In this document: positions 1 to 64,000 of the stretch, one piece after another
How positions within the stretch are numbered: the stretch's first letter is position 1
Layout: every line of letters starts with the position of its first letter
DNA from: a virus
IMG/VR virus record: IMGVR_UViG_3300033181_000085
Coordinates: 9,669-73,668 of that record
Reading direction: 5' to 3' (one strand)
Length of the DNA: 64,000 nt
Notes under the pieces: model-generated
What the model was told of the DNA's origin: nothing
Seen by the model: the letters and a program-made list of their open reading frames with translations, nothing else
Database searches by the model: none
Made by a program: the position numbers and the translations under genes

Positions 1-23
1 ACGCGCCGTGGCTTCATAACCCT

Positions 24-52
24 ATAGTATATATATGTCACATATGCCACAA
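24..52 (-). promoter_or_regulatory. sigma70-type promoter TTGTGG-17-TACTAT, leaderless start of a gene leaving the window (ATG at 17)
   Basis: -35 at 47-52, -10 at 24-29, 17-nt spacer, ATG 6 nt after -10, no SD. Confidence 0.55.
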
Positions 53-191
53 GTATTTTCTTTGTATTCCTGGGTATAAACTGTATATGGCCCAGAAGTA
101 AACGTAGGACAGGTTTAGAGTGACGATGATGAGGAGGTCGTCTCTATCTCTTTACTGCAACCGTCACAAATTACTGTGGTATTTTTGCTCA

Positions 192-599
192 TCATTCTTT
201 TTGCTCATCTGCTTTCAATAATTCATTTCTAAGCGTCCCTACTATCCTGTATATCTGCCTAGCTTCTTCTAAAGTGCGGATTTCGCCGTTATGGTAATCA
301 TGGCCTAGTTGGTGACTTATATAAGCGTAGACCTGGCTTCGTCCCATGAGCCTAGATTCCCAGATAGAGTCAAGCAGAGCATGGATTTTCTTACGGGCGT
401 TTGATATCTCGGGCGTAGCTATAACGCCTAACGGCCGTGTCGGGTTAGCTGTCTTATGATGGCAACCGACATAATTGCCGCAAGTGTCGCACTTCCAGAT
501 GGGCAACTTATACAGATCAGGTCGGTGCGGATATATTTCAGCTCCATCAGTTAACCGAGCTTCAACATCTTTCTGGCATCCAGTGCAGTAAATCTTCAT
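192..599 (-). CDS. Zinc-finger protein (DUF3268-like phage family)
   Basis: CxxC at N-terminus, WKCDTCGNYVGCH and PLG motifs, ARKKIHALLDSIW helix; SD upstream. Confidence 0.7.
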   Translation of the reverse strand: MKIYCTGCQKDVEARLTDGAEIYPHRPDLYKLPIWKCDTCGNYVGCHHKTANPTRPLGVIATPEISNARKKIHALLDSIWESRLMGRSQVYAYISHQLGHDYHNGEIRTLEEARQIYRIVGTLRNELLKADEQKE

Positions 600-608
600 T
601 ATTTGTCC

Positions 609-998
609 TCATGTGCTTTGCTGGTGATTGGTGTGGCGAAGTCCGGCCAAGCATTCATCTCACCACTTTTTTGCCTCATCGTTCAATAGTCTGGCTGTCT
701 TTTTGGAGATGTCTCCATTGCCTAAGTGAAACACCACTCCTAAACATGAGAACGAAGACTCACCGTACATATAACGTTCGTGTGCTTTAGCTTTTCCAAT
801 CAGCTCCGCCTTTCACGCCGCCTCTTCAATCTTTGCTTGGATAATTGCCCATTTAAGTATTTCGTCCAGTTCCCCGCCTATAGCGTTATTTGCTATACTT
901 GGATGTTGATGGAAGTGCGTGGACGAGCCTAGTTGCTCATTGCAGTCCAAAGCGCCATCTTTTTTATTAGAAAGCTTTTTTTGGCTGTCCGGTGTCAT
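609..998 (-). pseudogene. Phage hypothetical (~129 aa) with two in-frame TGA codons
   Basis: Frame from ATG 998 runs to TGA at 609-611 interrupted only by TGA at 813-815 and 660-662; the next gene has its own SD. Confidence 0.45.
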
Positions 999-1165
999 AT
1001 ATTATCCATCTCCTCGTCTATTAAGGCGGCAATAGTGTCGAGAGCATCGTTAAAGCCAGTTTTTCAGTCAAGCAACATAGCAGCATGTTTTTCGCCTATA
1101 TTATCGCTATCAGCTAGATACTCTTTTGTTTTTAACGCCCTCGGTGGTACCCACTTGATACTCAA
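995..1165 (-). pseudogene. Phage hypothetical fragment with in-frame TGA (…MLLD*KTGFNDALD…)
   Basis: TGA 1064-1066 is in frame with the final stop 995-997, which overlaps the next ATG (ATGA). Confidence 0.4.
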
Positions 1166-1219
1166 AATGGGACCCTCCTTTCGATTTTCGATGAACCAGT
1201 GATACCCAAAACGGGACCC
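1156..1219. repeat. Imperfect ~21-bp direct repeat tgatac(t/c)caaaa(t/c)gggaccc x2
   Basis: Copies at ~1156-1176 and ~1199-1219. Confidence 0.7.
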
Positions 1220-1257
1220 ACTCCACTGTATTCTCAAGCAGAGTGTACATATCGCAA

Positions 1258-1292
1258 TCAAAAAGAACTCGGCAGCATCACGCTACCGAGTT
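1258..1292 (-). terminator. Rho-independent terminator downstream of the SnoaL gene
   Basis: 11-bp stem aactcggtagc/gctgccgagtt followed by a U-rich tract on the minus strand. Confidence 0.65.
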
Positions 1293-1446
1293 TCCTCCTC
1301 TCCATGTGAGTGGGGCTACGGAGGTCACAAACTGGCTTGTCCCGGTGGAGGGATACCACCGAGCTGTTGCAGCTTGGGAAAAGCAGTCTCAGATACCAGC
1401 CCTCTGCGAATGGAGGGAGAAGCAGCAGGAAAGCCCACTCCTCATC

Positions 1447-1839
1447 TTATCGCTGCGCCCATAATCCAGTATCCGTAAAATTCCGGAAATGGGTCGCCTT
1501 ACCGTTGCGCATGGTTAAGATGTGAACAAAGGGGGCCACGAACGACGTTCCGCTTGCTTTTCCTTTGCCCCGGAATTCACCCAGGACAAACACCCGATCC
1601 CCAGCGTCAACGAACTCCCGGGGGACAACCGCAAACTCCTCGTAATGCGTGGGAATGGGGGCAAAGACCTCTTCGGCTACTGCCTGCACCCCCCGATGGA
1701 GGCCAGCATCATATAAACCAGATGCTTGAGGCTCGTCCCACTCAATGTTGGGGTCCATAGCCGCCTGAACGGTCGGGATGTCGCCTCGGGCGAAGGCCTC
1801 GTACATTCTCTGTGCGAGAGTCAGATTTTCCTGTGACAT
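1447..1839 (-). CDS. SnoaL-like / NTF2-fold (ketosteroid isomerase-like) protein
   Basis: MSQENLTLAQRMYEAFARGDIP…HRGVQAV…REFVDAGDRVFVLG…FRNFTDT; SD AAGGAG before ATG 1839. Confidence 0.85.
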   Translation of the reverse strand: MSQENLTLAQRMYEAFARGDIPTVQAAMDPNIEWDEPQASGLYDAGLHRGVQAVAEEVFAPIPTHYEEFAVVPREFVDAGDRVFVLGEFRGKGKASGTSFVAPFVHILTMRNGKATHFRNFTDTGLWAQR

Positions 1840-2066
1840 GGAATGTTCTCCTTTCTTAAGGATGTTCATGCAGGAGAAGCGTCTCTTCCCCGGTTGGAAT
1901 GGTGATAGCATCTCCATCCACTCTGTAAACGATGAGGGAGAACATTTTTCGGCTACGGATTGCTGATTGGGTTGGAGAAAAGCTGCCTGCTATTTCAGCA
2001 TTTTCAACAGGTTGTCACCACGGTAGGAAAGACCCTGGGTTCATGGCAATAGTTTGTAAGCAAGCA

Positions 2067-2090
2067 GCACACTTACTGTGGGGGAGAGCC
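2067..2090. mobile_element. Possible ISL3-like terminal inverted repeat relic
   Basis: Ends gggagagcc (reverse complement GGCTCTCC), resembling the ISL3 GGCTCT terminus. Confidence 0.25.
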
Positions 2091-2285
2091 GAACGTTCAT
2101 TATCAAAAACACTCTTTAACCTCAATATCTTTCTTCTCCCCCAGCACCTTTTCCTTGAGAGAGAAGACGCTCTTTGTCATGCCGTATAAATATTATATCT
2201 AATGCAACATCGAACGCCTTATGCCCACAGTGAGGGCAACGCAAGCTGTACAGTTTCCCCATATCATCTTCAACCTTACCCATAG

Positions 2286-2510
2286 CTATTTGGTCTCCGG
2301 TTCGGGGTGGGATGTACTATGTTCTAAACCTGCCCTACAAATGCGTATCAGTTCAGTCAAATGCTCTTTGCAACCTGAAATCAGTACGTTAGCTCTACCA
2401 ACTCTGATATAGGTATAGGCTACCGGCAACGGTTGGGTTACATCCGCACTCAGTCCAATCTCCGTACCAGGCGTATCACGAATAGCTTGTTCGCATTTAA
2501 TACAGCTCAT
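2286..2510 (-). CDS. Phage hypothetical protein with CxxC
   Basis: ORF in a tightly packed minus-strand operon. Confidence 0.55.
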   Translation of the reverse strand: MSCIKCEQAIRDTPGTEIGLSADVTQPLPVAYTYIRVGRANVLISGCKEHLTELIRICRAGLEHSTSHPEPETK

Positions 2511-2513
2511 CCT

Positions 2514-2708
2514 CTACTTTCTCCCTTCTGTGGTAGGGGCAGTACGAGCTTTAGCTAACTTTTCCTTAGCACCTCTACCGCAACAATCATCTATGGTTTT
2601 ACCACCATCATGTGAACTGTATCCGCATTCGCACCACCATGTATAGGTTGGTGAAAAAGTATCAATTACAAAATTACTGCTTTCCCATTTATGCGTATGC
2701 TCGCTCAT
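2514..2708 (-). CDS. Small Cys/His-rich phage hypothetical (MSEHTHKW…WCECG)
   Basis: ATG at 2708 with SD; packed operon. Confidence 0.55.
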   Translation of the reverse strand: MSEHTHKWESSNFVIDTFSPTYTWWCECGYSSHDGGKTIDDCCGRGAKEKLAKARTAPTTEGRK

Positions 2709-2715
2709 TATTTCT

Positions 2716-3159
2716 CTATGCCTCCTTAGCCAGCAGGTTATGGTGTTCCCAGATGTTGCCGATGACTTCGCAATCATCAAAACCATCATGATAAGTAAGC
2801 TCACTATAGCGCATGTAGTCGAAGTTAAACCAAAATCCAGGGTGCATACTTCCACCACTATCCCAATTTAGATCGGTAAAGTACTTTACTTCAGCAATGG
2901 AACCTGTAACCCTACAAATATCCCCCTCATAAATCTCTGTGCCATTTTTATCCAACAGTCCGGTGAATTGCATTATGACCAAATCGCCGCTTGCGATAGC
3001 CTCGTCATCCCAAAGGTAAAGGTGAGCAAAGCTACCTAGAGTTTCAATATCCGGTGAGCCTTGCACTGCCATATGACGCTCAGATTCATCAAGCCAATAT
3101 TCTGAGTGTTCATCAGCCCAGCGTTTATCCCAAGCCCTAAATTTTATTACCCTATTCAC
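2716..3159 (-). CDS. YopX family protein
   Basis: IKFRAWDK…MQFTGLLDKNGTEIYEGDI…EVIGNIWE signature. Confidence 0.9.
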   Translation of the reverse strand: MNRVIKFRAWDKRWADEHSEYWLDESERHMAVQGSPDIETLGSFAHLYLWDDEAIASGDLVIMQFTGLLDKNGTEIYEGDICRVTGSIAEVKYFTDLNWDSGGSMHPGFWFNFDYMRYSELTYHDGFDDCEVIGNIWEHHNLLAKEA

Positions 3160-3327
3160 AATTCCGCCTCCTTAGTTACTCGCACTCCTTAAAATTGTCC
3201 CATCCGGCGCATGAGTAGCCGCCTAATTGCTTGGGACAGATACCTAACAGGTGGCGGATTTTCTTGAATAGCATATGGTTTGCAGGCCGGTTCGTAACCT
3301 TTGTCTTATCCAGAATCTTTTGATAGC

Positions 3328-3723
3328 TCATGCATCACCTCCACTCCCATATATCTGTTGCCCTTTATCCGTAACCGTGAAGCGGGCGTTCTTGCCGTCC
3401 GGGTGCATCGAGTATTCTCCATCCTTAGTGACAATGCCGTTCCGCACGTTTACCTCGAAGCCGACCTGCATCGCCAGTACGCTATAAGCTTTGGCGATTT
3501 CCTCGATGGGCATGGCTATATTGCCGCTGAAGTGCATCGCCACGCCGAGTAAGTGGGTAAACGATTCTTCGTCCTCTATATGTTCCTCGCTGACCCCGCC
3601 GATCACGTTGGCGACCTGCTTTAAACGTTCGTCAGGGATGGTACTGAGCCAATTGTCAAAGCTGGGGTAACCTTGAGCTTCTGTTAAGATATCCTGTTGG
3701 GGTTGGGGGGATTGTTCGCTCAC
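3328..3723 (-). CDS. Phage hypothetical protein
   Basis: GTG start overlapping the upstream stop; 131 aa. Confidence 0.6.
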   Translation of the reverse strand: MSEQSPQPQQDILTEAQGYPSFDNWLSTIPDERLKQVANVIGGVSEEHIEDEESFTHLLGVAMHFSGNIAMPIEEIAKAYSVLAMQVGFEVNVRNGIVTKDGEYSMHPDGKNARFTVTDKGQQIYGSGGDA

Positions 3724-3896
3724 CTGCTTCCTTTCGCTTGCGCCTCTTTATACACTTTCAATATCTCGCGGATGACAAAGGCGAAACTCATAGGATTACC
3801 TTTTTGAGCGGCCAGCTGGCGTTTGATCGCTTCTAGCTCGTTATATTCCGGCCGGTAGACGCGTAAGGTGATGAATCTGTCTGTTTTTTGGACCAT
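3720..3896 (-). CDS. Small ribbon-helix-helix-like DNA-binding protein (58 aa; not in ORF track)
   Basis: MVQKTDRFITLRVYRPEYNELEAIKRQLAAQKGNPMSFAFVIREIL: strand-helix-helix pattern. Confidence 0.5.
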   Translation of the reverse strand: MVQKTDRFITLRVYRPEYNELEAIKRQLAAQKGNPMSFAFVIREILKVYKEAQAKGSR

Positions 3897-3987
3897 TGCT
3901 TTGCTCCGGTTACATAGTTGCTTACATAACCAAGCATACTACGATACCGAAACGCACAGCGGCCAGTTAAGAGGAAAGCCTGCCTGT

Positions 3988-4170
3988 TCATCCCTTGCCT
4001 TTCAGCTCCGGATGTGCTTCTACATAAGAGTTCACGATCTCACGCATGGCAAACGGGCCGCTGACCGGAACACCCTTGTTGGCTTCCATGTGTTGTCTGA
4101 TCGCCTGGATAATATCAAATGTCTGATTCAGGACCATGATAGTCTTGTGAGTTGATTGTCTGTCCGCCAT
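3988..4170 (-). CDS. Small RHH-like DNA-binding protein
   Basis: KTIMVLNQTFDIIQAIR…VSGPFAMREIV pattern, parallel to 3720-3896. Confidence 0.5.
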   Translation of the reverse strand: MADRQSTHKTIMVLNQTFDIIQAIRQHMEANKGVPVSGPFAMREIVNSYVEAHPELKGKG

Positions 4171-4268
4171 TAGTTTCCTCCTACAGGTGCGGTCATGTAA
4201 TTAAGCGCTAAGAAGATTCCTGCCAGGGACAGGATGGCCAGTATCCAGATAAAGATAAGTGATTTCAT
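4170..4268 (-). CDS. 32-aa single-TM peptide (MKSLIFIWILAILSLAGIFLALNYMTAPVGGN)
   Basis: Start/stop overlaps with both neighbours; paralog of 4456-4554. Confidence 0.65.
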   Translation of the reverse strand: MKSLIFIWILAILSLAGIFLALNYMTAPVGGN

Positions 4269-4456
4269 TGCTGTTGCTCCGTTGGTTCGTGTGTCATGTC
4301 TCCTCTTTCCTTAAGGTACGCCGTCAGCGCCTGGTGTAGATTGATGCGTACTTCGCTGACAATTCGAGACATACTCTTCTTGCCGCTTAAGAAATTAACA
4401 GCGTCAAGCCCAGCTTCGTCCATGATCTTATAGAGGTCAGCAGTCGGGTCGTGCAT
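4265..4456 (-). CDS. Phage hypothetical protein
   Basis: Translationally coupled to both flanking peptides. Confidence 0.6.
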   Translation of the reverse strand: MHDPTADLYKIMDEAGLDAVNFLSGKKSMSRIVSEVRINLHQALTAYLKERGDMTHEPTEQQQ

Positions 4457-4554
4457 TATCTGCCTGCCAACGGTGATGTAATATTGAGAAACATGATGAC
4501 GATGATGCCGAACAGTACGAGTGCTATTGTCCAGATAAAAATAAGTGATTTCAT
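4456..4554 (-). CDS. 32-aa single-TM peptide (MKSLIFIWTIALVLFGIIVIMFLNITSPLAGR)
   Basis: TAATG overlaps at both ends; paralog of 4170-4268. Confidence 0.65.
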   Translation of the reverse strand: MKSLIFIWTIALVLFGIIVIMFLNITSPLAGR

Positions 4555-4730
4555 TAATTGTTAAGCCCTTCTTTTATGCTTAGTTCTAAGGTCGCCATCC
4601 ACCGTATAGTCGCGCCGACACTGATATTTTGGCCGGTGCGTTTTTTGATGTATTCTGCTCGACGCTGCAAGGCTCTGAAAGTTTCGTCATCAACTCTCGG
4701 TTTGTGTATCTTGGTCACTTGGTCGCTCAC
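4554..4730 (-). CDS. Small RHH-like DNA-binding protein (58 aa)
   Basis: GTG 4730 overlaps the upstream stop; HKPRVDDETFRALQRRA…ISVGATIRW. Confidence 0.5.
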   Translation of the reverse strand: MSDQVTKIHKPRVDDETFRALQRRAEYIKKRTGQNISVGATIRWMATLELSIKEGLNN

Positions 4731-4918
4731 GCTATCCTCGCTACCTTTTGTCCGAGAAAATTGAGGTGCAGGACATTTAGATTGCAGTTTTCGCACCACA
4801 CCTGCAGACCTAGTTTCGTAAAACCGACTGCCAACTTGCCCGACATACAATTGCGACAATGCATATATGTACTAATCTGTAAGTCGTCAGGTTTAGGGTT
4901 AGTTTCTTCTTTGCTCAT
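4727..4918 (-). CDS. Small Zn-ribbon protein (HCRNC…WCENC)
   Basis: Two CxxC motifs; coupled ORF. Confidence 0.65.
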   Translation of the reverse strand: MSKEETNPKPDDLQISTYMHCRNCMSGKLAVGFTKLGLQVWCENCNLNVLHLNFLGQKVARIA

Positions 4919-5223
4919 TTCACCGTCTCTGCCAATTTCTTAAAGAATTTCCACGGCATATCACCTATTTCAGCACTATCGTAGCCTTCAAGGTTTTCCA
5001 TACCGTCCTTCATTCCGAGCGTCAGGAAACATGCAGGCGAACAAACGTCAAAGTATTTATAGCTCTCGCAACTGTCATTGCCCCATCCGCTATGGGCACG
5101 GCTATAGTTGAACCAAGTCTCTTCGTAAACGGTGTAGTCATTCTCAATAGCGCCGCAGTTATCGCACTTGTGGCCGACAACGGTTTTCTTAAAAACTTGT
5201 TTCTGCTCTGTGATCTCGCTCAT
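4915..5223 (-). CDS. Phage hypothetical with CDNC / CSPAC motifs
   Basis: Coupled ORF with SD. Confidence 0.65.
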   Translation of the reverse strand: MSEITEQKQVFKKTVVGHKCDNCGAIENDYTVYEETWFNYSRAHSGWGNDSCESYKYFDVCSPACFLTLGMKDGMENLEGYDSAEIGDMPWKFFKKLAETVK

Positions 5224-5333
5224 ACACCTCCTGACATCTCAGTAATATTCAAAGTTCATGCCGCTTCGTTTATCGATCTCGACCTTGATTCGTTGTGGGC
5301 GCGTGGTTCGCTTCGTTTGCTTTATGCGTATTT

Positions 5334-5702
5334 TCATCGTTCAAGCTCCCGACATACACCGTTTATAAGCTCTGCTAGCTTTTCGGTCGTAATATTTGTG
5401 CCAAGGTTCAACTTCTCGCCAACGTAACCCGCAAACTTTTCAGTACCATTCAGCTCAAAGCCGAACATGCCGAAGTGCGATACTGCTACAAAGAGATCGG
5501 TCATGGAGTGCATACCTCGTTGCAGGTGGCCGTATTGTAGAGGCTTGTATGCCAGCAGAATATCTAGTTGCGTCCCTTCCTGATCGGTCCAGGCGAAGAT
5601 TATAGGGTCGTGGTTGCTTAAGTGGCTTGCAAGACCTTTATATGTCTTTTCGCTATTGAATACCGTCTGATATTCGTCCTGGTCAACGGTAGCCGGGTTC
5701 AT
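5334..5702 (-). CDS. Phage hypothetical protein
   Basis: 122-aa ORF, ATGA overlap upstream. Confidence 0.6.
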   Translation of the reverse strand: MNPATVDQDEYQTVFNSEKTYKGLASHLSNHDPIIFAWTDQEGTQLDILLAYKPLQYGHLQRGMHSMTDLFVAVSHFGMFGFELNGTEKFAGYVGEKLNLGTNITTEKLAELINGVCRELER

Positions 5703-5798
5703 TTGACGCTAATCCTAATCTGCCCTAAGTACCCATTTTTGACTCTCGCTAATATCTCGTCACGCATCTTCCATCCCTTCTCATTGTTATCTTCAGCA

Positions 5799-5947
5799 CA
5801 CAGTACTCCCGACGGTTACACGGCACCATGGTCTCGGGCTGGTAACAAGCAATCACGCAAGGTGACTGAGTTTGACCCGCGACCGCTGATACTACGTTCG
5901 GCGGCTTACTGGGTGGGGTTGCGCCCATAACTGCCGGGAATACTGTG
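5799..5947 (-). ncRNA. Candidate structured ncRNA / cis-regulatory RNA (~150 nt)
   Basis: 15-bp closing stem 5933-5947/5799-5813 with G-U pairs only on the minus strand; internal hairpins; intergenic. Confidence 0.5.
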
Positions 5948-5962
5948 GGTTGAATTGTTAAA

Positions 5963-6172
5963 CTACGCTCCTAAAAATTCTGCTATGTTGTTCAGTTCTT
6001 CTGTAACGTGTCCGAGGCTGCCGACATCGGACCAGTTCTTTGGCCTGCCGTCATTGTGGTATTCGTTGACCTTATTCTTTATGGCTGCAAGCACATCCAG
6101 TATTTCTTGGTAGTCTTGCTCGAAGGCTTCTTGAGCTGTTTGCTGGGGTTGTGATTCGGGGGTGTGTTCCAT
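5963..6172 (-). CDS. Phage hypothetical helical protein (…PKNWSDVGSLGHVTEELNNIAEFLG)
   Basis: ORF from ATG 6172. Confidence 0.6.
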   Translation of the reverse strand: MEHTPESQPQQTAQEAFEQDYQEILDVLAAIKNKVNEYHNDGRPKNWSDVGSLGHVTEELNNIAEFLGA

Positions 6173-6574
6173 GCGGGGTTCCTGATTAGGGTGATACGTT
6201 GAACTCCAGTGCACGTCGCCAGCGGTAATGCTCGCTGCATAGTTTTGCTTACGCCAGGTGTTATCGTTATGTGCGAGGCACGCCCGACAACTAGCACTTG
6301 GTTTCCTGAATACGTCTGCTCTGATTACTACTGACGATGTGAGCTGGAGTTGTTAATGAACTTGGTTCTTTGGCTGTTCACGAGTCGAACGTGATTACTT
6401 CCTTTCAGCCCATGTGAGCATTTTTCTGCCTTACTCGGGGCGGTAGTCTATCGTAATACCGGCATGTAGCCACGGCTGATTAAATCTGCTAGCTCATAAA
6501 CTGTGACTTGCCCTGTGTATTTCCCTTGCGCGTTTTTCATGTCGTGTTCCTTTCGTTTATTTGTCTATAAACTA

Positions 6575-6618
6575 ATACTATATGTTGCATTAACATATGT
6601 CAACATGCATTAACATAT
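6575..6618 (-). promoter_or_regulatory. Strong leftward promoter TTGACA-17-TAGTAT with tandem 13-bp operators
   Basis: -35 6598-6603, -10 6575-6580; tgcattaacatat at 6586-6598 and 6606-6618. Confidence 0.75.
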
Positions 6619-6652
6619 ACAATAGATATTCCTGTGCATAACTTTAGACACC

Positions 6653-6677
6653 AAAAAACCGCCCTGAGTAGGCGGTT
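6653..6677 (-). terminator. Rho-independent terminator
   Basis: aaccgcc/ggcggtt stem plus U-run on the minus strand. Confidence 0.65.
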
Positions 6678-6765
6678 CGTTACTGTTTGACGTTTGTCTC
6701 GATTACTCTCGCAGGGTGATCCAGACCCTTCTATTGTATCAAGTATCAGTCAGTTTTACATTGAT

Positions 6766-8007
6766 TTACTCAAGCATAATTTCTACACATTACGTGCTAC
6801 TATGTAACGATGAAACAGAAGCGAGCCTATAGATATCGATTTTATCCAACTGTCCAACAAACGCAGCTCTTTGCGCGAACATTTGGCAGTTGTCGGTATG
6901 TCTATAACTGGGCGCTCCGTCTGCGCACTGATGCATATTATGACAGGCAGGAACGGTTATACTACTCAGATCTTTCTGCAGCACTTACAGGACTAAAAAA
7001 GCAGGATGATAAGGTATGGCTCAACGAAGTATCATCTGTTACCTTACAACAGACTTTGCGTAATCTAGATAGAGCACTTCTCAATTTCTTCGCTCGGCGT
7101 AACGAGTACCCTAACTTTAGAAAGAAGTGTAACCGTCAATCTGCTGAGTTAACTGGATCTGCTTTCAAGTGGGATGGAGAACAGTTATTCCTGGCTAAAA
7201 TGGGTGGCCCACTCGCTATCCGTTGGTCGCGCCCTCTGCCGGAAGGCAGTAGACCAACCACTGTTAGTGTCTCTAAGGATACGGCCGACCGCTATTTCGT
7301 ATCGATCCTAGTCGAACAGGATATTACACACTTGCCCACCAATGAGAATACCGTGGGTGCTGACCTAGGTCTGAAAGACTTCGTAGCCTTATCTACCGGT
7401 GAGAAGATAGGCAATCCCAAATTCTTCACTAAAGACGAGAAAAATCTTGCGAAGGCTCAGGGACGTCATGCTAAGAAGCAGCCTAGTTCTAACAATCGAA
7501 ACAAGGCTCGCCTCAAAGTTGCTCGCATCCATGCTCGTATAGCCGACCGCCGCCGTGACTTCCTGCACAAGCTCTCGACGCGCTTGATCCGTGAAAACCA
7601 AACGGTCTGCGTGGAGAGTTTGTCGGTGAAGAACATGGTGCATAACCGAAGCCTTAGTAAGGCTATTAGTGACGTTGGATGGGGTGAGTTTATTTCGTTA
7701 TTGGAATATAAGGCTGAGTGGTACGGTAGGCATCTCGTCAAAATTGACAAGTGGTACCCTTCCAGCAAACGCTGTTTCAATTGTGGACATATTCTTAACT
7801 CCTTAACACTTGATGTAAGACATTGGACATGTCCTGAATGTGGCATTGTCCATGATCGCGATGTTAATGCAGCTATGAATATAAAAGCGGCAGGGCTTGC
7901 CGTTTACAATGCTTCTGGAGAGGCTGTAAGACCTGGGCGGATTCGTTCCAATCGGGCACGCCTCAATGAAGGAAGAATCCCTAGCTTTCAAGCAAGGTGA
8001 ACGTCAC
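6766..8007 (+). mobile_element. TnpA-less IS200/IS605-family (IS1341-like) element
   Basis: TTGAT immediately 5' (6761-6765), TCAC at the 3' end (8004-8007); removing it restores an in-frame gene end. Confidence 0.65.
6810..8000 (+). CDS. tnpB: RNA-guided endonuclease TnpB (IS605-type)
   Basis: RAYRYRFYPT N-terminus, RuvC GADLG / VCVESL / HDRDVNAA, Zn finger CFNC…CPEC. Confidence 0.95.
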   Translation: MKQKRAYRYRFYPTVQQTQLFARTFGSCRYVYNWALRLRTDAYYDRQERLYYSDLSAALTGLKKQDDKVWLNEVSSVTLQQTLRNLDRALLNFFARRNEYPNFRKKCNRQSAELTGSAFKWDGEQLFLAKMGGPLAIRWSRPLPEGSRPTTVSVSKDTADRYFVSILVEQDITHLPTNENTVGADLGLKDFVALSTGEKIGNPKFFTKDEKNLAKAQGRHAKKQPSSNNRNKARLKVARIHARIADRRRDFLHKLSTRLIRENQTVCVESLSVKNMVHNRSLSKAISDVGWGEFISLLEYKAEWYGRHLVKIDKWYPSSKRCFNCGHILNSLTLDVRHWTCPECGIVHDRDVNAAMNIKAAGLAVYNASGEAVRPGRIRSNRARLNEGRIPSFQAR

Positions 8008-8315
8008 TGTATCAGAAGACAGAATCCGATAAAGACAATAAGTATCATCAGACCGAAAACGAAGTTAAAGACGTGGTAGGCGGCAGCGGTGACAAGGATA
8101 GCAGTCACGCCGAGAGCTCCCATGATTATAGCCGTTTCGGTTTTAGACAGTATCGGTTGGGATACTGGTAAGGTCTGGCGTGACGTTGCTGGCTGGCGAC
8201 GTGTAGTCGGACGTGGATTCGGTAGCTGACGGCTGGATGTCCGTGGTTTGACCGTTTTCGATATTTTGCGACGCGTGTGTTTCTGCATAATGCCTGCATA
8301 TGTAGTATATGGCAT
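8004..8315 (-). CDS. Small membrane protein (true start possibly internal)
   Basis: Hydrophobic C-terminal helices; its stop codon is supplied by the IS end. Confidence 0.45.
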   Translation of the reverse strand: MPYTTYAGIMQKHTRRKISKTVKPRTSSRQLPNPRPTTRRQPATSRQTLPVSQPILSKTETAIIMGALGVTAILVTAAAYHVFNFVFGLMILIVFIGFCLLIQ

Positions 8316-8973
8316 TAGCGTCTAAATCACTGTTTAGCTCGTTGGTAAGCTGCCTATCATGCTTCATCATGCCGATAGCTTCATAGACCACTGCCAGCTG
8401 CTCGTCCGTGAAGCGAACACGTAATGGTTTCAGACCGTCGTCATCTTTGGGTTGCTTCTGGTCTGGTTCCGGTTCAATAGTTGGCTCGACTCCCACTTGT
8501 TCGAGTAACTTGATAATCTCGTCTTCCGACTGGCCGGTAAGGGCCAAAAGTTCGTCGCCGTTTTCGAGCTGCGACAACTCATAATTCACTTGAGCTAATA
8601 GGTCTTCGTCCCAACTTCCTTCTATACGGTTAGCGCTAATCGCCGCAGCTGCTTCGGTTCCCTCATCCCAATCGACGAGTCTGTACGGGTAGAGCTCATT
8701 GTCGTGCTCAACATAGCCTATCGCAATAGTACCCTGCTTATTGGGCGAGTCGAAACGCTGCGAGATTACTACGCGCTTCTGACCGCTCAAGTTCTCAAAA
8801 GCGCGTTTTCGCATGTGGCCGCCGACTAAGTGGCCGGTACGCTGGTTCATGATTAAGGAGCTCAAATCGCCGAATTTTTGGATTGAACGTTTCAGTGCCT
8901 CAAAATCTTGTTCACTTATTTTTCGCGGGTTTTTTGGGTTGGGCTTCAGGTCGTCAAAGTTTGCTAATTCCAT
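8143..8973 (-). CDS. ParB/Srx-like N-terminal domain protein
   Basis: DLKPNPKNPRKIS…LKRSIQKFG…LVGGHMR…AISANRIEGSWDEDLL. Confidence 0.8.
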   Translation of the reverse strand: MELANFDDLKPNPKNPRKISEQDFEALKRSIQKFGDLSSLIMNQRTGHLVGGHMRKRAFENLSGQKRVVISQRFDSPNKQGTIAIGYVEHDNELYPYRLVDWDEGTEAAAAISANRIEGSWDEDLLAQVNYELSQLENGDELLALTGQSEDEIIKLLEQVGVEPTIEPEPDQKQPKDDDGLKPLRVRFTDEQLAVVYEAIGMMKHDRQLTNELNSDLDANAIYYICRHYAETHASQNIENGQTTDIQPSATESTSDYTSPASNVTPDLTSIPTDTV

Positions 8974-9064
8974 ACGTCATAGTATACATATATAAGCTCT
9001 GCTAAAATAGTACCCAAGAGGCACTAAAAACGCCTCCAGACCGACTAAAGCCAATGGAGGCGCT

Positions 9065-9793
9065 ATGAAGAGTATATCAAAAGTATGTGATGTTGAGGGA
9101 TGTAACTCGACGGCTATTCGAAGATCCCTATGCTCGGCTCATTATCACAGATTAGTACGCTACGGGTTACCATGTGGTAAACCCTCACCTAAGTTAAGAC
9201 GTTCAAGGCCGGTCTGTAGCATAGACGGTTGTGAAAACTTCCAGAATGCACATGGCTTGTGCGGCCTACATGAAATGCGAAAAAAGAGAACCGGCGATCC
9301 ACTTAAAATTACAAGAGTCGTGACTGCGCATAAGATGTCTAGATCGGGGACATATAGATCGTGGCAGAAGGCTAAAGATCGCTGCTACAACCCTAACAAC
9401 CTACGCTATGCTGACTACGGCGGGAACTCAGTCGTGATGTGTGCTGCTCTTAAAAACAGCTTCATAGCTTTCTATAAATTGATGGGCGATAGACCACCGT
9501 ACACCACTTTAGACAGGAGAGATGCCGCCAGCAATTACAGTTGTGGTGAGTGTAGCGAGTGCGTTGCGAATGGGTGGGCAATGAACATGCGTTGGGCAGA
9601 TGCATCTACCCAGTCTCACAATAAGCGCACGTGGGATAGGTATAAGGGGATAGAAAGGAACGGTTCTGGCTATGCAGCTCGGATTCAGCGTAAAGGTGCT
9701 CGTTATTATTTAGGTACTTTTCGAACAGAAGACGAAGCTTTTAGAGCATACAAGAATAAGTCAATTGAGCTTTTCGGAGAGGAGAACTTGTAG
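9065..9793 (+). CDS. Free-standing HNH homing endonuclease with N-terminal Cys/His repeats and AP2-like C-terminus
   Basis: CxxxGC…LCxxH x2; YRSWQKAKDRC.NPNN..YADYGG…TLDR…MRWADASTQSHNK; YYLGTFRTEDEAFRAY. Confidence 0.85.
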   Translation: MKSISKVCDVEGCNSTAIRRSLCSAHYHRLVRYGLPCGKPSPKLRRSRPVCSIDGCENFQNAHGLCGLHEMRKKRTGDPLKITRVVTAHKMSRSGTYRSWQKAKDRCYNPNNLRYADYGGNSVVMCAALKNSFIAFYKLMGDRPPYTTLDRRDAASNYSCGECSECVANGWAMNMRWADASTQSHNKRTWDRYKGIERNGSGYAARIQRKGARYYLGTFRTEDEAFRAYKNKSIELFGEENL

Positions 9794-9799
9794 CCGTAA

Positions 9800-9950
9800 T
9801 AAACAAAATCAGGGCTTGCGAGAAGCCCTGATTAGGTGAAGTTTTGTTTTCAGCCATTTCTGGCTAGGGTTTTTGATGTTTGTTTTTGTGAACGTTTTGG
9901 TTTTGTGTGTTGGTGTATTTTGGTTTTTTCTCTTACCGCCCGGTAAGATA
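9800..9950 (-). ncRNA. Candidate A/C-rich small RNA with its own promoter and terminator
   Basis: Promoter TTGCAA(9979-9984)-17-TACTAT(9956-9961); 7-bp hairpin 9931-9948; 11-bp terminator stem 9807-9833 plus U tract. Confidence 0.55.
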
Positions 9951-10100
9951 CCCATATAGTAGCCTAAGCAAATGCCACTTGCAAGAGGTAAATAATTGTT
10001 ACATGCCATACATTTTATTTATACTGTGGATAGTTTTTCAGCGTCTCTTTGGGCCTCTGAACACATTTTTTATAGTTTCTGCATAAAATAGCATTTTTTG

Positions 10101-10568
10101 TCACGACCGCAAAAATCGCAGCACGTCCGCCCGAACACGAACCGGCTCGCGCCACAACCGCTTTGCTTTAATTCTATAAATCTGCCAGCCTCGTTCGCGC
10201 AAATAATCTTCGCGTTCCTGGTCGCGCACTACGTCCATGCGTGACGTGTGAAATGCCTGACCATCGATTTCTATAACTTTGTGGTAAGCCGCATTGGGTG
10301 TTGCGAAATCTGCGAAAAACGGACCGATCCGCACTTCTCTTTCAATTAGCTCGCTTTTCAACACTCGCCCCATCCACAGCCAGGTCAACGGAAAGCCTGT
10401 TCTTATTGAACGTATAAAAGGAACCGGCAATGACCAGCCGCCCATGATCCGGACGAAACGCACCTCAGCTGGCGATGGATAGCGAAGCCTAAGCTTGCGT
10501 CGTCGGTTACCCCGCCAGCGCACGTACCGGTCATGCATTTTGCGACGTGGCTTTTGGTATGGGCCCAT
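10101..10568 (-). CDS. DUF559 / Vsr-like PD-(D/E)XK endonuclease domain protein
   Basis: REVRIGPFFADFA…VIEIDGQAFH…DQEREDYLRERGWQIYRI. Confidence 0.8.
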   Translation of the reverse strand: MGPYQKPRRKMHDRYVRWRGNRRRKLRLRYPSPAEVRFVRIMGGWSLPVPFIRSIRTGFPLTWLWMGRVLKSELIEREVRIGPFFADFATPNAAYHKVIEIDGQAFHTSRMDVVRDQEREDYLRERGWQIYRIKAKRLWREPVRVRADVLRFLRS

Positions 10569-10702
10569 GTTACTCACTATACCCGAAATCCTGTTAATAT
10601 TTGCTGCTAAGCGTCATAAACTTCCACTTTCCTAATGCCCAAAAAGAATAGATATACGAGAGGCAAACAGTAGCCCTCATAAACATAAAAGGAGCATGAA
10701 TC

Positions 10703-11044
10703 ATGACACAGCCAACCGTCGCAGAACTGGAGCAGGCGTGGAAAGACCGCTGCGCCAAAGGTAACCTAAGCCCCGCCATAATCGGCATCGGCAAAATCCG
10801 CATTATGGGTAAGAGCGGTGACACCGCTATCCAGTTTCCCCGTATCGCCAGCTTAGAGGCACTTGGAACCCTCCAACCCGATGAGCAATATGCAGTCCAA
10901 GCTGCCCAGCGTATCGTCGAACAGGCACGCGAACAGCAACGCACGGTCTTCGCGGTTACTCCTGGGCAGACACCAGAACGCCTGACTGACTTCCGACCAG
11001 ACGCCGAATCCTTGATGGTCGTCGCCCGTGTGGCTGGCGGCTGA
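10703..11044 (+). CDS. Hypothetical protein ending in C-terminal Gly-Gly (possible ubiquitin-like)
   Basis: …LTDFRPDAESLMVVARVAGG*; SD AAAGGAG. Confidence 0.7.
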   Translation: MTQPTVAELEQAWKDRCAKGNLSPAIIGIGKIRIMGKSGDTAIQFPRIASLEALGTLQPDEQYAVQAAQRIVEQAREQQRTVFAVTPGQTPERLTDFRPDAESLMVVARVAGG

Positions 11045-11093
11045 TTGTAGCGGGTGTCGGCTCTACCGGCACCCTTCCCGTAGGAGGTGTGTT

Positions 11094-12131
11094 ATGCCGC
11101 GAAGTTTAGTCCACGGTGACTACTCATTACTCATCGCCATCGAATCATCGTCACGGCCTAATAGCTGGTATCGGGTACTCGCAGATAGACGTCGTGGCAC
11201 CCTATCGTGCGATTGTCCCCCTTGGGTCTTTAACAGAAACCGTAGCGTTGAAGGTGTCCGCTCCTGCCAGCATACCGACTTCGCGCAGCTACTTATGAGC
11301 GGCAGGCAGATTCAGCACGGTACGGTCAATACCAGTACGAACTCTCCACTCCTGACCGCAACCCGTCAACAGTGGCTTGGACTACGTGGCGACTGGCAGA
11401 TTGAACAGACCGATACAACGATTAGGACCAATCGCTACCACGTCGTACTCCTTAATCTGGCATTGGGCAACGGCGGTAGTGCTACCGGCGTGGTGGCTTT
11501 CGCGAACCAACACCGCCATAGCGAAACCGAGATGATCGCTGGCGTGGCTGGTTGGGCAGGATATGCGGTAGCTAGTGAAGTGGCACGATTGGGTGGCTTC
11601 CCATTAGTTGGGCAACCACCGGAGCATTTCCGCATTGACCGCAGGCCGATGACTAATAGAAGACAAACACCAACTGTGCCAGCAATCGGGCTAGAGGATA
11701 TTCTAAAGGTTGGGGATATAGTACAGCCAGGTCGCGATCCGAACGTTGTGGCTGAGCAAACTTTGGCTCTCTTTTTAGGGCAAGAAACCTACGCACTACT
11801 TGAGCGACAGAGCTTTCTTGATGTGTCGAGTGTGCGGTATGCCGAGGAGCAACGGGTATACCGGCTAAGGCGTGACCCAGCAAAATCGAGAGACCGACGC
11901 ATACGAGTCTTCCAGCATAATAGGTATACTAGAGACCTCTGTGTTATCCGAGGGATGGAGTGCCCTGAAGCGGATGGATTTTTAACAAATTTTTTAGGGC
12001 TACTGTCTGATGAAGACGCAGCACTCTCCGTCGTCCAATCCCATAACATTTTTCGCCCGTATTCCGATGGCAATGAACGTGAAACCATTCCAGCCGTATG
12101 GCATCCGAGAATGACACCAATAATAGCGTGA
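11094..12131 (+). CDS. SWIM zinc-finger protein fused to an uncharacterised C-terminal domain
   Basis: SD AGGAGG before ATG 11094; SCDCPPWVFN…SCQH SWIM motif. Confidence 0.7.
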   Translation: MPRSLVHGDYSLLIAIESSSRPNSWYRVLADRRRGTLSCDCPPWVFNRNRSVEGVRSCQHTDFAQLLMSGRQIQHGTVNTSTNSPLLTATRQQWLGLRGDWQIEQTDTTIRTNRYHVVLLNLALGNGGSATGVVAFANQHRHSETEMIAGVAGWAGYAVASEVARLGGFPLVGQPPEHFRIDRRPMTNRRQTPTVPAIGLEDILKVGDIVQPGRDPNVVAEQTLALFLGQETYALLERQSFLDVSSVRYAEEQRVYRLRRDPAKSRDRRIRVFQHNRYTRDLCVIRGMECPEADGFLTNFLGLLSDEDAALSVVQSHNIFRPYSDGNERETIPAVWHPRMTPIIA

Positions 12132-12270
12132 AGCTTGTGTTATATTAAAGTTGTAATCGCGCTTACTCAGGCCGATTTGCACATTAGCCGGATCATCTAG
12201 ACTCAAGACACTTTCACCCAGCTTCACAGATCTCTTTATGTTGGTTACCTTGCCAGCACCTTTTACAGCT

Positions 12271-12299
12271 CCTCTCGAACCGGCCGAGAGGATTTTTTT
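12271..12299 (+). terminator. Rho-independent terminator
   Basis: cctctcg/cgagagg stem plus T7. Confidence 0.7.
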
Positions 12300-12438
12300 A
12301 TGCACAGGAATATGAAAAATAGTATTCCATAAATACCTATATATCTATATAGTTATTTATGTAAAAGGAGATCGAAAGTATGAGCAATGCGGTCACAGGT
12401 TTAGTACAGTGTGCCAAGCACCACACGTACGCAATTAA

Positions 12439-12840
12439 ATGCAGGTGCAGGTTACGATGAGGTCGGCGAAATATATGGCTGTCGCTGGGCTGGCAGTGAC
12501 GGGACTGGCTTTATTGCCGGTTAATGCCTCAGCTTATGATTATTACGCTGCCTACGGCATGTATCAGAATAATGGTCTGTATAACAGCTCGAACTACTAC
12601 GTCAACTACATCATCCAGCATGAAAGCAGCGGACGGGCAGGAGTTACAAATTACTTAGGTTGTATTGGACTGATGCAAAGTTGTCCATACAGAGGCACGC
12701 CAGCGGGATTAGCGGTAGCTTGTCCGAATTGGGTCACAGATATTAACTGCCAGTTGGGATTCTTTACACAGTATGCAAATAGCCGTTACGGTTCTTGGGC
12801 AGCCGCAGCAGGACATGAATATCGGACGGGTTGGTGGTAG
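12439..12840 (+). CDS. Secreted lysozyme-like lytic transglycosylase (aggregation-promoting-factor-like)
   Basis: Signal peptide; IIQHESSG catalytic Glu, GLMQ motif, YANSRYGSWAAA…GWW end. Confidence 0.8.
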   Translation: MQVQVTMRSAKYMAVAGLAVTGLALLPVNASAYDYYAAYGMYQNNGLYNSSNYYVNYIIQHESSGRAGVTNYLGCIGLMQSCPYRGTPAGLAVACPNWVTDINCQLGFFTQYANSRYGSWAAAAGHEYRTGWW

Positions 12841-13070
12841 GAGTGGATATCGAAGAGCTAACCCTCAAATGGTACGACCAGATTTACGCCTTCTGCGACT
12901 CACACGGCATTGTCAGGCTTGCATATAAGCTTATTAAGCAGCAGCCGATGGACAAACCAGCCTGTGAGAAGTCGATCATTTGCAATGAGGCGCAAGGCTG
13001 CGACAGAAGATCATGTCCAGCACGAACCGTGACAATAAACTATTATATAAGAAGGTTGAAGGGGATATAA
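12831..13070 (+). CDS. Phage hypothetical protein
   Basis: Packed ORF between neighbours. Confidence 0.45.
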   Translation: MVVGVDIEELTLKWYDQIYAFCDSHGIVRLAYKLIKQQPMDKPACEKSIICNEAQGCDRRSCPARTVTINYYIRRLKGI

Positions 13071-13337
13071 ATGGCAAAATACTTTGAACTCGGCACGAAG
13101 ATAAAAGACCTTGTGACTGGCGTGACCGGCATTTGTGTTGTTCGCAGCGAGCACCTAAATGGATGTGTGCAGTATGGCATGCGTCAGAATGTTGGCAAAG
13201 ATGGCAAAGTACCGGAAACATACTGGGCTGACAGCCAGCAGCTTACTAAAGTCGATCAGGGGATCGCTGCAAAAATCAAGAAGACGTTCACTGGCGGCCC
13301 AATGGATGGCGTTCCCGATTCTTACGAACACCCATAA
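13071..13337 (+). CDS. Conserved phage hypothetical (LGTKIKDLVTGVTG…HLNGCVQYG)
   Basis: Recognisable SH3-like phage family pattern. Confidence 0.7.
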   Translation: MAKYFELGTKIKDLVTGVTGICVVRSEHLNGCVQYGMRQNVGKDGKVPETYWADSQQLTKVDQGIAAKIKKTFTGGPMDGVPDSYEHP

Positions 13338-13392
13338 TTGATCACTACAATTAAATAAGCACATTAATAAGTAACTTCAGGAAGGAGAGTCG

Positions 13393-13584
13393 ATGAATAT
13401 TTTAGCATTCATAGCAGCTTGGGTAGCGTTGGTTGTCGCACTGGCTTTCGGTCTTAGTCGGCTCTCTAGTTCCAATAATTGTATAGGTTTATATCTCCCC
13501 AACAATGCCACAGCAACTGTGCAGAATGCGAAAGTTGTCCACGACAATCGCAAATGCAGTACGAATATTTATGTTAGTAATTAG
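13393..13584 (+). CDS. Small membrane/secreted protein
   Basis: SD GAAGGAG; N-terminal hydrophobic helix. Confidence 0.55.
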   Translation: MNILAFIAAWVALVVALAFGLSRLSSSNNCIGLYLPNNATATVQNAKVVHDNRKCSTNIYVSN

Positions 13585-13699
13585 AGAAGATAAGCAATGC
13601 CCACACTAACCCTCATCGACCCCGCTCTCTACGACCTATTCGTTATCATCCCCTCAGAACCTGCCCCAGAAGACAACTTAATAATTATGAAGGAGTAAT

Positions 13700-14248
13700 A
13701 TGCCCGCATTGAAACAGATCGTACCAACGAAAGAATGGACTACCTTACCCCGGTTAAAAAGCGGTCCGTGGGATAAGGAGCCGGATAAGGCCCAGTGGCA
13801 ATACAGTCCGACTATCGCCTGTATGGTACATCGTGGCGGTGGCCAAGCTTGGTGCGGTTATGTTGGCGTAACTGAAGGCCATCCGCTCTTTGGTATGGAG
13901 TACGATGAAGTCGAAACAAAGTATAACCTTGATGTTCACGGCGGTCTGACATTTTCCGCTCTGTGTGACGGTGATGAAGAAAAAGGCATCTGCCATGTAG
14001 CAACTGACGAGAATGGCAAACCAATAGAAGCGTGGTGGCTTGGGTTTGACTGTGCGCATTACACGGACATACGACCGAACTTTGCTGACAAATATATGCT
14101 CCAGCACGATGAAGAAATGGCCACTAAATATCCACTAGCCCATCATGACGAAGTGTACAGGGATTACGCCTACGTTCGAGCTGAGACTGAACGGCTGGCA
14201 GAGCAGATCGACGCACTGGATAAAAACGTAACAGTTAAGGAGAAATAG
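13700..14248 (+). CDS. Conserved phage hypothetical (WCGYVG…VHGGLTF…WWLGFDCAH)
   Basis: Widespread phage family motif; SD. Confidence 0.75.
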   Translation: MPALKQIVPTKEWTTLPRLKSGPWDKEPDKAQWQYSPTIACMVHRGGGQAWCGYVGVTEGHPLFGMEYDEVETKYNLDVHGGLTFSALCDGDEEKGICHVATDENGKPIEAWWLGFDCAHYTDIRPNFADKYMLQHDEEMATKYPLAHHDEVYRDYAYVRAETERLAEQIDALDKNVTVKEK

Positions 14249-14249
14249 T

Positions 14250-15257
14250 ATGGACAAAGATTCACCACGAGACGGCAGTCAAAGCTCGCTACTTAATGGT
14301 AGGCAACCAGAAAATAAGGCCGTAACTAATCCTGGCATGTCTGGCCGTCCAACTGACGAGCAAGCAGAGTCATCGGTTGCTACGCAAACTAAACAGACAC
14401 TAACTACTGCTCAGGCAGCTGTCGTCAAAATGCAGGGTGACGTGATGAAATTCGTGACCAAGATGCTCGGTACTGAAAAGGCTCAAGAGTATGCTACTCG
14501 CGTTGCCCTCATTGCCCGCGATAACCCGAAGCTAGCTTATGCTATCCAGAAGAACCCTGAAAGCTTCTTGACGGCATTCATGGCCAGTGCTGAGCGCGAC
14601 CTCATGCCGAATACCTCTAAGGGTCTAGCCTATCTGATACCTTATGGAGATAAAGTCCAGTTCCAAGTTGGCTATCCCGGCCTACTACTGGAGGCCAGGC
14701 GTACCGGCGAGATTATGACGATTGATGCTGAGAACGTTATTAAAGGTGATACGTTTGAGTACACTCTTGGCACTGAACGTAAGGTTGTTCATAGGCCTGC
14801 CGATGATGTTGACCGGACTAAATACGATGCTATCACCCACGTTTATGCCACAGCTAAGCTTACTAATGGTGAGCACCCCTTCATAGTTCTAACCAAAAAG
14901 GAACTGGATAAAGTCAAGGCGACTGCCAAAGCTAGCAGCACCGACTCTCCGTGGCACACTTGGCCGGAGCGCCAAGCTATCAAGACCGCCTACAAACGAC
15001 TCGCTAAGGTACTACCATCTGAGCGTATGCAACGGGCAGCCTATCTCGATGATCTAGCTGAGGCCGGTAAGCTACGCTTTGATCGTGAAAAAGGTGAGTT
15101 TATCGAGGGTGAGTTGGCTGAGGTATCATCTGAGACACGCGATGCGATAGATAACGCCACGAGTACTGAGGAACTACAGACAATCTTAAACGGCCTATCG
15201 ACGACTGAGCGGAAGAAAGCTGCAAGCCTAGTGGCTGAGAGAATGAAGGCGCTCTAG
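14250..15257 (+). CDS. recT: RecT-family single-strand annealing recombinase
   Basis: GLAYLIPYG…QFQVGYPGLLL…DTFEYTLG…SPWHTWPERQAIKT. Confidence 0.9.
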   Translation: MDKDSPRDGSQSSLLNGRQPENKAVTNPGMSGRPTDEQAESSVATQTKQTLTTAQAAVVKMQGDVMKFVTKMLGTEKAQEYATRVALIARDNPKLAYAIQKNPESFLTAFMASAERDLMPNTSKGLAYLIPYGDKVQFQVGYPGLLLEARRTGEIMTIDAENVIKGDTFEYTLGTERKVVHRPADDVDRTKYDAITHVYATAKLTNGEHPFIVLTKKELDKVKATAKASSTDSPWHTWPERQAIKTAYKRLAKVLPSERMQRAAYLDDLAEAGKLRFDREKGEFIEGELAEVSSETRDAIDNATSTEELQTILNGLSTTERKKAASLVAERMKAL

Positions 15258-15775
15258 TGAATAAAATAGCCCGTAGTATAGGAGCGGAGCGATTCAAGTC
15301 ACTCTTTGAATATAATCTATTTAAGGGCAAGCTCTACTGGAAGAACGTATCGAAATATCATCTAAATAGAAACGGTCTAGAGGCGGGATTCCCCAGGCGG
15401 GATAGTAATAAGCCGGATAAGTACTACTGGATAGTTAAGATAGACCGTCACCCAATTAAACGAGCAACTATAATCTATGCCCTCGCTACTAGTATCATAC
15501 CTGATCTCATAGACCACAAAGATGGTAACAGTCTCAATGATTCGATCCACAATCTCAGAGAAGCCACACATGAACAGAATAGTTGGAATAGGAAAATTGG
15601 TAAGCCAGGTAGAGATCTACCTATGGGAATTAGGCTAATAAAATCTTCTGGACGTTATCAAGCCCGCATCACCCATAGAAACAAATTGATACCGCTGGGC
15701 ACTTTCAGCACTGTTAATGACGCACAGAATGCTTATCTAGAGAAGAGGAAGGAGCTATTTGGTGAATTCGCATAG
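15257..15775 (+). CDS. HNH homing endonuclease between recT and the exonuclease gene
   Basis: IDHKDGNSLNDSIHNLREATHEQNSWN; LGTFSTVNDAQNAY. Confidence 0.9.
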   Translation: MNKIARSIGAERFKSLFEYNLFKGKLYWKNVSKYHLNRNGLEAGFPRRDSNKPDKYYWIVKIDRHPIKRATIIYALATSIIPDLIDHKDGNSLNDSIHNLREATHEQNSWNRKIGKPGRDLPMGIRLIKSSGRYQARITHRNKLIPLGTFSTVNDAQNAYLEKRKELFGEFA

Positions 15776-16445
15776 TATCGCTACTGAAATTGTAGCTGAG
15801 CAGCGGACAGAGAACTGGTATGCCGCTAGGCTAGGCCGTGCCACTGCTTCCAAATTCTACGACATCATCGCTGGCACCAAGAACGGCTATGCGGCAACCC
15901 GAAAGAACTATCGCGCCGAGCTGGTAATTGAGCGACTGACTGGCCAAAGCATTGACACCTTTCAGAATGCTGCGATGTCCTGGGGAAATGATACGGAGGA
16001 TCTGGCCCGCACAACCTATATGCTAGAGACTGGAAACGTTGCTGATACCTGCGGTTTCTACGCCCATAACGAAATCATGGCAGGTGCCTCACCTGATGGA
16101 TTGATCGGTGATGACGGAACTATCGAGATCAAGTCACCAAACCCTGCTACACACATCGAGACATTACGGCTTGGTTCAATTCCCACAAAATACGTGCCGC
16201 AAGTCCAGGGACAACTTTGGATGACCGGCCGCAAGTGGTGCGACTTCATCAGCTTCGATCCTCGGTTACCGCAAAACGCCCAGTTGTTCATCCAGCGTAT
16301 TGAACGCGACAACAAGTACATTGCCTATCTGGAAACAGAGGTCATTAAGTTTTTGGTTGAAGTCGATGAAGAAGTTAAGTTTGTGCAGGAATACCACGCA
16401 CCAATAATTACATCTAAACTACGAGAGGAGCCCGCCCATGTCTAA
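15759..16445 (+). CDS. YqaJ / lambda-exonuclease family protein
   Basis: EQRTENWYAARLGRATAS…GASPDGLI…IEIKSP…QVQGQLW. Confidence 0.9.
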   Translation: MVNSHSIATEIVAEQRTENWYAARLGRATASKFYDIIAGTKNGYAATRKNYRAELVIERLTGQSIDTFQNAAMSWGNDTEDLARTTYMLETGNVADTCGFYAHNEIMAGASPDGLIGDDGTIEIKSPNPATHIETLRLGSIPTKYVPQVQGQLWMTGRKWCDFISFDPRLPQNAQLFIQRIERDNKYIAYLETEVIKFLVEVDEEVKFVQEYHAPIITSKLREEPAHV

Positions 16446-16671
16446 CCAACCATTCAGTATCGCCCGTATGGGTTCCAAAGCATTTCTCGACGACACGGCG
16501 GATATGCACAACGGTAAAGACTACGACTGGGTGATCGATGCCATGGCTAAGCTGAAGACCGGAGAAATGACTAAAAAAGAGATGGTCAAGGCCATGAACA
16601 TTACCGCACCGACTTTGGACAAGTACATATTCATTATTAATTTGGAACGGGTGCAGCAGCATGGAAAGTAA
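16438..16671 (+). CDS. Small HTH DNA-binding protein
   Basis: MTKKEMVKAMNITAPTLDKY helix-turn-helix. Confidence 0.6.
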   Translation: MSNQPFSIARMGSKAFLDDTADMHNGKDYDWVIDAMAKLKTGEMTKKEMVKAMNITAPTLDKYIFIINLERVQQHGK

Positions 16672-16674
16672 ATC

Positions 16675-16878
16675 ATGAACAATGAACACCACGACGGGAC
16701 TAGCCACAGATTTTTTCTGTTTGAAACTAAGACCACGTTTGAACCTTACGCTATCGACAACGAAATAGTAAACGTAGCGTCGGAGCCTTTATATTTAAAA
16801 GTCGATTATGCCATTCTATCCTGTAATTGTGGTGAAGTTATTAGGCGAAAAGTGCGGAAAGAAGATCATGACGCCTGA
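16675..16878 (+). CDS. Small phage hypothetical
   Basis: Coupled ORF, CNCG motif. Confidence 0.55.
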   Translation: MNNEHHDGTSHRFFLFETKTTFEPYAIDNEIVNVASEPLYLKVDYAILSCNCGEVIRRKVRKEDHDA

Positions 16879-17284
16879 CCAGGAACCCCGCCTAGTCGAG
16901 AAAGTCCGCACCTTTGACCACGACATCCAGAAGTTTGAATCGAATATTAAAAACCTCAAAGAGATGGCTAAAGAGGCCGTCGAGAAACTGCCAGAACATG
17001 ATGAAGTCGAACGGCTGCAAGAAGAGTTGAAGGTAGCCCGTGAAGCGTTGAAGCAATCAACTTTACGCATGCCAGGCTATAACGACCTACTGAGCCAACT
17101 GGCCGATGAAAAGGATGCGCTCAAAAATGCACGGTTGAACCTGTCGGACTTCCTGCTGGGGTACTTCAAAGAGACAGGTGCGCAACAAATTGAGTTGGAA
17201 CCTCATGATACAAGAGATGTGGTACTCAAGGGAAGACTAGGAAAAGCTAAAGACAATCAGGTATCTATGTTTCACAAGCAATAA
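16868..17284 (+). CDS. Coiled-coil phage protein ('gene X') whose 3' end is duplicated beyond TnpB
   Basis: ATG 16868; C-terminus YFKETG…ELEPHDTRDVVLKGRLGKAKDNQVSMF. Confidence 0.75.
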   Translation: MTPDQEPRLVEKVRTFDHDIQKFESNIKNLKEMAKEAVEKLPEHDEVERLQEELKVAREALKQSTLRMPGYNDLLSQLADEKDALKNARLNLSDFLLGYFKETGAQQIELEPHDTRDVVLKGRLGKAKDNQVSMFHKQ

Positions 17285-17346
17285 AAATGACATATAAACT
17301 CTTAAAAGAGGGTTACAAAATAACAAATAATTTGTAGAATAAGATC

Positions 17347-18519
17347 ATGGAAATAAGAAGAGCTTACCGCGTCCGCATCTACCCCAACAAGGAACAGCAG
17401 CAATCCATGTTGCGGACTATTGGTGCCTGCCGCTGGGTATATAACCACTACCTCGAAGAGCGAAAAAACTACTATCTAGAGACAAAGAAGACACTACCTC
17501 TTAAATTGATGTCGGCGGATTTAACGAAGTTGCGTAGAGAGATGGACTGGTTAAGTGGTGTGAGACTAGCACCATTACAACAGTCAATTCGTTGCCTTGA
17601 TGTAGCATATAATCGATTCTTCCGCAAAGAGGCAGGTTTCCCTAAGTTCAAAAGTAGGAAAGACTGCAAGCAAACATTTCGCAAGCCGAACAAATGGCGT
17701 ATAGAGGGTAAAAAACTCTTAATCCAGTCGGACATATTTGTACGAGCTAGAGGAAAACTACCGCCAAGTAATGCCAAGCTCGGCACCCTTACTATATTCA
17801 CCACCAGAACCGGCAAGTGGTACGCATCCATCAAGTCTACCGAATATACAGAAACCCCAACCGAGCGCACGCCACCCATCGGCATCGACCTCGGTCTCAC
17901 CCATATAGCCATCACCAGTGACGGTAAGAAGTACGATAATCTAACTTTTGCTAAAAAACAGACTAAGCGAATGAAACAGCTCCAACAATCTCTCCGTCGC
18001 AAGCAAAGTGATAGTAATCGCCGCGAGAAAACCAGGTTAAAATTTGCCCGTTTACATGAGAAGATTGCCAACCAGCGCATGAATTATCTACACCAGGTCA
18101 GTAGTGCAATCACCAGCAAGAACCACGCTTTGATTGCAGTAGAGGACTTGGCGGTAGCTAATATGCTAAAGAATCATAGCCTAGCAAGATCGATTGGCGA
18201 CGTAGGCTGGTATGACCTATCGAAACAGATTGAATATAAACAGAAATGGAGCGGTGGCCAGTTCTTCAGGGTCGATAGGTTTTTCCCATCGAGCAAGACT
18301 TGCTCAAACTGCTATTTTGTACGGCAATCTATGTCGCTGGATGCAAGGGAATGGACATGCGAGCGGTGTAGCACTGGGCATGACCGCGACATAAACGCAG
18401 CTAAAAACATATTAAAACAAGCTGAGGTACAGCTTGGCGTGGAGGGTACAGATGGTAGCCGTAAGGTGAGAGTTACTGGCTCAGTGAAGCGCGGATATTC
18501 TATGGGGGTAACCCTGTGA
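17347..18519 (+). CDS. tnpB: RNA-guided endonuclease TnpB (second copy)
   Basis: RRAYRVRIYPN, RuvC GIDLG / IAVEDL / HDRDINAA, Zn finger CSNC…CERC. Confidence 0.95.
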   Translation: MEIRRAYRVRIYPNKEQQQSMLRTIGACRWVYNHYLEERKNYYLETKKTLPLKLMSADLTKLRREMDWLSGVRLAPLQQSIRCLDVAYNRFFRKEAGFPKFKSRKDCKQTFRKPNKWRIEGKKLLIQSDIFVRARGKLPPSNAKLGTLTIFTTRTGKWYASIKSTEYTETPTERTPPIGIDLGLTHIAITSDGKKYDNLTFAKKQTKRMKQLQQSLRRKQSDSNRREKTRLKFARLHEKIANQRMNYLHQVSSAITSKNHALIAVEDLAVANMLKNHSLARSIGDVGWYDLSKQIEYKQKWSGGQFFRVDRFFPSSKTCSNCYFVRQSMSLDAREWTCERCSTGHDRDINAAKNILKQAEVQLGVEGTDGSRKVRVTGSVKRGYSMGVTL

Positions 18520-18522
18520 ATA

Positions 18523-18665
18523 ATTCCTATTCCATGAGACCGGTGTTTGCCATACCAACCTATGAACTTGAGCCCAAAGATGCCAGGGAGGTTATCTTGA
18601 AAGGGAGGCTGGGGAAGGCGAAAGAGTTTCAAACTAATTTGTTCCGACAGGAGAACACAACATGA
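18523..18665 (+). pseudogene. Displaced 3' end of gene X (…ELEPKDAREVILKGRLGKAKEFQTNLFRQENTT*)
   Basis: 16/20 aa identical to 17192-17251; its TGA overlaps the ATG of the next gene (18662). Confidence 0.8.
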
Positions 18666-18961
18666 GCAATGCACAAAGCGACGATCTAGCTTCTTGGCAG
18701 AAATTTATAGGAGTCTTGTTATTTGTAGGTGCTATAACTGCCGCTATTTTCCTTGGTATTAGGTGGCTTAGGCATACAGATGACCAGTATGTGAAAACAA
18801 ACCCCTATCACTACATAGCTGCATATTGTTGGCCAAATAACGAGAAGTGCCAATATCAAGATTACCGGGGATCGCAACCGACCTGTCCTGAATACTATAC
18901 TTGGCAAGACACGGGTGCTGTAGTGAAGCTCGAAGCAGGGACATGTAAGGTTTCGAGATGA
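18662..18961 (+). CDS. Single-TM membrane protein
   Basis: Hydrophobic helix, Cys-rich C-terminus. Confidence 0.6.
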   Translation: MSNAQSDDLASWQKFIGVLLFVGAITAAIFLGIRWLRHTDDQYVKTNPYHYIAAYCWPNNEKCQYQDYRGSQPTCPEYYTWQDTGAVVKLEAGTCKVSR

Positions 18962-19199
18962 GCAAACCCTATTATTCAGCAGAATGCCTGCGTTGCAGTT
19001 TGAAGACTCGAAAGCTGCCCCCACGATCAAAAAAGGCCAAACCGTCTATGCAACCATCCCAGGCACCACTAACAGAAATCCTATGCGCGTTGCGAACGTC
19101 ACAAAGCAAGGTGAGTAACTAGAGTTGGAGGAGGCATGAATACGCCACCATAACCTGCAAGTAGCAGATGCATTAATCAACTAAACGAGGAACCATCAT

Positions 19200-19796
19200 A
19201 TGACCATCAAACAAGTAGCCGAAGCAGTTAAAGCCAACCCGAAGCGGATACAGGCCGCTCTCGTCGCCATTGTGCTCATTTCAACGACTGCCGCTGTTGC
19301 TATGCCGCATATCGCTCACGCTGGCAGTCCATCAGCATCAACTCCAGATAATGGTACACAAAACCAAGAGCAAAATATCACGGAGCAGAATCAGGCAACG
19401 CTTGACAAGAACCAGCCAATTCCTCAACTGACCCACTCGCTTGAACGAGACAACCTCATCAAGAAACTGAACTTTACGAATAATGCTAACCAACTGGGCT
19501 ACGTGTATTTACTCGGCTTAAACGGCAGTGTTATCGCCAGCTATACCGTCAAAGGTAAAGTCAGTTCGCTTAATTCACTATTAACCACGACATCACAGAT
19601 TCAATGCCCAGGAACCAACAATAGCTGTATAACCACACCGAGTCCAGATTTAGACGGTAGCTATGGCAATAACCCAAATGGCATATTCTTCTTCACGACC
19701 ACCGGGGCGTATGTAGAATGGTCTGGCACTTATATTTACTCCAGTCAACCGTTGAATATCCAAACTCCCGTGAGCCTGACCGAACAAGTACATTAA
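19200..19796 (+). CDS. Conserved secreted phage protein (SLERDNL…GKVSSLNS…PDLDGSYG…YVEWSG)
   Basis: Signal/TM segment; recognisable uncharacterised phage family. Confidence 0.75.
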   Translation: MTIKQVAEAVKANPKRIQAALVAIVLISTTAAVAMPHIAHAGSPSASTPDNGTQNQEQNITEQNQATLDKNQPIPQLTHSLERDNLIKKLNFTNNANQLGYVYLLGLNGSVIASYTVKGKVSSLNSLLTTTSQIQCPGTNNSCITTPSPDLDGSYGNNPNGIFFFTTTGAYVEWSGTYIYSSQPLNIQTPVSLTEQVH

Positions 19797-19797
19797 T

Positions 19798-20172
19798 ATG
19801 GTCTTTTGGATTCACTTCATTTACTGGCTGCACTGGGGTTTAGACATTGCATTCGTCATAGCCTGTCTCGGCGTCATCTTCCATCCCCACTTACTGGCTC
19901 GCCTATACGTGATGGTGTTTCTAGGGCAGCAACTAGTATTAAACGGTTGCCTCATGTCCTGGCTGGAAAGTAAAGCTGAAGTGGCGGCTGGATACCATAC
20001 TATGCCAAATAAGTTCATCATGGCCGAAGTGTTCCACGGGTCAGTCGTAACAGTATATAAAGCACTATTCCTGGTCGTAGCACTCTGGCAGCTCTATTAC
20101 ATAATTAAGGAAATTACATCATGGATAATCAAGAAAAAGGCAACACGGCACTTATCGTCATCGGCAGTATAG
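19798..20172 (+). CDS. Integral membrane protein (DUF2784-like)
   Basis: Three hydrophobic segments, GCLMSWLE motif. Confidence 0.5.
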   Translation: MVFWIHFIYWLHWGLDIAFVIACLGVIFHPHLLARLYVMVFLGQQLVLNGCLMSWLESKAEVAAGYHTMPNKFIMAEVFHGSVVTVYKALFLVVALWQLYYIIKEITSWIIKKKATRHLSSSAV

Positions 20173-20591
20173 TTGGTTTTTTTGTACTGATAATCGGATT
20201 ACCGCTACTGTTCGCCTGGCTTGGGCTTATCACCCTGCCCTTCCTGAAGTTCGAGAACAAAGTAGCATTGAATCAGGGCGTCATCAACAAGACATATAAC
20301 ACCGAATACTGCCTGAACAATTACCACTGGTTTTTGGAGACCGACCAAGCCATTCAGCAATCAGATACGCAAATAGCCAACGTGCAGCAACAGATTAGCG
20401 ACTTCAAGGCAACTTTCGGTACCGATGCCTCAAAGTGGAACTTCGCAGCTACGCAGCAATACGGTCAAGAATCTGCCAGCCTGGCAGGTTTGCGGAATTA
20501 CCGGGCTGACTTAGTTGGCCAGTACAATGCCAAAACACAGGAGCTTGATCGCGTAGCCTGCAAAAATCTACCACTATACATCCAACCCTAA
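20121..20591 (+). CDS. Membrane-anchored coiled-coil phage protein (partner of 19200-19796)
   Basis: TM, NYHWF…YNAKT motifs. Confidence 0.7.
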   Translation: MDNQEKGNTALIVIGSIVGFFVLIIGLPLLFAWLGLITLPFLKFENKVALNQGVINKTYNTEYCLNNYHWFLETDQAIQQSDTQIANVQQQISDFKATFGTDASKWNFAATQQYGQESASLAGLRNYRADLVGQYNAKTQELDRVACKNLPLYIQP

Positions 20592-20619
20592 CCACTAATA
20601 AATAAGGAGATTTAGCACT

Positions 20620-20844
20620 ATGAAAATTCAACTCAGCAAGGCTAACGCCTTCCAAATCGACCCTAGCAAGAAGTACCTGGTACTACTAACCACACCGGAG
20701 CTTATGACAAAGTCCGAGGTAGAAGAGGCGAATAAACTTATCCGCCAGCACTTTCCCAACATGAGTATCGTTTGTTTTAATCCGGGGATTAAGTATAAGG
20801 TGGTGGAGGCGGCAAATGCAGAAAATATCGAACAAACTGCTTAA
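20620..20844 (+). CDS. Phage hypothetical protein
   Basis: SD and ORF. Confidence 0.55.
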   Translation: MKIQLSKANAFQIDPSKKYLVLLTTPELMTKSEVEEANKLIRQHFPNMSIVCFNPGIKYKVVEAANAENIEQTA

Positions 20845-21988
20845 TTGGGCTTCGATACTTGAGCCGAATACCCGTGCTCAGGCGGAGTTAGCTAGCACTA
20901 TGCCATTCATACAGCCTTACCTGGCACTTATGCCAGACGCGCATTTAGGCAAAGGCGCGACAGTCGGCTCAGTCATTCCTACGATAGGCGCGATTATGCC
21001 TGCCGCGGTCGGTGTTGACATTGGCTGCGGGATGATAGCGGTTAAAACCCAGTTCAAGAGCCAAGACGTCCTGTCGAAAGATCGGAGCGTTTTACGCCAC
21101 AGCATAGAGCGTTCCATTCCATTATCAGCCGGGTCATTTAATCATAAGATTATCCCTACCGTAGAAGCACGGATTACGGAACTTGAGGAAATGGCGGGCG
21201 ACAGGTTGTCATTCTATGATGGTTTGACGCGCACCAGCTGGCGTTACCAAATCGGTACGCTTGGTTCAGGCAATCACTTTATAGAAGTGACAGTAGACGA
21301 AGAAGATACTGTGTGGCTGTTCCTGCACTCCGGTAGCCGTGGTATCGGCAATTCGATAGCCATGAAGCACATCAAAGTAGCCGTAGACAACATGAAGAAG
21401 TGGTACATCACCCTTCCCGACCCTGATTTGTCTTACCTAGTAGAAGGAACGCCAGAGTTTGACCTCTACATCCGCGATCTGAATTGGGCGCAGCACTTCG
21501 CTCTTCTGAACCGCGAGGAAATGATGGATAGGCTCATACACGACTTTGAGCACTTTATGGGTGAGCCGGTACAAGAATCCGAACGAATTAACTGCCATCA
21601 CAACTTCACTCTTAAAGAGCATCACATGGGGCGCGATATGTGGCTGAGCCGTAAAGGTGCTATCCAGGCCGATAAAGGCCGTCCTGGGCTTATACCTGGC
21701 TCGATGGGTACGGCAAGCTATGTTGTCGAAGGCAAAGGCAATCCTGCATCGTTCAATTCCAGTCCGCATGGGGCTGGCCGCAATTATGGCCGTAACGAAG
21801 CCAAGAAACGGTTCACGCTTGAAGATATGGACAAAGCGATGGTCGGCATCGAGTACAACCGCTCAGAGGCGTTTTTAGATGAAATCCCCGGTGCGTACAA
21901 AGACATTGATGTTGTCATGGAAGACGCGAAAGACCTGGTAGAAATCAAGCACACGCTGCATCAAATAGTAAATGTGAAAGGAGATTAG
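20816..21988 (+). CDS. rtcB: RtcB-family RNA ligase
   Basis: MPDAHLGKG, VGVDIGCG, GTLGSGNHF, HSGSRG, CHHN, IPGSMG, HGAGR, YKDID motifs. Confidence 0.97.
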   Translation: MQKISNKLLNWASILEPNTRAQAELASTMPFIQPYLALMPDAHLGKGATVGSVIPTIGAIMPAAVGVDIGCGMIAVKTQFKSQDVLSKDRSVLRHSIERSIPLSAGSFNHKIIPTVEARITELEEMAGDRLSFYDGLTRTSWRYQIGTLGSGNHFIEVTVDEEDTVWLFLHSGSRGIGNSIAMKHIKVAVDNMKKWYITLPDPDLSYLVEGTPEFDLYIRDLNWAQHFALLNREEMMDRLIHDFEHFMGEPVQESERINCHHNFTLKEHHMGRDMWLSRKGAIQADKGRPGLIPGSMGTASYVVEGKGNPASFNSSPHGAGRNYGRNEAKKRFTLEDMDKAMVGIEYNRSEAFLDEIPGAYKDIDVVMEDAKDLVEIKHTLHQIVNVKGD

Positions 21989-21989
21989 T

Positions 21990-22442
21990 ATGCCATATGG
22001 AGATAAAACGGTGGAAAGGTTAATCGGAAAGACCATCCAGAAAATATACCTGAACTCGGTCTACCTAAAGTTTGAAACAGATTTAGGCAATATCGTGTTT
22101 ACGGTAGACGGCGATTGTTGCTCACATAGCTATTTTCACGACTTTATTGGAGTCGAGAAGCTACTAAAAGGCAATCCTGTAATATCGGTAAACACCGTGG
22201 AGCTAACACTAGAAGACAGCCCGAACCAAGTTAATGAGAACGATGACGAGAGTATTGCTTGTTACGGATACCAGCTAGTGACCGAAGACCCAGCGTTAGG
22301 CGAGGTCACATCGGTTTTCTCATTCCGCAATTCCAGCAATGGTTATTACGGGGGCAGCCTTGAAAACGCTGATGATAGTACCGTGGTGGAACCGCAGATC
22401 ACGAACGACGTACTAGAAGCCGTACATAGTGCGGAGTCGTAA
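21990..22442 (+). CDS. Conserved phage hypothetical (DCCS…NSSNGYYGG)
   Basis: Widespread phage motif. Confidence 0.7.
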   Translation: MPYGDKTVERLIGKTIQKIYLNSVYLKFETDLGNIVFTVDGDCCSHSYFHDFIGVEKLLKGNPVISVNTVELTLEDSPNQVNENDDESIACYGYQLVTEDPALGEVTSVFSFRNSSNGYYGGSLENADDSTVVEPQITNDVLEAVHSAES

Positions 22443-22627
22443 TGACTAGCTTCCCCACTAATCCTACACGAAACGATTTGATCGAAAAATACTGGTATGA
22501 GTTCCTCAAATTTCAGCAAGCCGAGATCGGGAAGCGCACAGGCAACGACCCTGCCATATCAAAGACCGATTTTAGCGAAGGAGCATTTTGGGCATGGTTA
22601 ACGGCATATAGGCTTCAAGGAGAGTAA
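22442..22627 (+). CDS. Small phage hypothetical
   Basis: TAATG-coupled ORF. Confidence 0.55.
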   Translation: MTSFPTNPTRNDLIEKYWYEFLKFQQAEIGKRTGNDPAISKTDFSEGAFWAWLTAYRLQGE

Positions 22628-23355
22628 TGAAGAAACCATCAGAAGACGATCTAGTACTGAGGATTTGCAGAAACGGCCATAAAGGTCATTGTTGTCTAGA
22701 TTCTCTGGGTCGAGTTATATGTAGAGCATGCACATCCGCCTACAATGCCGAGCTATGGGACAAGAAGCATCCTCGGCAGCCGATCCTATGGCTAGAAGGC
22801 GAAGAGTGGCGGCCAATTTTAGGCCATGAAGGGTTGTATGAAGTGAGTGGCTTAGGGCGTATACGTTCATTTGATAGGAGAATTAAAGGACGCAATGGAA
22901 CGTTAAAGCGATTAAGAGGCGTCATTTATAAAAATGCTCGTACTAAAAGAGGGTACGAAACGGTGATGCTGGTTAAAGACGAAAAGTGGAAGGGCAACCT
23001 TGTACATCGACTCGTAGCGAGTGCATTCATAGAGAATCGCCTAAACCTTCCGCAGGTAAACCACATAGATGGTAATAAGACCAATAATCATGTTTCCAAT
23101 CTTGAGTGGGTGGATAACCTCACTAACCATCGTAAAGCAGCCGAGATAGGGCTTCTAGCCCACGGGGAGCGCCACTATCACGCTAAGCTGTCGAATAAGG
23201 ACGTTGAAGCGATATGCTCGCTTTTCGGCAAAACTAAGCAGGTTGAAATCGCTAAGAGGTTCAACATCTCTGTATCGGTAGTATCGAGCATAAAATCGCG
23301 GGCAGCATGGAGATATATACAAGATATGAATGAAAATAAAATTAAGGAGAATTAA
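22627..23355 (+). CDS. NUMOD4-HNH homing endonuclease
   Basis: EEWRPILGHEGLYEVSGLGRIRS (NUMOD4); VHRLVASAF…VNHIDGNKTNNHVSNLEW. Confidence 0.92.
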   Translation: MKKPSEDDLVLRICRNGHKGHCCLDSLGRVICRACTSAYNAELWDKKHPRQPILWLEGEEWRPILGHEGLYEVSGLGRIRSFDRRIKGRNGTLKRLRGVIYKNARTKRGYETVMLVKDEKWKGNLVHRLVASAFIENRLNLPQVNHIDGNKTNNHVSNLEWVDNLTNHRKAAEIGLLAHGERHYHAKLSNKDVEAICSLFGKTKQVEIAKRFNISVSVVSSIKSRAAWRYIQDMNENKIKEN

Positions 23356-23505
23356 TATGCCCATGCGTCTACAAACCGAACCACCCATGCAAGAATATGT
23401 AGAGGACGACCAGAGAATGTTCGCATTTTGTATGTACCTAACGGTCATTGTCGGCCTATCTGTAATCGCGCTGGTGCTGCACTATCATTTCGTAAAGCAA
23501 CACCT

Positions 23506-23772
23506 ATGAAAGATACCCTGATAAAACAGATGATGAACGCGCTCACCCAAGACGGTACACCCGTGAGTATGATTCAGTGCAATAACTGCGACCTGGTAAG
23601 TGCCTGGCAGCCGACCGATGTTACTGCCGAGCAGCTTGAGAAGCATGGCAAAGAGACTATCATGCGCATGAAAGAACACTTCAAAGAAGCAGGCTGGCAA
23701 ACATCGTGGGGATATGATCTTTGTCTGGAGTGCGCGCAAGAACATGGGAAAGCAACCCCAAGTAAGCCGTAG
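23506..23772 (+). CDS. Small Zn-binding phage hypothetical
   Basis: CNNC…DLCLEC. Confidence 0.6.
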   Translation: MKDTLIKQMMNALTQDGTPVSMIQCNNCDLVSAWQPTDVTAEQLEKHGKETIMRMKEHFKEAGWQTSWGYDLCLECAQEHGKATPSKP

Positions 23773-23832
23773 AGAGAAAATCAAACGCCCTGTTTGACCT
23801 GTATAGGATTATTTATCACAGAGAACACTAGT

Positions 23833-23964
23833 GGGGGTACCCTGTATTGAGTGAGTCATGGAAAAGAGAAGTCTCAGGTGAACTGCTTGAAGCTCCAAAA
23901 ACGGCTGGTGTTCGGCAGAACCAACTTTGACTTGCTACGGCTCCGCACGCTCTACCACGCTTAA
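23833..23964 (+). pseudogene. Degenerate C-terminal fragment of an ISL3-family transposase
   Basis: Translates …SQVNCLKLQKRLVFGRTNFDLLRLRTLYHA*, matching the ISL3 EGxVNRLKLIKRxMYGRAxFDLLRxRVL tail. Confidence 0.6.
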
Positions 23965-24069
23965 TCTCTTCTGATGGTCCAATTCAGGTCAACTCGCAAA
24001 CTTATCCTGAGTGTCTTTCCCTATGATTTGATATTTCTTTGCGACAAACGTCCTCTTATACTGTAGGGA

Positions 24070-24813
24070 TTGTACTTCTCAGATCTCTTACTTTCACATT
24101 GGATGAGCTTCCATAGTATATGGGGAAAAACGAGGGACATCACCTTGGCAGTTGCCATACTCGGAACTGTTGTGACAGCTCTTGGTTGGTTAGTAACTCA
24201 TATTCTTTCCACTTCTGCAGAAAACCGTCGGCAGAGACTGATTTCCGAAATGGAGTTTACACAACAACAACTTAAAGAACTTTACGGGCCGATAGCTTTT
24301 CTCGTTTGGGAAGGACGGCAATCATATCAAGATTTGCTTTCGTCACTTGGCCTGCATCAGCCCCTAGATGAAGAGAGCATTCGATCCGAAGAAGGACTCA
24401 AGACTTGGCTCTTCTGGGTTGAAAACGAATTCTTACCACGTGATAAAAAAATCGAAGAGCTTCTTTCCAAGAAGACCCATTTAATTGAAGGTGAGACCAT
24501 TCCGGAAAGCTTTCTCTCCTTCTTGAACTATCATAATTCGTGGAGAGTTAATCATGAAAGATGGCAGAAACAAGGGGTAGAATATAGATGGCTGCCTAAG
24601 CACCAGTGGCCTGACCAATTCGATGAAGAAGTTCTCTTCGGGTTTGCAGAACTGAAGAAGCGTCACTCAGTGCTCATGGACATGCTTTCAGAATCTCCAA
24701 GCCCTCGACACTATATATCGAGAAAGCTCCGTCAGAAGAAGCGGATTGATCAAAAACAATCAAGCTCATTTAATCTTGGGGAGAACCCGAATGTGACTGT
24801 CAAAAACAATTAA
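24070..24813 (+). CDS. Membrane-anchored hypothetical protein (bacterial-type)
   Basis: N-terminal TM, QQQLKELYGP…HLIEG..IPESF motifs. Confidence 0.65.
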   Translation: MYFSDLLLSHWMSFHSIWGKTRDITLAVAILGTVVTALGWLVTHILSTSAENRRQRLISEMEFTQQQLKELYGPIAFLVWEGRQSYQDLLSSLGLHQPLDEESIRSEEGLKTWLFWVENEFLPRDKKIEELLSKKTHLIEGETIPESFLSFLNYHNSWRVNHERWQKQGVEYRWLPKHQWPDQFDEEVLFGFAELKKRHSVLMDMLSESPSPRHYISRKLRQKKRIDQKQSSSFNLGENPNVTVKNN

Positions 24814-24934
24814 GGCGGTCTTCACCGGAAGCACCCAAGAGCTACTTTATCTTGCACCTGATAGTACTTTCTGCAGGAGTCAGGTAGAGATACCTCATCG
24901 TCAGTCTCTCAATTGATCTGTTTGATGTGGTATC

Positions 24935-26182
24935 ATGAGGGACCTTTCTCTTTCTGAGTTGGTCAATCAACGTATTGTGGAGGCAAGGTTTATGGGCTGG
25001 CTTAAAAAAGACACATGGAGAGTGGCAATTTCGCTGGCAGGACTGCTGCTACTTTTGGTACTCATGGTACTAATCCCACTATCAGCTAGTGCATCTGCGG
25101 CAACATCGGAACTCACCATAGTAGGAACAGCGCAGGCAACGCCGACAGTAGACTTGACGGTCACGGCGTTGGCGAAAGAGCAACTTACGTTACAGGTTAA
25201 ACAGTTACTGCAGAACGAAGATCGAAGCGTTGACGCATGGGTGTGGAATAACGCTGCTGCTATTGTAGCGAGTTTCTTGTCAACGCTCGTCGTGGTTATT
25301 GGCGCACTGATTGGCTTTCGGCAGTGGCGAACGAATCGAAACGATACTCTCACCAAAGAGGCGACTGACCGGAAAGAATCACAGGATAAAGAGCTGAGGG
25401 CCCAAGCAGAAGAGCGTTTCAAGGCTGCGGTTACTGCTCTGGGGAGCGAAAACAAAGCCACTCAGGTCGGGGGCGCTATTCTCCTTCGGTCTTTTCTTAA
25501 CCTGGAAGATAGTGAGATCTACGGGCGCTATTATGCACAAATATTTGATCTTGCTGTTGCTTATTTGTACTCTTCAAATGACCTCGCAGAAGAACCAGAT
25601 ACTTATTTGCCGCTTACTCCACTCAGGCAAACACTAATTAATGTCTTTAAAGAAGTCTTTCCGCTTGCACGGAGCAGGTTGGGCCCAATAAAAGTTACGG
25701 GAGATGCTCGGTCACTTGATGCATCACGTATTCAGTTAGATGGTGCGTTTCTCGCTGTGTCCGATTTAAAGTATATTTGGATGCAAGCCGCTTCTTTGAG
25801 AAACGCTAACCTGATACACGCTAACCTGGTGGGTGCCTTTCTCTTCAACGCTGATCTGGATAAGACAGATCTTACTGGAGCAGATCTCACTGGAGCTATT
25901 TTGAGTAAATCCAACCTCTGCAATATCCAACTTAACGAAGCCAAGCTCATTGAGGCTAGCCTCCAGTTGGTTGATTTCACTAGAGCTAATCTCAAAGAAG
26001 CGGATCTTCATGGTGCTAACTTGAGCAACTCCAACCTCGAAAAAGCTCGCTCCTTGAAGAACACTAATCTACGTGGTGTTACAGGCCTGACCATAGCGCA
26101 GCTCGAAGCCTGTAAAGCAAAAGGCGCAATTGTCGACGAAGATATTATGGGGAGTTCGCCCGATCCTACCATTCCACCTTAA
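24935..26182 (+). CDS. Membrane-anchored pentapeptide-repeat protein
   Basis: Two TM segments, RFKAAVTALGS…VGGAILL, A(D/N)LxxA repeats in the C-terminal third. Confidence 0.85.
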   Translation: MRDLSLSELVNQRIVEARFMGWLKKDTWRVAISLAGLLLLLVLMVLIPLSASASAATSELTIVGTAQATPTVDLTVTALAKEQLTLQVKQLLQNEDRSVDAWVWNNAAAIVASFLSTLVVVIGALIGFRQWRTNRNDTLTKEATDRKESQDKELRAQAEERFKAAVTALGSENKATQVGGAILLRSFLNLEDSEIYGRYYAQIFDLAVAYLYSSNDLAEEPDTYLPLTPLRQTLINVFKEVFPLARSRLGPIKVTGDARSLDASRIQLDGAFLAVSDLKYIWMQAASLRNANLIHANLVGAFLFNADLDKTDLTGADLTGAILSKSNLCNIQLNEAKLIEASLQLVDFTRANLKEADLHGANLSNSNLEKARSLKNTNLRGVTGLTIAQLEACKAKGAIVDEDIMGSSPDPTIPP

Positions 26183-26356
26183 CCAGCAACGCAGCAATCA
26201 TCTTGATTTTCACATTATGCTCATGCATACTTAGCGTCAGCAAAATAAAAATTAAGAGGTGTGAGATGAAAAAACAGGTAGCAACATTGCTCGCTGTAAT
26301 AGTCGGTTTTTGCTATGGGCTGCACGACGTAATAACTGAGTAAGGAGGATAGATTT

Positions 26357-26650
26357 ATATCGGGAACAATCGCTGGTGGCGGAGCTGCCAGAGACAAGAA
26401 CTACGAGCTATATGGACGGGACTTTTATCGTCGGATCGGAAAAATCGGCGGATCACGTTCTACTACAGGTGGATTTTACAAGAACCGCGACCTTGCCCGT
26501 GTCGCCGGAGCAATGGGTGGCAGCATGAGCCGTCGTGGGGGTAAGAAGATCAGCGAAAGAGAGCGCCGGGAAATCCGACGTGCTTATCAGGAACTGCTGG
26601 CGGTACATACGAAAGCGAAACGGGAGCGGAAGGCTTTCAGCTATGCGTAG
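26357..26650 (+). pseudogene. KGG-repeat stress-protein-like gene with ATA in place of the start codon
   Basis: SD AGGAGG then ATA TCG GGA ACA; SGTIAGG…YGRDFYRRIGKIGG…GGFYKNRDLARVAGAMGG. Confidence 0.6.
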
Positions 26651-26737
26651 AGCTTACTGGTAACGATCAAAAGATAGATGTATTTCTTGCTATACTAAAG
26701 CTGAAGCGTCAAGCTTCATTAATCAATAAGGAAACAT

Positions 26738-26947
26738 ATGAGTCTAATACTTGGGAATCTGGTGCATTATCGGCAATCTAACCGTGAAGACGGCATAAAG
26801 TACGCTTTTGTCGCTGGTTTCAACGGTGACAAAGTAAGCCTCAATCTGTTTAGTCTGGGAACAATGACGTTTTTGAATAATATCGTCGTGGCTGAGAGTG
26901 AAGAATCGGCAGAAGTTGGACAATGTTGGGTGCCGAAGCGATCATAG
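26738..26947 (+). CDS. Small phage hypothetical
   Basis: SD and ORF. Confidence 0.6.
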   Translation: MSLILGNLVHYRQSNREDGIKYAFVAGFNGDKVSLNLFSLGTMTFLNNIVVAESEESAEVGQCWVPKRS

Positions 26948-27038
26948 GGCGATAATCAGTCACTATGGACCCTGTAACACCTCCTCAAATTAGTGCGAGT
27001 CAATTTCCCCAGGTATACATTGATCTTGGTATTGACTT

Positions 27039-27548
27039 ATGAAAACGCTTCACCTTAGCCGAAACAGATTTGCCCTAGTTGATGACCGAGACTTTGAGTG
27101 GCTGAACCAATGGAAGTGGTGCTTTAACACTAGTGGATATGCCGTCAGGGTTCCCAGAGTAAATGGCGAGAAGAGGCCGACGATATATATGCATGCGGAG
27201 ATACTCAGAGCGCCAAAGGGTATGCACGTAGACCATATCAACCGCGATAAACTTGATAATCGTCGTAGCAACTTGAGAATAGTTACACCGAGTCAGAACC
27301 AATTCAACAGAAGAATCCAGTCGAATAATACTTCTGGATATAAAGGTATTGAGTGGTTCGCACGTACAGGCAAGTGGAAGGTATGTATCGGTGTAATGAG
27401 AAAGCTCATTCATCTTGGATACTTCTCAGATATAAACGATGCTATTGAGGCTCGTGCGAAGGCGGAAATTAGATATTTCGGTACGGTATTGTCTTCGACC
27501 GATAGGTATAAAGAAGCTATAACAATAAGCAGGAACACCAATGAGTGA
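27039..27548 (+). CDS. HNH-AP2 homing endonuclease
   Basis: FALVDDRDFEWLNQWKW…VDHINRDKLDNRRSNLR…NNTSGYKGI…HLGYF. Confidence 0.92.
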   Translation: MKTLHLSRNRFALVDDRDFEWLNQWKWCFNTSGYAVRVPRVNGEKRPTIYMHAEILRAPKGMHVDHINRDKLDNRRSNLRIVTPSQNQFNRRIQSNNTSGYKGIEWFARTGKWKVCIGVMRKLIHLGYFSDINDAIEARAKAEIRYFGTVLSSTDRYKEAITISRNTNE

Positions 27549-27756
27549 GCATAAAGCAGGTAATCCGAGCTTCGACAAAGACGCCTACTGGAAGCATCGT
27601 AGCGAAGGTGAACGTGGCCAAGGCGATGTGCCAGAGACAGTTAAGGTAGCGTCAAACTTGCCTCAGAATAGAACGATTGGAACACGTTCTCAGCGAAGAC
27701 AGCATTGGATGAACTTCAGGCGGCAGGAACGGAAAGGGTCGGCGCGAGGGAATTAA
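27541..27756 (+). CDS. Small basic phage hypothetical
   Basis: Overlapping ORF after the HNH gene. Confidence 0.6.
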   Translation: MSEHKAGNPSFDKDAYWKHRSEGERGQGDVPETVKVASNLPQNRTIGTRSQRRQHWMNFRRQERKGSARGN

Positions 27757-27903
27757 TACTAAAGCCATAACATAAGTATCGCAGTCCTAAACACAAGGCA
27801 TCTTCTTTAGTAGAGTTTGATAATATGCAATCTAAAACGTTATTACTAGTTGACACGTATAGTATTATAAATTCGACATTCCGCCGTTGTATCGGAGGCA
27901 CTC

Positions 27904-28080
27904 ATGCAATCGCCAAACATCCTGCAGGAAGTTATTCAGATATTAAGCAATCCCGCCTGGAGCGGTGTGGGCAGCATTGCGGGTATCATTGGTATTCCTG
28001 TCTCTATCTTTTTTTCCAATCGCCCCTACTCATCTCTCCATGCTCCCCGCTTTGTAGCCTCTCCAAAAAAAAGTTATTAG
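27904..28080 (+). CDS. Small TM peptide (MQSPNILQEVIQILSNPAWSGVGSIAGIIGIPVSIFF…), not in ORF track
   Basis: SD GGAGG; 58 aa with a hydrophobic core. Confidence 0.5.
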   Translation: MQSPNILQEVIQILSNPAWSGVGSIAGIIGIPVSIFFSNRPYSSLHAPRFVASPKKSY

Positions 28081-28221
28081 ATGTCACAATCTTGATTAAG
28101 AATCATTCCAAAGGCTTTCGAGTCCTTATGTGACAATCTGTTTATATATAGCTTAATCTTTTTCATTTGCTCTTAGTGTTAGAGCATATACGAGAATGTT
28201 GTTGTACCAAGTAGGTGATAG

Positions 28222-29160
28222 ATGGAAAAACAGCTATCTAGGCAAACATACGGACAAATACTGCGCCACGAGCGAGAAGCGAGAGGGTGGACACGAGACA
28301 CATTGGCCGATTTGATAGGTGTGTATAAGACCTATATAGGAAGGTGGGAACGGGAGGAGGCAATCCCCTCATACCCTGATCAGCAAAGGCTCTGCGAATT
28401 ATTTGGTAAGACAGCCCAAGAACTCGGTATATCAGATGCTCCTTCTCTAAGGCCACCATACTACCTTATAACGGGCAATGAGACCGATTTATTTGGTCTT
28501 AAGCTGATACATGAGCGGGAATCAAGAGGCTGGTCTCAAGCTGATCTAGCCCTCGCGTTGGAAGTACCATATCCTAATATCAGCAGGTGGGAACGCGGAG
28601 AGACGCTTCCTACTCATGATTATTGGCAAAAGCTGACTGAGCTGTTGGGTAAAACAGTCCAGGAGCTAGGGTTAGTGCCGAATATGCCAGAACAAGAATC
28701 TAGAGTAGATTCATCTCGTTACTTCGGGCAAAGGCTGAGGTACCTACGTAAGCTAAAAGCATGGAACCAGGAGCGTTTAGCCAGTGAAGTAGGAACTACG
28801 CTCAGGTCGATTATGCGGTGGGAACAAGGTAAAACACTCCCTGAAATTCGCTTTCAGCAACGTCTCTGTGAGATATTCGGGAAAGACCCTGAAGAACTCG
28901 GCTTTATACAAGAGCGAGTAGCATTGACAGATACACCTCCACTTTCTGCATATAATGGTAAAGCATCCAATTTTTTGTTACTTAGACAACGCCAAGTGCG
29001 CGGATGGACGCAGCGTGACGTAGCCGAAAAGATTTCTACACATGTAATGAATGTCAGCCGTTGGGAACGTGGTGAAGCTGTTCCTGACGAAGACTTTCAG
29101 CGGAAGCTCTGCGATCTGTTCCAGAAAACAAACGAGGAGTTAGGCTTTACTAGCTCATAA
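28222..29160 (+). CDS. Transcriptional regulator with four tandem XRE-family HTH domains
   Basis: Four repeats of LR..RE.RGW(T/S)Q..LA…(I/V)SRWE.G…P….Q.(K/R)LCE.FGK..EELG. Confidence 0.9.
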   Translation: MEKQLSRQTYGQILRHEREARGWTRDTLADLIGVYKTYIGRWEREEAIPSYPDQQRLCELFGKTAQELGISDAPSLRPPYYLITGNETDLFGLKLIHERESRGWSQADLALALEVPYPNISRWERGETLPTHDYWQKLTELLGKTVQELGLVPNMPEQESRVDSSRYFGQRLRYLRKLKAWNQERLASEVGTTLRSIMRWEQGKTLPEIRFQQRLCEIFGKDPEELGFIQERVALTDTPPLSAYNGKASNFLLLRQRQVRGWTQRDVAEKISTHVMNVSRWERGEAVPDEDFQRKLCDLFQKTNEELGFTSS

Positions 29161-29260
29161 TAGGTATCTTACTCCATAGATTTGCTGGCATTCTTCCTAA
29201 AACTTTGTCATGACTAGCCTTTGTGTTCGGTCATCACATAAGAGTTGTATAATTAACGGC

Positions 29261-29866
29261 ATGCTGCCAGTGCTTAAAAACCCTACCATTTATAAAAAAC
29301 GTTATTCCACCCTCCAGAAACGCTATCTGCAATCACGCAAACCCGATAGTAAGCGGGTCGTAAAACACGAGCAAAGTATCCAGAATCAATTATGTGCCTG
29401 GTTTAAGCAAGTCCTTCCTGGCGAACATTTCATCAGCGATACCGGCAGCGGGGCGTTTAATAGCGATTATGCCAAAGTGCAGCACAACCGCCAGCAAAGT
29501 CATAAGCATGAACCTGATATCAAAATACTAGCCATGCGTCGTGGATATGGAGCGATGGTGCTAGAACTTAAGGCCGACAGTACCGAGCTGCGTATGAAGC
29601 GAAATGGCACAAAGATACGGGTGCGAACAAAGAAAGTACCCGTGTCACGAAAATACCCTGAAGGCATAAAGATCATTGAGCGCGATTATAAAATACGCAA
29701 GAAAGGTGATTGGGCTTCGCTTCACCTGGAGCAACAAGCTGAAGTGTTACTTGATTATGAACGCAAGGGGTACTTCGCTCGCTTTGCTGTGGGGCTTGAA
29801 CATGCGAAGAAATTAATCTCGTGGTATTTTGATTTGCCTTATACGGAGAATAGCGAACTCTTCTAG
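29261..29866 (+). CDS. VRR-NUC / Holliday-junction-resolvase-like PD-(D/E)XK nuclease
   Basis: EQSIQNQLCAW…EPDI…GAMVLELKA…QQAEVLLDYERKGYFARFAVG. Confidence 0.7.
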   Translation: MLPVLKNPTIYKKRYSTLQKRYLQSRKPDSKRVVKHEQSIQNQLCAWFKQVLPGEHFISDTGSGAFNSDYAKVQHNRQQSHKHEPDIKILAMRRGYGAMVLELKADSTELRMKRNGTKIRVRTKKVPVSRKYPEGIKIIERDYKIRKKGDWASLHLEQQAEVLLDYERKGYFARFAVGLEHAKKLISWYFDLPYTENSELF

Positions 29867-29930
29867 TGTAATCAGAGATTAAGAGGTGTCATGTAAACAT
29901 GCCTCGACGCGTAAAGTACAAGGAGGCGCT

Positions 29931-29970
29931 ATGAAGAAGTGTAGCATCAATGGATGCGATAGGCCCATTC
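29931..29970 (+). pseudogene. 5' stub of an HNH-type endonuclease gene cut by the BREX block
   Basis: MKKCSINGCDRPI matches the CSIDGC module of 9065-9793; same upstream ggaggcgctatgaaga leader. Confidence 0.55.
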
Positions 29971-30310
29971 TGATCATCTCTTGCGTAAGCGGACTAGCTA
30001 TCGAGCAGCTGGAGAGATTTAATTTGAAGAGCGCTATCGTCATACGGTGGAGGAAAAACTCGTTTGAAGACTCACGCGCTTGAGCAATCAAGTGGACTTC
30101 CAGTCCTTGTCTCAAGCCGGCTAAATGAAAGAACTCCACCTGACTTTATGTATCAGAAGAGTAGCCAGAACAGATGAACAACAGCGTGACAGTTGCATTT
30201 GAGGGTTATCTCATGTAAAATGAAACGCACAGAAATAGCTGGGAGTAGGTGGGAATAGTACCGGTGCTGCTTCCTTCGACCCTATTTTTCTCTTGGAGGA
30301 ACAATCAAGC

Positions 30311-31099
30311 ATGGCTGCGAACGCTGCGCCGTATTCCAGCAAGATCATCAAAGCTAGCGCTTTGTTGCCTGATACTAAGCTCCTGTTGGCACATTGGAAT
30401 CTCTCGGATGATGTCGAGACCAATTTACGCTGTATCCGGCAGGAGAACCTGTTCGGGAAAGCCTCGAGGTCCCGTGTCATCGAGATACTGGCGATCTTTA
30501 AACAACGGTATCTTCGCGACCCACAGGTTCTGGCTGCGTTGGTAACCCTGGTACAGGCAGACATAACCGCAACTATGCTTGATCCTATACTCTATTTTCT
30601 AACTGTCCAGGCTGACCCCCTTTTGTATGCAGTTGTGACCGAAGTGCTGACACCGCTTATAGGTCGGGGGCAGCCAGAGATCTACGTTACAGATATTGAG
30701 GACTGGATTCGCAAGCAGATAGTGGGTGAGAAGACCCAAGGCTCTTGGACAGAGGTGACAACAAATCGCGCAGCTCGCAGTATTCTTGCGACGCTACGAG
30801 ACTTTCATCTCTTGCAGGGGCAAGTGAAAAAGCGACTGGCTTTGCTCTATCTGCCTGTCACGTCGTTCGCTTTTATCGCCTTTCTGCTCAGCCGCACGCA
30901 GCGGTCGGGCGATCGCCTGCTGCATGACCCATCCTGGCAGGTGTTTTTCCTCTCTGTACAGAACGTAGAGCATTTCTTTTTTGAGGCCCATCAGGAGCAA
31001 CTGTTGGAATATCATGCTGCCGGGCGGGTCATTCGCATCGAATTCCCAGCAACCACCTTAAAGGAGTATGCCCATGCTCTCGCTCGAAGAGCGCATTGA
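30311..31099 (+). CDS. brxA: BREX protein BrxA (DUF1819-like)
   Basis: First gene of the operon; YSSKIIKASALL…QENLFGKASRSR motif; SD GGAGGA. Confidence 0.85.
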   Translation: MAANAAPYSSKIIKASALLPDTKLLLAHWNLSDDVETNLRCIRQENLFGKASRSRVIEILAIFKQRYLRDPQVLAALVTLVQADITATMLDPILYFLTVQADPLLYAVVTEVLTPLIGRGQPEIYVTDIEDWIRKQIVGEKTQGSWTEVTTNRAARSILATLRDFHLLQGQVKKRLALLYLPVTSFAFIAFLLSRTQRSGDRLLHDPSWQVFFLSVQNVEHFFFEAHQEQLLEYHAAGRVIRIEFPATTLKEYAHALARRAH

Positions 31100-31655
31100 C
31101 CTGCTGGAAAGCGACCTAAAGGCCGTGCCCATGCGGATCAGCGTTTATCATGATCTGCCCTTTGCCATTCTGCTCTATGAACCAGAAAAGGAATGGGAGC
31201 TACGTCGCCAGGCTAGGCAATTGGCAACTCGCTTGGAACAAACAGGAAAACGGTTGCGGTTCATATCGCTGGCAAAGTTACTTTGGCAGGCCATCGCAGA
31301 TTCCGAGGGACTGGATGCAGTAGTAGAACTGGAAAAGAAGCGTGGCTTCCGACTCGCACAGGAACAGGTGACCACCTACCTTTCTGATCCCGACTGGCGC
31401 CCGTTGCCGAATACAATTGCTGGACAGATGTGGGGATTGAACCCGGAGAAACATCTGGTCTTTTTGATGCGGGCGGGGGCGATGGCGCCAGCCATTTACC
31501 ATATGTCGAAGCTGCTGGATGAACTGCATGGCAAGACGCTGGTGCCGGTGATCCTCTTTTATCCCGGAACGCTGGAGGGCACCACCGGGCTGCGTTTTAT
31601 GGACCTGAAAGACCGCGAGGCCATGGGCAACTATCGCGTGAAGATTTACGGATAG
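31068..31655 (+). CDS. brxB: BREX protein BrxB (DUF1788-like)
   Basis: PFAILLYEPEKE…PVILFYPG…NYR; position in operon. Confidence 0.85.
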   Translation: MPMLSLEERIDLLESDLKAVPMRISVYHDLPFAILLYEPEKEWELRRQARQLATRLEQTGKRLRFISLAKLLWQAIADSEGLDAVVELEKKRGFRLAQEQVTTYLSDPDWRPLPNTIAGQMWGLNPEKHLVFLMRAGAMAPAIYHMSKLLDELHGKTLVPVILFYPGTLEGTTGLRFMDLKDREAMGNYRVKIYG

Positions 31656-31717
31656 CCAGTCAAACGAGGGAAGCCGCTTCTGTAATCACATCAACTGGAC
31701 GTTGGAAGGAGACCGGG

Positions 31718-34700
31718 ATGCGCATCAAATACCTGCTCAAGCGCGACCTCAGTGAGCGCATTGAAGAAGTCATCAAGCTCAATCAGGCTGACGAAGAAAC
31801 GGTCTATACCGAACTGACCGAATATGTTGCCACCGCTCGCATCCATGAGCATTACCGCACGCTGCTGCACGCGATGGCTGAAGCTCCAGCGGAACCACAT
31901 GAGGGTGTTGGCGTCTGGATCTCCGGCTTCTTCGGCTCCGGTAAATCGTCCTTTGCCAAGAACCTGGGCTATGTGCTGGATAATCACACGGTGCAGGGAC
32001 ACCGGGCAGCGGACCTCTTTGCGCAGCAGTTGCAAGATGAGGAAATTACCCGGCTCGTCGAGTTCATCACGCTCAAGATTCCGACCAAGGTGGTTATGTT
32101 TGATGTCTCAGTGAGTACCGCCGTCAGACTGGGCTCTGAACGCATGGCCGAGATCATGTACCGCGAACTACTCCAGGCATTGGACTATGCCCAAGACTAC
32201 ACCATTGCCGAACTGGAGTTTGAACTCGAAAAAGAAGGCAAGCTGGAAACATTCATGCAGCGCTGCCAGGAGCAGTATAACAAACCCTGGCGCACGGTGC
32301 GGACGGGTGCGCAGCGGACCAATCGCGCCAGCACGATCTTACACCTTATGGACCCTATCACCTATCCCAACGCCGACTCCTGGGAGCAAGCAGCGACCAG
32401 GCACGAGCCGGATATTACGATTGGCGGCATTGTCACTCGCGCCTTTGAATTGATGGCGCTGCGGCAGCCAGGCAAGGCGCTGGCCTTCATCATCGATGAG
32501 GTGGGGCAATACGTCGCCCAGAGCGCTAGCAAGATTGAAGACCTGCGCGCCGTCGTGGAGCAGTTTGGCAAAGAAGGTAAGAACCGCGTTAAGCAGCGAC
32601 AGGCCGTTGCGCCGGTTTGGATTGTGGTTACCAGCCAGGAGAAGCTTGATGAGGTTGTCGATGCGATTGGCTCCAAGCGCGTGGAACTCGCAAAGCTACA
32701 AGATCGCTTTCGCTATCACGTTGATCTTGCTCCAGCAGATATTCGGGAGGTTGCCACTAGGCGTGTGCTGGCGAAACGCGAGGATGCGATCCCAATCCTC
32801 AAGCAGCTCTATGCGACGACACAGGGCCAGCTGAACACCGCCTGCCGTCTTCAGGATACCAGCCGCCAGAGCCAGGTTCGTGAGAGCGACTTTGTGCAGT
32901 TCTATCCCTATCTGCCGCACTTTATTGATCTGTCGATTGATATCATGTCCGGCATTCGGCTCCAGCCGGGCGCGCCCAGGCATATGGGCGGCAGCAACCG
33001 GACGATTATCAAGCAGGCCCATGAAATGCTGATCTCGCCGCGCACGCTGGTGGCGGACCGCCAGGTGGGGGCACTGGTTTCGTTGGATTTGCTTTATGAA
33101 CTGGTGGAGGGGAACCTCTCTTCCGAGCGCCAGAAAGATATCAGTGATATTGTGCAGCGTTGGCAGGACGACCCCCAGGATGGCGGTTGGGCAGCACGAG
33201 TTGCCCGGGTGATTTGCCTGCTGGAGTTCGTGCGCGATCTGCCGCGCACTGAGGCCAATTTCGCAGCGCTGCTGGTAGGTGAACTGGGCAAACCTGCCCC
33301 ACTGACGGAGGTGCAGACAGCGCTCGCCCGGCTGGAAGCGGCCCAGTTCATCCGCCTGACGCCAGAAGGCTATAAGCTGCAAACGGCCCAGGAGAAGCGC
33401 TGGATTGGAGAGCGGAATGCAATGGACCCCAAACACAAAGAGCGCAACGATATCAAGCGCGAAACTCTGGAAGACCTCTTTAAAGACCCACGCTTGAAAA
33501 CGTATCGCTACCGAGATTTGCGCACTTTCCAGATAGGCATCACAGTGGATGGGGCACGTGTCAGCGAAGGGCAGGTGCCGCTGGCGCTGTTGGTGGCCGA
33601 GGATGAGGGCGAGTATCAGCAGCGCTTGGAGGAGGCACGCAGCGATAGCCGCGCGCGTGGGCATCAGGATGAAGTATTCTGGGTCTTTGCCCTGACTTCA
33701 GAGGTTTATGACCTGATTAAGCAGCTCCATGCCTCGCGCCAGATGATTGGCAAATACAGCCAGTTGAGCGCGCAGGGCCGCATGATTGGCGAATATTCCG
33801 CGCCCCTGGAGAACGAGAAGCGCGAGGAGGGTCGCTTCCGCGACCGCCTGCGCGAGAAGATGCTGGAGGCGCTGAGCAGCGGGCAAGGAATCTTCCGGGG
33901 CGTCACCAGGGATGCATCGGATCTGGGGAAGACGCCAGCAGACATCTTCAAACATCTCTTTGATATAGTGGTGCCCGACCTCTATCCGAAGCTGGAAATG
34001 GGCGCGCGGCCCCTCAAGGGGACCGAGGGGGAGGAGGTGCTCAAAGCTGCCAATCTTAATGCGCTGCCGCAGATCTTTTATAACGGCGAGCAGGGGTTAC
34101 AGCTGGTCATCAAAGAGGGCAACAAATCCGTTCCCAACCGCGAGGCGCCGGTGGCGAAAGAGGTGCTGGACTATCTCGTCCGCGAGCATAGCTATGGGAA
34201 CAAGGTGACCGGCAAAGACCTGGAACAGCACTTCGTCCACAAGACTGGCTATGGGTGGGAACTGGATATGGTGCGGCTGATCCTGGCCGTGCTGCTCCGC
34301 GCTGGCGTTGTCGAAATCACCTCGCAGGGGCATCGCTACCGGGATCACCAGGACCCGCAGAGCCGTGCGCCGTTTGCCAATCTGACCACCTTCCGCAGCG
34401 CCTCTTTTGCGCCGCGGCAGCCGATTGACTTGAAGATACTGGCAGCAGCGGTGCGCCAGTTTGAGGAACTGACCGGGCATGAGGTGGATGTAGACAGTGG
34501 AGCCATTGCTCTGGCGCTGAAGCAGCTAGCAGGTGGCGAGCGAGAAGGGCTGCTCCCCGCGATGGCAGTGGTGCGCTCGGAAAGGCTCCCTGGTCTGGAG
34601 GCGCTGGAGACCTACCAGAAGACACTCGCGGAAATTCGTCAGGCAGATGCAGATGGCTGTGTGCAAATCCTGGCGGGAGAGGGCAATTCTCTCAAATCGG

Positions 34701-35368
34701 AGCGCGACCAGGCACGGCGTATCCGCGAAGCTGTCACCAACGAGCATCTGGCGCTGATTCGCCAGGCTCGGCTGGCGGCAGAAGAGCAATGGCCGCTGTT
34801 GGCAGGAGATGGCGCGACGCCCCAATTGGCCGAACAAGCTGAGGCGCTGCGAACCTTGCTTGGCGGCACTGCGCTCTATGAGCAGCTTACTCGCATGCAC
34901 ACACTCACCCAGGGAGTGAGCAGCGCCTATCGCCGGACCTATCTGGCAGAACATCAAGCGCGCTTTGAGGAATACTCCCAGGCGATTGATGAGATCAAAG
35001 GCCGCGCCGAATGGGCGACCATCCAGCCGAGCGGGCGCGCTAGCATCTTGCTGCCGCTCACCCAGCGCAGTTGTGAGCAGGCTGATCTGCCAGAGGGCGC
35101 GATGGTCTGCCAGCGCTGCAAGAACGGCCTGAGTCTCATCAAAGAGCAGCGGCAAAGCCTTCAGCCCTTGAAACAGGAGGCACTAAACCGGCTTTTTGAG
35201 GCAATTGCTGGATCCAATGGCGCAGCAAAACTCATCAAACGAGTACGGGCGACGAACTTCTTCCCCGATATGCTCGAATCGGAGCAGGAGGTGGAAGCGG
35301 CGTTGAGTCAATTGCGCGAGCTTCTCTTGAAACTGGTGGCTGAAGGCGCCAGGATTCGGGTGGAGTGA
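31718..35368 (+). CDS. brxC: BREX P-loop ATPase BrxC (PglY-like)
   Basis: GVWISGFFGSGKSS Walker A, FIIDEVGQY Walker B, VTSQE, FVQFYPY. Confidence 0.95.
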   Translation: MRIKYLLKRDLSERIEEVIKLNQADEETVYTELTEYVATARIHEHYRTLLHAMAEAPAEPHEGVGVWISGFFGSGKSSFAKNLGYVLDNHTVQGHRAADLFAQQLQDEEITRLVEFITLKIPTKVVMFDVSVSTAVRLGSERMAEIMYRELLQALDYAQDYTIAELEFELEKEGKLETFMQRCQEQYNKPWRTVRTGAQRTNRASTILHLMDPITYPNADSWEQAATRHEPDITIGGIVTRAFELMALRQPGKALAFIIDEVGQYVAQSASKIEDLRAVVEQFGKEGKNRVKQRQAVAPVWIVVTSQEKLDEVVDAIGSKRVELAKLQDRFRYHVDLAPADIREVATRRVLAKREDAIPILKQLYATTQGQLNTACRLQDTSRQSQVRESDFVQFYPYLPHFIDLSIDIMSGIRLQPGAPRHMGGSNRTIIKQAHEMLISPRTLVADRQVGALVSLDLLYELVEGNLSSERQKDISDIVQRWQDDPQDGGWAARVARVICLLEFVRDLPRTEANFAALLVGELGKPAPLTEVQTALARLEAAQFIRLTPEGYKLQTAQEKRWIGERNAMDPKHKERNDIKRETLEDLFKDPRLKTYRYRDLRTFQIGITVDGARVSEGQVPLALLVAEDEGEYQQRLEEARSDSRARGHQDEVFWVFALTSEVYDLIKQLHASRQMIGKYSQLSAQGRMIGEYSAPLENEKREEGRFRDRLREKMLEALSSGQGIFRGVTRDASDLGKTPADIFKHLFDIVVPDLYPKLEMGARPLKGTEGEEVLKAANLNALPQIFYNGEQGLQLVIKEGNKSVPNREAPVAKEVLDYLVREHSYGNKVTGKDLEQHFVHKTGYGWELDMVRLILAVLLRAGVVEITSQGHRYRDHQDPQSRAPFANLTTFRSASFAPRQPIDLKILAAAVRQFEELTGHEVDVDSGAIALALKQLAGGEREGLLPAMAVVRSERLPGLEALETYQKTLAEIRQADADGCVQILAGEGNSLKSERDQARRIREAVTNEHLALIRQARLAAEEQWPLLAGDGATPQLAEQAEALRTLLGGTALYEQLTRMHTLTQGVSSAYRRTYLAEHQARFEEYSQAIDEIKGRAEWATIQPSGRASILLPLTQRSCEQADLPEGAMVCQRCKNGLSLIKEQRQSLQPLKQEALNRLFEAIAGSNGAAKLIKRVRATNFFPDMLESEQEVEAALSQLRELLLKLVAEGARIRVE

Positions 35369-37719
35369 ACATGGAAAAAGCAATACGCAACACCCTGCGC
35401 AACGTCGTGACTGAGTGTCGCCGGGAGTTGGAGAAGGCGATTGGGGAACTGCTTCAAGGACAGTTTGGTATCCACATTGATGGCACGCTTGAACCTGTCG
35501 AGAAGCTGACACACCTCTCCCATGCTGATCAGGATTATCGCGCGCAGGTGGTAGCCTCGCTGGAGCATATCAAGGCAGTTGGGTTTACACCTGCTAGCGC
35601 CGTCGGCCAACTGATCCGCGAGGTGGCCTTTACCCATCTTAATCGCTTCTGCGCCTATAAGCTGCTGGAGAAGCGCCGCTTGATTCGAGAGACGATCAGC
35701 CGGGGGCTGAATTCCAACGGCTTCAAGTTCTATCTGGCCGACAACTCTGCGGATGAGGCGCTTTGGTCCGGCGGCAAGCAAGACCTGGCTTACCGGCATT
35801 TTCTGGAGTGGACAGGCGCAACACTTTCGGAGGAGATCGGCATCCTCTTCTCGCCCAACGACCCGGCCAACCGCCTCTTCCCGCCGCAGCGCGTGGTAGA
35901 GAAGGTGCTGGGGCTGATCAATAGCGCCGAACTGGCGGAAGTCTGGGATGAAGATGAGACGATTGGTTGGATTTATCAGTACTTCACGCCCAAAGAACTG
36001 CGCGATCAGGCGCGCAAAGAGAGTCAGGCCCCGCGCAACAGCTATGAACTGGCTTTCCGCAACCAGTTCTATACACCGCGCTATGTCGTCGAGTTCCTGA
36101 CTGATAACACGCTGGGCCGCCTGTGGTACGAGATGCGCCAAGGGCAGACGACACTGGCCGAACGCTGCCGCTATCTGGTCCGGCGCAAGCATCCCATCTG
36201 GCTCACTCCTGGCGAAGTGCCGCCGGAGCTATACCCTGGAGAGGGAGGGAGATCATTCTCTGATCAGGATGAAGCGATCTGGACCCGGCCCAATCCCACG
36301 ATTGAAACGTGGATGCAGATAGCCCACTATGCGCTGACGATAGACGGCTATAGCTATGCCCAGAAGCACTTTTCCTCGCCAGAGCAGGGAAAGCAAGACC
36401 CAACTGCTGTGGCGTTTGGACTAACTAACCTCAAGCAAGAGGAGTATCGTAAGACCGGCAAGTGGAATGGAACATTTGAGGAGCTGCGGGTCTGCCTATT
36501 TATCATACAGCGTGCCTGTCGCTGGAGCGATGAGGCGACGCCAGAGGGCGAGGATTGGGCGATGCTCCAGTCTCTCTATCGGGCGATCTGTGAGGCCTGG
36601 GAGCGCGAAGTCGAGGTGATTTTGCACCGCCTGAAGAAAGACCCACGCGAACTGCGCGTGCTGGATCCCGCCTGCGGCAGCGGCCATTTCCTTCTCTATT
36701 GCTTTGATCTGCTGCTGACCATCTATGAGGAAGCCTGGGAAGACCTTGACCTGGGGCCAGCGCTCCAACGGGAGTATCGCGGCGATCTGGCCGCCTATCG
36801 CGCCGCTGTGCCGGGGCTGATTTTGCGCCACAACCTACATGGGATTGATATTGACCTGCGCTCCACCCAGATCGCCGCGCTGGCCCTCTGGCTGCGCGCC
36901 CAGCGCGCCTATTTCGACCTGGGCCTGAAGGGCAACGAGCGCCCTCGCATCCGCCGCACTAATATTGTCTGCGCCGAGCCCATGCCAGGCGAATATGACC
37001 TGCTGAAAGACTTCGAGCGCACGCTGGACCCGCGCGCCTTGATTCCGTTGGTGGAGCAGGTTTGGGGGCAGATGAAGCTGGCCGCCGAGGCTGGCTCGCT
37101 GCTGCAAGTGGAGCGAGCCTTGCGCGATTCAATTCAGCAGGCCAAGCAGGGCTGGTTAGACACTAGGGGCGGCAATGAGCAACTGACGCTCTTCGAGCAG
37201 GGCAAGGCCCCAAAACAGCAGATGCTGAACTATGCTGGCGTCACGGATGTGGCGTTCTATGAGCAGGAGGCCGAGCCGCGTGCCTTGGAAGCCTTGCAGC
37301 GTTTTGCTGAGACGACGACAGGGCGCGATGGCTATACACGTCGCCTTTTTGCGGAGGATGCCACGCGCGGCTTCGCGCTGATCGAGGTGCTGGGCAAAGT
37401 GTATGATGTGGTGCTGTTGAATCCGCCTTTTGGCGAAGCCAGCAAGCCTTCAAAAGATTATCTTGAGAAGACCTACCGGCGCACCAAAAATAACCTCTAT
37501 GCCATGTTTATCGAGCGCGGTCTGGGGCTGCTGCACACAGGTGGCAGGCTCGGCGCGATCACCTCGCGCACTGGTTTCTTCCTCACCTCCTTTCAGAAAT
37601 GGCGCGAGGAGATTTTGCTTAAAGAAGCCCATCCAGTAGTCATGGCTGATTTTGGAGAAGGCGTACTGGATACAGCAACGGTGGAAACTGCTGCCTATGT
37701 GTTGGAGGTATGTCGATGA
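35365..37719 (+). CDS. pglX: BREX adenine methyltransferase PglX, catalytic part (likely ATG 35371)
   Basis: IGWIYQYF, QFYTPRYVVEFLTDNTLG, VLDPACGSGHFL (motif I), NPPF (motif IV). Confidence 0.93.
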   Translation: MNMEKAIRNTLRNVVTECRRELEKAIGELLQGQFGIHIDGTLEPVEKLTHLSHADQDYRAQVVASLEHIKAVGFTPASAVGQLIREVAFTHLNRFCAYKLLEKRRLIRETISRGLNSNGFKFYLADNSADEALWSGGKQDLAYRHFLEWTGATLSEEIGILFSPNDPANRLFPPQRVVEKVLGLINSAELAEVWDEDETIGWIYQYFTPKELRDQARKESQAPRNSYELAFRNQFYTPRYVVEFLTDNTLGRLWYEMRQGQTTLAERCRYLVRRKHPIWLTPGEVPPELYPGEGGRSFSDQDEAIWTRPNPTIETWMQIAHYALTIDGYSYAQKHFSSPEQGKQDPTAVAFGLTNLKQEEYRKTGKWNGTFEELRVCLFIIQRACRWSDEATPEGEDWAMLQSLYRAICEAWEREVEVILHRLKKDPRELRVLDPACGSGHFLLYCFDLLLTIYEEAWEDLDLGPALQREYRGDLAAYRAAVPGLILRHNLHGIDIDLRSTQIAALALWLRAQRAYFDLGLKGNERPRIRRTNIVCAEPMPGEYDLLKDFERTLDPRALIPLVEQVWGQMKLAAEAGSLLQVERALRDSIQQAKQGWLDTRGGNEQLTLFEQGKAPKQQMLNYAGVTDVAFYEQEAEPRALEALQRFAETTTGRDGYTRRLFAEDATRGFALIEVLGKVYDVVLLNPPFGEASKPSKDYLEKTYRRTKNNLYAMFIERGLGLLHTGGRLGAITSRTGFFLTSFQKWREEILLKEAHPVVMADFGEGVLDTATVETAAYVLEVCR

Positions 37720-39806
37720 ATGAGACCATCTTTCTGCGCCTGCTTGCACAAGATGAAAAAGGCCCTGCGCTAGTCGAGACTATCTCTGCATTACACCAAG
37801 GTAAGCACAATCAATTAATCTTCACTGTCGATCCCGATTCATTCGGACAAGTGCCTGGCACTCCTTTCGCCTATTGGGTCAGCGAAAAAATCAGGAGATT
37901 ATTCAAAGTAGTGCCGCCGTTTGAAAGCGAAGGTCGAGTGGTTCGTGCAGGATTACAGACAAGCGATGACACCCGTTTTGTACGTGCTTGGTGGGAGGTA
38001 TCTGCTGAGAGTTTAGCAAAGGGAACTTCTCAAATATCCCCTGAGGAGTTTCGCCAGCAAACTTATTCAGGCAAACGATGGGTGACTTTTGCCAAGGGAG
38101 GTGCTAATTCATCTTACTTTGCTGATATGCAAATGGTAGTAAATTGGGAACACGATGGAGAAGAAATGAAGGATTGGGCAGTTAATAATGCTGGTGACCC
38201 AAGAACTACTCATTGGTCGAGAAATATCCGTAGTACAGAATACTATTTCCGTCCCGGATTAAGCTGGCCACTTCGAACATATAAATTCTCCCCGTATATT
38301 GTTCCCAAAGGTTGTATTTTTAGTTTGAGCAGGTATCAAGCTTTCGCAGATGAAGATGATCTTGGGTGGTGCCTTGGATTGCTGAATGGAGCACCAGTAA
38401 ACCCGCTATTAAGGATGTGCTTAGAAGATTTTGAGCGCCCCAAATACGTGGTAGGGGTTGTTTCTATTTTACCTTTTCCTTTACCCTCTTTCAGCAATAG
38501 AGATAAGTTGGCATCTAATGCTCTTCAGTCTTTTAAGATCGTTAGGCAGTTATGGTCAGCAAGCGAAAATAGCCATTCTTTTAGCGTTCCAGCACTCTGC
38601 CAAATACCAGGAACAACCCTTGAGGAGCGTGCCGCCACCTGGCAAAACTATCTGAACGATGCTGAGCAAAAAATTAAAAAGTATCAGACAGAAACTGATG
38701 GTATAGTCGTTGCTTCCTACAGTATCGAAGAGGATGATCGCTTGGCTCTTGAAATGTCTCTGCCAAGCAGAGAAGATAGGTCAGAAACAAGCAATGAGCA
38801 GAGCGATGTACAAGAAGAGGTCGAGGAAACAGAGTTACTTATTACCGACCTGAGGGAACTGATTGTTGATCTTCTTTCCTACGCCATTGGCTGCGCTTTT
38901 GGCCGCTGGGATATACGCATCGGGCGTGATCGCAACCTTGTGCCGCCTCTGGCAGAGCCGTTTGCGCCGCTGCCAGTCTGCGCGCCGGGAGCGCTGGTCG
39001 GGCCGGATGGTCTGCCCGCCAGGCCGGGGCACATCGTCAGCGAGGCATGGCTATGCGCCCGGCCTGACGCCATCACCCTGCCGCCTGAGGGCAGCGTCCC
39101 CAGTCCCAGCATCCCTGATGAGGTCTATCCGCTCTCCATCGCCTGGGATGGCATCCTGGCCGATGACCCCGATCACGAGTCCGACATCTTGCGCCACGTG
39201 CGCGCCGCGCTGGACCTGCTCTGGGGCGAGCGCGCTGAGGCTATCGAAGCAGAGGCTTGCGGCATCCTAGGCGTGCGCAACCTGCGTGATTACGTCCGCA
39301 ATCCGCGCAGCTTCTTCGACTATCATATCGGGCGCTACTCCAAGAGCCGCCGCAAAGCGCCAATCTACTGGCTGCTGCAATCGCCGGGCAAGCGCTATAG
39401 CCTCTGGCTCTATTATCACTGGCTGGACCCGGACCTGCTCTTCAAGGCACTCACGCTCTATGTCCAGCCCAAAATCCGTCTAGAAGAAAGCCGCCTGCAC
39501 GAGATGCGCGCCGCCCCCCAGAGCGCAGGCGACACGGGCGCGGCGCGCCAGGCCGGGCAAGCCTTCGAGCGACAGGAGACGCTGCTGGCCGATCTGCGCG
39601 ACTTCCATGATCGCCTAGCGCGTGCCGCCAAGCTCTATCTCACTCCAGACCTCAATGATGGCGTACTGCTCAACATCGCACCGCTCTGGGAACTAGTCCC
39701 TTGGAAAGAAGCAAAAAGCGCCTGGGAGCAGTTGCTGGCGGGCAAATACGGCTGGTCCTCCATTGGCAAGCAGTTGCGCGAGAAAGGGATCGTAAAGGAA
39801 AAATAG
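37716..39806 (+). CDS. PglX C-terminal part (target-recognition region plus C-terminal domain) as a separate ORF
   Basis: SD GGAGGT plus ATGA overlap; GLQTSDDTRFVRAWWEV, KGG, YFRPGLSW; SRRKAPIYWLL, DLNDGVLLN. Confidence 0.85.
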   Translation: MNETIFLRLLAQDEKGPALVETISALHQGKHNQLIFTVDPDSFGQVPGTPFAYWVSEKIRRLFKVVPPFESEGRVVRAGLQTSDDTRFVRAWWEVSAESLAKGTSQISPEEFRQQTYSGKRWVTFAKGGANSSYFADMQMVVNWEHDGEEMKDWAVNNAGDPRTTHWSRNIRSTEYYFRPGLSWPLRTYKFSPYIVPKGCIFSLSRYQAFADEDDLGWCLGLLNGAPVNPLLRMCLEDFERPKYVVGVVSILPFPLPSFSNRDKLASNALQSFKIVRQLWSASENSHSFSVPALCQIPGTTLEERAATWQNYLNDAEQKIKKYQTETDGIVVASYSIEEDDRLALEMSLPSREDRSETSNEQSDVQEEVEETELLITDLRELIVDLLSYAIGCAFGRWDIRIGRDRNLVPPLAEPFAPLPVCAPGALVGPDGLPARPGHIVSEAWLCARPDAITLPPEGSVPSPSIPDEVYPLSIAWDGILADDPDHESDILRHVRAALDLLWGERAEAIEAEACGILGVRNLRDYVRNPRSFFDYHIGRYSKSRRKAPIYWLLQSPGKRYSLWLYYHWLDPDLLFKALTLYVQPKIRLEESRLHEMRAAPQSAGDTGAARQAGQAFERQETLLADLRDFHDRLARAAKLYLTPDLNDGVLLNIAPLWELVPWKEAKSAWEQLLAGKYGWSSIGKQLREKGIVKEK

Positions 39807-42422
39807 ATGGGCATCGTCAGCGATTATCTTCGAGATCTGATTGCCAGGCAGCTCAGCGAAAAGGGCATCATCGTTTGGTTTGACCCGGAGGGGCACTACC
39901 GAGAGTTTGCGCAGACGCTGGCAATGCCAAATACTACCATTGCGCGCTACGAGGGCAGCTTCTTTAGCTTGCGGTATCAGGTTGATGCCCTCATGGAGCA
40001 GGACGAGCCGCCACGCCTGGTCGTCTATATTCCGTTGGCCGAAGAAGATACCCAGCATGCGCTGATCGAGTTGAGTGGTGCCGGGGTAATCCTCAAGCCG
40101 GGGAACCCTGCGAGGCCCTGCAACACGCGCCTCTCGGTCGTAGCGAAAGGTGCCCTGCGTGATCGCCGCACCCCGAGAGAACTGGCAGAGCTTGAAAATC
40201 AGGTAGAGGAAGGTAAGCTTTCTCTAGCGGACCTTGACCGACTCGCCGATCAGGATGGTTTCGGAGTGCTCGCCATTCTCTTTGAAAAGACGGACCCGAC
40301 CTCTATAGCCTTGGCCCTGCTCGGCAGCACCCGCTCGGATGCTGAGATTCAGGCGAAGCAAGCAGGAGCCGAGATTGCTCGCCTGCTCACAGACACCTTT
40401 GGGCTTGATCTGCCACCCACCGAAACATTAGAGGAATGGCGTATCCGTCTGGCGCGTCATCTCCTTGGCACCGATTTGCTCGCCAATCTGCATGGCCCCA
40501 TTCCATCCCAGCTTGCCAGCATCAGCGTTGCTCCCAGTGGACGCATCCGCGCCGCTTGTCTTGATCTAGTGAGCACCTGGCGTCGCCTACGCGATCTGGA
40601 TGAGAGCTATGCCCGCGCTGCCAGCCGTATCGAGCAGGAACTACAACTGGGTAGCATCGAGTTTAAACTGGAACAGATTCGGGACTGCGAAACCTTTGCC
40701 GCCATTGAAGACGCTCTGCAGACAGCCGTTGAATCTGCCTTGCTCGCCAACCCCTCCGATGCGTTGCTTACGTTCGTTCAGCAGCGCAAGACCGGCTACT
40801 GGAGTCTGCATCAGCCGGAGATTGCGGCTCGATGGGAACTGGCACTGGTCGCAGCCCAACTGCTGCATGCTGCCAGGCGTATTGAAGCCGCCCTCAAGCC
40901 ATTTAGTCTTTCTGCGAGCGAGCTCTTCCGTGCCTATACGGAAGGAGAACATCCCTGGTGCGAACTGGATACCTTTCAGCGGCGCTTGGAGTATCGCTGC
41001 TGGGGCTTTGACTTTGATGACGCTTGGCATCGGACATTGCTTCATTTGACGAATCGTGCTCGTCAACGCTATATGGAGGTGGGTGGGCTGCTGGCAGAAC
41101 GGTTTGTCCGGGCTCTGGAGCAGGATCAATTTCGGCTGCCAGGCTTGCGTACCCAGCGTGAAACGTTCTCCAGTATGGTCGCGCCAGCGCTGCGCGAGGG
41201 GAAAACCGCCTATCTCCTGGTGGATGCACTCCGCTTTGAGTTGGCGCGTGAACTGGTATGTGACCTGGGCGATGACTATCAAGTGACGCTCTTAGCGGGA
41301 CTAGGCACGGTACCATCAATCACTGAGATCGGGATGGCTGCGCTCATGCCTGGTGCCGAGGGCGACGCGCAAGTGGTGCCCACCGGCCCGGGCAAAATCG
41401 GGCTGAAGGTTGGCGAAACGGTGCTCAAAGATCGTAAGAGCCGGCTCGAGTGGCTCAAACAGCATGCACCGCTGGCCTACAGGGGCGAGCAAGCCAGGGT
41501 CTTTGTGACCCGGCTGGAAGACTTTCCCTTCTCTACGAAAGGCATCAAGGCCGGGATTGAGACTGCCGATCTGTTGGTGATGACCTCTCAGGAACTGGAC
41601 GAACTCGGCGAAACCGATAACCTGATGCTGGTACGCACCATGATGGACGGCATTCTCGTCAATCTGCGTCGCGCCATTCGACGGCTCGCCGAACTGGGTT
41701 GCAAAACCATGATCGTTACCGCCGATCACGGCTTTCTTCTGGGCGATGAACTGGGCGAGGATATGAAGCTGGATGCACCAGGTGGAGAGACACTGGACCT
41801 GCATCGGCGCGTCTGGGTTGGGAAAGGCGGTGCCGCTGGCGGTACGTCCTTCCTGCGTGCGCCGCTGTCGGCTTTTGGGCTCAGCCATGACCCCACACTG
41901 GAGATCGCTGTGCCCTATGGCTTCGCGGGCTTCAAAGCCGCCGGAGGCTCCCTTGCCTACTTCCATGGAGGCTTAGCACCCCAGGAAATCGTCATTCCGA
42001 TGGTGGAGATCGTGCCAACTGCCGATCCTAGTCCATTAGCGAGCGGAGACATCGCTTGGTCGCTCACCCTTGGCTCTAAAAAGATCAGTACCCGCTTCTG
42101 TACGGTGCAGATCAACGGGCACAGCAACGGACTTTTCGCTGCTATGAGCGCTCTACCGCGTGTGCGTGTAGAAATCAAGGCAGGGAAAGATGTTCTCTCG
42201 ATGCCCATCGCTGCCTCGTATGGCTATAGTGAGGCCACTGGTGATGTCCAACTCGAGTTCACTGGCGAAGGGAGCCGTGACGTGGTTGCCAATACCGTGA
42301 CACTGATGATTACCCAGGAACCCAGCCAGCCAACCATACTGGTTTCGATTCATTTGCTCGATGCCGTGACCGGCCGGGAATTGGTTCGACTCGACAAAAT
42401 CGAGATGGCGATCACCATCTAA
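39807..42422 (+). CDS. pglZ: BREX PglZ alkaline-phosphatase-like protein
   Basis: AYLLVDALRFELA, PSITEIGMAAL, IVTADHG, YFHGGLAPQE. Confidence 0.93.
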   Translation: MGIVSDYLRDLIARQLSEKGIIVWFDPEGHYREFAQTLAMPNTTIARYEGSFFSLRYQVDALMEQDEPPRLVVYIPLAEEDTQHALIELSGAGVILKPGNPARPCNTRLSVVAKGALRDRRTPRELAELENQVEEGKLSLADLDRLADQDGFGVLAILFEKTDPTSIALALLGSTRSDAEIQAKQAGAEIARLLTDTFGLDLPPTETLEEWRIRLARHLLGTDLLANLHGPIPSQLASISVAPSGRIRAACLDLVSTWRRLRDLDESYARAASRIEQELQLGSIEFKLEQIRDCETFAAIEDALQTAVESALLANPSDALLTFVQQRKTGYWSLHQPEIAARWELALVAAQLLHAARRIEAALKPFSLSASELFRAYTEGEHPWCELDTFQRRLEYRCWGFDFDDAWHRTLLHLTNRARQRYMEVGGLLAERFVRALEQDQFRLPGLRTQRETFSSMVAPALREGKTAYLLVDALRFELARELVCDLGDDYQVTLLAGLGTVPSITEIGMAALMPGAEGDAQVVPTGPGKIGLKVGETVLKDRKSRLEWLKQHAPLAYRGEQARVFVTRLEDFPFSTKGIKAGIETADLLVMTSQELDELGETDNLMLVRTMMDGILVNLRRAIRRLAELGCKTMIVTADHGFLLGDELGEDMKLDAPGGETLDLHRRVWVGKGGAAGGTSFLRAPLSAFGLSHDPTLEIAVPYGFAGFKAAGGSLAYFHGGLAPQEIVIPMVEIVPTADPSPLASGDIAWSLTLGSKKISTRFCTVQINGHSNGLFAAMSALPRVRVEIKAGKDVLSMPIAASYGYSEATGDVQLEFTGEGSRDVVANTVTLMITQEPSQPTILVSIHLLDAVTGRELVRLDKIEMAITI

Positions 42423-42446
42423 CCGCAGGAAGAAGGGAGTACGATC

Positions 42447-44477
42447 ATGTCTGCGCTTGACCAGAAGGCCAACGAGGTGTTCGCCGGAAAAGTGGTGCGC
42501 AAAGACCTGGTACGCAAGGTCAAAGTAGGCGCCAATGTGCCAGTCTATGTGCTGGAGTATCTGTTGGGCAAATACTGTGCTACAGATGACCCGGCGGCTA
42601 TTCAGGCCGGCCTACGCCTGGTGCATTTTCAGCTCAGCGAGAACTTCATCCGCCCTGACGAAGCCAATAAAGCCATGTTTGAGGTAAAGGACAAAGGGCA
42701 CAAGACCTTGCTGGATAAGATTCGCGTCCGCTCCACCGAACGGGAGGATTGGGGCGAGATGGCAAACTTCGGCAACCGCTTCCTGCATGTGCCCGATCAC
42801 CTGCTGCGGCAGTTCCCACGTCTCTTAGAGGGTGGCATCTGGGCGCACATCAATCTGGAATACCGTATGGACGAGGATGAGGATACCCCCAAGAGTCATC
42901 CCTTCTATGTCACCGAAATCAAACCGATTCAGCTCGCCGGCTTTGACCTGGAGGATTACCTGAAAGGCCGCCAGCAGTTCAGTACCGAGGAGTGGATGGA
43001 CCTCCTGGTGCGTACCATTGGCCTGGAGCCAGCTGGAATGAGCCAGCGTCTCAAGCTGCAGCTCTTGGTGCGGCTGATTCCGATGGTGGAGCGCAACTAT
43101 AACCTGATCGAACTAGGGCCACGTGGCACTGGCAAGAGCTTTGTCTACCGCGAGACGACTCCCTATGCCATCTTGGTCTCCGGTGGCAAAACGACTGTTG
43201 CCAACCTCTTCTACAATATGGGCACGGCCAAGATGGGCTTGGTTGGCCTCTGGGATGTGGTAGCTTTTGATGAGGTGGCCGGCATTGAGTTCAGCGATAA
43301 GACCACTGTCCAGATCCTCAAGGACTATATGGAATCCGGTTCCTTCAGTCGCGGGCGGGAAGAAATCGCAGCAGAAGCCTCGATGGCCTACCTTGGCAAC
43401 ATCAACCAGCCTGTTGACGTGTTGGTGCGTACCTCGCACCTCTTTGCTCCGCTGCCTGATGCTATGCGTGATGACATGGCCTTTATAGATCGCCTGCACT
43501 ACTATCTGCCAGGTTGGGAAGTTCCCAAGATGTCTACCGACCTTCTGACCGAGGGCTACGGCTTTGTAGTAGACTATCTGGCCGAGGCGTTGCGAGAACT
43601 ACGCCGCCAGAATTTTACTGATATGATTGACGCCCACTTCTCGCTGGGTTCCCATCTCAACGCCCGTGATGCCAAAGCGGTGCGCAAGACTGTTTCTGGC
43701 TTGGTCAAACTCCTCCATCCCAATCGGGAGGTGACGGTAGAGGAGTTGCGCAGCTATCTGGAACTTGCATTGGAAGGACGCCGCCGTGTCAAGGAGCAAC
43801 TCAAAAAGCTAGGCTCTTTCGAGTATTACCAAACCAGCTTCTCTTACCTGGAGAACGAGAGCATGCAGGAACATTTCGTTGGGGTACCAGAGGGTGGTGG
43901 ACGTGGTCTGATCTCCTCTGATCCGCTCCCGCCGGGAAGTGTGTATGCTGTTACCCTCACCGACGAAGACAAAGTGGTCCTGCACCGGATGGAGGTGGGC
44001 AAGATTGAGGGCGGCTCTGGCAAGCTTCGTATCGCTGGCACTATCGATAGTGCCACCAAAGCTTCATTGACTACAGCTTTTGATTACCTGCGTGTCCGCC
44101 GACGCGAGTTAGGGATAGACCGCGAATTGGATACCTATGATTACCACGTCCAGGCGGTGGATCTGAGTGGTTCGGGCGAGCGTGTTCGGGCCGGGATAGC
44201 CTTCTTCATCGCAGTGTACTCTGCAATCAAAGAGCGGGGTGTCCGACCAGCGCTGGTCGTGCTGGGTGACCTGACCATCCAGGGTAATGTGCTGGCTGCT
44301 CGTTCACTCGTTGAGCCACTCCAGGTAGCGATGGATAATGGGGCCAAACGGGCACTCATCCCTGTCGAGAACAGGCGTTCCTTCCTGGAAGTGGCGGCGG
44401 ATATTGTCGAGAAGGTCGATCCCATCTTTTATGGGGAACCCTTAGCTGCTGCAGTGAAGGCACTCGGGGCAGAATAA
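42447..44477 (+). CDS. brxL: BREX BrxL (AAA+ plus Lon-like C-terminal domain)
   Basis: ANVPVYVLEYLLGKYC, ELGPRGTGKS Walker A, FDEVAG, YLPGWEVPK. Confidence 0.95.
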   Translation: MSALDQKANEVFAGKVVRKDLVRKVKVGANVPVYVLEYLLGKYCATDDPAAIQAGLRLVHFQLSENFIRPDEANKAMFEVKDKGHKTLLDKIRVRSTEREDWGEMANFGNRFLHVPDHLLRQFPRLLEGGIWAHINLEYRMDEDEDTPKSHPFYVTEIKPIQLAGFDLEDYLKGRQQFSTEEWMDLLVRTIGLEPAGMSQRLKLQLLVRLIPMVERNYNLIELGPRGTGKSFVYRETTPYAILVSGGKTTVANLFYNMGTAKMGLVGLWDVVAFDEVAGIEFSDKTTVQILKDYMESGSFSRGREEIAAEASMAYLGNINQPVDVLVRTSHLFAPLPDAMRDDMAFIDRLHYYLPGWEVPKMSTDLLTEGYGFVVDYLAEALRELRRQNFTDMIDAHFSLGSHLNARDAKAVRKTVSGLVKLLHPNREVTVEELRSYLELALEGRRRVKEQLKKLGSFEYYQTSFSYLENESMQEHFVGVPEGGGRGLISSDPLPPGSVYAVTLTDEDKVVLHRMEVGKIEGGSGKLRIAGTIDSATKASLTTAFDYLRVRRRELGIDRELDTYDYHVQAVDLSGSGERVRAGIAFFIAVYSAIKERGVRPALVVLGDLTIQGNVLAARSLVEPLQVAMDNGAKRALIPVENRRSFLEVAADIVEKVDPIFYGEPLAAAVKALGAE

Positions 44478-44778
44478 GTTCTACTCCATAGGCGTCTAGC
44501 GTCAACGAGACAGGCTCACTTCTTTTAGGTATGAGCCCCACGTTAATATCTATATTGCCAATGATAACTGGGAACACTGGAGAAATCTGCCCAATACGTT
44601 GGCTTATGTAAACAGTAGGTTGCACTACGATGTCGGTGCGGCCATTAAAGCTACAAGGAACGCAGCAAATAGTGATAAGGACGTCTTAGCGTTGTCGAGT
44701 TCTACTGTTCCAACGGCTGGGTTCTGTAAGCACAGATTTCAACCCGGATTTTGCAAACAAGGCTGCCATAAAAGATAG
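44478..44778 (+). pseudogene. Headless 3' remnant of a phage gene right after brxL (…FCKHRFQPGFCKQGCHKR*)
   Basis: 93 open codons between an in-frame TAG (44497-44499) and the stop at 44776-44778; no start or SD. Confidence 0.5.
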
Positions 44779-44839
44779 CAGAGCCGCGAAAAGCTCTTAT
44801 CGCACGGCTCCCAGGAGAATGCGTAAAGCTGGTTTGGCC

Positions 44840-45031
44840 CTAGCTCTTTTTAGAGCGCATCGCCTTTTCTTTATACAAACGATACAGTGCGGCTTCCCGT
44901 TCACTACGAATGAGAAGCCGTTTAATACGTGGCCCGAAATGCTTACCTATCCATTCCAAGACATTATACGTCGGGAATACGAACGCTGTCAGAAATATGA
45001 GCGCATCGTGAAATGATATATGGAGATGCAT
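44840..45031 (-). CDS. Small holin-like membrane protein
   Basis: One TM plus basic tail, end of lysis module. Confidence 0.5.
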   Translation of the reverse strand: MHLHISFHDALIFLTAFVFPTYNVLEWIGKHFGPRIKRLLIRSEREAALYRLYKEKAMRSKKS

Positions 45032-45056
45032 CGCGGTGTTTGTTTTTAGGATGAAC

Positions 45057-45632
45057 TTATTGTATCTGGAGGTTTGGGTCTGCTGGCGTGGCTTGTGGCT
45101 GTGCTGGTGCTGCATTCGGATCAGCGGCTGGAGCTGCGGGTTGTTCTGCCGGAGGATTTACTACGGGCGCAGGTACTTCTGGATTCGCGGCAGGCGTTGC
45201 TTGGCCTTGGTCAGTTGGTTGCGTCGTATCAGCAGCAGGGGTTATCTGTATTTGGTCGGCAGCTACCGTCATTTGTTCGGATTGGCTAGGGGCTGCGGGT
45301 GGGTTCTGACCGCTTAACTTGGCGACTTCCTCCTGCAAGAACTTCTCAGCCATCTGTAGATCGTGCTGGACATTCTCGGCGACAACCTTTCCTTCCGCGA
45401 TAATCTTCTCGGCTATCTCTTTAGTCAGTGGCTCGTACTCCTTGACTAGAGCGTAAGCGCCTTTGAGGTCTTGCATGATCTTATTCATAACTGGTCCTTG
45501 TTTAATTGACTGATGTAATTTTAGCATATCCCGCTTTTCTTCCAACTCACGCCACAGTATCCGGGTAGTCTTGATTAACGACTCTATAATCTCCCGGTCT
45601 GCTTCTTGCTGGTCAAAGAGCGGCGAATCCAT
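45057..45632 (-). CDS. Coiled-coil protein with Pro/Ala/Gln-rich low-complexity C-terminus
   Basis: ORF; PAEQPAAPAADPNAAPAQP tail. Confidence 0.6.
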   Translation of the reverse strand: MDSPLFDQQEADREIIESLIKTTRILWRELEEKRDMLKLHQSIKQGPVMNKIMQDLKGAYALVKEYEPLTKEIAEKIIAEGKVVAENVQHDLQMAEKFLQEEVAKLSGQNPPAAPSQSEQMTVAADQIQITPAADTTQPTDQGQATPAANPEVPAPVVNPPAEQPAAPAADPNAAPAQPQATPADPNLQIQ

Positions 45633-45639
45633 GCCCTGC

Positions 45640-45933
45640 CTATAAGCTACAATCCGGTTTAGCCGTATGCGCTTTAGCAAAGGCTGTCAGGTTATTGTAG
45701 GCTGCGAGCCCTTGCTTACAGGAAGCCTCAAGCTTATTTATTGTCGCCTGGGTCTGCTCTTGCTGCTTAGTAGCTGATAGCTGTGCGGCATGGGCTTGTT
45801 TAGCTTGCAACGAAGCGATCTGGGCATTCTGCAGCCGTTGCTGCCTTACCGCATCATGGTGACCCACATACGCGCCGGAGACTAGGCCGCCGACTGCGAC
45901 CGTACAGATAGCGAGGGGGATTAGATGTCTCAT
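45640..45933 (-). CDS. Membrane-anchored coiled-coil lysis accessory protein (spanin-like architecture)
   Basis: N-terminal TM, coiled coil, two Cys. Confidence 0.45.
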   Translation of the reverse strand: MRHLIPLAICTVAVGGLVSGAYVGHHDAVRQQRLQNAQIASLQAKQAHAAQLSATKQQEQTQATINKLEASCKQGLAAYNNLTAFAKAHTAKPDCSL

Positions 45934-46382
45934 AGTGAGAACTCCGAAGGTGTTGCTACTACTGGTGTTCCAGCGGCTTCAGGTACAGTGACAGCGGCAA
46001 CGGCCGCATCAGCTGCAGGCGTGCTGGCTGGCTTCTTGTGGAGCAAGCTGGAGATTTTATACAGAAGATTGGAGAGCTTTGACAGGTAACCATGGTCACT
46101 GATGTATACAGCTGCCTTGTAAATAGCCTGTGAGAAACCGTAGGCCGCTGGACTGGTGATACCAAGCAGTTCAATCGGTAGCCCTTTGAACTTTAAGACG
46201 TAGGGTATGACCGCACCGGCAAATGACAGCAACACGACCATCGTGTGTATCGCCTTGCCACTGTTCATGCCAAAGGCCCGTTTAAATATTTCTGCTACTA
46301 CGTACACTCCAGCACCGGCGGCTGGCAATGATAGTAGTAACGGTACGATTAGCGAACTCGTAATATCTATTGACGAGTGCAT
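45930..46382 (-). CDS. Holin-like protein
   Basis: Three hydrophobic segments directly after the endolysin. Confidence 0.65.
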   Translation of the reverse strand: MHSSIDITSSLIVPLLLSLPAAGAGVYVVAEIFKRAFGMNSGKAIHTMVVLLSFAGAVIPYVLKFKGLPIELLGITSPAAYGFSQAIYKAAVYISDHGYLSKLSNLLYKISSLLHKKPASTPAADAAVAAVTVPEAAGTPVVATPSEFSL

Positions 46383-46386
46383 CTTA

Positions 46387-48096
46387 TTATCCTCTCCTTA
46401 TGTTTAAGCGAGACATCCACCCGTGAGTAGTGCCTGCCGTCTTAATGATGGCCTGTTTTGATTTTGAAATCTCGTGCTCCGCCTCATAGCCAAGCTGGTC
46501 AATATCGTCGCCAGTATTAAATGGCGTATTAGTAGCATCCTGCTTAATGAGGGACGTGACGGGAAAGCCGTACCAAGTTTTCTTTTCAATGCTCTTTTGC
46601 GAGCGATAGAACTTTGAACCGCCGAATAGGAAGGTGCCACCGACAACGACTAGCGTGTTGGCTCTAACCTCCACTTTATTGCCAGTCTCAAAGTCAATCG
46701 CCTTCATGTCTTCTTTAACGAGATAGGTTTGAGGATTCATAAAGAACGTCATACGCTGCCAGGGTAGACCAGGCACGTCAGTCGGCGGTGCAGGGGGCAA
46801 CGTTGCCGTGGAAGCACCCATATCTGCTGCCGGACTGTTCATGCTGATGTTCTGCGTACCACTTGGCACTGCTAAGGGAGTGGTAATGCCTGATCCTGCC
46901 ATTGGTGCTGGGGTAATCTCAGGTGCCAGGCTTAAATCTACTGTTTTAATGCCTACTGTAATCGGCGTGTGCTGAGTTTGATCGGCAGTACCAAAGTTAT
47001 TATTATCCATGTAATAGGTGTCGTTATTAGCTAGTACTGCCTTACCAACCGCTTCAAAGTGAGTACCTGCTGTAAAGTTATCCACAACCGTACCGCTTTC
47101 AAAGTTCACAGATCGCGCACCGTCTTTGGTTACCAACTTAATGGGAGCATCAAAGCGGGTGTAGATAACCGCAGGGGGGGGTGCAGGAGGTTCGGCTATC
47201 GGTTCAGCAGTAGCTACCGAAGCTACGGTCGGAGCCGGTACCACTTCGCTGACTAGTACGCCGCTATCTTGCGGTGCAGGACTATCGGTACGCTCACCCT
47301 CGCCGTGTCCGATGCCGGGGAACTGAGCAACGGTATCGGGGCCAGCGTAGATCGCTACTTCGCCGAAATCTTGTGTCTTGATAAGGTAGACATTCGGTGC
47401 TGGACTGCCAAGTATCTGATACGTCAGGCCGCCGAACATTTTCGGGTCAAGAATGTGCGTAGCGTGAGGCAGCGTCCACGGACCGCTAGGATTATATACG
47501 TGCCAAACGCTGACCGAGGGAGGCAGAAACAAGACGTGTGCTGAACTTGGTGGCGGAGTGCCTATAGATGCGGTGTGAGCTGCCGGTGCTGACACTGGCG
47601 TATTTGGAATGGTATGTACCGGGATAGTTTCGACAGTATGGAATGTGAACGTCGCCCAAGCTATCGGCTGGCCGTAGACATGTTCATATTCAGCAGGGGT
47701 TTTTACTTTGCCGTCCCATGAGTCAATAATTGAATGGTCAGAAGCGCTATTAACGGCGCAGAAGTGATTGATTTCTTGACCGGCATGGTCACGATAGCGG
47801 AACTCGACTTGAGCTAAATCACTGTTCGGGAAGCCAGCACCGCCTATTTGATTTACGACTAATTGCGGACAATAATGCGTGACAGTTGACCAGGTGATGT
47901 CATCGTTGGCACGGTCGGTCAAGTCATACGTATATAAGTTGTGCGATTCGTAGAAGTTGTTTAGAGTAGGAGGATCAATGCCCTTGCCGACCTTCTCTAA
48001 AAGATTGCTATCAGCACTGACAAAACATCCAATTTCATTTAAGCCAAGGTGAGAGTTACCAACGAATTGTTTATAGTTTAGTTGTGCGTAAAACAT
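46387..48096 (-). CDS. Modular endolysin (C39-like Cys peptidase N-terminus plus cell-wall-binding modules)
   Basis: EIGCFVSA…NHF…IIDSWDG catalytic pattern; YQILG…NVYLIKTQDFGEVAIY binding module; Pro-rich linkers. Confidence 0.7.
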   Translation of the reverse strand: MFYAQLNYKQFVGNSHLGLNEIGCFVSADSNLLEKVGKGIDPPTLNNFYESHNLYTYDLTDRANDDITWSTVTHYCPQLVVNQIGGAGFPNSDLAQVEFRYRDHAGQEINHFCAVNSASDHSIIDSWDGKVKTPAEYEHVYGQPIAWATFTFHTVETIPVHTIPNTPVSAPAAHTASIGTPPPSSAHVLFLPPSVSVWHVYNPSGPWTLPHATHILDPKMFGGLTYQILGSPAPNVYLIKTQDFGEVAIYAGPDTVAQFPGIGHGEGERTDSPAPQDSGVLVSEVVPAPTVASVATAEPIAEPPAPPPAVIYTRFDAPIKLVTKDGARSVNFESGTVVDNFTAGTHFEAVGKAVLANNDTYYMDNNNFGTADQTQHTPITVGIKTVDLSLAPEITPAPMAGSGITTPLAVPSGTQNISMNSPAADMGASTATLPPAPPTDVPGLPWQRMTFFMNPQTYLVKEDMKAIDFETGNKVEVRANTLVVVGGTFLFGGSKFYRSQKSIEKKTWYGFPVTSLIKQDATNTPFNTGDDIDQLGYEAEHEISKSKQAIIKTAGTTHGWMSRLNIRRG

Positions 48097-48130
48097 GTGT
48101 TTTCCTTTTTTTAGTGTAACATAATCGTTA

Positions 48131-48706
48131 TTAAGTGGCGCTTACTAAATAACCGCTAAAATGGTTTAAAGCCGTCGGGGATGTAATCTCGTATGACAGC
48201 GCGGCGTCGGCGTAGACATAGGTCTCAATGTAATCCCCAGCCGACAACTGCAACAGATCACTAACTGTTGAACCGTTTTCGCCCGCCGATGACCAACCAT
48301 CGGTGCCTCTGGTGGCTTCCACGCCATTTTTATATAAAGCCGTGATCCAGCGATGCGTTCCCGATGATTGGGCTGTAGAGGTGCGGGCAGTCAACATGTA
48401 GAAACCGGCAATTGGTGCAGTAAACCGACCCTTATTGGTCACAACATCGACATTATTGCCGGTGTCAAAACCTTCCGGCCCAGTCTTCGTATCAAAAGGC
48501 ACCAGTCCAAAAGCTAAAGATGCTGATGTTGTTGCGGCCGACAAGTACACCCGGAATTTATACGGGTTGTAACTGTTAGCGGTGAGTTGGTTGATAAGAT
48601 TCTGAAGTGTAACGAGCACGTCGCCCGCTCCACCCGCTTTTACTTTCAATACGGAGTCAGCAAGTGCGAATGTTGTTTCTGAGGGAAGTGTGCTTAACTT
48701 TGCCAT
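48131..48706 (-). CDS. C1q-domain virion protein
   Basis: KFRVYLSA…VPFDTK…FDTGNN…GRFTAPIAGFY…LYKNG…FSGYLV. Confidence 0.8.
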   Translation of the reverse strand: MAKLSTLPSETTFALADSVLKVKAGGAGDVLVTLQNLINQLTANSYNPYKFRVYLSAATTSASLAFGLVPFDTKTGPEGFDTGNNVDVVTNKGRFTAPIAGFYMLTARTSTAQSSGTHRWITALYKNGVEATRGTDGWSSAGENGSTVSDLLQLSAGDYIETYVYADAALSYEITSPTALNHFSGYLVSAT

Positions 48707-48861
48707 TATTTCTGCTTGTTATAGTGTGAAAGAAGCATACTCAGATCATATATATCAATTTTACCATCGTGATTGAGGTCGCCATAGTTAGGTTCCAGGC
48801 TGGTAATCCAGAGCGAGATGTTCAAAGCTACAAGAACGAGGATTACTATATTTTTGACCAT
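48706..48861 (-). CDS. 51-aa signal/TM peptide with a dockerin/EF-hand-like motif (not in ORF track)
   Basis: MVKNIVILVLVALNISLWITSLEPNYGDLNHDGKIDIYDLSMLLSHYNKQK; TAATG overlap with C1q gene. Confidence 0.65.
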   Translation of the reverse strand: MVKNIVILVLVALNISLWITSLEPNYGDLNHDGKIDIYDLSMLLSHYNKQK

Positions 48862-48880
48862 GTCGTTATTGTATCACTCC

Positions 48881-51118
48881 TTATGACGGTGCCGGTGCAT
48901 TATTGACCGTACTGAGTGCTACCAAGCCTCTAACCACCCGCTCGACAGTGACACTGATACGCTTCGGCAATATGCCAAGTTGGAGAGTTACCGAGTCAGG
49001 GCTGTAGTCGCGGTGGACGATTTGTGCCAGCAATCCGTCAACATACGTTCCGAACCCGTTGAATCCGATAATCTTGCCGGGCACGAGCAAGGTGGTGTCC
49101 ATCGTCTTATCGAGTACGGTTACGGTCGTCTGGTACTGCTCGTACTTGTTGGCAGCGATAATATTCTGCCCGACAATATGCGCAGTCCCCGCATCGATGA
49201 TATGACTATCAGTATGAATCTGCGCTCTCTGGCCGTAGAGAGCGATGCTCGCCGCATCAGAATCGAAAGTATATATACTCAGTTTAGGGGTTGCGGGAGA
49301 ATTCGGATCAGGGCCGCCGATCATGTAAACGGCATTCGTGACGTACTCGATGGTACTAACTACCGTTAGCTTGTTGATATGTACGCCCTTCGTCAGCACA
49401 AAGTCGGCATTCGTATTTGCTCTCTGGAAGTACATTAGATTCTGCCCAAGATCAACGTAGTAATAGAAGCCGTTCGGTGCCAGAGTAAGGATATTCTGGA
49501 TGCCACTGTATACGGTACTGGTATTGAACTGGTACGATGGAATAGTCAGGCCGGTCGCCTGTACGGTTAGAGGGCTAGCCGTAATGCGGCCACCGTAGTT
49601 GCCGATGACACTGAGTAGCATATTTGAGGGGTCGATAGTGCTATAGAGTGGGTTCGTAGAAGCCGAATTATTATAAGTAATAAAATATAAATCACCCGTC
49701 GAAACGGTTGGCGAGATAATAGTGCCACCACCGTAAATAGCGGTGTTTTGGTAACTAACATTGACTCCTTGGATGTCGGTACAGCTAAGCATAATAGTGT
49801 AATAACCGGAAAAACCAGCAGGGAAGGTGTATTGAAAGATAAAGTCATAGGTCTGCGCTGTCGTAGACGATATGACCTGTAAAGCGGTCGCGTCAGGTGT
49901 CGCACTAGACAGGGAACGTGAAAGATTAGTTACCCCAGCCCTGCTGGCATAGAGGCTCATCGTGACGATAGGACTGTTATTCTTCACCGCTGCCATCTGC
50001 AACCGTATCCGGGCAACGCCAGTGACGCCCGTTCCCGGTGTGATTGACTGACCGAGGGCTGGAGAGTTAGAAGCGAAATTGAGCAGATAGGTACTGTTCA
50101 CGGTGGTCTGTGATTGATCGGCATTCGGCTGGCTCAAGATCATAAACTTATCCAAATCCTGGCCGTCACTATAGACTAGGATTCTTACGCTCTCATCACC
50201 GGTGTCGCCGCCGAAATTGTCCTCGTGGCGCTCGATGATACCACGGAACATACAGATACCGTTCGGATGGTAGTAGCCGTACTCCCATACTTGAATTCTG
50301 TTACCGTCGCGGATCAGTGCACCACTTGTGCCGATGCCGGTCGGTGGCTGTACCCCGTCATCAGTCAAGGTGTTGTTATTCTCGTCGGTCAGCGCATTGC
50401 CGTTATCATCGGTCAATATGGAGGTCGACTGAGCACTTGTATCGGCCGCCACGGGTACGATGACCGTAATCTGTGCCCCGGCGGTATTAATATCCTGAGT
50501 AATGATAAAGTCGCTGCTGGGCTTCGGAAGATTGCCCATATACGCACCGCTCTGGCTGTCAAAAACTTTATAGAGGTAGTACTTCTGCTGCGGAATGGCA
50601 ATTGGTGCCGTATGCCAGTAAACCGTGATTCGCACAGCATCGATGAAGGCAGTGCCGCCGCCATGGGTATTAAGAACCTGAATGGCGACGCCGAAGCTTG
50701 AATTATTGATCTGGGATGGCGTCCAAGCAGCACCCCATAGGTCGCTTGATCCGCCGTAGCCCACGAATGATTCTGAGGAGGGCGGCCAAACGTCAGCATA
50801 GCCACCGCTACCGTTCTGCGCACCGTGAATCGTACCAGCTCCGCTGCCCGCTGCTAGCAGCTGAATTGAGTTGGTCTCGGCGTTCACGCCGTATCGGTCA
50901 AACTCGACATAAATACCGTCAATTATGGCCGTCGAGGGGATATTGAAGCCGAAGTTGGTCAACTGAAGGGAGTTCGTTTGCGAACCAGCACCGGAGATAT
51001 TGCCGCTGGCATAGACCGCATCGGGCGCGCCTGTCGCATTGCTGGGATTAGTCCACGCTCCATTTGCACCGCTGGCGCTAACTGCTGATCCTGCATAGAA
51101 TGGGCCGGTAGGTGACAT
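48881..51118 (-). CDS. Tail hub / Tal-like minor tail protein
   Basis: After Dit; beta-rich; C-terminal …LLVPGKIIGF…DYSPDSVTLQLG. Confidence 0.7.
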   Translation of the reverse strand: MSPTGPFYAGSAVSASGANGAWTNPSNATGAPDAVYASGNISGAGSQTNSLQLTNFGFNIPSTAIIDGIYVEFDRYGVNAETNSIQLLAAGSGAGTIHGAQNGSGGYADVWPPSSESFVGYGGSSDLWGAAWTPSQINNSSFGVAIQVLNTHGGGTAFIDAVRITVYWHTAPIAIPQQKYYLYKVFDSQSGAYMGNLPKPSSDFIITQDINTAGAQITVIVPVAADTSAQSTSILTDDNGNALTDENNNTLTDDGVQPPTGIGTSGALIRDGNRIQVWEYGYYHPNGICMFRGIIERHEDNFGGDTGDESVRILVYSDGQDLDKFMILSQPNADQSQTTVNSTYLLNFASNSPALGQSITPGTGVTGVARIRLQMAAVKNNSPIVTMSLYASRAGVTNLSRSLSSATPDATALQVISSTTAQTYDFIFQYTFPAGFSGYYTIMLSCTDIQGVNVSYQNTAIYGGGTIISPTVSTGDLYFITYNNSASTNPLYSTIDPSNMLLSVIGNYGGRITASPLTVQATGLTIPSYQFNTSTVYSGIQNILTLAPNGFYYYVDLGQNLMYFQRANTNADFVLTKGVHINKLTVVSTIEYVTNAVYMIGGPDPNSPATPKLSIYTFDSDAASIALYGQRAQIHTDSHIIDAGTAHIVGQNIIAANKYEQYQTTVTVLDKTMDTTLLVPGKIIGFNGFGTYVDGLLAQIVHRDYSPDSVTLQLGILPKRISVTVERVVRGLVALSTVNNAPAPS

Positions 51119-51120
51119 AA

Positions 51121-53070
51121 TTATAGGTACTGCCGGTAACACACGGCGCTTATAGTGAAAGTGCGGCTGGCAAAGTTGTCAAGATAGTCCAGCGTACCGG
51201 AGCCGACAGAGAAAGCCGGAAATGCACCAGTGAAACTAGCTGCCACACCGTTTGCGGTCACGGTATTCTGCTTGCAGTCGACCACCAGCACATCAGTCGC
51301 CGACCAAGTGCGTAACACGTTGATTTGCTGGCCTGTGCTATCGTTACCAATACTGACCATGCCGAGTACTGGGGCACTGCCGATGGCACTGTAGGTGACG
51401 GTGATAATCGGCAGCTGGAATGGCGCTGTGCCACCGAAGGTGAAGTTATCCGTATAAGATGCTTTCTGACGATTTCCGGCGGCCGTTGAGGTGCTATCGT
51501 TAACCGTTCCGCTCCAAGTATAGGTGTACGTGTTGTTGGCAGGGAATGAACCGTCGAAGTAGCTTCCTACAGTAGTAGCTTGCTCGACCTGTACGGCATC
51601 AACTAAAAGAGTGTAGTTGGTGTCACTAGTTCGTATATACAATGTTCCGCTTGTCGCTGTCGCCGTAAATGTGACTGAAACACGCTGCCAAGATGTCGTA
51701 ACCGTGTATGCAACACTAGTATTGCCGCCATCGGTATAGTAGATATTACCAGCTTGAGAGCCACCTCCCGTTGCCCCTTTGATATATGCGCTGGCTGTAT
51801 AGGTACTTCCAGCCGTTAGGCCACTGACACTAATTGATGCTCCACCCGCAAAGCCGCCACCGCCGACTGTGCTCGAACTTAATACGCGCATAGATGCGAT
51901 TGCAGGGGTTATGCCGCTAGCCGTCCAGCCCACCGTACCGCTGATAGTGCCGTTACGGGCATTGCCAGAAAAGTCAGTTACTGTCGTACCACTGCCATCA
52001 GAACAATAGTATTGTATTTGCAACCCGACCGCTGAGGCCGCTTGCTTGTTATATAAGTTGCTGACTTCGGCGGCTGACAATACTCGGCTCCATAACTGGA
52101 TGTCATCCATCTTGCCGTTAAAGTTGTTGCTGGCCGCATAGGAGCCAATGGTCTGGTTATTTGAAGTAGTATTGACTGGGCCTAGTACTGTCTGGCTTCC
52201 TAGACTCGCACCGTTAATATAGGCCGTGGCCGTAGTACCTGTCTGTGTTATGACGATGTGGTACCAAGTATTTGCAGCCATGGTCGTACTAAAAGTAGTA
52301 GGCGATAGCGTAACATCAGGGAACCATGATATTCCAGTGCTGGAAATGCGGATCAAGCTGCTCATATAGGAAATGACATCTAAAGAGGTAGTAACCGCCG
52401 GATTGACCCACATAGCATAGGTAATTGATGTGCCCAGATTAATGTAGGGTACGCCGACATTTCCGGTCGCGGTAAAGTTCAGCCCACTTTCAACGGCGGT
52501 TACGTTAGTAGCGGCCACACCGTTGACAGCATAGGTTCCATCACCCAAGAAGCGGCTAATGATAGCTGATGAATATGTGCTCCATCCCGTTAAATCGGTT
52601 TCAAAGCTAGGATTAGCACAGAGGTTATGCCGTGTCGCAGCCGGACTTAGAAGCGTGGTCGCCGCGACATCCTGACCGAATGGCTGAGTACAGGTAAAAG
52701 TCACGCTAAAACTTGCCCACGCCAGACCGCCGGGACGGTTCACATCTATATTGGTAGCGGTAGCTATATAGCGGCGCGTACTGCCGTTATAGTCAATGTC
52801 AAGGTTGCCATTCTGTGCCAACAGATAGCTGTTGAATAAGTCAATTTGAGCGTCGCAGTCGGCAATCGTCGTACCGATAATCACGCCGTCCACCTGGATC
52901 GGTTTATTCGGATATTCCACGAAGGGTATGATGCTGGCGTTGGCATGGGCCAGGGCGTACATCTGGGCACGTTTAGCGCTCTTACCGGCGTGTTCGATGC
53001 TCTCGGTTATAATGCCGCGTGTACCGTCAAAGCTTTGTAAGCTGAAACTGGAAAAGGCAATATTCGTCAT
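51121..53070 (-). CDS. Distal tail (Dit-like) protein with inserted LamG and carbohydrate-binding modules
   Basis: Follows TMP; NLCANPSFETDLTGW, WYHIVITQTG…FNGKMDDIQLWSRVLS (LamG), VDAVQVEQ. Confidence 0.8.
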   Translation of the reverse strand: MTNIAFSSFSLQSFDGTRGIITESIEHAGKSAKRAQMYALAHANASIIPFVEYPNKPIQVDGVIIGTTIADCDAQIDLFNSYLLAQNGNLDIDYNGSTRRYIATATNIDVNRPGGLAWASFSVTFTCTQPFGQDVAATTLLSPAATRHNLCANPSFETDLTGWSTYSSAIISRFLGDGTYAVNGVAATNVTAVESGLNFTATGNVGVPYINLGTSITYAMWVNPAVTTSLDVISYMSSLIRISSTGISWFPDVTLSPTTFSTTMAANTWYHIVITQTGTTATAYINGASLGSQTVLGPVNTTSNNQTIGSYAASNNFNGKMDDIQLWSRVLSAAEVSNLYNKQAASAVGLQIQYYCSDGSGTTVTDFSGNARNGTISGTVGWTASGITPAIASMRVLSSSTVGGGGFAGGASISVSGLTAGSTYTASAYIKGATGGGSQAGNIYYTDGGNTSVAYTVTTSWQRVSVTFTATATSGTLYIRTSDTNYTLLVDAVQVEQATTVGSYFDGSFPANNTYTYTWSGTVNDSTSTAAGNRQKASYTDNFTFGGTAPFQLPIITVTYSAIGSAPVLGMVSIGNDSTGQQINVLRTWSATDVLVVDCKQNTVTANGVAASFTGAFPAFSVGSGTLDYLDNFASRTFTISAVCYRQYL

Positions 53071-55685
53071 CAGTATGCCCCCTGTACGGCGGTGAGCCCT
53101 TTACCGACGTTGAGGGTATCCTGGTTAACCGATTTGAAGAATTCTTGAACGGCTGCCGGAGATGAGAGGACGAGCTGCTGAATGGTCACGGTGCTGCGGT
53201 TGCCGCCATAGGAGTTATAGTTACTGGTTGAGTTGCTGGCTGGACTACTGGCACTACCGACCGCAGGCGAGCCGCTAACCAGCTGTGTCGTGGCGAGGTT
53301 CGCCTTCACCTGCATGCTTTGCATGCCATTAATGAGACCCTGTCCGATGCTCTGTCCAGCTTCGGTGAATAACAGTGACGGCGAGTGCCAACCGATAGCG
53401 TCTCGGAAGCCTTGCTCGATACCTTTACCTAAATCTTTAATTGCTCTTACAGCGTTTTTGATTGCACCTTTTACGCCATTCACAAGGCCATCCACGATAG
53501 CTTTTCCCGCGTCATACAGCCAATGTCCAGCGCCTTTGACAGCATCGAGTACACTGTCCTTGATACTCTTAAATATATTGCCCCAGTTGATCGCCTTAAA
53601 TGAATTCGCTGAGCCTGTCCATGCGCCAGTAAACTTGCTGACGATGTCTTTGCCGACATCCAAGACGGCGTTGCCGATCCCTTTGAATACATCACCCCAA
53701 TTAATGTGTATGATCCAGGTGAGTAACGCACCAAAAGCATCAATCGCTTTCCGACCCGCATTAAGAAATATTTCGGTGAGTTTTATCTCCAGAGTCACAA
53801 ATGCCTCAATGATCTTGATTGGCATGCCGATCATGAAGCCGATAGCGAAACCAATATCCTGCCAGAAGTGCGTCGTAAACTGGTGAAGTGCGTCGCCAAT
53901 ACCATCAAGAACCTTGCCGACGATGCCTTTCAGCGTATCGAACATAGACTTTATGGCGTTCCAGACATCTTCAAGCGCTGACTTAACTGTTTTCCAATGG
54001 TCAATGATCATCGTTACTGCTATACCGATGGGCCCGAAGAGTATGTCAACCAGAAGCTCCCAATGACCCTTCAACCAGGTTATGAAATCACCGAACCACT
54101 GCTTGACGAGGCTCCAATGGGTAATAATGAGCAGGGCCACAGCGATAATCGCCATTGCCGCTAGGATGATAGGGTTCATTGCCATAATAGCGTCAAGGGC
54201 TATTTGAGCTTTCTCAACCGCCTGCACTCCCATTTCCCAAGCTTTCATTGCTCCGACAACGAGCAGGATGCCGCCTGCGATTGGTGCGAGTATGCCCGCA
54301 ACCTGCATGATGCTTTTATAGTGGTCCATAAGCGAAGAGAGGATCGGTAGTAGTCTCTCGCCGAGACTCTCCAATACAACCTGCAGCCGCTCTTTCATTT
54401 CAGCAAGTTTCTGGTTAAAGGTTCCCTGGATAAGCGCCCAGTCGCCGATATTCTTTCCGGCTTCTTTACCAGCTGCAGCGATCTTCTGGACGTTTCCCTG
54501 GAAAGTGAGGAAGTTGCCCCCAGTGAGAAGCATGGCAGCATTGGCCGCGTTAGATTGGCCCGTAAGGGTCTTTAGGGCGTTGGCATAGGTCTGGGCCGCC
54601 GGTTGGCCGGAGGTGAGCAGTTTATTGAACGAATTTACCCCGTTGGCGGTGGTCGCGAACTGCTGCATCATGTGCTGCTGCAGCGGCGGGAGTGCCTGCA
54701 ACTCTTTACGCCATTCCTTAGCAGTCACATTACCATCTAAGAAGCCTTTCGCCATCGCCTGCAGACTCTTCGGCATGGCCTGTATTTCCTGGTTGGCATC
54801 GGCGGCGGCCACTTTCGCATTCTTGAGGGTACTCTGGATAACTAAGCCGTCCGGCCCCATATGATTGAGAATTGCGTCGCTGATCGTCAGTAACGTTCCC
54901 GTCAACCCTCTTTTTCCTAGGTATTCGGACAGATTCAGGGAACTTAAACCCATCGCTTGCATCATCTGAGTCTGCTGTAGGGTCGGTACTTGCAAGGTAC
55001 GAATAAGCGCGGCCAGGTCTTGCGTCGCTTGTGCCGCATCAACACCGCCAGCCGTAAGTGTGGCTTCTCCACCAGCGACTTCAGCGAACGAGAGTCCGAC
55101 CTGATGAGCCAGCGGCAGCACCGTGGATAGGCTGCTCGCGAAGTCCTGCATGTGCATTTTACCTTGTGCTACAGCTGCAACCATCTGGTTCGTCACCTGA
55201 GCTGCTTGGCTGGCCGGGATGTTGTAATCGTGTAGGACTGTCGTCAGGGCATTCGCGACAGTCTGCAGGTCTGCGCCATCAGCTTTAGCACCTTCAGCTG
55301 CGATTTTCAGGACGTTCAAGCCATCGGCACCGTGGAATCCTGCCGACTCTATCAAATACATTCCTTGCGTCAGTTGGTCGAGGGTCGAGCCGGTGTCAAC
55401 GGCAATCTGCTTAATGCCATCCCCAACTGTTTTGAGGTTTTTCTGGCTTTCGCCCGCACCGGTTACTAGCTGAGTTAGCTGGGCTTGGAAATTTCCGGCC
55501 GTCGTGATGGCATTACCGATACTGCCGACAATGATATCGAAACCCTTTTGCGCTAGACTAGCGGCAATCTGGCCGCTCGCTACCTGCTTCCAAAGATTAC
55601 TGAAGTTATCTGCCGCATTTTGAACGGTTTCCCGCGAGCTGTCGGTTGCACCAATGTTTACATTGACGGTGGTGTCGTTATTCAT
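53070..55685 (-). CDS. Tail tape measure protein
   Basis: TP901-type region (…GMYLIESAGF…A.LTTVLHDY…AVAQGKMHMQDFA), aromatic-periodic repeats. Confidence 0.93.
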   Translation of the reverse strand: MNNDTTVNVNIGATDSSRETVQNAADNFSNLWKQVASGQIAASLAQKGFDIIVGSIGNAITTAGNFQAQLTQLVTGAGESQKNLKTVGDGIKQIAVDTGSTLDQLTQGMYLIESAGFHGADGLNVLKIAAEGAKADGADLQTVANALTTVLHDYNIPASQAAQVTNQMVAAVAQGKMHMQDFASSLSTVLPLAHQVGLSFAEVAGGEATLTAGGVDAAQATQDLAALIRTLQVPTLQQTQMMQAMGLSSLNLSEYLGKRGLTGTLLTISDAILNHMGPDGLVIQSTLKNAKVAAADANQEIQAMPKSLQAMAKGFLDGNVTAKEWRKELQALPPLQQHMMQQFATTANGVNSFNKLLTSGQPAAQTYANALKTLTGQSNAANAAMLLTGGNFLTFQGNVQKIAAAGKEAGKNIGDWALIQGTFNQKLAEMKERLQVVLESLGERLLPILSSLMDHYKSIMQVAGILAPIAGGILLVVGAMKAWEMGVQAVEKAQIALDAIMAMNPIILAAMAIIAVALLIITHWSLVKQWFGDFITWLKGHWELLVDILFGPIGIAVTMIIDHWKTVKSALEDVWNAIKSMFDTLKGIVGKVLDGIGDALHQFTTHFWQDIGFAIGFMIGMPIKIIEAFVTLEIKLTEIFLNAGRKAIDAFGALLTWIIHINWGDVFKGIGNAVLDVGKDIVSKFTGAWTGSANSFKAINWGNIFKSIKDSVLDAVKGAGHWLYDAGKAIVDGLVNGVKGAIKNAVRAIKDLGKGIEQGFRDAIGWHSPSLLFTEAGQSIGQGLINGMQSMQVKANLATTQLVSGSPAVGSASSPASNSTSNYNSYGGNRSTVTIQQLVLSSPAAVQEFFKSVNQDTLNVGKGLTAVQGAY

Positions 55686-55908
55686 TGGCCTTATTCTTTT
55701 TCTTCTGCGCGGTGGCTTCAGCCTTAATCTTTATCTCGTAGATGGGGTCAAACCAGAGGGGACGGTTGAGGTATTGTTCGAATGTCCATTGGTATTTCTC
55801 CATGACATCGAGGATGTGAAACCGTTTGTCGAACCTGCCGCCATTGTTCATGAGGGCAAGGAAGTACTGTTTTTGTAGCTCTTCCCTTAGCTTACGGGTG
55901 CTTTTGGG
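55678..55908 (-). CDS. Tail assembly chaperone G-T extension via -1 frameshift
   Basis: C CCA AAA slippery heptamer (55902-55908); -1 frame open to the stop at 55678-55680. Confidence 0.8.
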   Translation of the reverse strand, partial: PKSTRKLREELQKQYFLALMNNGGRFDKRFHILDVMEKYQWTFEQYLNRPLWFDPIYEIKIKAEATAQKKKNKANE

Positions 55909-56288
55909 TCGCTGCCCTCCACCTTGCCGTCAGTCTGGATATCCTTTAGCTGCGTCTTGATGTAGTCGACATCGGTCTTCGGCAGACTAAGTACCTGGTT
56001 GACAATATCGCCAGCCACGCCGTCGATATTCAGCACCATCAGCTCGATCATCTTCTTGTCGGCGTCGAGTTGGACAGTGGGATCGGTGTCCATGACCATC
56101 TTCATCGGGCCGCTCATAGCGTTCTTTTCACCCGATGCTGCGTTCGGATCAACTTCCGTCTCGAAATGGCTCTTATTGGCACTCAGCGTGATACGCTGGA
56201 TTTCCTGATCGATGAAGCCGGTCATGTAGCCTTTGACCAGTACGGTCTTGCCCGTTACCGGCAGCTTCAGTGTCTTCGTTTCTTCCAT
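55887..56288 (-). CDS. Tail assembly chaperone (G)
   Basis: Between tail tube and TMP. Confidence 0.8.
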   Translation of the reverse strand: MEETKTLKLPVTGKTVLVKGYMTGFIDQEIQRITLSANKSHFETEVDPNAASGEKNAMSGPMKMVMDTDPTVQLDADKKMIELMVLNIDGVAGDIVNQVLSLPKTDVDYIKTQLKDIQTDGKVEGSDPKAPVS

Positions 56289-56301
56289 TATCCTTCTACT
56301 C

Positions 56302-57495
56302 CTATGTTAATGTTGGATTCGCGTTGATGAAGGTGACCGAGAAGGCTTGTCCGTCAATTACATCTTGCTTGGCGATGTACTTGATTTCGGAGTAGTTGAT
56401 TTCACCGGCTTTGTACTGCGGTAGGGGATCGTCGGTGGTGAGGTTATTGAAGGTAATACGCACCTCGTAGACGTTGCCGTTGGAGTAGAAGTAATGGCGG
56501 AACTGGCAGGCTGTTTTCGCCATGTTGTTATAGTTTTCGACATCACCGGGGGTATCGTAATACTTCTTGATCGTCAAAGAAACTTCGGCAGGCTTGCGCA
56601 GCAGTGCGGCAGGGTCTTGTGAGCCTGAACGATGTTCGCCTTTCACGTCTTTAAATGGGTAACTTATTTCCCAGGTCGAACCTTCCTCAACGTGTGTCTC
56701 ACTTGCCGATAATGCAGCAGCAGCAGTCGCAGCGAAATAGACGTGGGTGTTTGACCACAGCGCGGGCTGCGGCAGCATGTTGAAGCTCGGTGAAGCTGGG
56801 CGCAAGTAAACAAAATCACCGCTGACGTTAGCACTAACGTTGGTTGTCGTGGTGATAGCAGTAGCACTGACAATGGAGGCAACCGTACAGTCGATAGTCG
56901 TACCGCCGCTTGCCGCGTATGTCCGTAGAAGATCACCGACGGCTAGACCAGTCGTCGGGCTTGGGTCGTAATCAGTCTTAAAGTTAATCGTATATGGGCT
57001 AGCACCCGTCACGCTGGCGATTTCGCGGCCTTGGAACGAGCCGAGAGCACTGATAGTCGGCTTGAGCTTCAGTTCGTTTTCGGTCCTTTCAAGCGTGATC
57101 TTCTCGACCTGGCAACCATAGTAACGTTGTACCGTATTCGTACCGCTGGCAACGTCAATGGTATACGTCTTCGGCGTAGAAGCGCTGAGGGTGCCGGTGC
57201 TGGTATAGGGGTTGCTCCCCGTCTTGCCGCTCATAGCCAGCATCATGGCGAATATCTTCTCGGCGGTGTTGGCTTCGAATACGAAGGTCGCGTCGCCGGT
57301 ATGATCGCGCAGACCTGGTACGACATTCTGGACGCCATAGACGTTACCGGCGGCCGGAGCCATCTTGTTGAAGTTGCGCTTGGTCTTGATGTTGAAGTCG
57401 TAGGCTTGCAGATAATCGGTCGGCGTTGTGGCTGTACCGGGAGCTGGCTCAATGGCCAGTCCGACATACCCCTTATTAAATAGAATCTCACTCAT
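56302..57495 (-). CDS. Major tail tube protein
   Basis: GYVGLAIE…GT…QRYYGCQVEKITL; position. Confidence 0.8.
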   Translation of the reverse strand: MSEILFNKGYVGLAIEPAPGTATTPTDYLQAYDFNIKTKRNFNKMAPAAGNVYGVQNVVPGLRDHTGDATFVFEANTAEKIFAMMLAMSGKTGSNPYTSTGTLSASTPKTYTIDVASGTNTVQRYYGCQVEKITLERTENELKLKPTISALGSFQGREIASVTGASPYTINFKTDYDPSPTTGLAVGDLLRTYAASGGTTIDCTVASIVSATAITTTTNVSANVSGDFVYLRPASPSFNMLPQPALWSNTHVYFAATAAAALSASETHVEEGSTWEISYPFKDVKGEHRSGSQDPAALLRKPAEVSLTIKKYYDTPGDVENYNNMAKTACQFRHYFYSNGNVYEVRITFNNLTTDDPLPQYKAGEINYSEIKYIAKQDVIDGQAFSVTFINANPTLT

Positions 57496-57497
57496 GG

Positions 57498-57758
57498 CTA
57501 ACTATTCGCCTCCTTATTCTGCGTTGCAGGTGGTGTTTGTGGTGCGGCTGGTTGTACTGGGGGAGCTGGAGGAGAAGTCTCAGTAGGTGGTGTTACGGGA
57601 GGGGTAGTTGTAGCCGGTGCGGCCTGCTCTTCGATGGCAGGTTCGAGGTAGATGCTCTCTAGTGGTTCGTCGCTTTCGACAATACCGTTTCCTAAGTTAC
57701 GGGCTTCGGCGAAGATTCTATTTTCAGCACCTTTTTTTATTGGATACCTGTATGACAT
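57498..57758 (-). CDS. Small Pro-rich structural-module protein
   Basis: ORF downstream of internal promoter. Confidence 0.6.
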   Translation of the reverse strand: MSYRYPIKKGAENRIFAEARNLGNGIVESDEPLESIYLEPAIEEQAAPATTTPPVTPPTETSPPAPPVQPAAPQTPPATQNKEANS

Positions 57759-57767
57759 GTTGCCTCT

Positions 57768-57796
57768 ATTCTATGGTTAAGCCTTCTTATTGTCAA
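57768..57796 (-). promoter_or_regulatory. Internal sigma70 promoter TTGACA-17-TAGAAT upstream of the tail tube gene
   Basis: -35 57791-57796, -10 57768-57773. Confidence 0.7.
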
Positions 57797-57823
57797 AAAT
57801 TTCACAGCCGAATGTTACCAGTA

Positions 57824-58369
57824 CTACCTCCTGTTCAGGACTACCTGGCGTTCCGTGACGGTTATATCTATGACCGCTTCCCTCGTTTCCGCCATGTTCG
57901 GACGGGGCGGATTGTCATAAGAAATACTGATGTCGCTGTTGATAGTGACAATCCCCGGCACGGCTTGGCTTTGCAAAGTGATGTAGGTCCGCAACCCATA
58001 CATGAGGGTATTGGGTAAGAGATAGCCTGTTGTGGGGTCCCGGCCTTCGATCAAAAGTTGTAGCTGGCGTTTGACGGTATCTACTGAGTCGGGCGCGCCT
58101 AGTCCGGCAACCGCATCGACGAGGAGGTGGATATAGACATGCTCGGTTACGTCATCAGTGCTGGTCGGCGCGTTTTTGAGGCTGTAGGTGCCAGCAGTTT
58201 TGTCTACGATGATGTAAGGAAAGGCGTCTTTGCCGAGGAGAATATTGTTGGGGTCGGGTACGCCGAGCGAGTAGCCGTGGATGATGTTGCCTGCAGGTCC
58301 GTAGACGCTTTGCACTAAATTCATGATACGGGCGGCGGCGTCAGGGTAAGTTGGCAGGTTGCTGTCCAT
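57824..58369 (-). CDS. Tail completion/terminator-like protein
   Basis: Synteny in neck module. Confidence 0.6.
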   Translation of the reverse strand: MDSNLPTYPDAAARIMNLVQSVYGPAGNIIHGYSLGVPDPNNILLGKDAFPYIIVDKTAGTYSLKNAPTSTDDVTEHVYIHLLVDAVAGLGAPDSVDTVKRQLQLLIEGRDPTTGYLLPNTLMYGLRTYITLQSQAVPGIVTINSDISISYDNPPRPNMAETREAVIDITVTERQVVLNRR

Positions 58370-58370
58370 A

Positions 58371-58835
58371 CTATAGACCGTGTAGCTTACTGTTAATATC
58401 TTTAGTAATGATCTGCTTGATAATCTGTTTCACATCGTCGCTGATGCCGATCATCTGGCGGCGTGGTAGTTTAGTCCGTGCGTCGCTACTCTGGTGGTAC
58501 GGGAAGTACGGGGCGGTATTGTCGATGACGAGACGGCGCGGTGAGACGGTCGCGCGGAAGCTATTACGCATGGTGTCAGTCGCTATTAACGGGACAGCTG
58601 AGTACTGGACATAGTGTATTGCTTTATATTTCTGCGTCGAGGGAGATAGCTGCGCCCATGGCGTACCGTAGACACCACCCTGGCTTTCAAAGACCTGGCC
58701 GCTGTAGTATTTTTTTAACTCGGTGCCGATCTCTTTGAGGGGTTTGCTGAAGTTTGTCAGCTTCGGGCCTAAAGCTTTCAGCTTCTGGATAAAATCCGCG
58801 CCGCCGGAAACGGTAATATTGACTGAGAGAGACAT
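58371..58835 (-). CDS. Virion morphogenesis protein (Mu gpG / phage tail S-like)
   Basis: FESQGG…WAQLSPST…LIATDTMRNS…YFPYHQ…KLPRRQMIG. Confidence 0.8.
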   Translation of the reverse strand: MSLSVNITVSGGADFIQKLKALGPKLTNFSKPLKEIGTELKKYYSGQVFESQGGVYGTPWAQLSPSTQKYKAIHYVQYSAVPLIATDTMRNSFRATVSPRRLVIDNTAPYFPYHQSSDARTKLPRRQMIGISDDVKQIIKQIITKDINSKLHGL

Positions 58836-59197
58836 TAGTGCTTACGCCTCGCTGCACGGGTAATGGTGCCCTGGTGAGCGGCTTGTACTCGCTGTGCAGG
58901 AGTAAGGTGCCAACCGCCGTGACCGTGTTTGCCATTAAAAGGACGGATACCTTCCCGTTTTCGAGTGGCTGCCGATTTCAAAGCCATCTCAACGCGCTGT
59001 TCATGCGTGAGTCGGGCGAACCCAATCTTTTCACCCTTTGCCTTCATAGTTTCAATCGCCTTTAAGTGAGCTGCGTGCCGTTGAGCTGGCGTCTCATGAG
59101 CCCAACCGGACTTCTCTCCGCGTGACTGGCGTGTGATACGAGATTTTTTCGCATTCGCCACCCGTTCAGCGGCTGAAATATGCCACGTCATTACCAT
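58835..59197 (-). CDS. Small highly basic repeat protein
   Basis: Repeated (H/L)TP(A/E)QR.. motifs. Confidence 0.55.
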   Translation of the reverse strand: MVMTWHISAAERVANAKKSRITRQSRGEKSGWAHETPAQRHAAHLKAIETMKAKGEKIGFARLTHEQRVEMALKSAATRKREGIRPFNGKHGHGGWHLTPAQRVQAAHQGTITRAARRKH

Positions 59198-60207
59198 CGC
59201 CTGCCGTAGTAAGGATTACCGTAGAACTGACTGCCGTCACCGATAGGGGACTGACCTTGTATATCGCTCATGCGGAAGATGCGTGGTGCTCCGCCTTGAG
59301 TAGGATCGGCAGACGCCGAGGTACCATCCGGCCAGCCACCAGCTTCACCTTCGCCGCCTTCGAGGGCCAAGCTCTTGCCGTCTTTGGTCATCAACTCTTC
59401 TTCTTTGATCACCAGCTCGTCAAGTGCCAGCATACCGTCGTCGATCATGCTTTGGCCGTTGATCTTCGGATCAGAAATAGCACTGTACTGGGCTTTACGC
59501 AAGGCTCCGGCGGCGAGGCTGATTACGATCTGCTTCAACGTGTCGGGGATTGGCGGCTGCAGCGGTATGTCATAAAACTTGTTCAGCCTGCCGTGGACTT
59601 TGTCGTAGGCCCACTGGCGTTTCTGGTCGATAAGCGTGTCGCTCACATAGACGGCATTCTGGAAACCTGCCTCTTGCCGGATTTCGCCTAAGCTACAATA
59701 TTCAACCGTAAACGTACCCCGTACTGCCCGGCTTGAGCCGAGATCAGTGTGGGCAGTCGTGACAGAGTTGTAATGCGTGTATTTGTACCAGTAGTTGCCA
59801 CTGCCGGATGCATCCGTATAGGAGGTCGTGGTACCATTCGGGTCAATGGTTACAGGGCTGCCAAGCGGACTAAAAACGGTATCTGCCGGTTGCGTACCGT
59901 CCACATTAGCCGCCCGGTAGACTTGGAGCTGGTCGCCGAACAGAGCGTAGACATCTTCATATTGATCGTGGGCAAGTTTTGTAGGCGTTGCGAGCGGTAT
60001 TGTACCGGCAGTCGTTATCGTGCCTGCTTGCAATAGCTCGGCGTTATTAGAGCCGATGGTGCCATGGAGAATAAAGCCACTGTTCGCAAAGTCGTTCGTA
60101 TTGTCCACGGAGAGGCTGCTCGCACCGGCGGCAATATTGCCGCTAAGCTGGGTACGGTCAATAATGTTGGCTTCGTCGAAGTTGGTGAGAGCAAGCGTCT
60201 GTGCCAT
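59191..60207 (-). CDS. Head-tail adaptor (gp36/DUF1320-like C-terminus) with N-terminal beta domain
   Basis: YCSLGEIRQEAG…VHGRLNKFYDIPL..PIPDTLKQI. Confidence 0.7.
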   Translation of the reverse strand: MAQTLALTNFDEANIIDRTQLSGNIAAGASSLSVDNTNDFANSGFILHGTIGSNNAELLQAGTITTAGTIPLATPTKLAHDQYEDVYALFGDQLQVYRAANVDGTQPADTVFSPLGSPVTIDPNGTTTSYTDASGSGNYWYKYTHYNSVTTAHTDLGSSRAVRGTFTVEYCSLGEIRQEAGFQNAVYVSDTLIDQKRQWAYDKVHGRLNKFYDIPLQPPIPDTLKQIVISLAAGALRKAQYSAISDPKINGQSMIDDGMLALDELVIKEEELMTKDGKSLALEGGEGEAGGWPDGTSASADPTQGGAPRIFRMSDIQGQSPIGDGSQFYGNPYYGRRW

Positions 60208-60221
60208 ACGTTGTCCTTATG

Positions 60222-60398
60222 TTACAGGGTTATTACATCAATGTCATTGGTGATCTCAATCGCGCTGCCTGAAGCGCCATTACTGAGGTAAACGGTCGAT
60301 GACTCTACCGCCAGAGTAATAACGTTGCTGACGACGAATGAAGCCAGGAGCAGCAGTTGGCTATATGGTACGGTATTGTAGGCGAACGTGTTATACAT
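60222..60398 (-). CDS. Small virion-module hypothetical (MYNTFAYNTVPYSQ…)
   Basis: ATG 60398 near the upstream stop. Confidence 0.5.
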   Translation of the reverse strand: MYNTFAYNTVPYSQLLLLASFVVSNVITLAVESSTVYLSNGASGSAIEITNDIDVITL

Positions 60399-60402
60399 AA
60401 AA

Positions 60403-60609
60403 TTATTCGGTTGCGGTACTATCCTCAGCAACAGGAGCATGTATGCTGACTCTGCTGTCGGCGGCCTGTAACTGGGCTATCCGAGTATTTAAGTTCTGAA
60501 TGTTTTGTTGAGCTTGCTGCCCTTGCTGCTGAGCGGCATTTAACATGTCATACCAGTCACTTTTCATGATTTTAAGCTGGTTAATATCGGTAATCGTTTC
60601 TAGGTTCAT
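60403..60609 (-). CDS. Small coiled-coil hypothetical
   Basis: SD AAGGAG. Confidence 0.6.
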   Translation of the reverse strand: MNLETITDINQLKIMKSDWYDMLNAAQQQGQQAQQNIQNLNTRIAQLQAADSRVSIHAPVAEDSTATE

Positions 60610-60618
60610 ACGTTCTCC

Positions 60619-60927
60619 TTACACTACTATAGTAGCGGTTGCTTGATTAAAGGCGTTTTTTAGTTCTAAGGCTAAGTCGTGTCCGGCCTGAGCGGCATTG
60701 ATGGTCGTATATATCTGCTGCGGAGTGTAGGCGGTCGTGTTGAAAGCCCCGTAATTGGTAATGGTCTGAACGTCCCGCAGTGACCCGTCGGAGCCTTGGG
60801 TTTTCATGTTGGTAATGACTGCAACTAGATAAAAGCCAGGATTGCCACTAGTGTCACGCGCTGGCTCATTATAGCGAAGCACCTGCTGCACGTCGACCAA
60901 GTTTGTATAGATAACGGTTTGACTCAT
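60619..60927 (-). CDS. Hypothetical fibre-associated protein
   Basis: ATGA-type overlap with the fibre gene stop. Confidence 0.6.
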   Translation of the reverse strand: MSQTVIYTNLVDVQQVLRYNEPARDTSGNPGFYLVAVITNMKTQGSDGSLRDVQTITNYGAFNTTAYTPQQIYTTINAAQAGHDLALELKNAFNQATATIVV

Positions 60928-63900
60928 GCTAACAATCCTTCATTTCTCAAAGCCTTTACAATTTGCGCTAAAGTGTAACCATCAAACGTACTGGCAGAGT
61001 TAAGGGCGGTTCCAGAGTTCGCGACCAATGTTGATGCAGCGACCGCTGTAGTCGGCTGAACTATTGGCGCGGCATTCCAGAAACCGAGCTTTTGAGTAAT
61101 GGCGGTACCTATCTTCGTACCAGTCGTGGCTCCTGGTATTATGTTGGCCCCGTCATCAAAGACAATATTAAAGCCAGGCGCTACATAACCACCACCGAAT
61201 AAGTTAAGTTGGCCCGTAACTCCCAGTTGTCCAGCCGTTGCGCCGTCTATGTAAGCCGTAGCATTGACATAGGTGCGTACGCCATAGATATATTGCCAGT
61301 AGTTCGATGCTGTGCCAAGAGTTTTTGCATTATTTGTGCCTGGATAGAAGTTAGCCGAAACAATGATGCTATTAGAGGCTGAATTTATCTGCACGTCACC
61401 TGAACCGGCTGTCTGGAGTTTCAAGGTAGCGCCGTACGCCTGGAAGTTTACATATCCGGTGCTGCTTTGCATCTCAAAGCTCATATCTGGCAAGTTCGAG
61501 ACTTCAAAGAAGTTGCTGGTATTTCCCATATCTGGTGTAAACGTCATGCGGCTATTAACGCGCTGGTAGATATGGGATTGATTGCCGCTGGCGCCGTTGT
61601 AAATATACGCTTCGATGGCGTTCATATTGCCATTGGGGTCTAAATAAACAGAATAAGCATTGTTGTAAGACGGTGGGCTGGAATTGGCCGACGCTGCGCC
61701 GGTATCGGTGAAGCTGGTACTATTGCCAGCTGGTGCGTAATACACGTTTTCACCGTTCGCAGAAGTACCACGATAAATACGATAACTTTTGCCGCCGTTT
61801 ACTCCCGGCCACGAAATCGCCACGCTTCCCGTCGTTCCGGTGGTAGTAACAGATGCTTCGGTCGAGGCAGACGTTTCACCACCACGGTTATCTAAGGCCG
61901 TAATCTTATAGTAGTACGTTGCAGCGGCTAGTGTTCCACCAGTAGTACTAGCAGTTAGGGTCGGAGTGCCGGGCAGTTTCATGGCAACGCCGTTGTAACC
62001 GACGGTAGCCAGATTATTATTGAACATCTTGCCAGCAAGCGTCTGAGTACCGATAGTCATCATGCCAGGGTTAGTAATGTCGGCTGGTCCGAATGTGATA
62101 GTCGTACCGCTGATAGCCGCGCCGTTGATTTCTGAGGTGGTCGAGAACGTGCCGACTGTTGCAACGCCGCTGCCGCCACCACCGACGCCAACCGCAGCGA
62201 CTACATACCAGTTACTACCGTTACTGGCGTACTGCTGCTCGGAGTACTGAGCGGTCAAGGCTTGCGTAGTAGCGCCGTCTATGGTTCCAGCAGCGGTAGC
62301 GACTGTCACAGTAAAGGCCGAAAGGTTTTTAACCGAGTACGTACGGCCCGTAATGCCTACGGGAGTGGGAAGTGTGACGGTTATAGCGGCCCCAGGATTT
62401 GCTAGGATGGTTGAGTCAGTAGCTAGGATGGTATACGCGGCGGTAACAGTGGTCACAGCGGTAGAGATGCCACCGGCGACCTGTAGTTGAGTGTTAGGCG
62501 TAATCGTGCCTATACCAATAGTAGTGCCATTGGTAGCACTACCGCCGGTGGAACCCTGGTCGGTGATCGTCAGGTTGACATTATCCCGTACAACTGGTCG
62601 CGTAGCACCAGAACGGAGTATGACGGTACCGCCATTTTCCATACGATTTTTAGCTATAATCGTATCAACCGCTGCCCCTTGGACGTCGATGGCTAGACCG
62701 TTTAAGGTGAACCAACAAGAGTCAATGATCGAGCCTGGTTCATTGACGTAGACGCCGGTGGTGCCGTTATTTTCAATCCAGCAGTCTTGCAAGCGATTAA
62801 ACTTACCGGATAGTACTGCACCGTAGCCGTTGTTAGTCTCCATGATAGTGCCGATAAAGACATTCCCCGTTGAGCCGTTACAACGCAGGCCGGAGGCACC
62901 ACTGACGGCGCCGTAGAACCAACCGCCTATAAACGTATTGGCATTGGAGGTGTTATCTACCATCACGTTCGCGTAGCTGCATCCGGTAGCCACGACATTG
63001 TTAAATGTACAGTCAATAGCTTGGGTCAGGTACAGCCCGACTCCCCAGCCAGAACCAGCCGTAAAGCCCTTAAAACGGATATTCTCGAATACTCCTTGAT
63101 AGCACTGAGTAATACGCAGTCCCATGCCACCCGTCGCGTTGCCGACAAATGACAGGCCCTTGACGCTTACGAAGTCTCCGGCGGTGGTCAACGTTCCGGT
63201 AATTACCAGTGTGGAGTTAGCAATAGATGAAGTACCTGCCCCGTTAGTCAGTATGGAGCCGAAGCCTTCACCGATGAAGCTGATCTGCTTACCAGCCGTT
63301 AGGGTGGCACTCAAGCCAGTAGCGATAAAGTAGTTACCGATTGGGAAGTACACCGTAGCGCTGGTGGTGGCGGCGATTGCGGCAGTAATAGCCGATTGGA
63401 TATTGGCCGTGTCGTCAGTGTAATAACTAAATGTCGCTGGATTAACACTCGTCGAGGCAGCAACAGCTAACGTAACAGTCGTCGCGTTGACATATGTAAT
63501 GGTGGTGTTGAGGACAGCTCCGGATGCCCCGGCACCGGCAATGGATATATTTTTACCAGTATCAGCTGATGTGAAAGCTGCGGAAGCGGAGGTAAAGCTT
63601 GTTGATGCAGCGGTAACCACTCCGTCGGTAACAGTCTTAAAGTCGCCTTTCGCGCCGTAGGCTTTCACATTAAATAGTTGTCCGCCTTTATCTTGAAGCC
63701 CAGAGATCGGGCCAGTCATTGTACCGCCCGCCAAAGCTAGTTTCGTATCGGCATAATTTTTAGTAGCCGCATCTTGAGCGGTAGTTGGGTCGAGTAAGTT
63801 AGTCAGCTTATGGGTGTTAATCGAGTAGTCGGCGGTAGCTGCACCGACATCGTTCAGGACAGCCGCCGTGAAGCCGCCGCTGCTATTACCTTTTAAGGCT

Positions 63901-64000
63901 GTCAGTACCGTGGCTACGGGAGCGAAATCTGTACCGGCTAAAGCTTGTGCAAGACCCGTACCCGTTCCTTTTAACATCCCATTCAAGTTAGTCCCGACAG
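60924..64000 (-). CDS. Tail fibre/spike with pectate-lyase-like beta-helix (5' end outside window)
   Basis: FNVKAYGAKGD…DDTANIQSAI…VYFPIGNY, beta-helix repeats, FN3-like module; frame open at window edge. Confidence 0.85.
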   Translation of the reverse strand, partial: VGTNLNGMLKGTGTGLAQALAGTDFAPVATVLTALKGNSSGGFTAAVLNDVGAATADYSINTHKLTNLLDPTTAQDAATKNYADTKLALAGGTMTGPISGLQDKGGQLFNVKAYGAKGDFKTVTDGVVTAASTSFTSASAAFTSADTGKNISIAGAGASGAVLNTTITYVNATTVTLAVAASTSVNPATFSYYTDDTANIQSAITAAIAATTSATVYFPIGNYFIATGLSATLTAGKQISFIGEGFGSILTNGAGTSSIANSTLVITGTLTTAGDFVSVKGLSFVGNATGGMGLRITQCYQGVFENIRFKGFTAGSGWGVGLYLTQAIDCTFNNVVATGCSYANVMVDNTSNANTFIGGWFYGAVSGASGLRCNGSTGNVFIGTIMETNNGYGAVLSGKFNRLQDCWIENNGTTGVYVNEPGSIIDSCWFTLNGLAIDVQGAAVDTIIAKNRMENGGTVILRSGATRPVVRDNVNLTITDQGSTGGSATNGTTIGIGTITPNTQLQVAGGISTAVTTVTAAYTILATDSTILANPGAAITVTLPTPVGITGRTYSVKNLSAFTVTVATAAGTIDGATTQALTAQYSEQQYASNGSNWYVVAAVGVGGGGSGVATVGTFSTTSEINGAAISGTTITFGPADITNPGMMTIGTQTLAGKMFNNNLATVGYNGVAMKLPGTPTLTASTTGGTLAAATYYYKITALDNRGGETSASTEASVTTTGTTGSVAISWPGVNGGKSYRIYRGTSANGENVYYAPAGNSTSFTDTGAASANSSPPSYNNAYSVYLDPNGNMNAIEAYIYNGASGNQSHIYQRVNSRMTFTPDMGNTSNFFEVSNLPDMSFEMQSSTGYVNFQAYGATLKLQTAGSGDVQINSASNSIIVSANFYPGTNNAKTLGTASNYWQYIYGVRTYVNATAYIDGATAGQLGVTGQLNLFGGGYVAPGFNIVFDDGANIIPGATTGTKIGTAITQKLGFWNAAPIVQPTTAVAASTLVANSGTALNSASTFDGYTLAQIVKALRNEGLLA

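What the first reader, a model, noticed from the sequence alone, without database searches (positions are those of the whole stretch)
9800..9984. Promoter- and terminator-bounded A/C-rich small RNA
Seen on the minus strand: TTGCAA-17-TACTAT promoter, a 7-bp hairpin (tcttacc/ggtaaga), then ~70 nt almost devoid of G and U (aaaaaaccaaaatacaccaacacacaaaaccaaaacgttcacaaaaacaaacatcaaaaaccc), a small hairpin and an 11-bp terminator with U tract. The only ATG abuts the -10 box and would fall outside the transcript. Inference: a ~150-nt noncoding RNA with an unstructured CA-rich core, suited to act as a protein sponge/decoy or as an antitoxin-like or anti-defence RNA; it converges on the HNH gene end.
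Basis: partly seen in the sequence, partly recalled or inferred. Interest (0 to 1): 0.6.

Follow-up and report, generated by a model that had tools for sequence, protein, structure and literature searches.

The report
Phage copy of Saccharibacteria small RNA
The A/C-rich stretch is a real non-coding RNA gene, and it is a phage-carried version of a small RNA that nearly every genome of the tiny parasitic Saccharibacteria keeps in one copy, so the virus appears to bring its own look-alike of a core host regulator whose job nobody yet knows.

Summary
On the minus strand lie TTGCAA-17-TACTAT, a 7-bp hairpin, a 64-nt tract of 91% A+C (the most extreme in the 79.7-kb phage), a small hairpin and an 11-bp terminator.

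The unit is conserved. Thirteen further uncultured phage contigs carry the same promoter, 5' hairpin, G-poor A/C tract and terminator. It always lies just after a DUF559 nuclease gene and before a ParB-like/methylase operon. Terminator stems covary while the loop word CUCGCA is kept. No reading frame is conserved, so it is non-coding.

The new point is host homology. A model built only from the phage copies finds one match per genome in 53 of 61 relatives of a Saccharibacteria MAG. A host-only model finds 89 of 151 genomes of that class but 7 of 151 across the phylum, and it finds the phage copies back. The host RNA (about 80-150 nt, usually upstream of comM) is absent from Rfam. Other agents of this scan had noted it on other DNA, but not the phage link.

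The most likely mechanism is molecular mimicry of the host RNA. The partner is unknown. Hfq and Rho were not found in the host clade. No expression data could be obtained.

The parts
9979..9984 (-). -35 box TTGCAA
   Evidence: Read directly. A TTGYNN word stands at the same position, with a 17-nt spacer (16 in L005, L006 and L035), in 13 related phage loci.
9956..9961 (-). -10 box TACTAT. The predicted start is the A at 9949, 7 nt downstream.
   Evidence: L003 has the near-identical TACTATATGGAT-A.
9931..9948 (-). 5'-terminal hairpin UCUUACC-GGGC-GGUAAGA
   Evidence: Folds. A hairpin starting at +2 is predicted in all 14 phage members.
9867..9930 (-). Unpaired A/C-rich tract, 64 nt (A39 C19 G2 U4), with several A4-6 runs punctuated by C
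   Evidence: Equivalent tracts of 29-67 nt, 80-98% A+C and 0-2 G occur in all members.
9851..9866 (-). Small hairpin UAGCCA-GAAA-UGGCUG. It is the counterpart of the host RNA's 5' hairpin and the start of the host-like core (9873..9799).
   Evidence: fold; alignment to the host-only model R2, 32.3 bits, E 0.0011.
9838..9850 (-). Single-stranded AAAACAAAACUUC. It is the counterpart of the host's invariant CAAAAACAAAAA element.
9807..9833 (-). Terminator hairpin: 11 bp with apical loop CUCGC (9822..9818). The apex GGCUUCUCGCAAGCC (9827..9813) is identical to that of a host RNA (L165).
   Evidence: The TCG of the loop is invariant in 14 of 14 phage members.
9799..9806 (-). U-tract (UUUGUUUA), the predicted 3' end
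10101..10577 (-). DUF559 / MTES_1575 (Vsr-like) nuclease gene, directly upstream on the same strand. No terminator was predicted between it and the RNA gene.
   Evidence: It is present upstream of the RNA gene in 13 of 13 testable phage loci.
9065..9793 (+). HNH endonuclease gene, convergent. It is an insertion between the RNA gene and the ParB-like gene, specific to this phage.
   Evidence: It is absent at this place in the 13 relatives.
8143..8973 (-). ParB-like N-terminal domain protein, the conserved downstream neighbour. In the relatives it is fused to, or followed by, a DNA methylase or a Mom-like gene.

Best explanation
The locus is a free-standing gene for a non-coding RNA of about 150 nt. 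It is the phage-borne member of a small-RNA family whose chromosomal form is a single-copy, class-wide gene of Saccharibacteria.

Shown:
- The phage unit has its own sigma-70-type promoter, a hairpin at the 5' end, a G-poor A/C-only single strand, and a GC hairpin with the conserved apical word CUCGCA followed by a U-tract.
- The last 75 nt (9873..9799) align to the host RNA. The host RNA has a 5' hairpin, then the invariant single strand CAAAAACAAAAA, then a hairpin with loop UUCUCGCAG.

Inferred: the phage RNA works by presenting the same two conserved surfaces to whatever the host RNA binds. These surfaces are the A-run/C single strand, present several times over in the phage copy, and the C-rich apical loop. 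The phage RNA would thereby add to, replace or out-compete the host RNA during infection or lysogeny. This is molecular mimicry of a host regulator.

The partner, RNA or protein, is unknown. The A/C-only make-up guarantees a structure-free platform, because A and C cannot pair with each other. The phage carries a large serine recombinase, so it is probably temperate. Its host is probably a Saccharibacterium.
For: Phage family:
- 14 members share the layout -35/17 nt/-10/TSS, 5' hairpin, A/C tract and terminator, although the neighbouring proteins are only 38-60% identical.
- The terminator helix has compensatory changes at 8 of 8 pairs. 85% of cells are paired, against 31-48% when the register is slid. 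The loop TCG is invariant.
- Model R1 finds exactly these 14 in 452 kb and only one in the window's genome.

Not coding:
- No small-protein relative of the 66-aa ORF turned up among 1.84 billion representatives.
- Frames starting at the conserved GUG give 9-73 aa. Five of them run past the terminator. The GUG is missing in the window and in L007.
- Host homologues begin AGC/AGU.

Host homology:
- R1, built from phage sequences only, hits one place in 53 of 61 relatives of the MAG titled 'Candidatus Saccharibacteria bacterium'.
- The host-only model R2 hits 89 of 151 genomes of its class, always once, and 7 of 151 across the phylum.
- R2 recovers 11 of 14 phage copies at E < 0.25, the window's at 32.3 bits and E 0.0011.
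- Exact shared words of 14-17 nt include AAAAACAAAAACGTCTC, TCAAAAACTCCACTTT and GGCTTCTCGCAAGCC.
- In the host, the helix is paired in 100% of 390 cells, with 8 of 10 pairs changed on both sides.
- In long host forms the CUCGC hairpin is internal rather than the terminator, so it is functional in its own right.

Independent unit: the host RNA and comM each have their own promoter, and the phage ParB operon has its own promoter.

Catalogues and print: no Rfam match for the phage or host form, and no paper found.
Against: - There is no transcript evidence.
- The promoter is only an 8 of 12 match to consensus.
- Host assignment is indirect. It rests on RNA homology plus one phage contig binned in one MAG. 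The phage-type DUF559 was found in only that MAG among 401 class genomes.
- Nothing shows whether the phage RNA competes with, supplements or merely duplicates the host RNA.
- Host lineages themselves have A/C-rich long forms, so the long A/C tract need not be a phage-specific 'sponge' expansion.
- No partner was identified. A quick look for sites complementary to the loop gave nothing consistent.
- Alignment A8 was fitted to the model, which favours pairing counts.
Confidence: 0.6

Rival explanations
1. Selfish-module reading. The DUF559 (Vsr-like) nuclease is a homing-type endonuclease that has lodged beside a conserved RNA gene and travels with it. The RNA gene is kept mainly as the nuclease's conserved landing or target site. 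Its RNA either does just what the host copy does or does nothing special for the phage.
For: - DUF559 sits immediately upstream of the RNA gene in 13 of 13 testable loci. This includes 3 loci found through ParB alone.
- Both DUF559 and the RNA gene are missing from the other roughly 68 ParB loci.
- Insertions occur between the RNA gene and ParB (window, L049) but never between DUF559 and the RNA gene.
- The nuclease domain resembles 3hrl and, weakly, the homing enzyme I-Bth0305I, 3r3p.
- An earlier scan note describes a DUF559 gene riding another phage RNA gene (e1-5944375; a lead only).
Against: - DUF559 has diverged in step with its neighbours (38-60% identity). It is present in every member, unlike the patchy spread typical of homing genes.
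- The RNA keeps its own promoter, covarying helices and conserved loop, which indicates selection on the RNA itself.
- No cleavage site is known.
Confidence: 0.15
2. It encodes a small basic K/T/N-rich protein. The candidates are the 66- or 48-aa frame in the window, or a near-leaderless frame from the conserved GUG at +2 in the relatives.
For: - Open frames exist.
- 12 of 14 members have GUG at +2.
- Genes of the presumed host often look leaderless.
Against: - A/C-only sequence cannot contain stop codons, so open frames are expected there by composition alone.
- Frame lengths are 9-73 aa and five run through the terminator.
- The window and L007 lack the GUG. The window's ATGs lie upstream of the predicted start or inside a hairpin.
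- There is no Shine-Dalgarno sequence.
- No small-protein homologue was found among 1.84 billion representatives, and there were no Pfam or PHROG hits.
- Host homologues start AGC/AGU, and the GUGA pairs with UCAC in the 5' hairpin.
Confidence: 0.05
3. It is a sponge for a classical single-strand RNA binder. One form is an Hfq distal-face (ARN)n sponge or class II small RNA like AgvB or CrcZ. The other is a rut-like decoy for Rho.
For: - The tract is A-rich with many A-A-N triplets, C exceeds G, it is unstructured, and it is followed by a terminator with a U tail.
- AgvB is a phage-encoded precedent with ARN motifs and a CACAACA word (PMC4104026).
Against: - The Hfq domain was not found in 41 of 41 relatives of the presumed host, and the Rho RNA-binding domain was not found in 31 of 31. 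Control genomes rang in both searches.
- This rival survives only if the host assignment is wrong.
Confidence: 0.05
4. It is only the 3' untranslated region and terminator of the DUF559 message, or it is an attP-type remnant of the host RNA gene used for integration. In either case it has no function of its own as an RNA.
For: - No terminator is predicted between the DUF559 stop and the RNA gene.
- Phages often carry pieces of host RNA genes at attP.
- The phage has a serine recombinase.
Against: - The unit's own promoter is conserved in 14 of 14 members.
- The host homologue stands alone without DUF559.
- The phage copy is full-length and diverged, with at most 17 nt of exact identity to any host copy. 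It is not a 3' fragment.
- The recombinase lies about 14 kb away. It is of the serine type, which, from general knowledge, needs only a few bases of identity.
Confidence: 0.05

Closest known systems
Chromosomal small RNA of Saccharibacteria upstream of comM. It is not in Rfam 15. Here it is captured by model R2. Other agents of this scan noted it on bacterial genomes (e1-2093554, e1-2122815, e1-1071581, e1-2090139, e1-2071497).
   Same: Shared features: own promoter, hairpin at the 5' end, a single-stranded A5-C-A4-5 element, a GC hairpin with apical CUCGCA(A/G)G, a U-tract, and A/C-rich unpaired stretches. The phage-only and host-only covariance models detect each other's members. Exact shared words reach 14-17 nt.
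   Different: - It is carried on a phage next to a DUF559 nuclease gene rather than next to comM.
- It has an extra 5' hairpin and a 64-nt A/C tract ahead of the host-like core.
- The host's conserved 5'-hairpin loop UGAAUAAAAA is not kept.
- Its -35 box is TTGCAA, where the host has TTGACA.
AgvB/AsxR, the prophage-encoded 'anti-sRNAs' of enterohaemorrhagic E. coli (Tree et al. 2014, PMC4104026)
   Same: Both are phage-encoded, terminator-ended small RNAs with an A-rich, C/A-containing single strand that imitates a host RNA partner to rewire host riboregulation.
   Different: AgvB imitates the mRNA target of the host small RNA GcvB and works on Hfq. Here the phage RNA imitates the host small RNA itself, and Hfq was not found in the presumed hosts. 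No base-pairing partner is known.
Protein-sequestering small RNAs with A-rich 'CA motifs' (CrcZ/CrcY of Pseudomonas). Named from my own knowledge and from earlier scan notes.
   Same: Repeated A-rich, C-punctuated unpaired motifs on a small RNA.
   Different: CrcZ is about 400 nt and acts through Hfq/Crc. The size, the architecture and, apparently, the protein repertoire are all different here.
Phage-borne copies of host RNA genes in general: phage tRNAs and tmRNA, and RNA anti-CRISPRs that imitate CRISPR repeats. Named from my own knowledge.
   Same: A virus carries its own version of a host non-coding RNA.
   Different: The RNA copied here is a regulatory-type small RNA of unknown function in an ultra-small episymbiotic bacterial lineage. 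I found no report of a phage copy of such an RNA.

Membership tests
Saccharibacteria comM-upstream small RNA family (undescribed; model R2) | Significant score against a covariance model built only from chromosomal members | tested here: met
   Window 9873..9799 scores 32.3 bits, E 0.0011, in a 150-kb search. 11 of 14 phage copies are recovered. In the converse direction, the phage-only model R1 finds the host RNA once per genome in 53 of 61 genomes.
Saccharibacteria comM-upstream small RNA family (undescribed; model R2) | GC hairpin whose apical loop carries (Y)CUCGCA(A/G)G, with covarying stems | tested here: met
   The window apex GGCUUCUCGCAAGCC is identical to that of host L165. The loop TCG is invariant in 14 of 14 phage copies. 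Compensatory changes occur at 8 of 8 pairs in the phage set and 8 of 10 in the host set.
Saccharibacteria comM-upstream small RNA family (undescribed; model R2) | Hairpin followed by a single-stranded A5-C-A4-5 element | tested here: met
   The host CAAAAACAAAAA is invariant in 19 of 19 sequences. The window has GAAAAAACCAAAA after hairpin 1 and GAAAACAAAAC after hairpin 2.
Saccharibacteria comM-upstream small RNA family (undescribed; model R2) | Chromosomal, single copy, upstream of comM | tested here: not met
   The window copy lies in a phage between the DUF559 and HNH/ParB-like genes. It is therefore filed as a phage-borne homologue, not as the chromosomal gene.
Hfq-dependent class II small RNA / AgvB-type anti-sRNA | Host encodes Hfq. 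The RNA has ARN repeats plus a terminator U tail. | tested here: not met
   The RNA features are present. Hfq (PF17209) was not found in 41 of 41 relatives of the presumed host, with controls positive.
Rho-binding (rut-like) decoy | At least 60 nt of unstructured RNA with C exceeding G, and Rho present in the host | tested here: not met
   The tract qualifies (C19, G2 in 64 nt). Rho_RNA_bind (PF07497) was not found in 31 of 31 relatives, with controls positive.
Type III toxin-antitoxin RNA antitoxin (ToxI-like) | Tandem direct repeats of the RNA unit, followed by an endoribonuclease toxin gene | tested here: not met
   There are no tandem repeats in 9700-10150. The neighbours are a DNA-nuclease-type DUF559 gene, an HNH gene and a ParB-like gene, and there is no PADLOC system hit.
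Any Rfam 15 family | Match to a curated covariance model | tested here: not met
   No match covers the locus at E <= 10. Nothing matched the host RNA at E <= 1.
Small protein gene | Conserved reading frame with a start signal and with homologues | tested here: not met
   frames are not conserved in length or presence, there is no SD, and there are no homologues.
Bacterial SRP RNA (considered because Rfam SRP models found nothing in 5 host genomes) | Long helix with a symmetric and an asymmetric internal loop and a GNRA-type tetraloop (domain IV) | tested here: not met
   Both hairpins of the host and phage RNAs are short, perfect helices without internal loops. RF00169 and RF01854 do not match. 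The domain IV features are from my own knowledge.

The most novel reading that the evidence does not exclude
Phages of Saccharibacteria carry a multivalent look-alike of the one small RNA that almost every Saccharibacteria chromosome keeps, and they use it to take over or titrate that RNA's still unknown partner. This would be the first virus-host RNA-mimicry pair in the candidate phyla radiation. It would also give a natural dominant 'mutant' with which to find out what this undescribed core RNA does. The strictly linked DUF559 nuclease may form a functional module with the RNA gene.
Probability: 0.3. Interest if true: 0.8.

Novelty: new variant of a known kind. Interest (0 to 1): 0.68.

Why it matters
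Saccharibacteria are ultra-small episymbionts with about 1-Mb genomes and very few known regulators. In the genomes searched they appear to lack Hfq and Rho. Yet they keep one promoter-to-terminator small RNA in a single copy across the class. It is in no RNA catalogue, and I found no paper on it.

A family of phages that carries its own version says three things:
- The RNA is important enough for a virus to copy.
- The conserved elements shared by host and phage, the A5-C-A5 single strand and the CUCGC loop, are the functional surfaces.
- These uncultured phages probably infect Saccharibacteria, which is a host assignment made from an RNA.

Some Saccharibacteria can now be grown and genetically manipulated. 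The phage RNA therefore offers a direct experiment: express it and see which host process changes. It also extends the idea of phage 'anti-sRNAs' and RNA mimicry beyond enterobacteria.

Tried and rejected
Searches that found nothing:
- An exact-word scan for the terminator, and a single-protein DUF559 scan of viral contigs, returned nothing.
- A 15-mer scan (TAGTGATGAGCAGCC) gave 27 loci. All but one were chance matches.
- There are no relatives among cultured phages by DNA or by DUF559 protein. RecT and ParB hits were only distant.
- A TnpB tblastn against plasmids gave no host clue.

Ideas tested and dropped:
- C/D-box-like or hammerhead-like reading of GUGAUGA: by eye only, and dropped because the window lacks the word.
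- tRNA anticodon-loop mimicry by CUCGCAA: the stem geometry does not fit, and ARAGORN finds no tRNA in the window.
- Pairing between the 5' end and the terminator loop (lead from e1-3426228): only 4-5 nt and inconsistent.
- Kissing partners complementary to the loop, sought in phage loci and host genomes: no consistent site.
- Hfq sponge and Rho decoy: the proteins were not found in the host clade.
- SRP RNA identity: the architecture does not fit.
- attP: the recombinase is about 14 kb away and the RNA copy is full-length.
- 'The A/C tract is a phage-specific expansion': softened, because long A/C-rich host forms exist.

Counts that include unpublished genomes: the tallies include two genomes flagged unpublished (G011, G023). 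Without them reads 51 of 59. No sequence from them was used in an alignment, a model or this report.

Full report
**1. The observation**

- TTGCAA (9984..9979), a 17-nt spacer, and TACTAT (9961..9956).
- A 7-bp hairpin UCUUACC-GGGC-GGUAAGA (9948..9931).
- 64 unpaired nucleotides (9930..9867) made of A39 C19 G2 U4.
- A small hairpin (9866..9851).
- An 11-bp terminator (9833..9807) followed by a U-tract.

The A/C tract is the most extreme 65-nt window of the whole 79,714-bp virus record: 59 of 65 A+C, against a genome mean near 0.51 with sd 0.07. The 149-nt RNA folds much better than shuffled versions (z = -5.1).

Two details need correcting. The promoter is only an 8 of 12 match to consensus and fell below the scan's threshold. 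The ATG beside the -10 box is not the only ATG.

**2. Surroundings**

The window is part of an IMG/VR virus record.
- Upstream on the same strand lies a 158-aa DUF559/MTES_1575 (Vsr-like) nuclease gene (10101..10577).
- Downstream and convergent lies an HNH endonuclease gene (9065..9793).
- Next comes a ParB-like gene (8143..8973, minus strand) and a TnpB gene.
- No terminator is predicted between the DUF559 stop and the RNA unit.
- Rfam has no match here, even at E <= 10.
A large serine recombinase lies outside the window, so the phage is probably temperate.

**3. A conserved phage RNA gene**

DUF559 homologues at only 38-47% identity led to loci in viral contigs, one MAG and one metagenome. 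Every one carries the same unit just downstream of the DUF559 gene. The unit consists of:
- A -35 box TTG(C/T)NN, a 17-nt spacer, and a -10 box TANNNT.
- An A about 7 nt further on, as the predicted start.
- A hairpin starting at +2, usually AGUGA...UCAC.
- An unpaired A/C-rich tract.
- A GC-rich hairpin with a large loop (Y)CUCUCGCAAG, followed by a U-tract.

A search through the ParB-like neighbour, independent of DUF559, gave 80 loci and added four more members. The family now has 14 distinct members.

Key measurements on the 14 members:
- All fold into the same three-part shape. Linkers are 29-67 nt, 80-98% A+C, with only 0-2 G.
- In the alignment of the 14, the loop TCG is invariant.
- All 8 scored terminator pairs show changes on both sides. 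85% of cells are paired, against 31-48% when the register is slid.
- A covariance model of the 14 (R1) finds exactly these and nothing else below E 0.1 in 452 kb, and finds one copy in the window's genome.

**4. Not a protein gene**

- The 66-aa ORF has no small-protein relatives among 1.84 billion representatives. Only three low-complexity hits to long proteins appeared. There are no Pfam or PHROG matches.
- An A/C-only sequence cannot contain a stop codon, so open frames are expected there.
- Frames from the conserved GUG at +2 are 9 to 73 aa. Five run through the terminator. The GUG is absent in the window and in L007. There is no Shine-Dalgarno sequence.
- The GUGA pairs with UCAC in the 5' hairpin, and the host homologues begin AGC/AGU.

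**5. Linkage**

- DUF559 precedes the RNA gene in 13 of 13 loci with enough upstream sequence. This includes the three loci found only through ParB.
- The remaining roughly 68 ParB loci lack both DUF559 and the RNA gene.
- Insertions occur between the RNA gene and ParB: the HNH gene in the window and about 800 nt in L049. None occurs between DUF559 and the RNA gene.
- The ParB/methylase operon has its own TTGACA-type promoter downstream of the terminator, so the RNA is not simply that operon's leader.

**6. The key result: a host homologue**

One phage locus (L035) lies on a contig of a MAG titled 'Candidatus Saccharibacteria bacterium'. Searching that 1.1-Mb genome with the phage-only model R1 found a second match on another contig. 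It consists of TTGACA-17-TACCAT, a 5' hairpin AGCACUU/AAGUGCU, the single strand CAAAAACAAAAAGG, and a terminator AACAACGAC-UCCUCGCAG-GUCGUUGUU plus U8. It lies just upstream of a ~500-aa gene that earlier scan notes name comM; my Pfam check of it failed on a coordinate error and was not repeated.

How widespread it is:
- R1 finds one such place in 53 of 61 relatives of that genome. The tally includes two unpublished genomes; without them it is 51 of 59.
- The 19 aligned host sequences are about 80 nt. CAAAAACAAAAA is invariant and the loop is CUUCUCGCAGG.
- A host-only model (R2) matches 89 of 151 genomes sampled evenly across the class, never more than once per genome. Several matches are on near-complete chromosomes of 0.8-1.3 Mb. 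Across the phylum it matches only 7 of 151.
- R2 finds the phage copies back: 11 of 14 at E < 0.25, with the window at 9873..9799, 32.3 bits and E 0.0011.
- Phage and host copies share exact words of 14-17 nt. Lineage-specific words such as AAAACUCCAC occur both in some host lineages and in phages L038 and L083. Generic terminators would not give that pattern.
- The host helix is paired in all 390 cells, with 8 of 10 pairs changed on both sides. That alignment was fitted to the model.

How the window RNA maps onto the host RNA: in the R2 alignment, the window's 'small hairpin' plus GAAAACAAAAC plus the terminator correspond to the whole host RNA. The window RNA is therefore a host-like core preceded by an extra hairpin and the 64-nt A/C tract.

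Caveat on 'expansion': host lineages vary too. Some have longer C/A-rich linkers. Some have a roughly 150-nt form in which the CUCGC hairpin is internal and is followed by an A/C-rich tail and a separate terminator. The A/C-rich single strand is thus a family trait, and the CUCGC hairpin is more than a terminator.

Status of the host RNA:
- It is in no Rfam family, and I found no paper on it.
- Other agents of this scan had already noted it upstream of comM in Saccharibacteria genomes (e1-2093554 and others).
- None of those notes linked it to phages.

**7. Mechanism**

Shown:
- An independent, conserved, structured, non-coding unit in the phages.
- Homology to a class-wide single-copy host RNA.
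- Two elements shared by host and phage: a single-stranded A-run/C element next to a hairpin, and a C-rich apical loop.

Inferred: the phage RNA engages the same partner as the host RNA and thereby adds to, replaces or competes with it. With 8 runs of four or more A, against a median of 3 in host forms, the window RNA would be a multivalent version.

Unknown: the identity of the partner.
- Hfq was not found in 41 relatives and the Rho RNA-binding domain was not found in 31, with positive controls in both searches. The usual readers of A-rich or C-rich single strands are therefore unlikely.
- Quick searches for sequences complementary to the loop gave nothing consistent.

An A/C-only alphabet cannot form any Watson-Crick or wobble pair with itself. 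That explains why the tract is unstructured. From general knowledge of RNase E-type cleavage preferences, it may also make the tract a poor nuclease substrate.

**8. Rivals**

- (a) The DUF559 gene is a homing-type nuclease that rides the conserved RNA gene. The strict linkage favours this. The universal presence and parallel divergence of DUF559, and the selection evident on the RNA itself, argue against it being the whole story.
- (b) A small protein. This is disfavoured, as set out in section 4.
- (c) An Hfq or Rho sponge. The proteins were not found in the presumed hosts.
- (d) A 3' UTR or attP remnant. The unit has its own conserved promoter, the copy is full-length and diverged, and the serine recombinase lies about 14 kb away.

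**9. Limits**

- There is no expression evidence.
- The host assignment rests on the RNA homology and on one binned contig. The phage-type DUF559 occurs in only that MAG among 401 class genomes.
'Saccharibacteria' comes from the record title of L035 and from earlier scan notes.

**10. Verdict**

The specific sponge, antitoxin and anti-defence ideas are not supported.

What is really there is a phage-borne homologue of an undescribed core small RNA of Saccharibacteria. This is a new variant of the known theme of phage RNA mimicry, and it offers a practical handle on an unknown host RNA.

Noticed in passing
L002:6452-6510 (+); L007 about 5500-5560 (+); L005 about 6400-6460 (-); L006 about 6380-6440 (-); L035 about 5720-5790 (-): A second hairpin lies 1-1.8 kb downstream of the RNA gene in five related phages. 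It carries the same tCTCGCAAG word in an internal loop, followed by an inner AAG...CTT hairpin. It has no U-tract. It was not found in the window, where CTCGCAAG occurs only once.
   Followed up: partly
window about 10040-10062 (-), and the equivalent places in L002-L007, L038 and L039: Operator-like words lie between the DUF559 stop and the RNA promoter. Examples are AAAAAATGTATACA (a palindrome) and TGTGTTCA...TGAACACA. They may be a regulator binding site.
   Followed up: no
L004, L035, L038 and L005, downstream of the RNA terminator: The promoters of the ParB/methylase operon have TTGACA, a 19-nt spacer containing CCCCTGCCC, and then T(A/G)CTAT. Several CCCCTG/CCCCTA words recur there.
   Followed up: no
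Host loci L127, L132, L136, L137 and L139, downstream of the host RNA: The comM genes of these Saccharibacteria look leaderless. TTGCAA/T, 17-18 nt and TAAAGT are followed 6-7 nt later by the ATG, with no Shine-Dalgarno sequence.
   Followed up: no
Genomes G001, G018, G061, G248 and G348: The Rfam SRP RNA models (small RF00169 and large RF01854) hit nothing in five Saccharibacteria genomes, although they ring in most control genomes. The SRP RNA of this clade may be too divergent for the current models.
   Followed up: partly
Relatives of G001 (41 and 31 genomes): Neither the Hfq domain nor the Rho RNA-binding domain was found in any genome searched, with positive controls in both searches.
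   Followed up: yes
G012:C1:232547-232700 (L192); also L186 and L190: A long form of the host RNA, about 150 nt. In it the CUCGC hairpin is internal and is followed by an A/C-rich tail of about 37 nt and a separate terminator.
   Followed up: partly
G036:C16:13522-13691: Two adjacent matches to the phage RNA model in one host genome, possibly a tandem duplication of the host RNA gene.
   Followed up: no
Genome C1:4790-5221 (-), outside the window: A large serine recombinase (521-aa open frame). No tyrosine integrase was found. The phage is probably temperate.
   Followed up: partly
Genome C1:78609-78673 (+), outside the window: The second most skewed tract of the genome, G/T-rich on the plus strand. 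As RNA from the plus strand it would be complementary in composition to the A/C tract. This was not examined.
   Followed up: no
L049:1670-2500: About 800 nt are inserted between the RNA terminator and the ParB-like gene in this relative. This parallels the HNH insertion in the window.
   Followed up: no

Follow-up and report, generated by a model that had tools for sequence, protein, structure and literature searches.

A TnpB element carrying a foreign end of a conserved phage gene: a candidate RNA-guided homing cassette with built-in rescue

In a 64,000-nt stretch of a viral genome (IMG/VR record IMGVR_UViG_3300033181_000085, positions 9,669 to 73,668; hereafter the window, in whose numbering all coordinates are given and on whose plus strand all features described below lie), we found a TnpB-only, IS200/IS605-derived element that probably acts as a free-standing homing cassette, guided by RNA and equipped with its own rescue. 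The inserted unit comprises the foreign last 39 codons of a gene termed gene X here, including the stop codon, followed by a 24-nt spacer, a promoter, tnpB and a guide-RNA scaffold. Its insertion point in the phage's own gene X lies exactly between the codons for Gly-Tyr and those for Phe-His-Glu-Thr-Gly, so that the foreign tail completes the gene, whose original tail persists as a stump.

The whole working open reading frame of gene X (16868-17284) is intact. Its resident 5' part (16868-17164, codons 1-99) ends in LLGY (..GGG TAC), has a third-position GC content of 0.61 and shares 31 of 34 residues with main-clade homologues at positions 41-74. The comparison set consisted of 27 homologues and eight uninvaded alleles, the latter all being contiguous and free of tnpB. 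The preliminary description of this locus, made from the letters alone, had proposed to look for empty alleles in which the 5' part continues into a downstream-type tail; this is the configuration of all eight, and an upstream-type tail was seen in none of them. Throughout the family Q131 is invariant and F135 is conserved in at least 90% of the sequences, and hence the Qxx[LIM]F tail motif holds, as had been noted for the QxxLF and QxxMF ends of the two tails. Gene X is a conserved gene, and its importance is deduced from this conservation. It belongs to a neighbourhood whose order RecT-YqaJ-small-small-X is kept in all relatives; domain matches likewise bear out the assignment of the phage recombination module (14250-16445), in which the genes for RecT (14250-15257) and the YqaJ exonuclease (15759-16445) lie 1-3 kb upstream of the cassette, with an HNH-AP2 endonuclease gene between them. 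Searches of gene X and its locus against INPHARED phages (megablast, tblastn) gave no match, no relatives of gene X were found in IMG/VR, and a search for a second invaded gene X allele found none, leaving a single instance for this gene.

The two gene tails flanking tnpB differ markedly in their relationships. The upstream one (17165-17284, codons 100-138 plus TAA) continues gene X in frame and keeps the motifs ELEP..LKGRLGK..QxxMF, with a nucleotide identity of 0.53-0.68 to every allele and of 0.61 to the stump; its last 23 residues are identical to those of any of the 27 homologues at no more than 15 positions (65%). Moreover, its third-position GC content is 0.30 compared to 0.56-0.61, and a change point in this measure was placed after codon 102 with marginal significance (p about 0.05), which puts the compositional break of gene X within three codons of the stump start. 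The dead copy of the last ~40 codons of gene X occupies 18530-18665, and its distal part (18564-18665) reads ELEPKDAREVILKGRLGKAKEFQTNLFRQENTT followed by a TGA (18663-18665) that overlaps the ATG of the next gene (18662). The stump shows a nucleotide identity of 0.72-0.82 to relatives, i.e., it has diverged as much as the 5' part of gene X has, and its residues match those of the uninvaded allele L019 at 29 of 30 and those of the relative P0005 at 22 of 23 positions. Based on these comparisons, the downstream copy can be assigned to the resident main clade, as already proposed from the stop/start overlap, and the upstream copy is foreign.

Exactly as reported before, the peptides encoded by 17192-17251 and 18564-18623 agree at 16 of 20 residues, of which 14 are specified by different codons, and the duplication was recovered by tblastn (E 7e-10) when the 700 nt preceding tnpB were compared with the 850 nt following it; no comparable flank-to-flank match was obtained for 100 mock gaps of 1.18 kb placed along the window. 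The preliminary description had called the upstream tail a recoded replacement. While its foreign, in-frame character and the retention of its motifs hold, the proportion of changed codons is at the top of, and not beyond, the range seen among distant natural alleles (0.30-0.83 of identical residues), and the tail is better read as a divergent allele: it is probably a piece of an AT-richer version of gene X travelling with the element, rather than a purpose-made recoding. Its stop codon is separated from the element's conserved left end by an AT-rich spacer of 24 nt (17285-17308), in which an ATG at 17287 opens a 16-codon reading frame. This frame is possibly the stump of the donor's next gene; none of the next genes of the relatives begins alike. 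A longer left end of 64-83 nt, starting after GGTAT at 17259-17263, was also considered and rejected, since the codons that follow (SMFHKQ) align with the natural tails QVS[LI]F[NS]QE and therefore derive from gene X.

The only gene in the cassette is tnpB (17347-18519), which encodes a protein of 390 amino acids with intact catalytic residues. Pfam matches cover HTH_OrfB_IS605, OrfB_IS605 and TNB (E 2.5e-18, 5e-22 and 1.3e-20, respectively), and the protein matches the ISDra2 TnpB structures 8H1J and 8EXA with E 4e-63. In an alignment of 22 sequences, the RuvC triad D181/E266/D348, which had been described as intact and which aligns to the motifs DLG, VEDL and HDRD, is invariant, as are the zinc cysteines C319, C322, C338 and C341. 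The nearest relatives, 63-67% identical, are encoded in other phage contigs. At its left end the element carries a sigma-70-type promoter found by a promoter scan (17309-17346, GTTACA-17-TAGAAT, 6 nt from the tnpB ATG), and the sibling elements L020, L022 and L103 share the arrangement TTTACA-17-TAAGAT-6-ATG. No left-end hairpin was found, the left end consisting of the promoter only, and a Y1 transposase TnpA (PF01797) gave no match across the 79.7-kb genome. The element is therefore at best non-autonomous for peel-and-paste transposition, and homing would be its only self-encoded route of spread.

The predicted guide-RNA (omega RNA) scaffold (18379-18529) overlaps the 3' end of tnpB and terminates with the right end ..ATTCCTA. 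Its terminal hairpin (18496-18522) has a GUAA loop, 5+6 pairs, one bulge and two wobbles; the GNRA-capped structure noted earlier is present, and siblings show compensatory changes, which affect five of the 29 predicted scaffold pairs, four of them in this hairpin. Nucleotide conservation with L020, L022, L103 and L104, i.e., across five elements, reaches ATKCYNA and then stops. The minimum free energy fold of 18380-18550 (z = -1.1) is uninformative by itself, and no Rfam family or intron was detected in 16800-18800 at E values up to 1. The right end, defined in this way independently by four sibling elements, and the onset of resemblance to uninvaded gene X alleles agree to the base. Hence, the homology which the preliminary description had placed directly behind the hairpin does abut the right end of the element exactly, with its first base at 18530. 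Two further comparisons with siblings were set aside: in the homologue of the L103 upstream gene, P0150, the C-terminus diverges, so the left boundary and the target-adjacent motif (TAM) of L103 are not fixable from it, and the region of G000 syntenic to that of L022 shares a single gene, leaving no empty site readable.

Position 18530 is at once the first base past the conserved right end and the first base similar to the eight unoccupied gene X alleles. The predicted guide therefore corresponds to the first bases of the resident stump (18530-18545, TTCCATGAGACCGGTG, codons F-H-E-T-G plus one G); the guide string suggested before, beginning at 18523, was displaced by 7 nt and included 7 nt of the right end. 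The corresponding positions of the working copy (17165-17180) differ from the guide at positions 4, 6 and 12, and these seed-position mismatches support the earlier proposal of a guide-resistant incoming tail. Among sampled naive alleles, none matches the guide perfectly; the best one, L019, has two mismatches in 16 (positions 12 and 15) and a perfect 11-nt seed, L004 differs at positions 2, 3 and 15, and L015 at 6, 12 and 15. In IMG/VR the exact guide was found twice, both times by chance in unrelated GC-rich DNA. On its 5' side, the target position of the working copy is directly preceded by GGTAC (17160-17164), which conforms to SSTAN, our candidate TAM for this element. Here, the Gly-Tyr codons provide a G[GC]TAY at the same site in all eight gene X alleles. 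Moreover, in four of four sibling elements SSTA occurs no more than 11 nt from where the conserved left end starts, compared to a background of 0.13, with a register uncertain by 1 nt. SSTA is absent beside the own left end of the gene X element, which would be the expectation if the inserted unit includes the cargo tail. The left-end flanks of the siblings can, however, also be read as ..RAG, which would leave the gene X site without a TAM, and a reading-frame argument at L103 favours either ..RAG or a register one base off.

Taken together, these features suggest the following course. During mixed infection, TnpB and its guide RNA would cut uninvaded gene X alleles beside the conserved G[GC]TAY flank, and RecT and YqaJ could repair the break from the invaded genome, thereby copying tail and tnpB into the rival. 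The working copy would be spared owing to the guide mismatches at positions 4, 6 and 12, and the stump because it is preceded by the scaffold end instead of a TAM. Such a rescue would allow the element to occupy a conserved site in a gene with a conserved C-terminal Qxx[LM]F.

One detail is not predicted by simple homing, namely a scar of 18 nt (18546-18563) which replaces 11 wild-type nucleotides (the rest of the E-R-Q-I codons), frameshifts the stump (+7) and is unique in sequence within the window. This filler starts exactly 16 nt past the right end, so that 16 nt of intact target are kept before it, and its start falls in the zone where ISDra2-type TnpB cuts. The +7 shift also creates a frame that is open through the stump (18516-18665), starting either with a GTG at 18516 that overlaps the tnpB TGA or with an ATG at 18534. 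It appears very unlikely, however, that the stump is alive, either as a peptide of 43-49 residues with a Qxx[LM]F tail or as a means of carrying ribosomes from tnpB to the gene at 18662, roles which would supplement the homing interpretation. The open frame, its GTGA overlap with tnpB and ATGA overlap with the next gene, and the 29 of 30 residues kept would agree with such a role, but there is no evidence of a ribosome-binding site, other cassettes have no homologous small reading frame, and recent insertion accounts equally for the conservation of the stump.

The preliminary description had also proposed a search of other phage tnpB loci for duplicated gene tails, and among about 150 loci surveyed we found this layout in three other TnpB families, in unrelated phages. 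In L026, the cassette lies in a clamp-loader gene. Compared with the empty allele L199, there is one nucleotide difference over the first 89 codons, whereas beyond them, starting with codon 90, the divergence is about 30%; L199 shares 140 of 156 nt with the stump and 110 of 156 with the rescue tail. The onset of the foreign tract lies 12-15 codons to the left of where the stump begins, and to the right of the stump the DNA differs from L199 as well. L110 represents another locus with the tail-duplication layout. The third family comprises L166/L187 and L194, and in it the relation of the guide to naive alleles can be read directly: behind a TACTTTAT flank, seven empty alleles fit the guide except for 1-3 distal mismatches, while the rescue copy has seed mismatches to it at positions 7, 8 and 11. 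The element recurs with 93.8% nucleotide identity at another point of this gene, behind TTTGT, and both insertion points of the L187/L194 family are preceded by TTTRT. Neither L026 nor L166 has close relatives in INPHARED. Flank matches at L031, L134, L184 and L112 do not represent this layout and were set aside; they correspond to a mirror-image order, to what are likely paralogues lying next to each other, or to a short repeated DNA sequence. With some reservation, since the balance tips slightly against it, we propose that TnpB cassettes with a linked guide-resistant gene fragment could be natural RNA-guided “home-and-rescue” gene drives of phages, adapted to this role and recurring as a class. 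These would invade conserved sites in needed genes at no cost, carry the rescue fragment from allele to allele and be retargeted to another TAM in the same gene (compare L187 and L194), the gene X element being one member, directed against LLGY|FHETG of a clamp-motif protein that belongs to the recombination module.

An alternative option, unlikely in our view but deserving consideration, is that the arrangement arose as a passive by-product. An ordinary TnpB element directly downstream of a divergent gene X allele of another phage would have been joined to the resident genome by inter-lineage recombination, homologous on the left and aberrant at the right end; the duplication would have been tolerated and gene X restored by luck or selection, with no cutting of gene X alleles. 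The ..RAG reading of the sibling flanks, which is missing at the gene X site, would be in line with this scenario, as would the possibility that the spacer behind the foreign tail is a stump of the donor's next gene, and the existence of just one gene X instance. The cassette of L026 has mosaic boundaries on both sides, and plain recombination between phage lineages consequently fits that locus as well as homing does; one report moreover places nuclease genes at the boundaries of inter-phage genetic exchange (PMC10448857). Such a passive origin would nevertheless require that in each of four independent families the aberrant junction fell on precisely the right-end base. It is further at odds with the TTTRT preceding both insertion points of L187/L194, whose guides match naive alleles, with the position of the compositional break of gene X no more than three codons from the stump start, and with the exactly 16 nt of target left intact before the scar.

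If the element had inserted in the ordinary way and the tail had then been duplicated in tandem on the spot, the two copies diverging later, this would be a simple source of flanking repeats, and diverged repeats would shield the element from recombinational deletion. This explanation, already disfavoured, is nonetheless highly improbable: the divergent copy is the functional upstream one and the dead copy is still like relatives at 29 of 30 residues, the nucleotide identity of 0.61 between the copies is below the 0.72-0.82 shared with other phages, the upstream copy shows a shift in third-position GC, and L026 compared with L199 displays the same asymmetry. A chimeric assembly of two co-occurring strains might be suspected for a metagenome from rock, as repeats can mislead assemblers, and an assembly artefact had been named beforehand as a way in which the duplication could dissolve. 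However, 16400-19400 is covered without a single difference by Logan contigs of 18.6 kb and 75.9 kb, from two sets that may go back to the source sample itself, and these show no other joint. The 61% identity between the copies is also too low to confuse an assembler, and unrelated assemblies show the same layout; we regard this explanation as practically negligible.

Among the closest known parallels are the mobile-ORF “gene hybrids” of fungal mitochondria, described for atp6 of Allomyces macrogynus and for atp6, atp9, cox2 and nad3 of Glomus (PMC3630166). They show the same order as the gene X locus, i.e., gene core, foreign in-frame C-terminus, endonuclease gene and native C-terminal stump. 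The nucleotide identities to relatives follow a similar pattern, with 91-98% for the native stump compared to 64-81% for the inserted copy in mitochondria (PMC3630166) and 72-82% compared to 53-68% here. In the mitochondrial cassettes, however, a LAGLIDADG or GIY-YIG protein reads the DNA itself, whereas here the nuclease is TnpB and the target is written in the first 16 bases of the stump; the gene X cassette contains no protein-only homing endonuclease (LAGLIDADG, GIY-YIG, HNH). Further differences are the phage host and the own promoter of the nuclease gene.

IS200/IS605 TnpB proteins with their omega RNA (ISDra2), TnpB-driven homing and “non-restorative homing” into plasmids or phages have been described before (Karvelis 2021 PMC8612924; Meers 2023 bioRxiv 10.1101/2023.03.14.532601; review PMC13565253). 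The gene X element resembles ISDra2 in the protein family, the scaffold over the 3' end of tnpB, the guide just beyond the right end and, as proposed here, repair from the occupied allele. Unlike IS200/IS605 elements it has neither TnpA nor a left-end hairpin, and unlike known TnpB elements it has a spare end of the host gene as cargo, placed between target and promoter, with the effect that the gene survives the insertion. No description of a TnpB element with a spare host-gene end was found in the literature searched. An IStron, in which a group I intron fused to an IS200/IS605 or IS607 element splices itself and the element out of the transcript, can be excluded as a class, since there is no intron match and gene X is completed by the duplicated tail, not by splicing. 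The homing endonucleases SegF, SegB and Mob of T4 likewise spread between co-infecting phages, carry flanking donor sequence and are self-immune via differences in neighbouring genes, but recognition is by protein, their genes are intergenic and no gene end is duplicated, whereas an RNA guide is predicted here.

Elements such as e14 and phage 21 in icd, as well as those integrating into tRNA genes, also supply a slightly different 3' end, and the displaced stump remains. These act through an integrase at an att core; in our case, no integrase lies between the copies, which share no identical core (61% identity, three mismatches in the first 16 nt). In synthetic cleave-and-rescue (ClvR) and home-and-rescue (HomeR) drives, an RNA-guided nuclease directed against a needed gene is combined with a linked, cleavage-resistant rescue, a design at which engineers arrived independently; these are engineered, Cas9-based systems for diploid animals, and their likeness to the gene X cassette is one of working logic, not of descent.

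TnpB is regarded as the ancestor of Cas12, and its known role is to retain the transposon that encodes it at its site. In the present case no transposase appears to accompany it; it is located inside a conserved phage gene and linked to the rescue of the disrupted part, and in its exchange of a gene end the gene X cassette can be viewed as an RNA-guided analogue of the endonuclease cassettes of mitochondria. Confirmation of this reading would show how RNA-guided nucleases spread among viruses without harm and would account for some of the sharp mosaic boundaries in phage genes, e.g., the break at codon 90 in L026. Natural trios of guide, target and resistant allele are also useful for testing the specificity of TnpB, and more cassettes can be sought by a simple rule, namely a gene fragment duplicated across tnpB with a stump that begins at the right end.

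Gene X, the conserved phage gene invaded by the tnpB cassette, spans 16868–17284 and encodes a 138-residue coiled-coil protein for which no Pfam or PHROG family was matched. It belongs to an early recombination module comprising RecT (14250–15257), an HNH-AP2 endonuclease (15257–15775), the YqaJ exonuclease (15759–16445) and two small ORFs between YqaJ and gene X, within a virus record of 79.7 kb that was judged complete and of which the window covers bases 9669–73668; the window's DNA was contained in two sequencing runs, both rock metagenomes. In the family alignment DFLLGY is near-invariant, and the C-terminal Qxx[LIM]F, with its invariant Q and near-invariant F, resembles a sliding-clamp-binding motif. 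The JGI name "SbcCD ATPase" given to relatives of gene X looks like a coiled-coil artefact.

The preliminary description of a TnpB at 17347–18519 with intact RuvC was borne out by three TnpB domains, the D181/E266/D348 triad, the four zinc cysteines and a match to ISDra2 TnpB structures (E 4e-63). Likewise, the 20-residue stretches at 17192–17251 and 18564–18623 read as quoted there, with 16 identical residues, 14 of which use different codons. A six-frame translation of the left flank of tnpB matched its right flank at E 7e-10, while 100 mock 1.18-kb gaps along the window yielded no comparable match.

Searching 5.8 billion proteins for gene X returned 27 homologues, and their consensus C-terminus, LLGYFHETGERQIELEPKDAREVILKGRLGKxKxFQTNLF, is the sequence of the downstream dead copy (the stump, 18530–18665). 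We further compared the DNA of eight uninvaded alleles (L003, L004/5, L008, L015, L016, L018, L019), all of which share the same gene order and none of which carries tnpB after X. To these alleles the stump shows a nucleotide identity of 0.72–0.82, sharing 29 of 30 residues with L019, and the 5' segment of X in the window is equally diverged (0.73–0.78), whereas the upstream tail (17165–17284) reaches only 0.53–0.68 with the individual alleles and 0.61 with the stump. At the protein level, residues 41–74 are identical to the main clade at 31 of 34 positions; over the last 23 residues the upstream tail matches any homologue at 15 positions at most, and the stump matches the homologue P0005 at 22. 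Third-position GC along X falls from 0.61 to 0.31; the change point (p about 0.05) fits best after codon 102, the junction itself following codon 99. Identity pattern and GC shift therefore indicate that the resident allele consists of the 5' part plus the stump and that the working tail is foreign. The downstream tail had already been taken as resident, in agreement with the uninvaded alleles and the 27-homologue consensus, both of which carry the downstream-type C-terminus. The notion of a "recoded" upstream tail holds for the codon differences (14/16) themselves; codon change at identical residues, however, reaches 0.79–0.83 between distant natural allele pairs, so that an origin in a divergent, AT-richer allele suffices and purpose-made recoding is not needed. 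The nearest natural type is a minority allele group (P0002, P0021, P0022).

The closest TnpB relatives, 63–67% identical, are located in other phage contigs. Among the sibling elements compared (L020, L022 on the same contig as L003, L103 and L104), left-end similarity is limited to a promoter, TTTACA-17-TAAGAT-6-ATG, which in the window reads GTTACA-17-TAGAAT (17312–17340). The –10 box lies 6 nt from the tnpB ATG in all four of the window element (17312–17349), L020, L022 and L103, so tnpB mRNA may be leaderless. On the right side, nucleotide conservation beyond coding need comprises ..GAAGCGCGGA, a hairpin of variable sequence whose pairing is maintained despite two-sided changes in 4 of 5 pairs, and ATKCYNA, after which it ceases; the right end of the window element is therefore placed at 18529. 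From 18530 on the sequence reads TTC CAT GAG ACC GGT G, corresponding to codons F-H-E-T-G in uninvaded X, and sequence comparison predicts the guide to be 18530–18545, directly 3' of the right end; the string proposed initially started 7 nt too early. Against this guide the working copy (17165–17180) has mismatches at positions 4, 6 and 12, L019 at positions 12 and 15 only, and L004 and L015 three each, the sampled naive alleles being overall only ~75% identical to the window phage, with none closer among those retrieved.

The wild-type-like stretch is exactly 16 bases long; an unrelated 18-base filler (18546–18563), unique within the window, then takes the place of 11 wild-type bases, and the resident sequence resumes at ELEP. 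This filler lies in the zone of cutting by ISDra2-type TnpB, and its +7 aligns the stump's reading frame with GTG 18516 and ATG 18534. It could mark the site where a break was repaired, show that element-linked DNA has decayed immediately past the guide, or result from selection for a translated stump. The resulting frame (18516–18665) overlaps the tnpB stop in GTGA and, at its end, the gene at 18662 in ATGA; it may either preserve translational coupling to the next gene or give a 43–49-residue peptide with the QTNLF motif.

G[GC]TAY directly precedes the target in 8/8 alleles, where it is encoded by the Gly-Tyr of the nearly invariant LLGY motif. Moreover, SSTA occurs at most 11 nt from the conserved left-end start in all four sibling elements (CGTA-G, GGTA-G, GCTA-G, CGTA-T), which at a background of 0.13 per window has a post hoc chance probability of about 3e-4. 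Next to the left end of the window element itself stands TTAAAA, not SSTA, as expected if the upstream tail and the AT-rich spacer behind it belong to the inserted unit and GGTAC (17160–17164) is the true left boundary. However, the SSTA register is uncertain by one base, and the sibling left flanks are also readable as ..RAG. In L103, moreover, the interrupted gene shares its frame with a 46-codon ORF in the right flank, which terminates in an ATGA overlap, only when the boundary is set after ..GAG AAG (or ..CTA). SSTA/G[GC]TAY is therefore only a candidate for the TAM, the motif 5' of the target. This sibling TnpB (L103, 1665–3318) likewise sits inside a gene but has no accompanying rescue copy; the ORF on its upstream side terminates within the promoter of the element (..LYKASGIS*), and the tnpB frame continues past the right end to 414 aa.

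The flank test was applied to 69 metagenome-contig TnpB loci, 73 IMG/VR loci, the sibling elements and a second TnpB of this genome (6810–8000; 396 aa, 36% identical to the cassette TnpB), around which it detected no flank duplication. Three further families (L026, L110 and L166/L187 with L194) share the topology of an intact gene with a diverged segment, promoter-tnpB-scaffold, and the original segment as stump, starting about 9–38 nt after the tnpB stop. The L026 cassette interrupts a clamp-loader gene (phrog_168). Compared with the empty allele L199, this gene shows a single nucleotide difference up to codon 89 and a divergence of about 30% from codon 90 onwards. Of 156 nt, the stump (third-position GC 0.62) has 140 in common with L199, and the rescue tail (third-position GC 0.18) has 110. 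In L110, 40 nt of the end of a 51-codon gene are duplicated. The L166 (= L187) cassette lies in the head of an opposite-strand gene, which makes its spare part a new gene start. Its guide target is present in seven empty alleles (L188–L193, L195) with 1–3, mostly distal, mismatches (a single one each in L192, at position 18, and in L193, at position 19), in each case preceded by TACTTTAT, and the rescue copy mismatches the guide at positions 7, 8, 11, 14, 18 and 20. In L194 the element of L187 (93.8% nucleotide identity) recurs elsewhere in that gene, following CCATTTGT; it has a guide distinct from that of L187 and a rescue head that is shorter, which suggests that such cassettes can retarget. 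The two insertions, in two phages, lie at codons 23 (L187) and 7 (L194) of the head of one 109-codon gene, both after TTTRT, and the rescue heads share their start.

We consider the window cassette to be, with fair probability, a TnpB homing element with built-in rescue. This view draws on the layout of the cassette, the identification of the stump as the resident copy, the fact that the right end coincides with the target start, the self-mismatches, the lack of a detectable TnpA in the 79.7-kb genome, the nearby RecT/YqaJ and the recurrence; at the level of sequence, the L166/L187–L194 family shows directly the logic proposed for the window. During co-infection, TnpB and its guide would cut naive X alleles, break repair would copy tail and tnpB from the invaded genome, and the rescue tail, which would have travelled together with the element, would remove the cost of residence inside X. 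The first cassette may have arisen when an element was mobilised from a TAM further upstream, or two insertions may have recombined to form it.

A passive by-product of recombination is a less probable, though serious, explanation. In L026 the foreign tract sets in 12–15 codons to the left of where the stump begins, and differences from L199 also occur right of the stump, boundaries that crossover repair of a break, but also ordinary lineage recombination, would leave. That the tail was duplicated in place appears very improbable, given a working tail of foreign type. An assembly artefact is similarly improbable: 16400–19400 is unbroken and without differences in two Logan assemblies, which may stem from the source sample, and tails that are only 61% identical would not confuse an assembler.

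TnpB-driven homing as such is established, and authors have discussed how it might reach plasmids or co-infecting phages without TnpA (PMC8612924; 10.1101/2023.03.14.532601; PMC13565253). In the literature searched (subscription journals were outside its scope), no description of a rescue fragment linked to a TnpB element was found. In fungal mitochondria, endonuclease cassettes provide a gene end of foreign origin while the native one persists as a stump, with 63.5% nucleotide identity between inserted and native end and 91% between native end and a relative (PMC3630166), figures very similar to those of the window's cassette.

Apart from TnpB, the HNH_3 + AP2 gene, whose GTG start overlaps the RecT stop, probably encodes another homing endonuclease, this one of the protein type, at a distance of 1.1 kb from the cassette. 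In L003 and L004/5 YqaJ directly follows RecT without an intervening HNH gene, and in L008 an HNH gene lies upstream of RecT. Directly 3' of gene X, L008 (4555–8098) carries an IS3-type element (HTH_Tnp_1 + rve) and an IS1595-type transposase, and mobile DNA seems to use the junction between X and the next gene as a landing place. Flank matches of kinds other than the cassette layout (L031, L134, L184) were set aside. L031 (1232–3628) is mirrored and differs in layout from the window cassette, with a diverged 39-codon gene-head fragment left of tnpB and the complete gene 230 nt to the right (43% identity over 30 residues). In L112 (tnpB 1501–2667), a near-perfect direct repeat of ~42 nt occurs ~300 nt left of tnpB and immediately 3' of it, with a 13-residue stretch 100% identical in one frame and the other frames at 80–93%.

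Follow-up and report, generated by a model that had tools for sequence, protein, structure and literature searches.

A complete type 1 BREX operon of foreign origin at a variable cargo site of a probably temperate tailed phage

Can a tailed phage carry a whole type 1 BREX system in its genome, and was the system described here acquired as cargo? BREX systems are among the largest defence systems and are usually regarded as being carried by chromosomes, plasmids or ICEs. Those of type 1 methylate an asymmetric 6-bp motif and block the replication of unmethylated phage. The locus lies in a phage sequence obtained from rock metagenomes. The window, i.e. the whole stretch of DNA that was analysed, comprises 64,000 nucleotides (positions 9,669 to 73,668 of IMG/VR record IMGVR_UViG_3300033181_000085). 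Coordinates refer to the window and are collected in Table 1. With a probability of roughly 0.7, we read the locus as the result of a probably temperate tailed phage, probably of Ktedonobacteria-like Chloroflexota, having captured a complete type 1 BREX system into a variable cargo site.

Table 1. Coordinates of the BREX operon, its junctions and the anchors of the cargo site.
Feature	Position	Strand	Evidence or remark
~200-aa conserved phage gene	29261-29866	+	left anchor of cargo site
HNH homing-endonuclease gene remnant	29855-29969	+	intergenic sequence, RBS, ~13 codons from ATG 29931
Spacer upstream of brxA	29970-30209		matches no fetched locus
BREX block (DNA homology to bacterial loci)	30210-44489	+	acquired DNA
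brxA	30311-31099	+	PADLOC BrxA 3.7e-27; Pfam PF08849
brxB	31068-31655	+	PADLOC BrxB 4e-33; Pfam PF08747
brxC (ATPase)	31718-35368	+	PADLOC BrxC 5.5e-235, full length; Walker A GFFGSGKS, Walker B FIIDE
pglX N-half	35371-37719	+	PADLOC PglX 3.4e-227, profile positions 1-657 of 1332
pglX C-half	37716-39806	+	PADLOC PglX, profile positions 664-1265 of 1332
TRD-plus-spacer cassette in pglX C-half	37785-38880	+	low GC (44%); replaced relative to closest relatives
pglZ	39807-42422	+	PADLOC PglZ 3.8e-97; Pfam PF08665
brxL (Lon-like AAA+)	42447-44477	+	PADLOC BrxL 6.4e-286; Pfam BrxL_N, BrxL_ATPase, Lon_C
Small conserved gene ('headless')	44531-44778	+	~80 aa, Cys-rich C-terminus; ATG 44531 is 2 nt out of frame
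Terminator-like hairpins, both strands	44763-44845		meeting point of rightward and leftward operons
Small phage ORF	44840-45115	-	right anchor of cargo site

An uninterrupted operon of seven genes was found between 30311 and 44477, in the order brxA-brxB-brxC-pglX-pglZ-brxL and with PglX encoded by two genes. PADLOC and Pfam assigned all seven with E-values from 4e-27 to 6e-286. The set comprises PglZ with its catalytic residues, the P-loop ATPase BrxC/PglY, an N6-adenine methyltransferase PglX with a TRD-bearing C-terminal domain on the second gene, BrxA, BrxB and a Lon-like BrxL. The motifs of PglX (DPACGSG and NPPF) and BrxL (GPRGTGKS and VAFDE) were intact, and alignment to a solved PglZ (PDB 9nv3) recovered DALRFE, the conserved Thr, TADHGF and HGG. 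The six-function operon with intact motifs claimed in the preliminary description was thus confirmed by profile searches, motif checks and the alignment to the solved protein. Neither stops nor frameshifts were observed in the seven genes over 14.2 kb, and dN/dS values against the bacterial relatives ranged from 0.04 to 0.20. At the level of sequence, the BREX genes are intact and under purifying selection. A BrxR/WYL regulator or accessory gene was not present in the operon. Upstream of brxA no sigma-70 consensus or promoter-like site was found; the promoter would be expected in the spacer preceding brxA.

The same six functions, arranged in this order, are known from the type 1 BREX systems of E. 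coli HS, Salmonella D23580 and Acinetobacter (PMC6326788, PMC11341690, 10.1101/2021.12.19.473356), and the motifs of PglX, the catalytic residues of PglZ and the P-loops of BrxC and BrxL were all found here. The present system differs from them in its location within a phage genome instead of a chromosome or plasmid, in the absence of a BrxR/WYL regulator and accessory genes, and in a PglX split into two genes at the hinge (Salmonella residues 654-659). Identity to the solved BREX proteins was low (phmmer E 1e-20 to 1e-32).

The two parts of PglX were analysed against the Salmonella structure 8c45. The N-half, which matches 8c45, consists of a helical bundle and a gamma-class N6-adenine methyltransferase with Eco57I and MmeI_Mtase domains (Pfam), corresponding to an 'M' subunit. 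The C-half contains the target-recognition domain, spacer helices and the C-terminal region, resembling an 'S' subunit, and its residues 43-402 align with residues 648-987 of 8c45. Both genes overlap by ATGA, with GGAGG located 7 nt upstream of the second start. As the hinge of Salmonella PglX spans residues 654-659 and its TRD residues 662-849 (PMC11341690), the break coincides with the hinge between methylase half and target-recognition half. PglX was broken at the same hinge in 55 of 61 metagenomic relatives, 17 of which carry genes or spacers between the halves, for example HigB/HigA in locus L030. A split shared so widely indicates that it is native and not the result of damage. In this large environmental clade, 'M plus S' PglX is the prevailing form.

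Within the C-half, the TRD-plus-spacer cassette showed no DNA similarity to the relatives L030 or L011, whereas the flanks on either side were 84-92% identical. GC content stepped from 0.45 to 0.71 at 38880, and the matching region had a mean GC 6 points lower in 41 relatives. The replacement of the TRD is deduced from the DNA comparison with these two loci and from GC; the soil runs X3 and X4 yielded no pieces for ~37710-38780 or for the flanks, and such uncovered parts were not counted as evidence. A further 20 soil and sediment runs, containing 5-13% of the words, were set aside. In Type I R-M systems, methylase and DNA-specificity module are likewise separate polypeptides (HsdM and HsdS). 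The arrangement here is similar, with methylase and specificity on separate chains and a low-GC cassette that appears exchangeable; it differs by the lack of an HsdR-type nuclease and by a C-half with one TRD and a BREX-specific C-terminal region. Type 1 BREX with PglX as two consecutive CDSs was also described for Brevibacterium casei (Milman et al., 2023, PMC9881135). In that system the variable region is encoded ahead of the break, and the break is connected with programmed inversions. In the present operon the TRD follows the break, which sits at the methylase/TRD hinge; the two genes overlap by ATGA, and neither recombinase nor inverted repeats accompany the break.

Does the operon belong to the phage backbone? 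Its GC content of 57-58% exceeds the 46% of the left and the 50% of the right flank by 7-11 points, as had been noticed at first inspection, and is close to that of the related BREX locus L154 (56.7%), unlike the phage backbone. DNA identity to bacterial BREX loci was 73-91% overall and began and ended at the operon edges. In detail, L154 matched 30210-31656 at 86% and 39807-44484 at 91% (PglZ and BrxL proteins at 89% and 96%, respectively), L030 matched 30232-44476 at 78-85%, and L003 reached 44489 at 92%. Pieces of 90-95% identity from the soil runs X3 and X4 fell between 30311 and 44393. The L154 locus adjoins a TniQ gene. Of BREX, a 380-nt brxL end alone was assembled in the MAG behind L003. 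Compared to L030, with its three accessory inserts, the phage operon is more compact. No fetched locus matched the spacer 44490-44530, and similarity to any fetched locus was not found for the junction spacers 29948-30231 and 44485-44860. Searches around the block for flanking repeats or transposon ends yielded nothing beyond chance-size matches, and junction self-similarity was confined to a 16-nt HNH start.

This HNH start marks the left junction. Window 29855-29947 aligns with positions 10571-10664 of the related phage contig L145, where an HNH gene of 310 aa is intact at the equivalent position; the aligned part comprises the intergenic sequence ahead of this gene, its RBS and its initial codons. 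The start of the remnant, MKKCSINGCDRPI, matches MSKCSIGDCKELA of L145; the likeness disappears after about codon 13, and none was found beyond it. The 16-nt RBS-plus-start is identical to that of the phage's own HNH gene at 9065. An HNH gene cut after 13 codons, as first proposed, is supported by this alignment.

At the right junction, a headless phage gene had been described as abutting the brxL stop. Its start is indeed missing. However, it begins 54 nt past that stop, and window 44536-44766 constitutes a full-length homologue (residues 2-83) of a family of ~75-86-aa proteins. Using phmmer against 1.84 billion proteins, P0182, P0184 and P0185 were matched (best E 1e-12; query residues 13-89 versus 2-83), and tblastn placed residues 2-83 of P0182 on the same interval with a pairwise E of 3.6e-19. 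Full-length homology combined with an out-of-frame ATG means that the gene lacks a start but was not truncated by the block. The open frame by itself is within chance (22% of shuffles), with GC flat by codon position, and no match was obtained in GenBank phages. An origin of the frame from the 3' part of the HNH gene was also considered, and no significant likeness was seen. Terminator-like sites follow at the convergence point (4 versus 0.9 expected). The homologue of the right anchor ORF in the phage contig L147 is likewise convergent, about 180 nt past the ~200-aa gene.

The ~200-aa anchor gene was found in 61 relatives at 41-85% identity. In the 9 fetched contexts it was followed by a strand switch or variable cargo. 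Counting the present phage, five of ten contexts were empty (L146-L149, L151), one (L145) carried the intact HNH gene with a Type III R-M system (MTase_III 1.8e-101, REase_III 1.6e-20), one carried BREX and three (L150, L152, L153) other cargo. The BREX block is thus placed, as far as comparative sequence data tell, at a variable site of related phages, which corresponds to a defence hotspot sensu Rousset et al. (2022), in a small sample of distant relatives (54-85% in the anchor protein). The preliminary description had called for a comparison with related phages lacking the block, and in these the site was empty or otherwise occupied; a BREX-free copy of the same phage was not seen among them. 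Taken together, the GC rise, the homology limits at the operon edges, the empty or differently filled site in relatives and the loss of the HNH gene argue for the acquisition of a foreign block of ~14.3 kb, close to the ~14.5 kb originally suggested. Hotspots of P2-like phages and P4-like satellites also combine a fixed position between conserved genes with varying defence cargo, but hold short systems, with large ones such as BREX absent (Rousset et al., 2022, PMC9122126); here, the phage belongs to an uncultured lineage, and its genome of ~80 kb holds 14.3 kb of cargo.

Phage genes extend on both sides of the block. The left flank holds RecT/RecE, RtcB, HNH genes and a four-HTH regulator, the right flank tail fibre, Dit and tape measure genes. 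Tail and neck proteins matched phrog_2723 (TMP, 9e-64), phrog_33 (Dit) and phrog_26 (Neck1, 1e-18), a Mu gp36-like adaptor was recognized by Atlas features (score 0.99), and L147 and L148 share the gene order of the tail module. The genes for the tail and for head-tail joining are those of a tailed phage (Caudoviricetes); large terminase, portal and major capsid protein were not among the genes detected. AlphaFold, run without an alignment on a 338-aa protein, gave a pLDDT of 34.5, too low for the model to be used. On the same 79.7-kb record, outside the window (record positions 3671-5236), lies the gene of a large serine recombinase of 521 aa, in which Resolvase, Recombinase and Zn_ribbon domains were recognized. 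This integrase of temperate-phage type makes lysogeny plausible; a tyrosine integrase was not found. Megablast with both flanks detected no close DNA relatives in GenBank phages, and IMG/VR single-protein scans with a 569-aa tail protein, the four-HTH protein and BrxL gave no matches. Relatives of PglZ and BrxL are named Ktedonobacteraceae or Ktedonobacterales, and copies of the phage TnpB occur, at 69-71% identity, in 144 of 169 Ktedonobacteria genomes, a count that includes one unpublished genome (G116) on which the claim does not depend. A Dit-like protein search of the 169 genomes, with the unpublished G123 left out of use, gave weak domain matches and no related prophage. Such relatives bear on the lineage of the donor or of the host; going only by them, the host is probably a Ktedonobacteria-like chloroflexotan.

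Several other explanations were weighed. An artificial joint of a bacterial BREX contig with a phage contig might be suspected from the metagenomic source, the GC steps at both block edges and the presence of related BREX loci (L154) in the same sample series. However, a single 75,940-base Logan contig crosses both junctions at a depth of 32, and overlapping contigs of a second sample (depths 9.8, 9.2, 9.3, 5.9 and 8.7) cross them as well without a depth step; the check on junctions and coverage proposed at the outset therefore spoke against a chimera. The junctions were identical on ENA, JGI and Logan contigs, the Logan runs, the only ones that contain the backbone, possibly being the record's own source and thus not independent of it. 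Collapse is not possible since the BREX loci of the series are just 73-91% identical and differ in pglX arrangement. Furthermore, repeats were not found at the junctions, and the left one falls within a phage gene whose intact form exists in L145. We regard a chimera as extremely improbable. A weak joint of 36071 to 38894 in X1, supported by just 26 nt to one side, was disregarded.

The carrier would be non-viable if it were a defective prophage or an island derived from a phage in a bacterial chromosome, with BREX sitting in decaying prophage DNA as in an ordinary defence island. Six-frame searches with PF03237, PF03354, PF17289 and PF04233 and PHROGs and Pfam scans of the ORFs revealed no terminase, portal, MuF or capsid gene on the record, so that either part of the genome may be missing from it or the prophage may be defective. 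All assemblies end at the same right point within the late operon, one contig begins beside the integrase gene, and defence-island genes adjoin BREX in other IMG/VR 'provirus' records. This explanation is nevertheless unlikely in our view: CheckV estimated 100% completeness, phage genes cover ~30 kb to the left and ~25 kb to the right, long ORFs are intact (TMP 871 aa, Dit 649 aa, a 2532-aa protein), relatives with the same tail module are phage contigs of 42-48 kb, and depth is an even 32x with no bacterial flank assembled. Still less credit was given to BREX as a recent silent passenger, unexpressed or incompatible with the phage and heading for loss. The missing promoter consensus, a block GC without drift towards the backbone, the lost start of the small downstream gene and a block amounting to 18% of the record length would fit such a passenger; the undamaged reading frames with all motifs kept, the low dN/dS, a compactness exceeding that of L030 and the Type III R-M system kept at the same site of a relative do not. 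The latter suggests that defence cargo is maintained there. Equally doubtful is that BREX serves chiefly as an epigenetic passport for entering hosts of the same BREX specificity. In the BREX systems studied, PglX methylation requires BrxB, BrxC and PglZ, so that a phage depending on the mark would have to carry nearly the whole operon. Were this the case, the hinge-split PglX and its swappable TRD cassette would let phages change BREX specificities and spread them between hosts.

Under the favoured reading of cargo capture, a compact type 1 operon would have been taken from a bacterial or transposon source and would have landed in the short stretch past the ~200-aa gene, where rightward and leftward operons converge, deleting the homing HNH gene except for ~13 codons. 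The operon would be expressed in the lysogen. The two PglX chains, 'M' methylase and TRD-bearing 'S'-like subunit, may then work with BrxB, BrxC and PglZ and methylate an asymmetric motif on host chromosome and prophage, while the full complex with BrxL would stop the replication of unmethylated incoming phage DNA. Virions released from such a lysogen would carry the methyl mark and, as we propose, would for this reason be immune to their own BREX system. By analogy with known systems, expression, methylation and resistance are thus predicted for the phage-borne BREX, and superinfection defence together with pre-methylation of the carrier would be the expected benefit.

How common is such cargo? 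PglZ and BrxL searches of 50,697 GenBank phage records matched only 7 records each, which, judged from the listing where possible, were short fragments, a 501-kb Salmonella contig and small metagenomic contigs. IMG/VR records with BrxL comprised at least 38 loci. Five were checked, four of them 'provirus' calls, and they were rejected as clear phage-borne BREX because two of them are flanked by Mrr, methylase, KAP NTPase, D5 primase and resolvase genes. Among mobile elements, SXT ICEs of Vibrio carry whole BREX systems as cargo. So does the plasmid pEFER (PMC8565348); in the present case, a tailed phage, whose packaging capacity is limited, serves as the vehicle. A whole BREX at a phage cargo site indicates that a phage genome can accommodate even a defence system of 14 kb, and the present locus, with phage genes on either side, is a well-bounded case of tailed phages being able to ferry it. 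It further suggests that phage cargo sites exchange epigenetic self/non-self systems, BREX here and Type III R-M in a relative. As a compact natural operon of 14.2 kb, it offers material for tests of split-PglX function and TRD swaps.

The analysis confirmed a complete, intact and horizontally acquired type 1 BREX system in a tailed phage that bears an integrase, where the system occupies a variable cargo site. Type 1 BREX and phage-borne defence cargo are both known kinds of elements, and the element described here joins them. Seven co-directional, nearly gapless ORFs were named BrxA, BrxB, BrxC, PglX (two ORFs), PglZ and BrxL by PADLOC and Pfam (E-values between 4e-27 and 6e-286). The N-terminal half of PglX contains DPACGSG as SAM motif together with the catalytic NPPF, Walker A and B motifs occur in both BrxC and BrxL, and PglZ, aligned to the solved PglZ structure 9nv3, retains DALRFE, the conserved Thr, TADHGF and HGG. 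The operon had a GC content of 57-58% compared to 46% on the left and 50% on the right. The completeness, motif integrity and raised GC content claimed in the preliminary description were thus verified. No WYL/BrxR regulator was present. The upstream four-HTH protein matched the PADLOC models RmrA, control-protein and capH, in each case only in the HTH portion of the model.

Positions of the features discussed (window coordinates unless a record position or locus is named)
Feature	Position	Remark
TnpB-like genes	6810-8000; 17347-18519
Four-HTH protein, 312 aa	28222-29160	1.1 kb upstream of brxA
Anchor gene (conserved, ~200 aa)	29261-29866 (+)	left edge of cargo site
Stretch aligned to L145	29855-29947	intergenic sequence, RBS, first HNH codons
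Spacers	29970-30209; 44490-44530	no match among fetched loci
Start of bacterial BREX homology	30210 (L154); 30232 (L030)
BREX ORFs	30311-44477
PglX N-half insert, ~115 aa	36217-36628	residues ~299-414
Second PglX ORF, start	37716	ATG
First PglX ORF, stop	37719
TRD and spacer helices	37785-38880	44% GC
End of bacterial BREX homology	44476-44489	L030, L154, L003
Out-of-frame ATG	44531
Small gene right of brxL	44536-44766
Terminator-like hairpins	44763-44845	both strands
Small ORF	44840-45115
2532-aa ORF	60924-64000, on to record 78190	one pectate-lyase-like domain
Start of Logan contig	record ~3651
Large serine recombinase, 521 aa	record 3671-5236
Right end shared by four assemblies	record 79590-79728
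HNH gene and Type III R-M (Mod 610 aa, Res 765 aa)	L145:10648-15952	same site as BREX here
Single-chain PglX-like methylase, 1360 aa	L030:2119-6201	between brxB and brxC
HigB/HigA pair	L030:12182-12900	between PglX halves
HNH gene	L108:20258-20689	~8 kb downstream of BREX operon

The second PglX ORF most likely starts at an ATG that overlaps the first stop codon (ATGA) and follows a GGAGG by 7 nt. The halves corresponded to positions 1-657 and 664-1265 of the full-length PglX model. As the C-terminal half aligned to residues 648-987 of Salmonella PglX, where the hinge comprises residues 654-659, the target-recognition domain (TRD) 662-849 and the spacer helices 850-960 (PMC11341690), the break divides the methylase from the specificity module. 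Among 61 metagenomic relatives with both parts, PglX was divided at the same point in 55 and fused in 6. The gap between the halves exceeded 100 nt in 17 relatives and reached 7 kb; in the bacterial relative L030 it held a HigB/HigA pair. The two-gene PglX is native. A split PglX was noted for Brevibacterium casei, however, with the break after the variable region (PMC9881135) and not before the TRD at the hinge. The word “split” does not occur in a 2026 survey of BREX diversity. Between helical bundle and methylase domain, the N-terminal half has an insert that varies among relatives and is much shorter in L030. The TRD and spacer region showed no DNA likeness to the relatives L030 or L011, while both sides were 84-92% identical. 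In 41 relatives, this region had a GC content lower by 6 points on average. Such a pattern would be expected of an exchangeable specificity cassette rather than of a phage-specific oddity.

The conserved anchor gene left of the operon had 61 relatives, and nine of their contexts were fetched. Compared with these phages lacking the block, the site was empty in five, with other-strand genes directly after the anchor gene (L146, L147, L148, L149, L151), and occupied by other cargo in four. The 100-kb contig L145 carried an intact HNH gene of 310 aa together with both genes of a Type III R-M system (PADLOC MTase_III 1.8e-101, REase_III 1.6e-20), and L150, L152 and L153 other small cargo. Judged from this small sample of distant relatives, the insertion site is a cargo hotspot. 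Likeness to L145 was lost after about codon 13 of HNH, which bears out the proposed cut of this gene after 13 codons. As L147 holds a homologue of the small ORF right of BREX, convergent and just 3' of the anchor gene, the empty site consists of this gene pair. A tail module was common to L147, L148 and the BREX phage (38-68% protein identity). In L147-L149, the relatives of 42-48 kb, the anchor gene is the last of the tail/lysis operon; in the BREX phage it is the last of the opposite (early) operon. The modules on either side are swapped, but the convergence-point pair is kept in the same arrangement.

Foreign acquisition was supported by homology ending at the operon edges, the raised GC content and the variable site. 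The 81-kb contig L154, which belongs to the same rock series and has TniQ encoded upstream, was 92% identical for BrxA, 89% for PglZ and 96% for BrxL, whereas the 290-kb contig L030 matched better in BrxC (83%) and in the N-half of PglX (88%), so that the operon is a mosaic inside a single clade. The relatives with a name were Ktedonobacteraceae and Ktedonobacterales MAGs. Pieces 90-95% identical, between 30311 and 44393, occurred in two soil metagenomes. The dN/dS values versus BREX relatives were 0.04-0.20. L030 carried a second, single-chain methylase, which at the same position is the only one of L154.

A chimeric assembly would also place BREX between phage genes. ENA, JGI and Logan contigs that carry the exact BrxA and BrxL proteins showed 100% identity with the window over both junctions. 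A single 75,940-base Logan contig (depth 32) covered 28001-47000, as did overlapping contigs of a second sample (depths 9.8, 9.2, 9.3, 5.9, 8.7), with no depth step or alternative join at the junctions in either. The record itself may derive from these two runs, and we regard them as consistency rather than independent replication. Within this sample series, BREX loci were only 73-91% identical with pglX placed differently, which argues against a collapsed chimera. The gene right of brxL, previously called headless, proved real and without in-frame start (an ATG lies two bases out of frame), but it is not cut by the block, as it matched a protein family of ~75-86 aa over residues 2-83 (E 1e-12).

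The IMG/VR virus record comprises 79,714 bases (window at 9669-73668) with a CheckV completeness of 100%. RecT, a RecE-like exonuclease, RtcB, four HNH endonucleases, two TnpB-like genes and the four-HTH regulator were located left of BREX; tail-fibre-size proteins, Dit, an 871-aa tape measure, a Neck1 protein and a Mu gp36/adaptor-like protein on the opposite strand to the right. Terminase, portal, MuF and capsid families were not found on the record by six-frame searches and per-protein scans, and the right end common to four assemblies, within about 140 bases, lay inside the late operon, so the head module may be missing from the record or the element may be defective. These missing head/packaging genes are the main caveat on calling the element a phage genome. 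A 2532-aa ORF lies upstream of the adaptor gene, at the place expected for head genes. The serine integrase gene has its 3' end 20 bases from the start of the Logan contig; this start and the shared right end may be att sites or genome ends. Multi-copy genes with 69-71% identity to the left TnpB were present in 144 of the 169 Ktedonobacteria genomes searched, which hints at the host.

Defence of the lysogen together with self-methylation by BREX would be the best reading, with a probability of roughly 0.7. P2 and P4 hotspots were described without large systems such as BREX (Rousset et al., PMC9122126), and no published description of a complete BREX within a phage genome was found in the literature searched. 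PglZ and BrxL searches each matched 7 of 50,697 GenBank phage records; those judgeable from the listing were short fragments, a 501-kb Salmonella contig and small fecal-metagenome contigs. BrxL occurred in at least 38 IMG/VR records; among the five checked, four were classed as provirus, and two had flanks resembling defence islands. The 31-kb IMG/VR record L108, with an HNH gene like that of the BREX phage, may represent a second phage-borne BREX.
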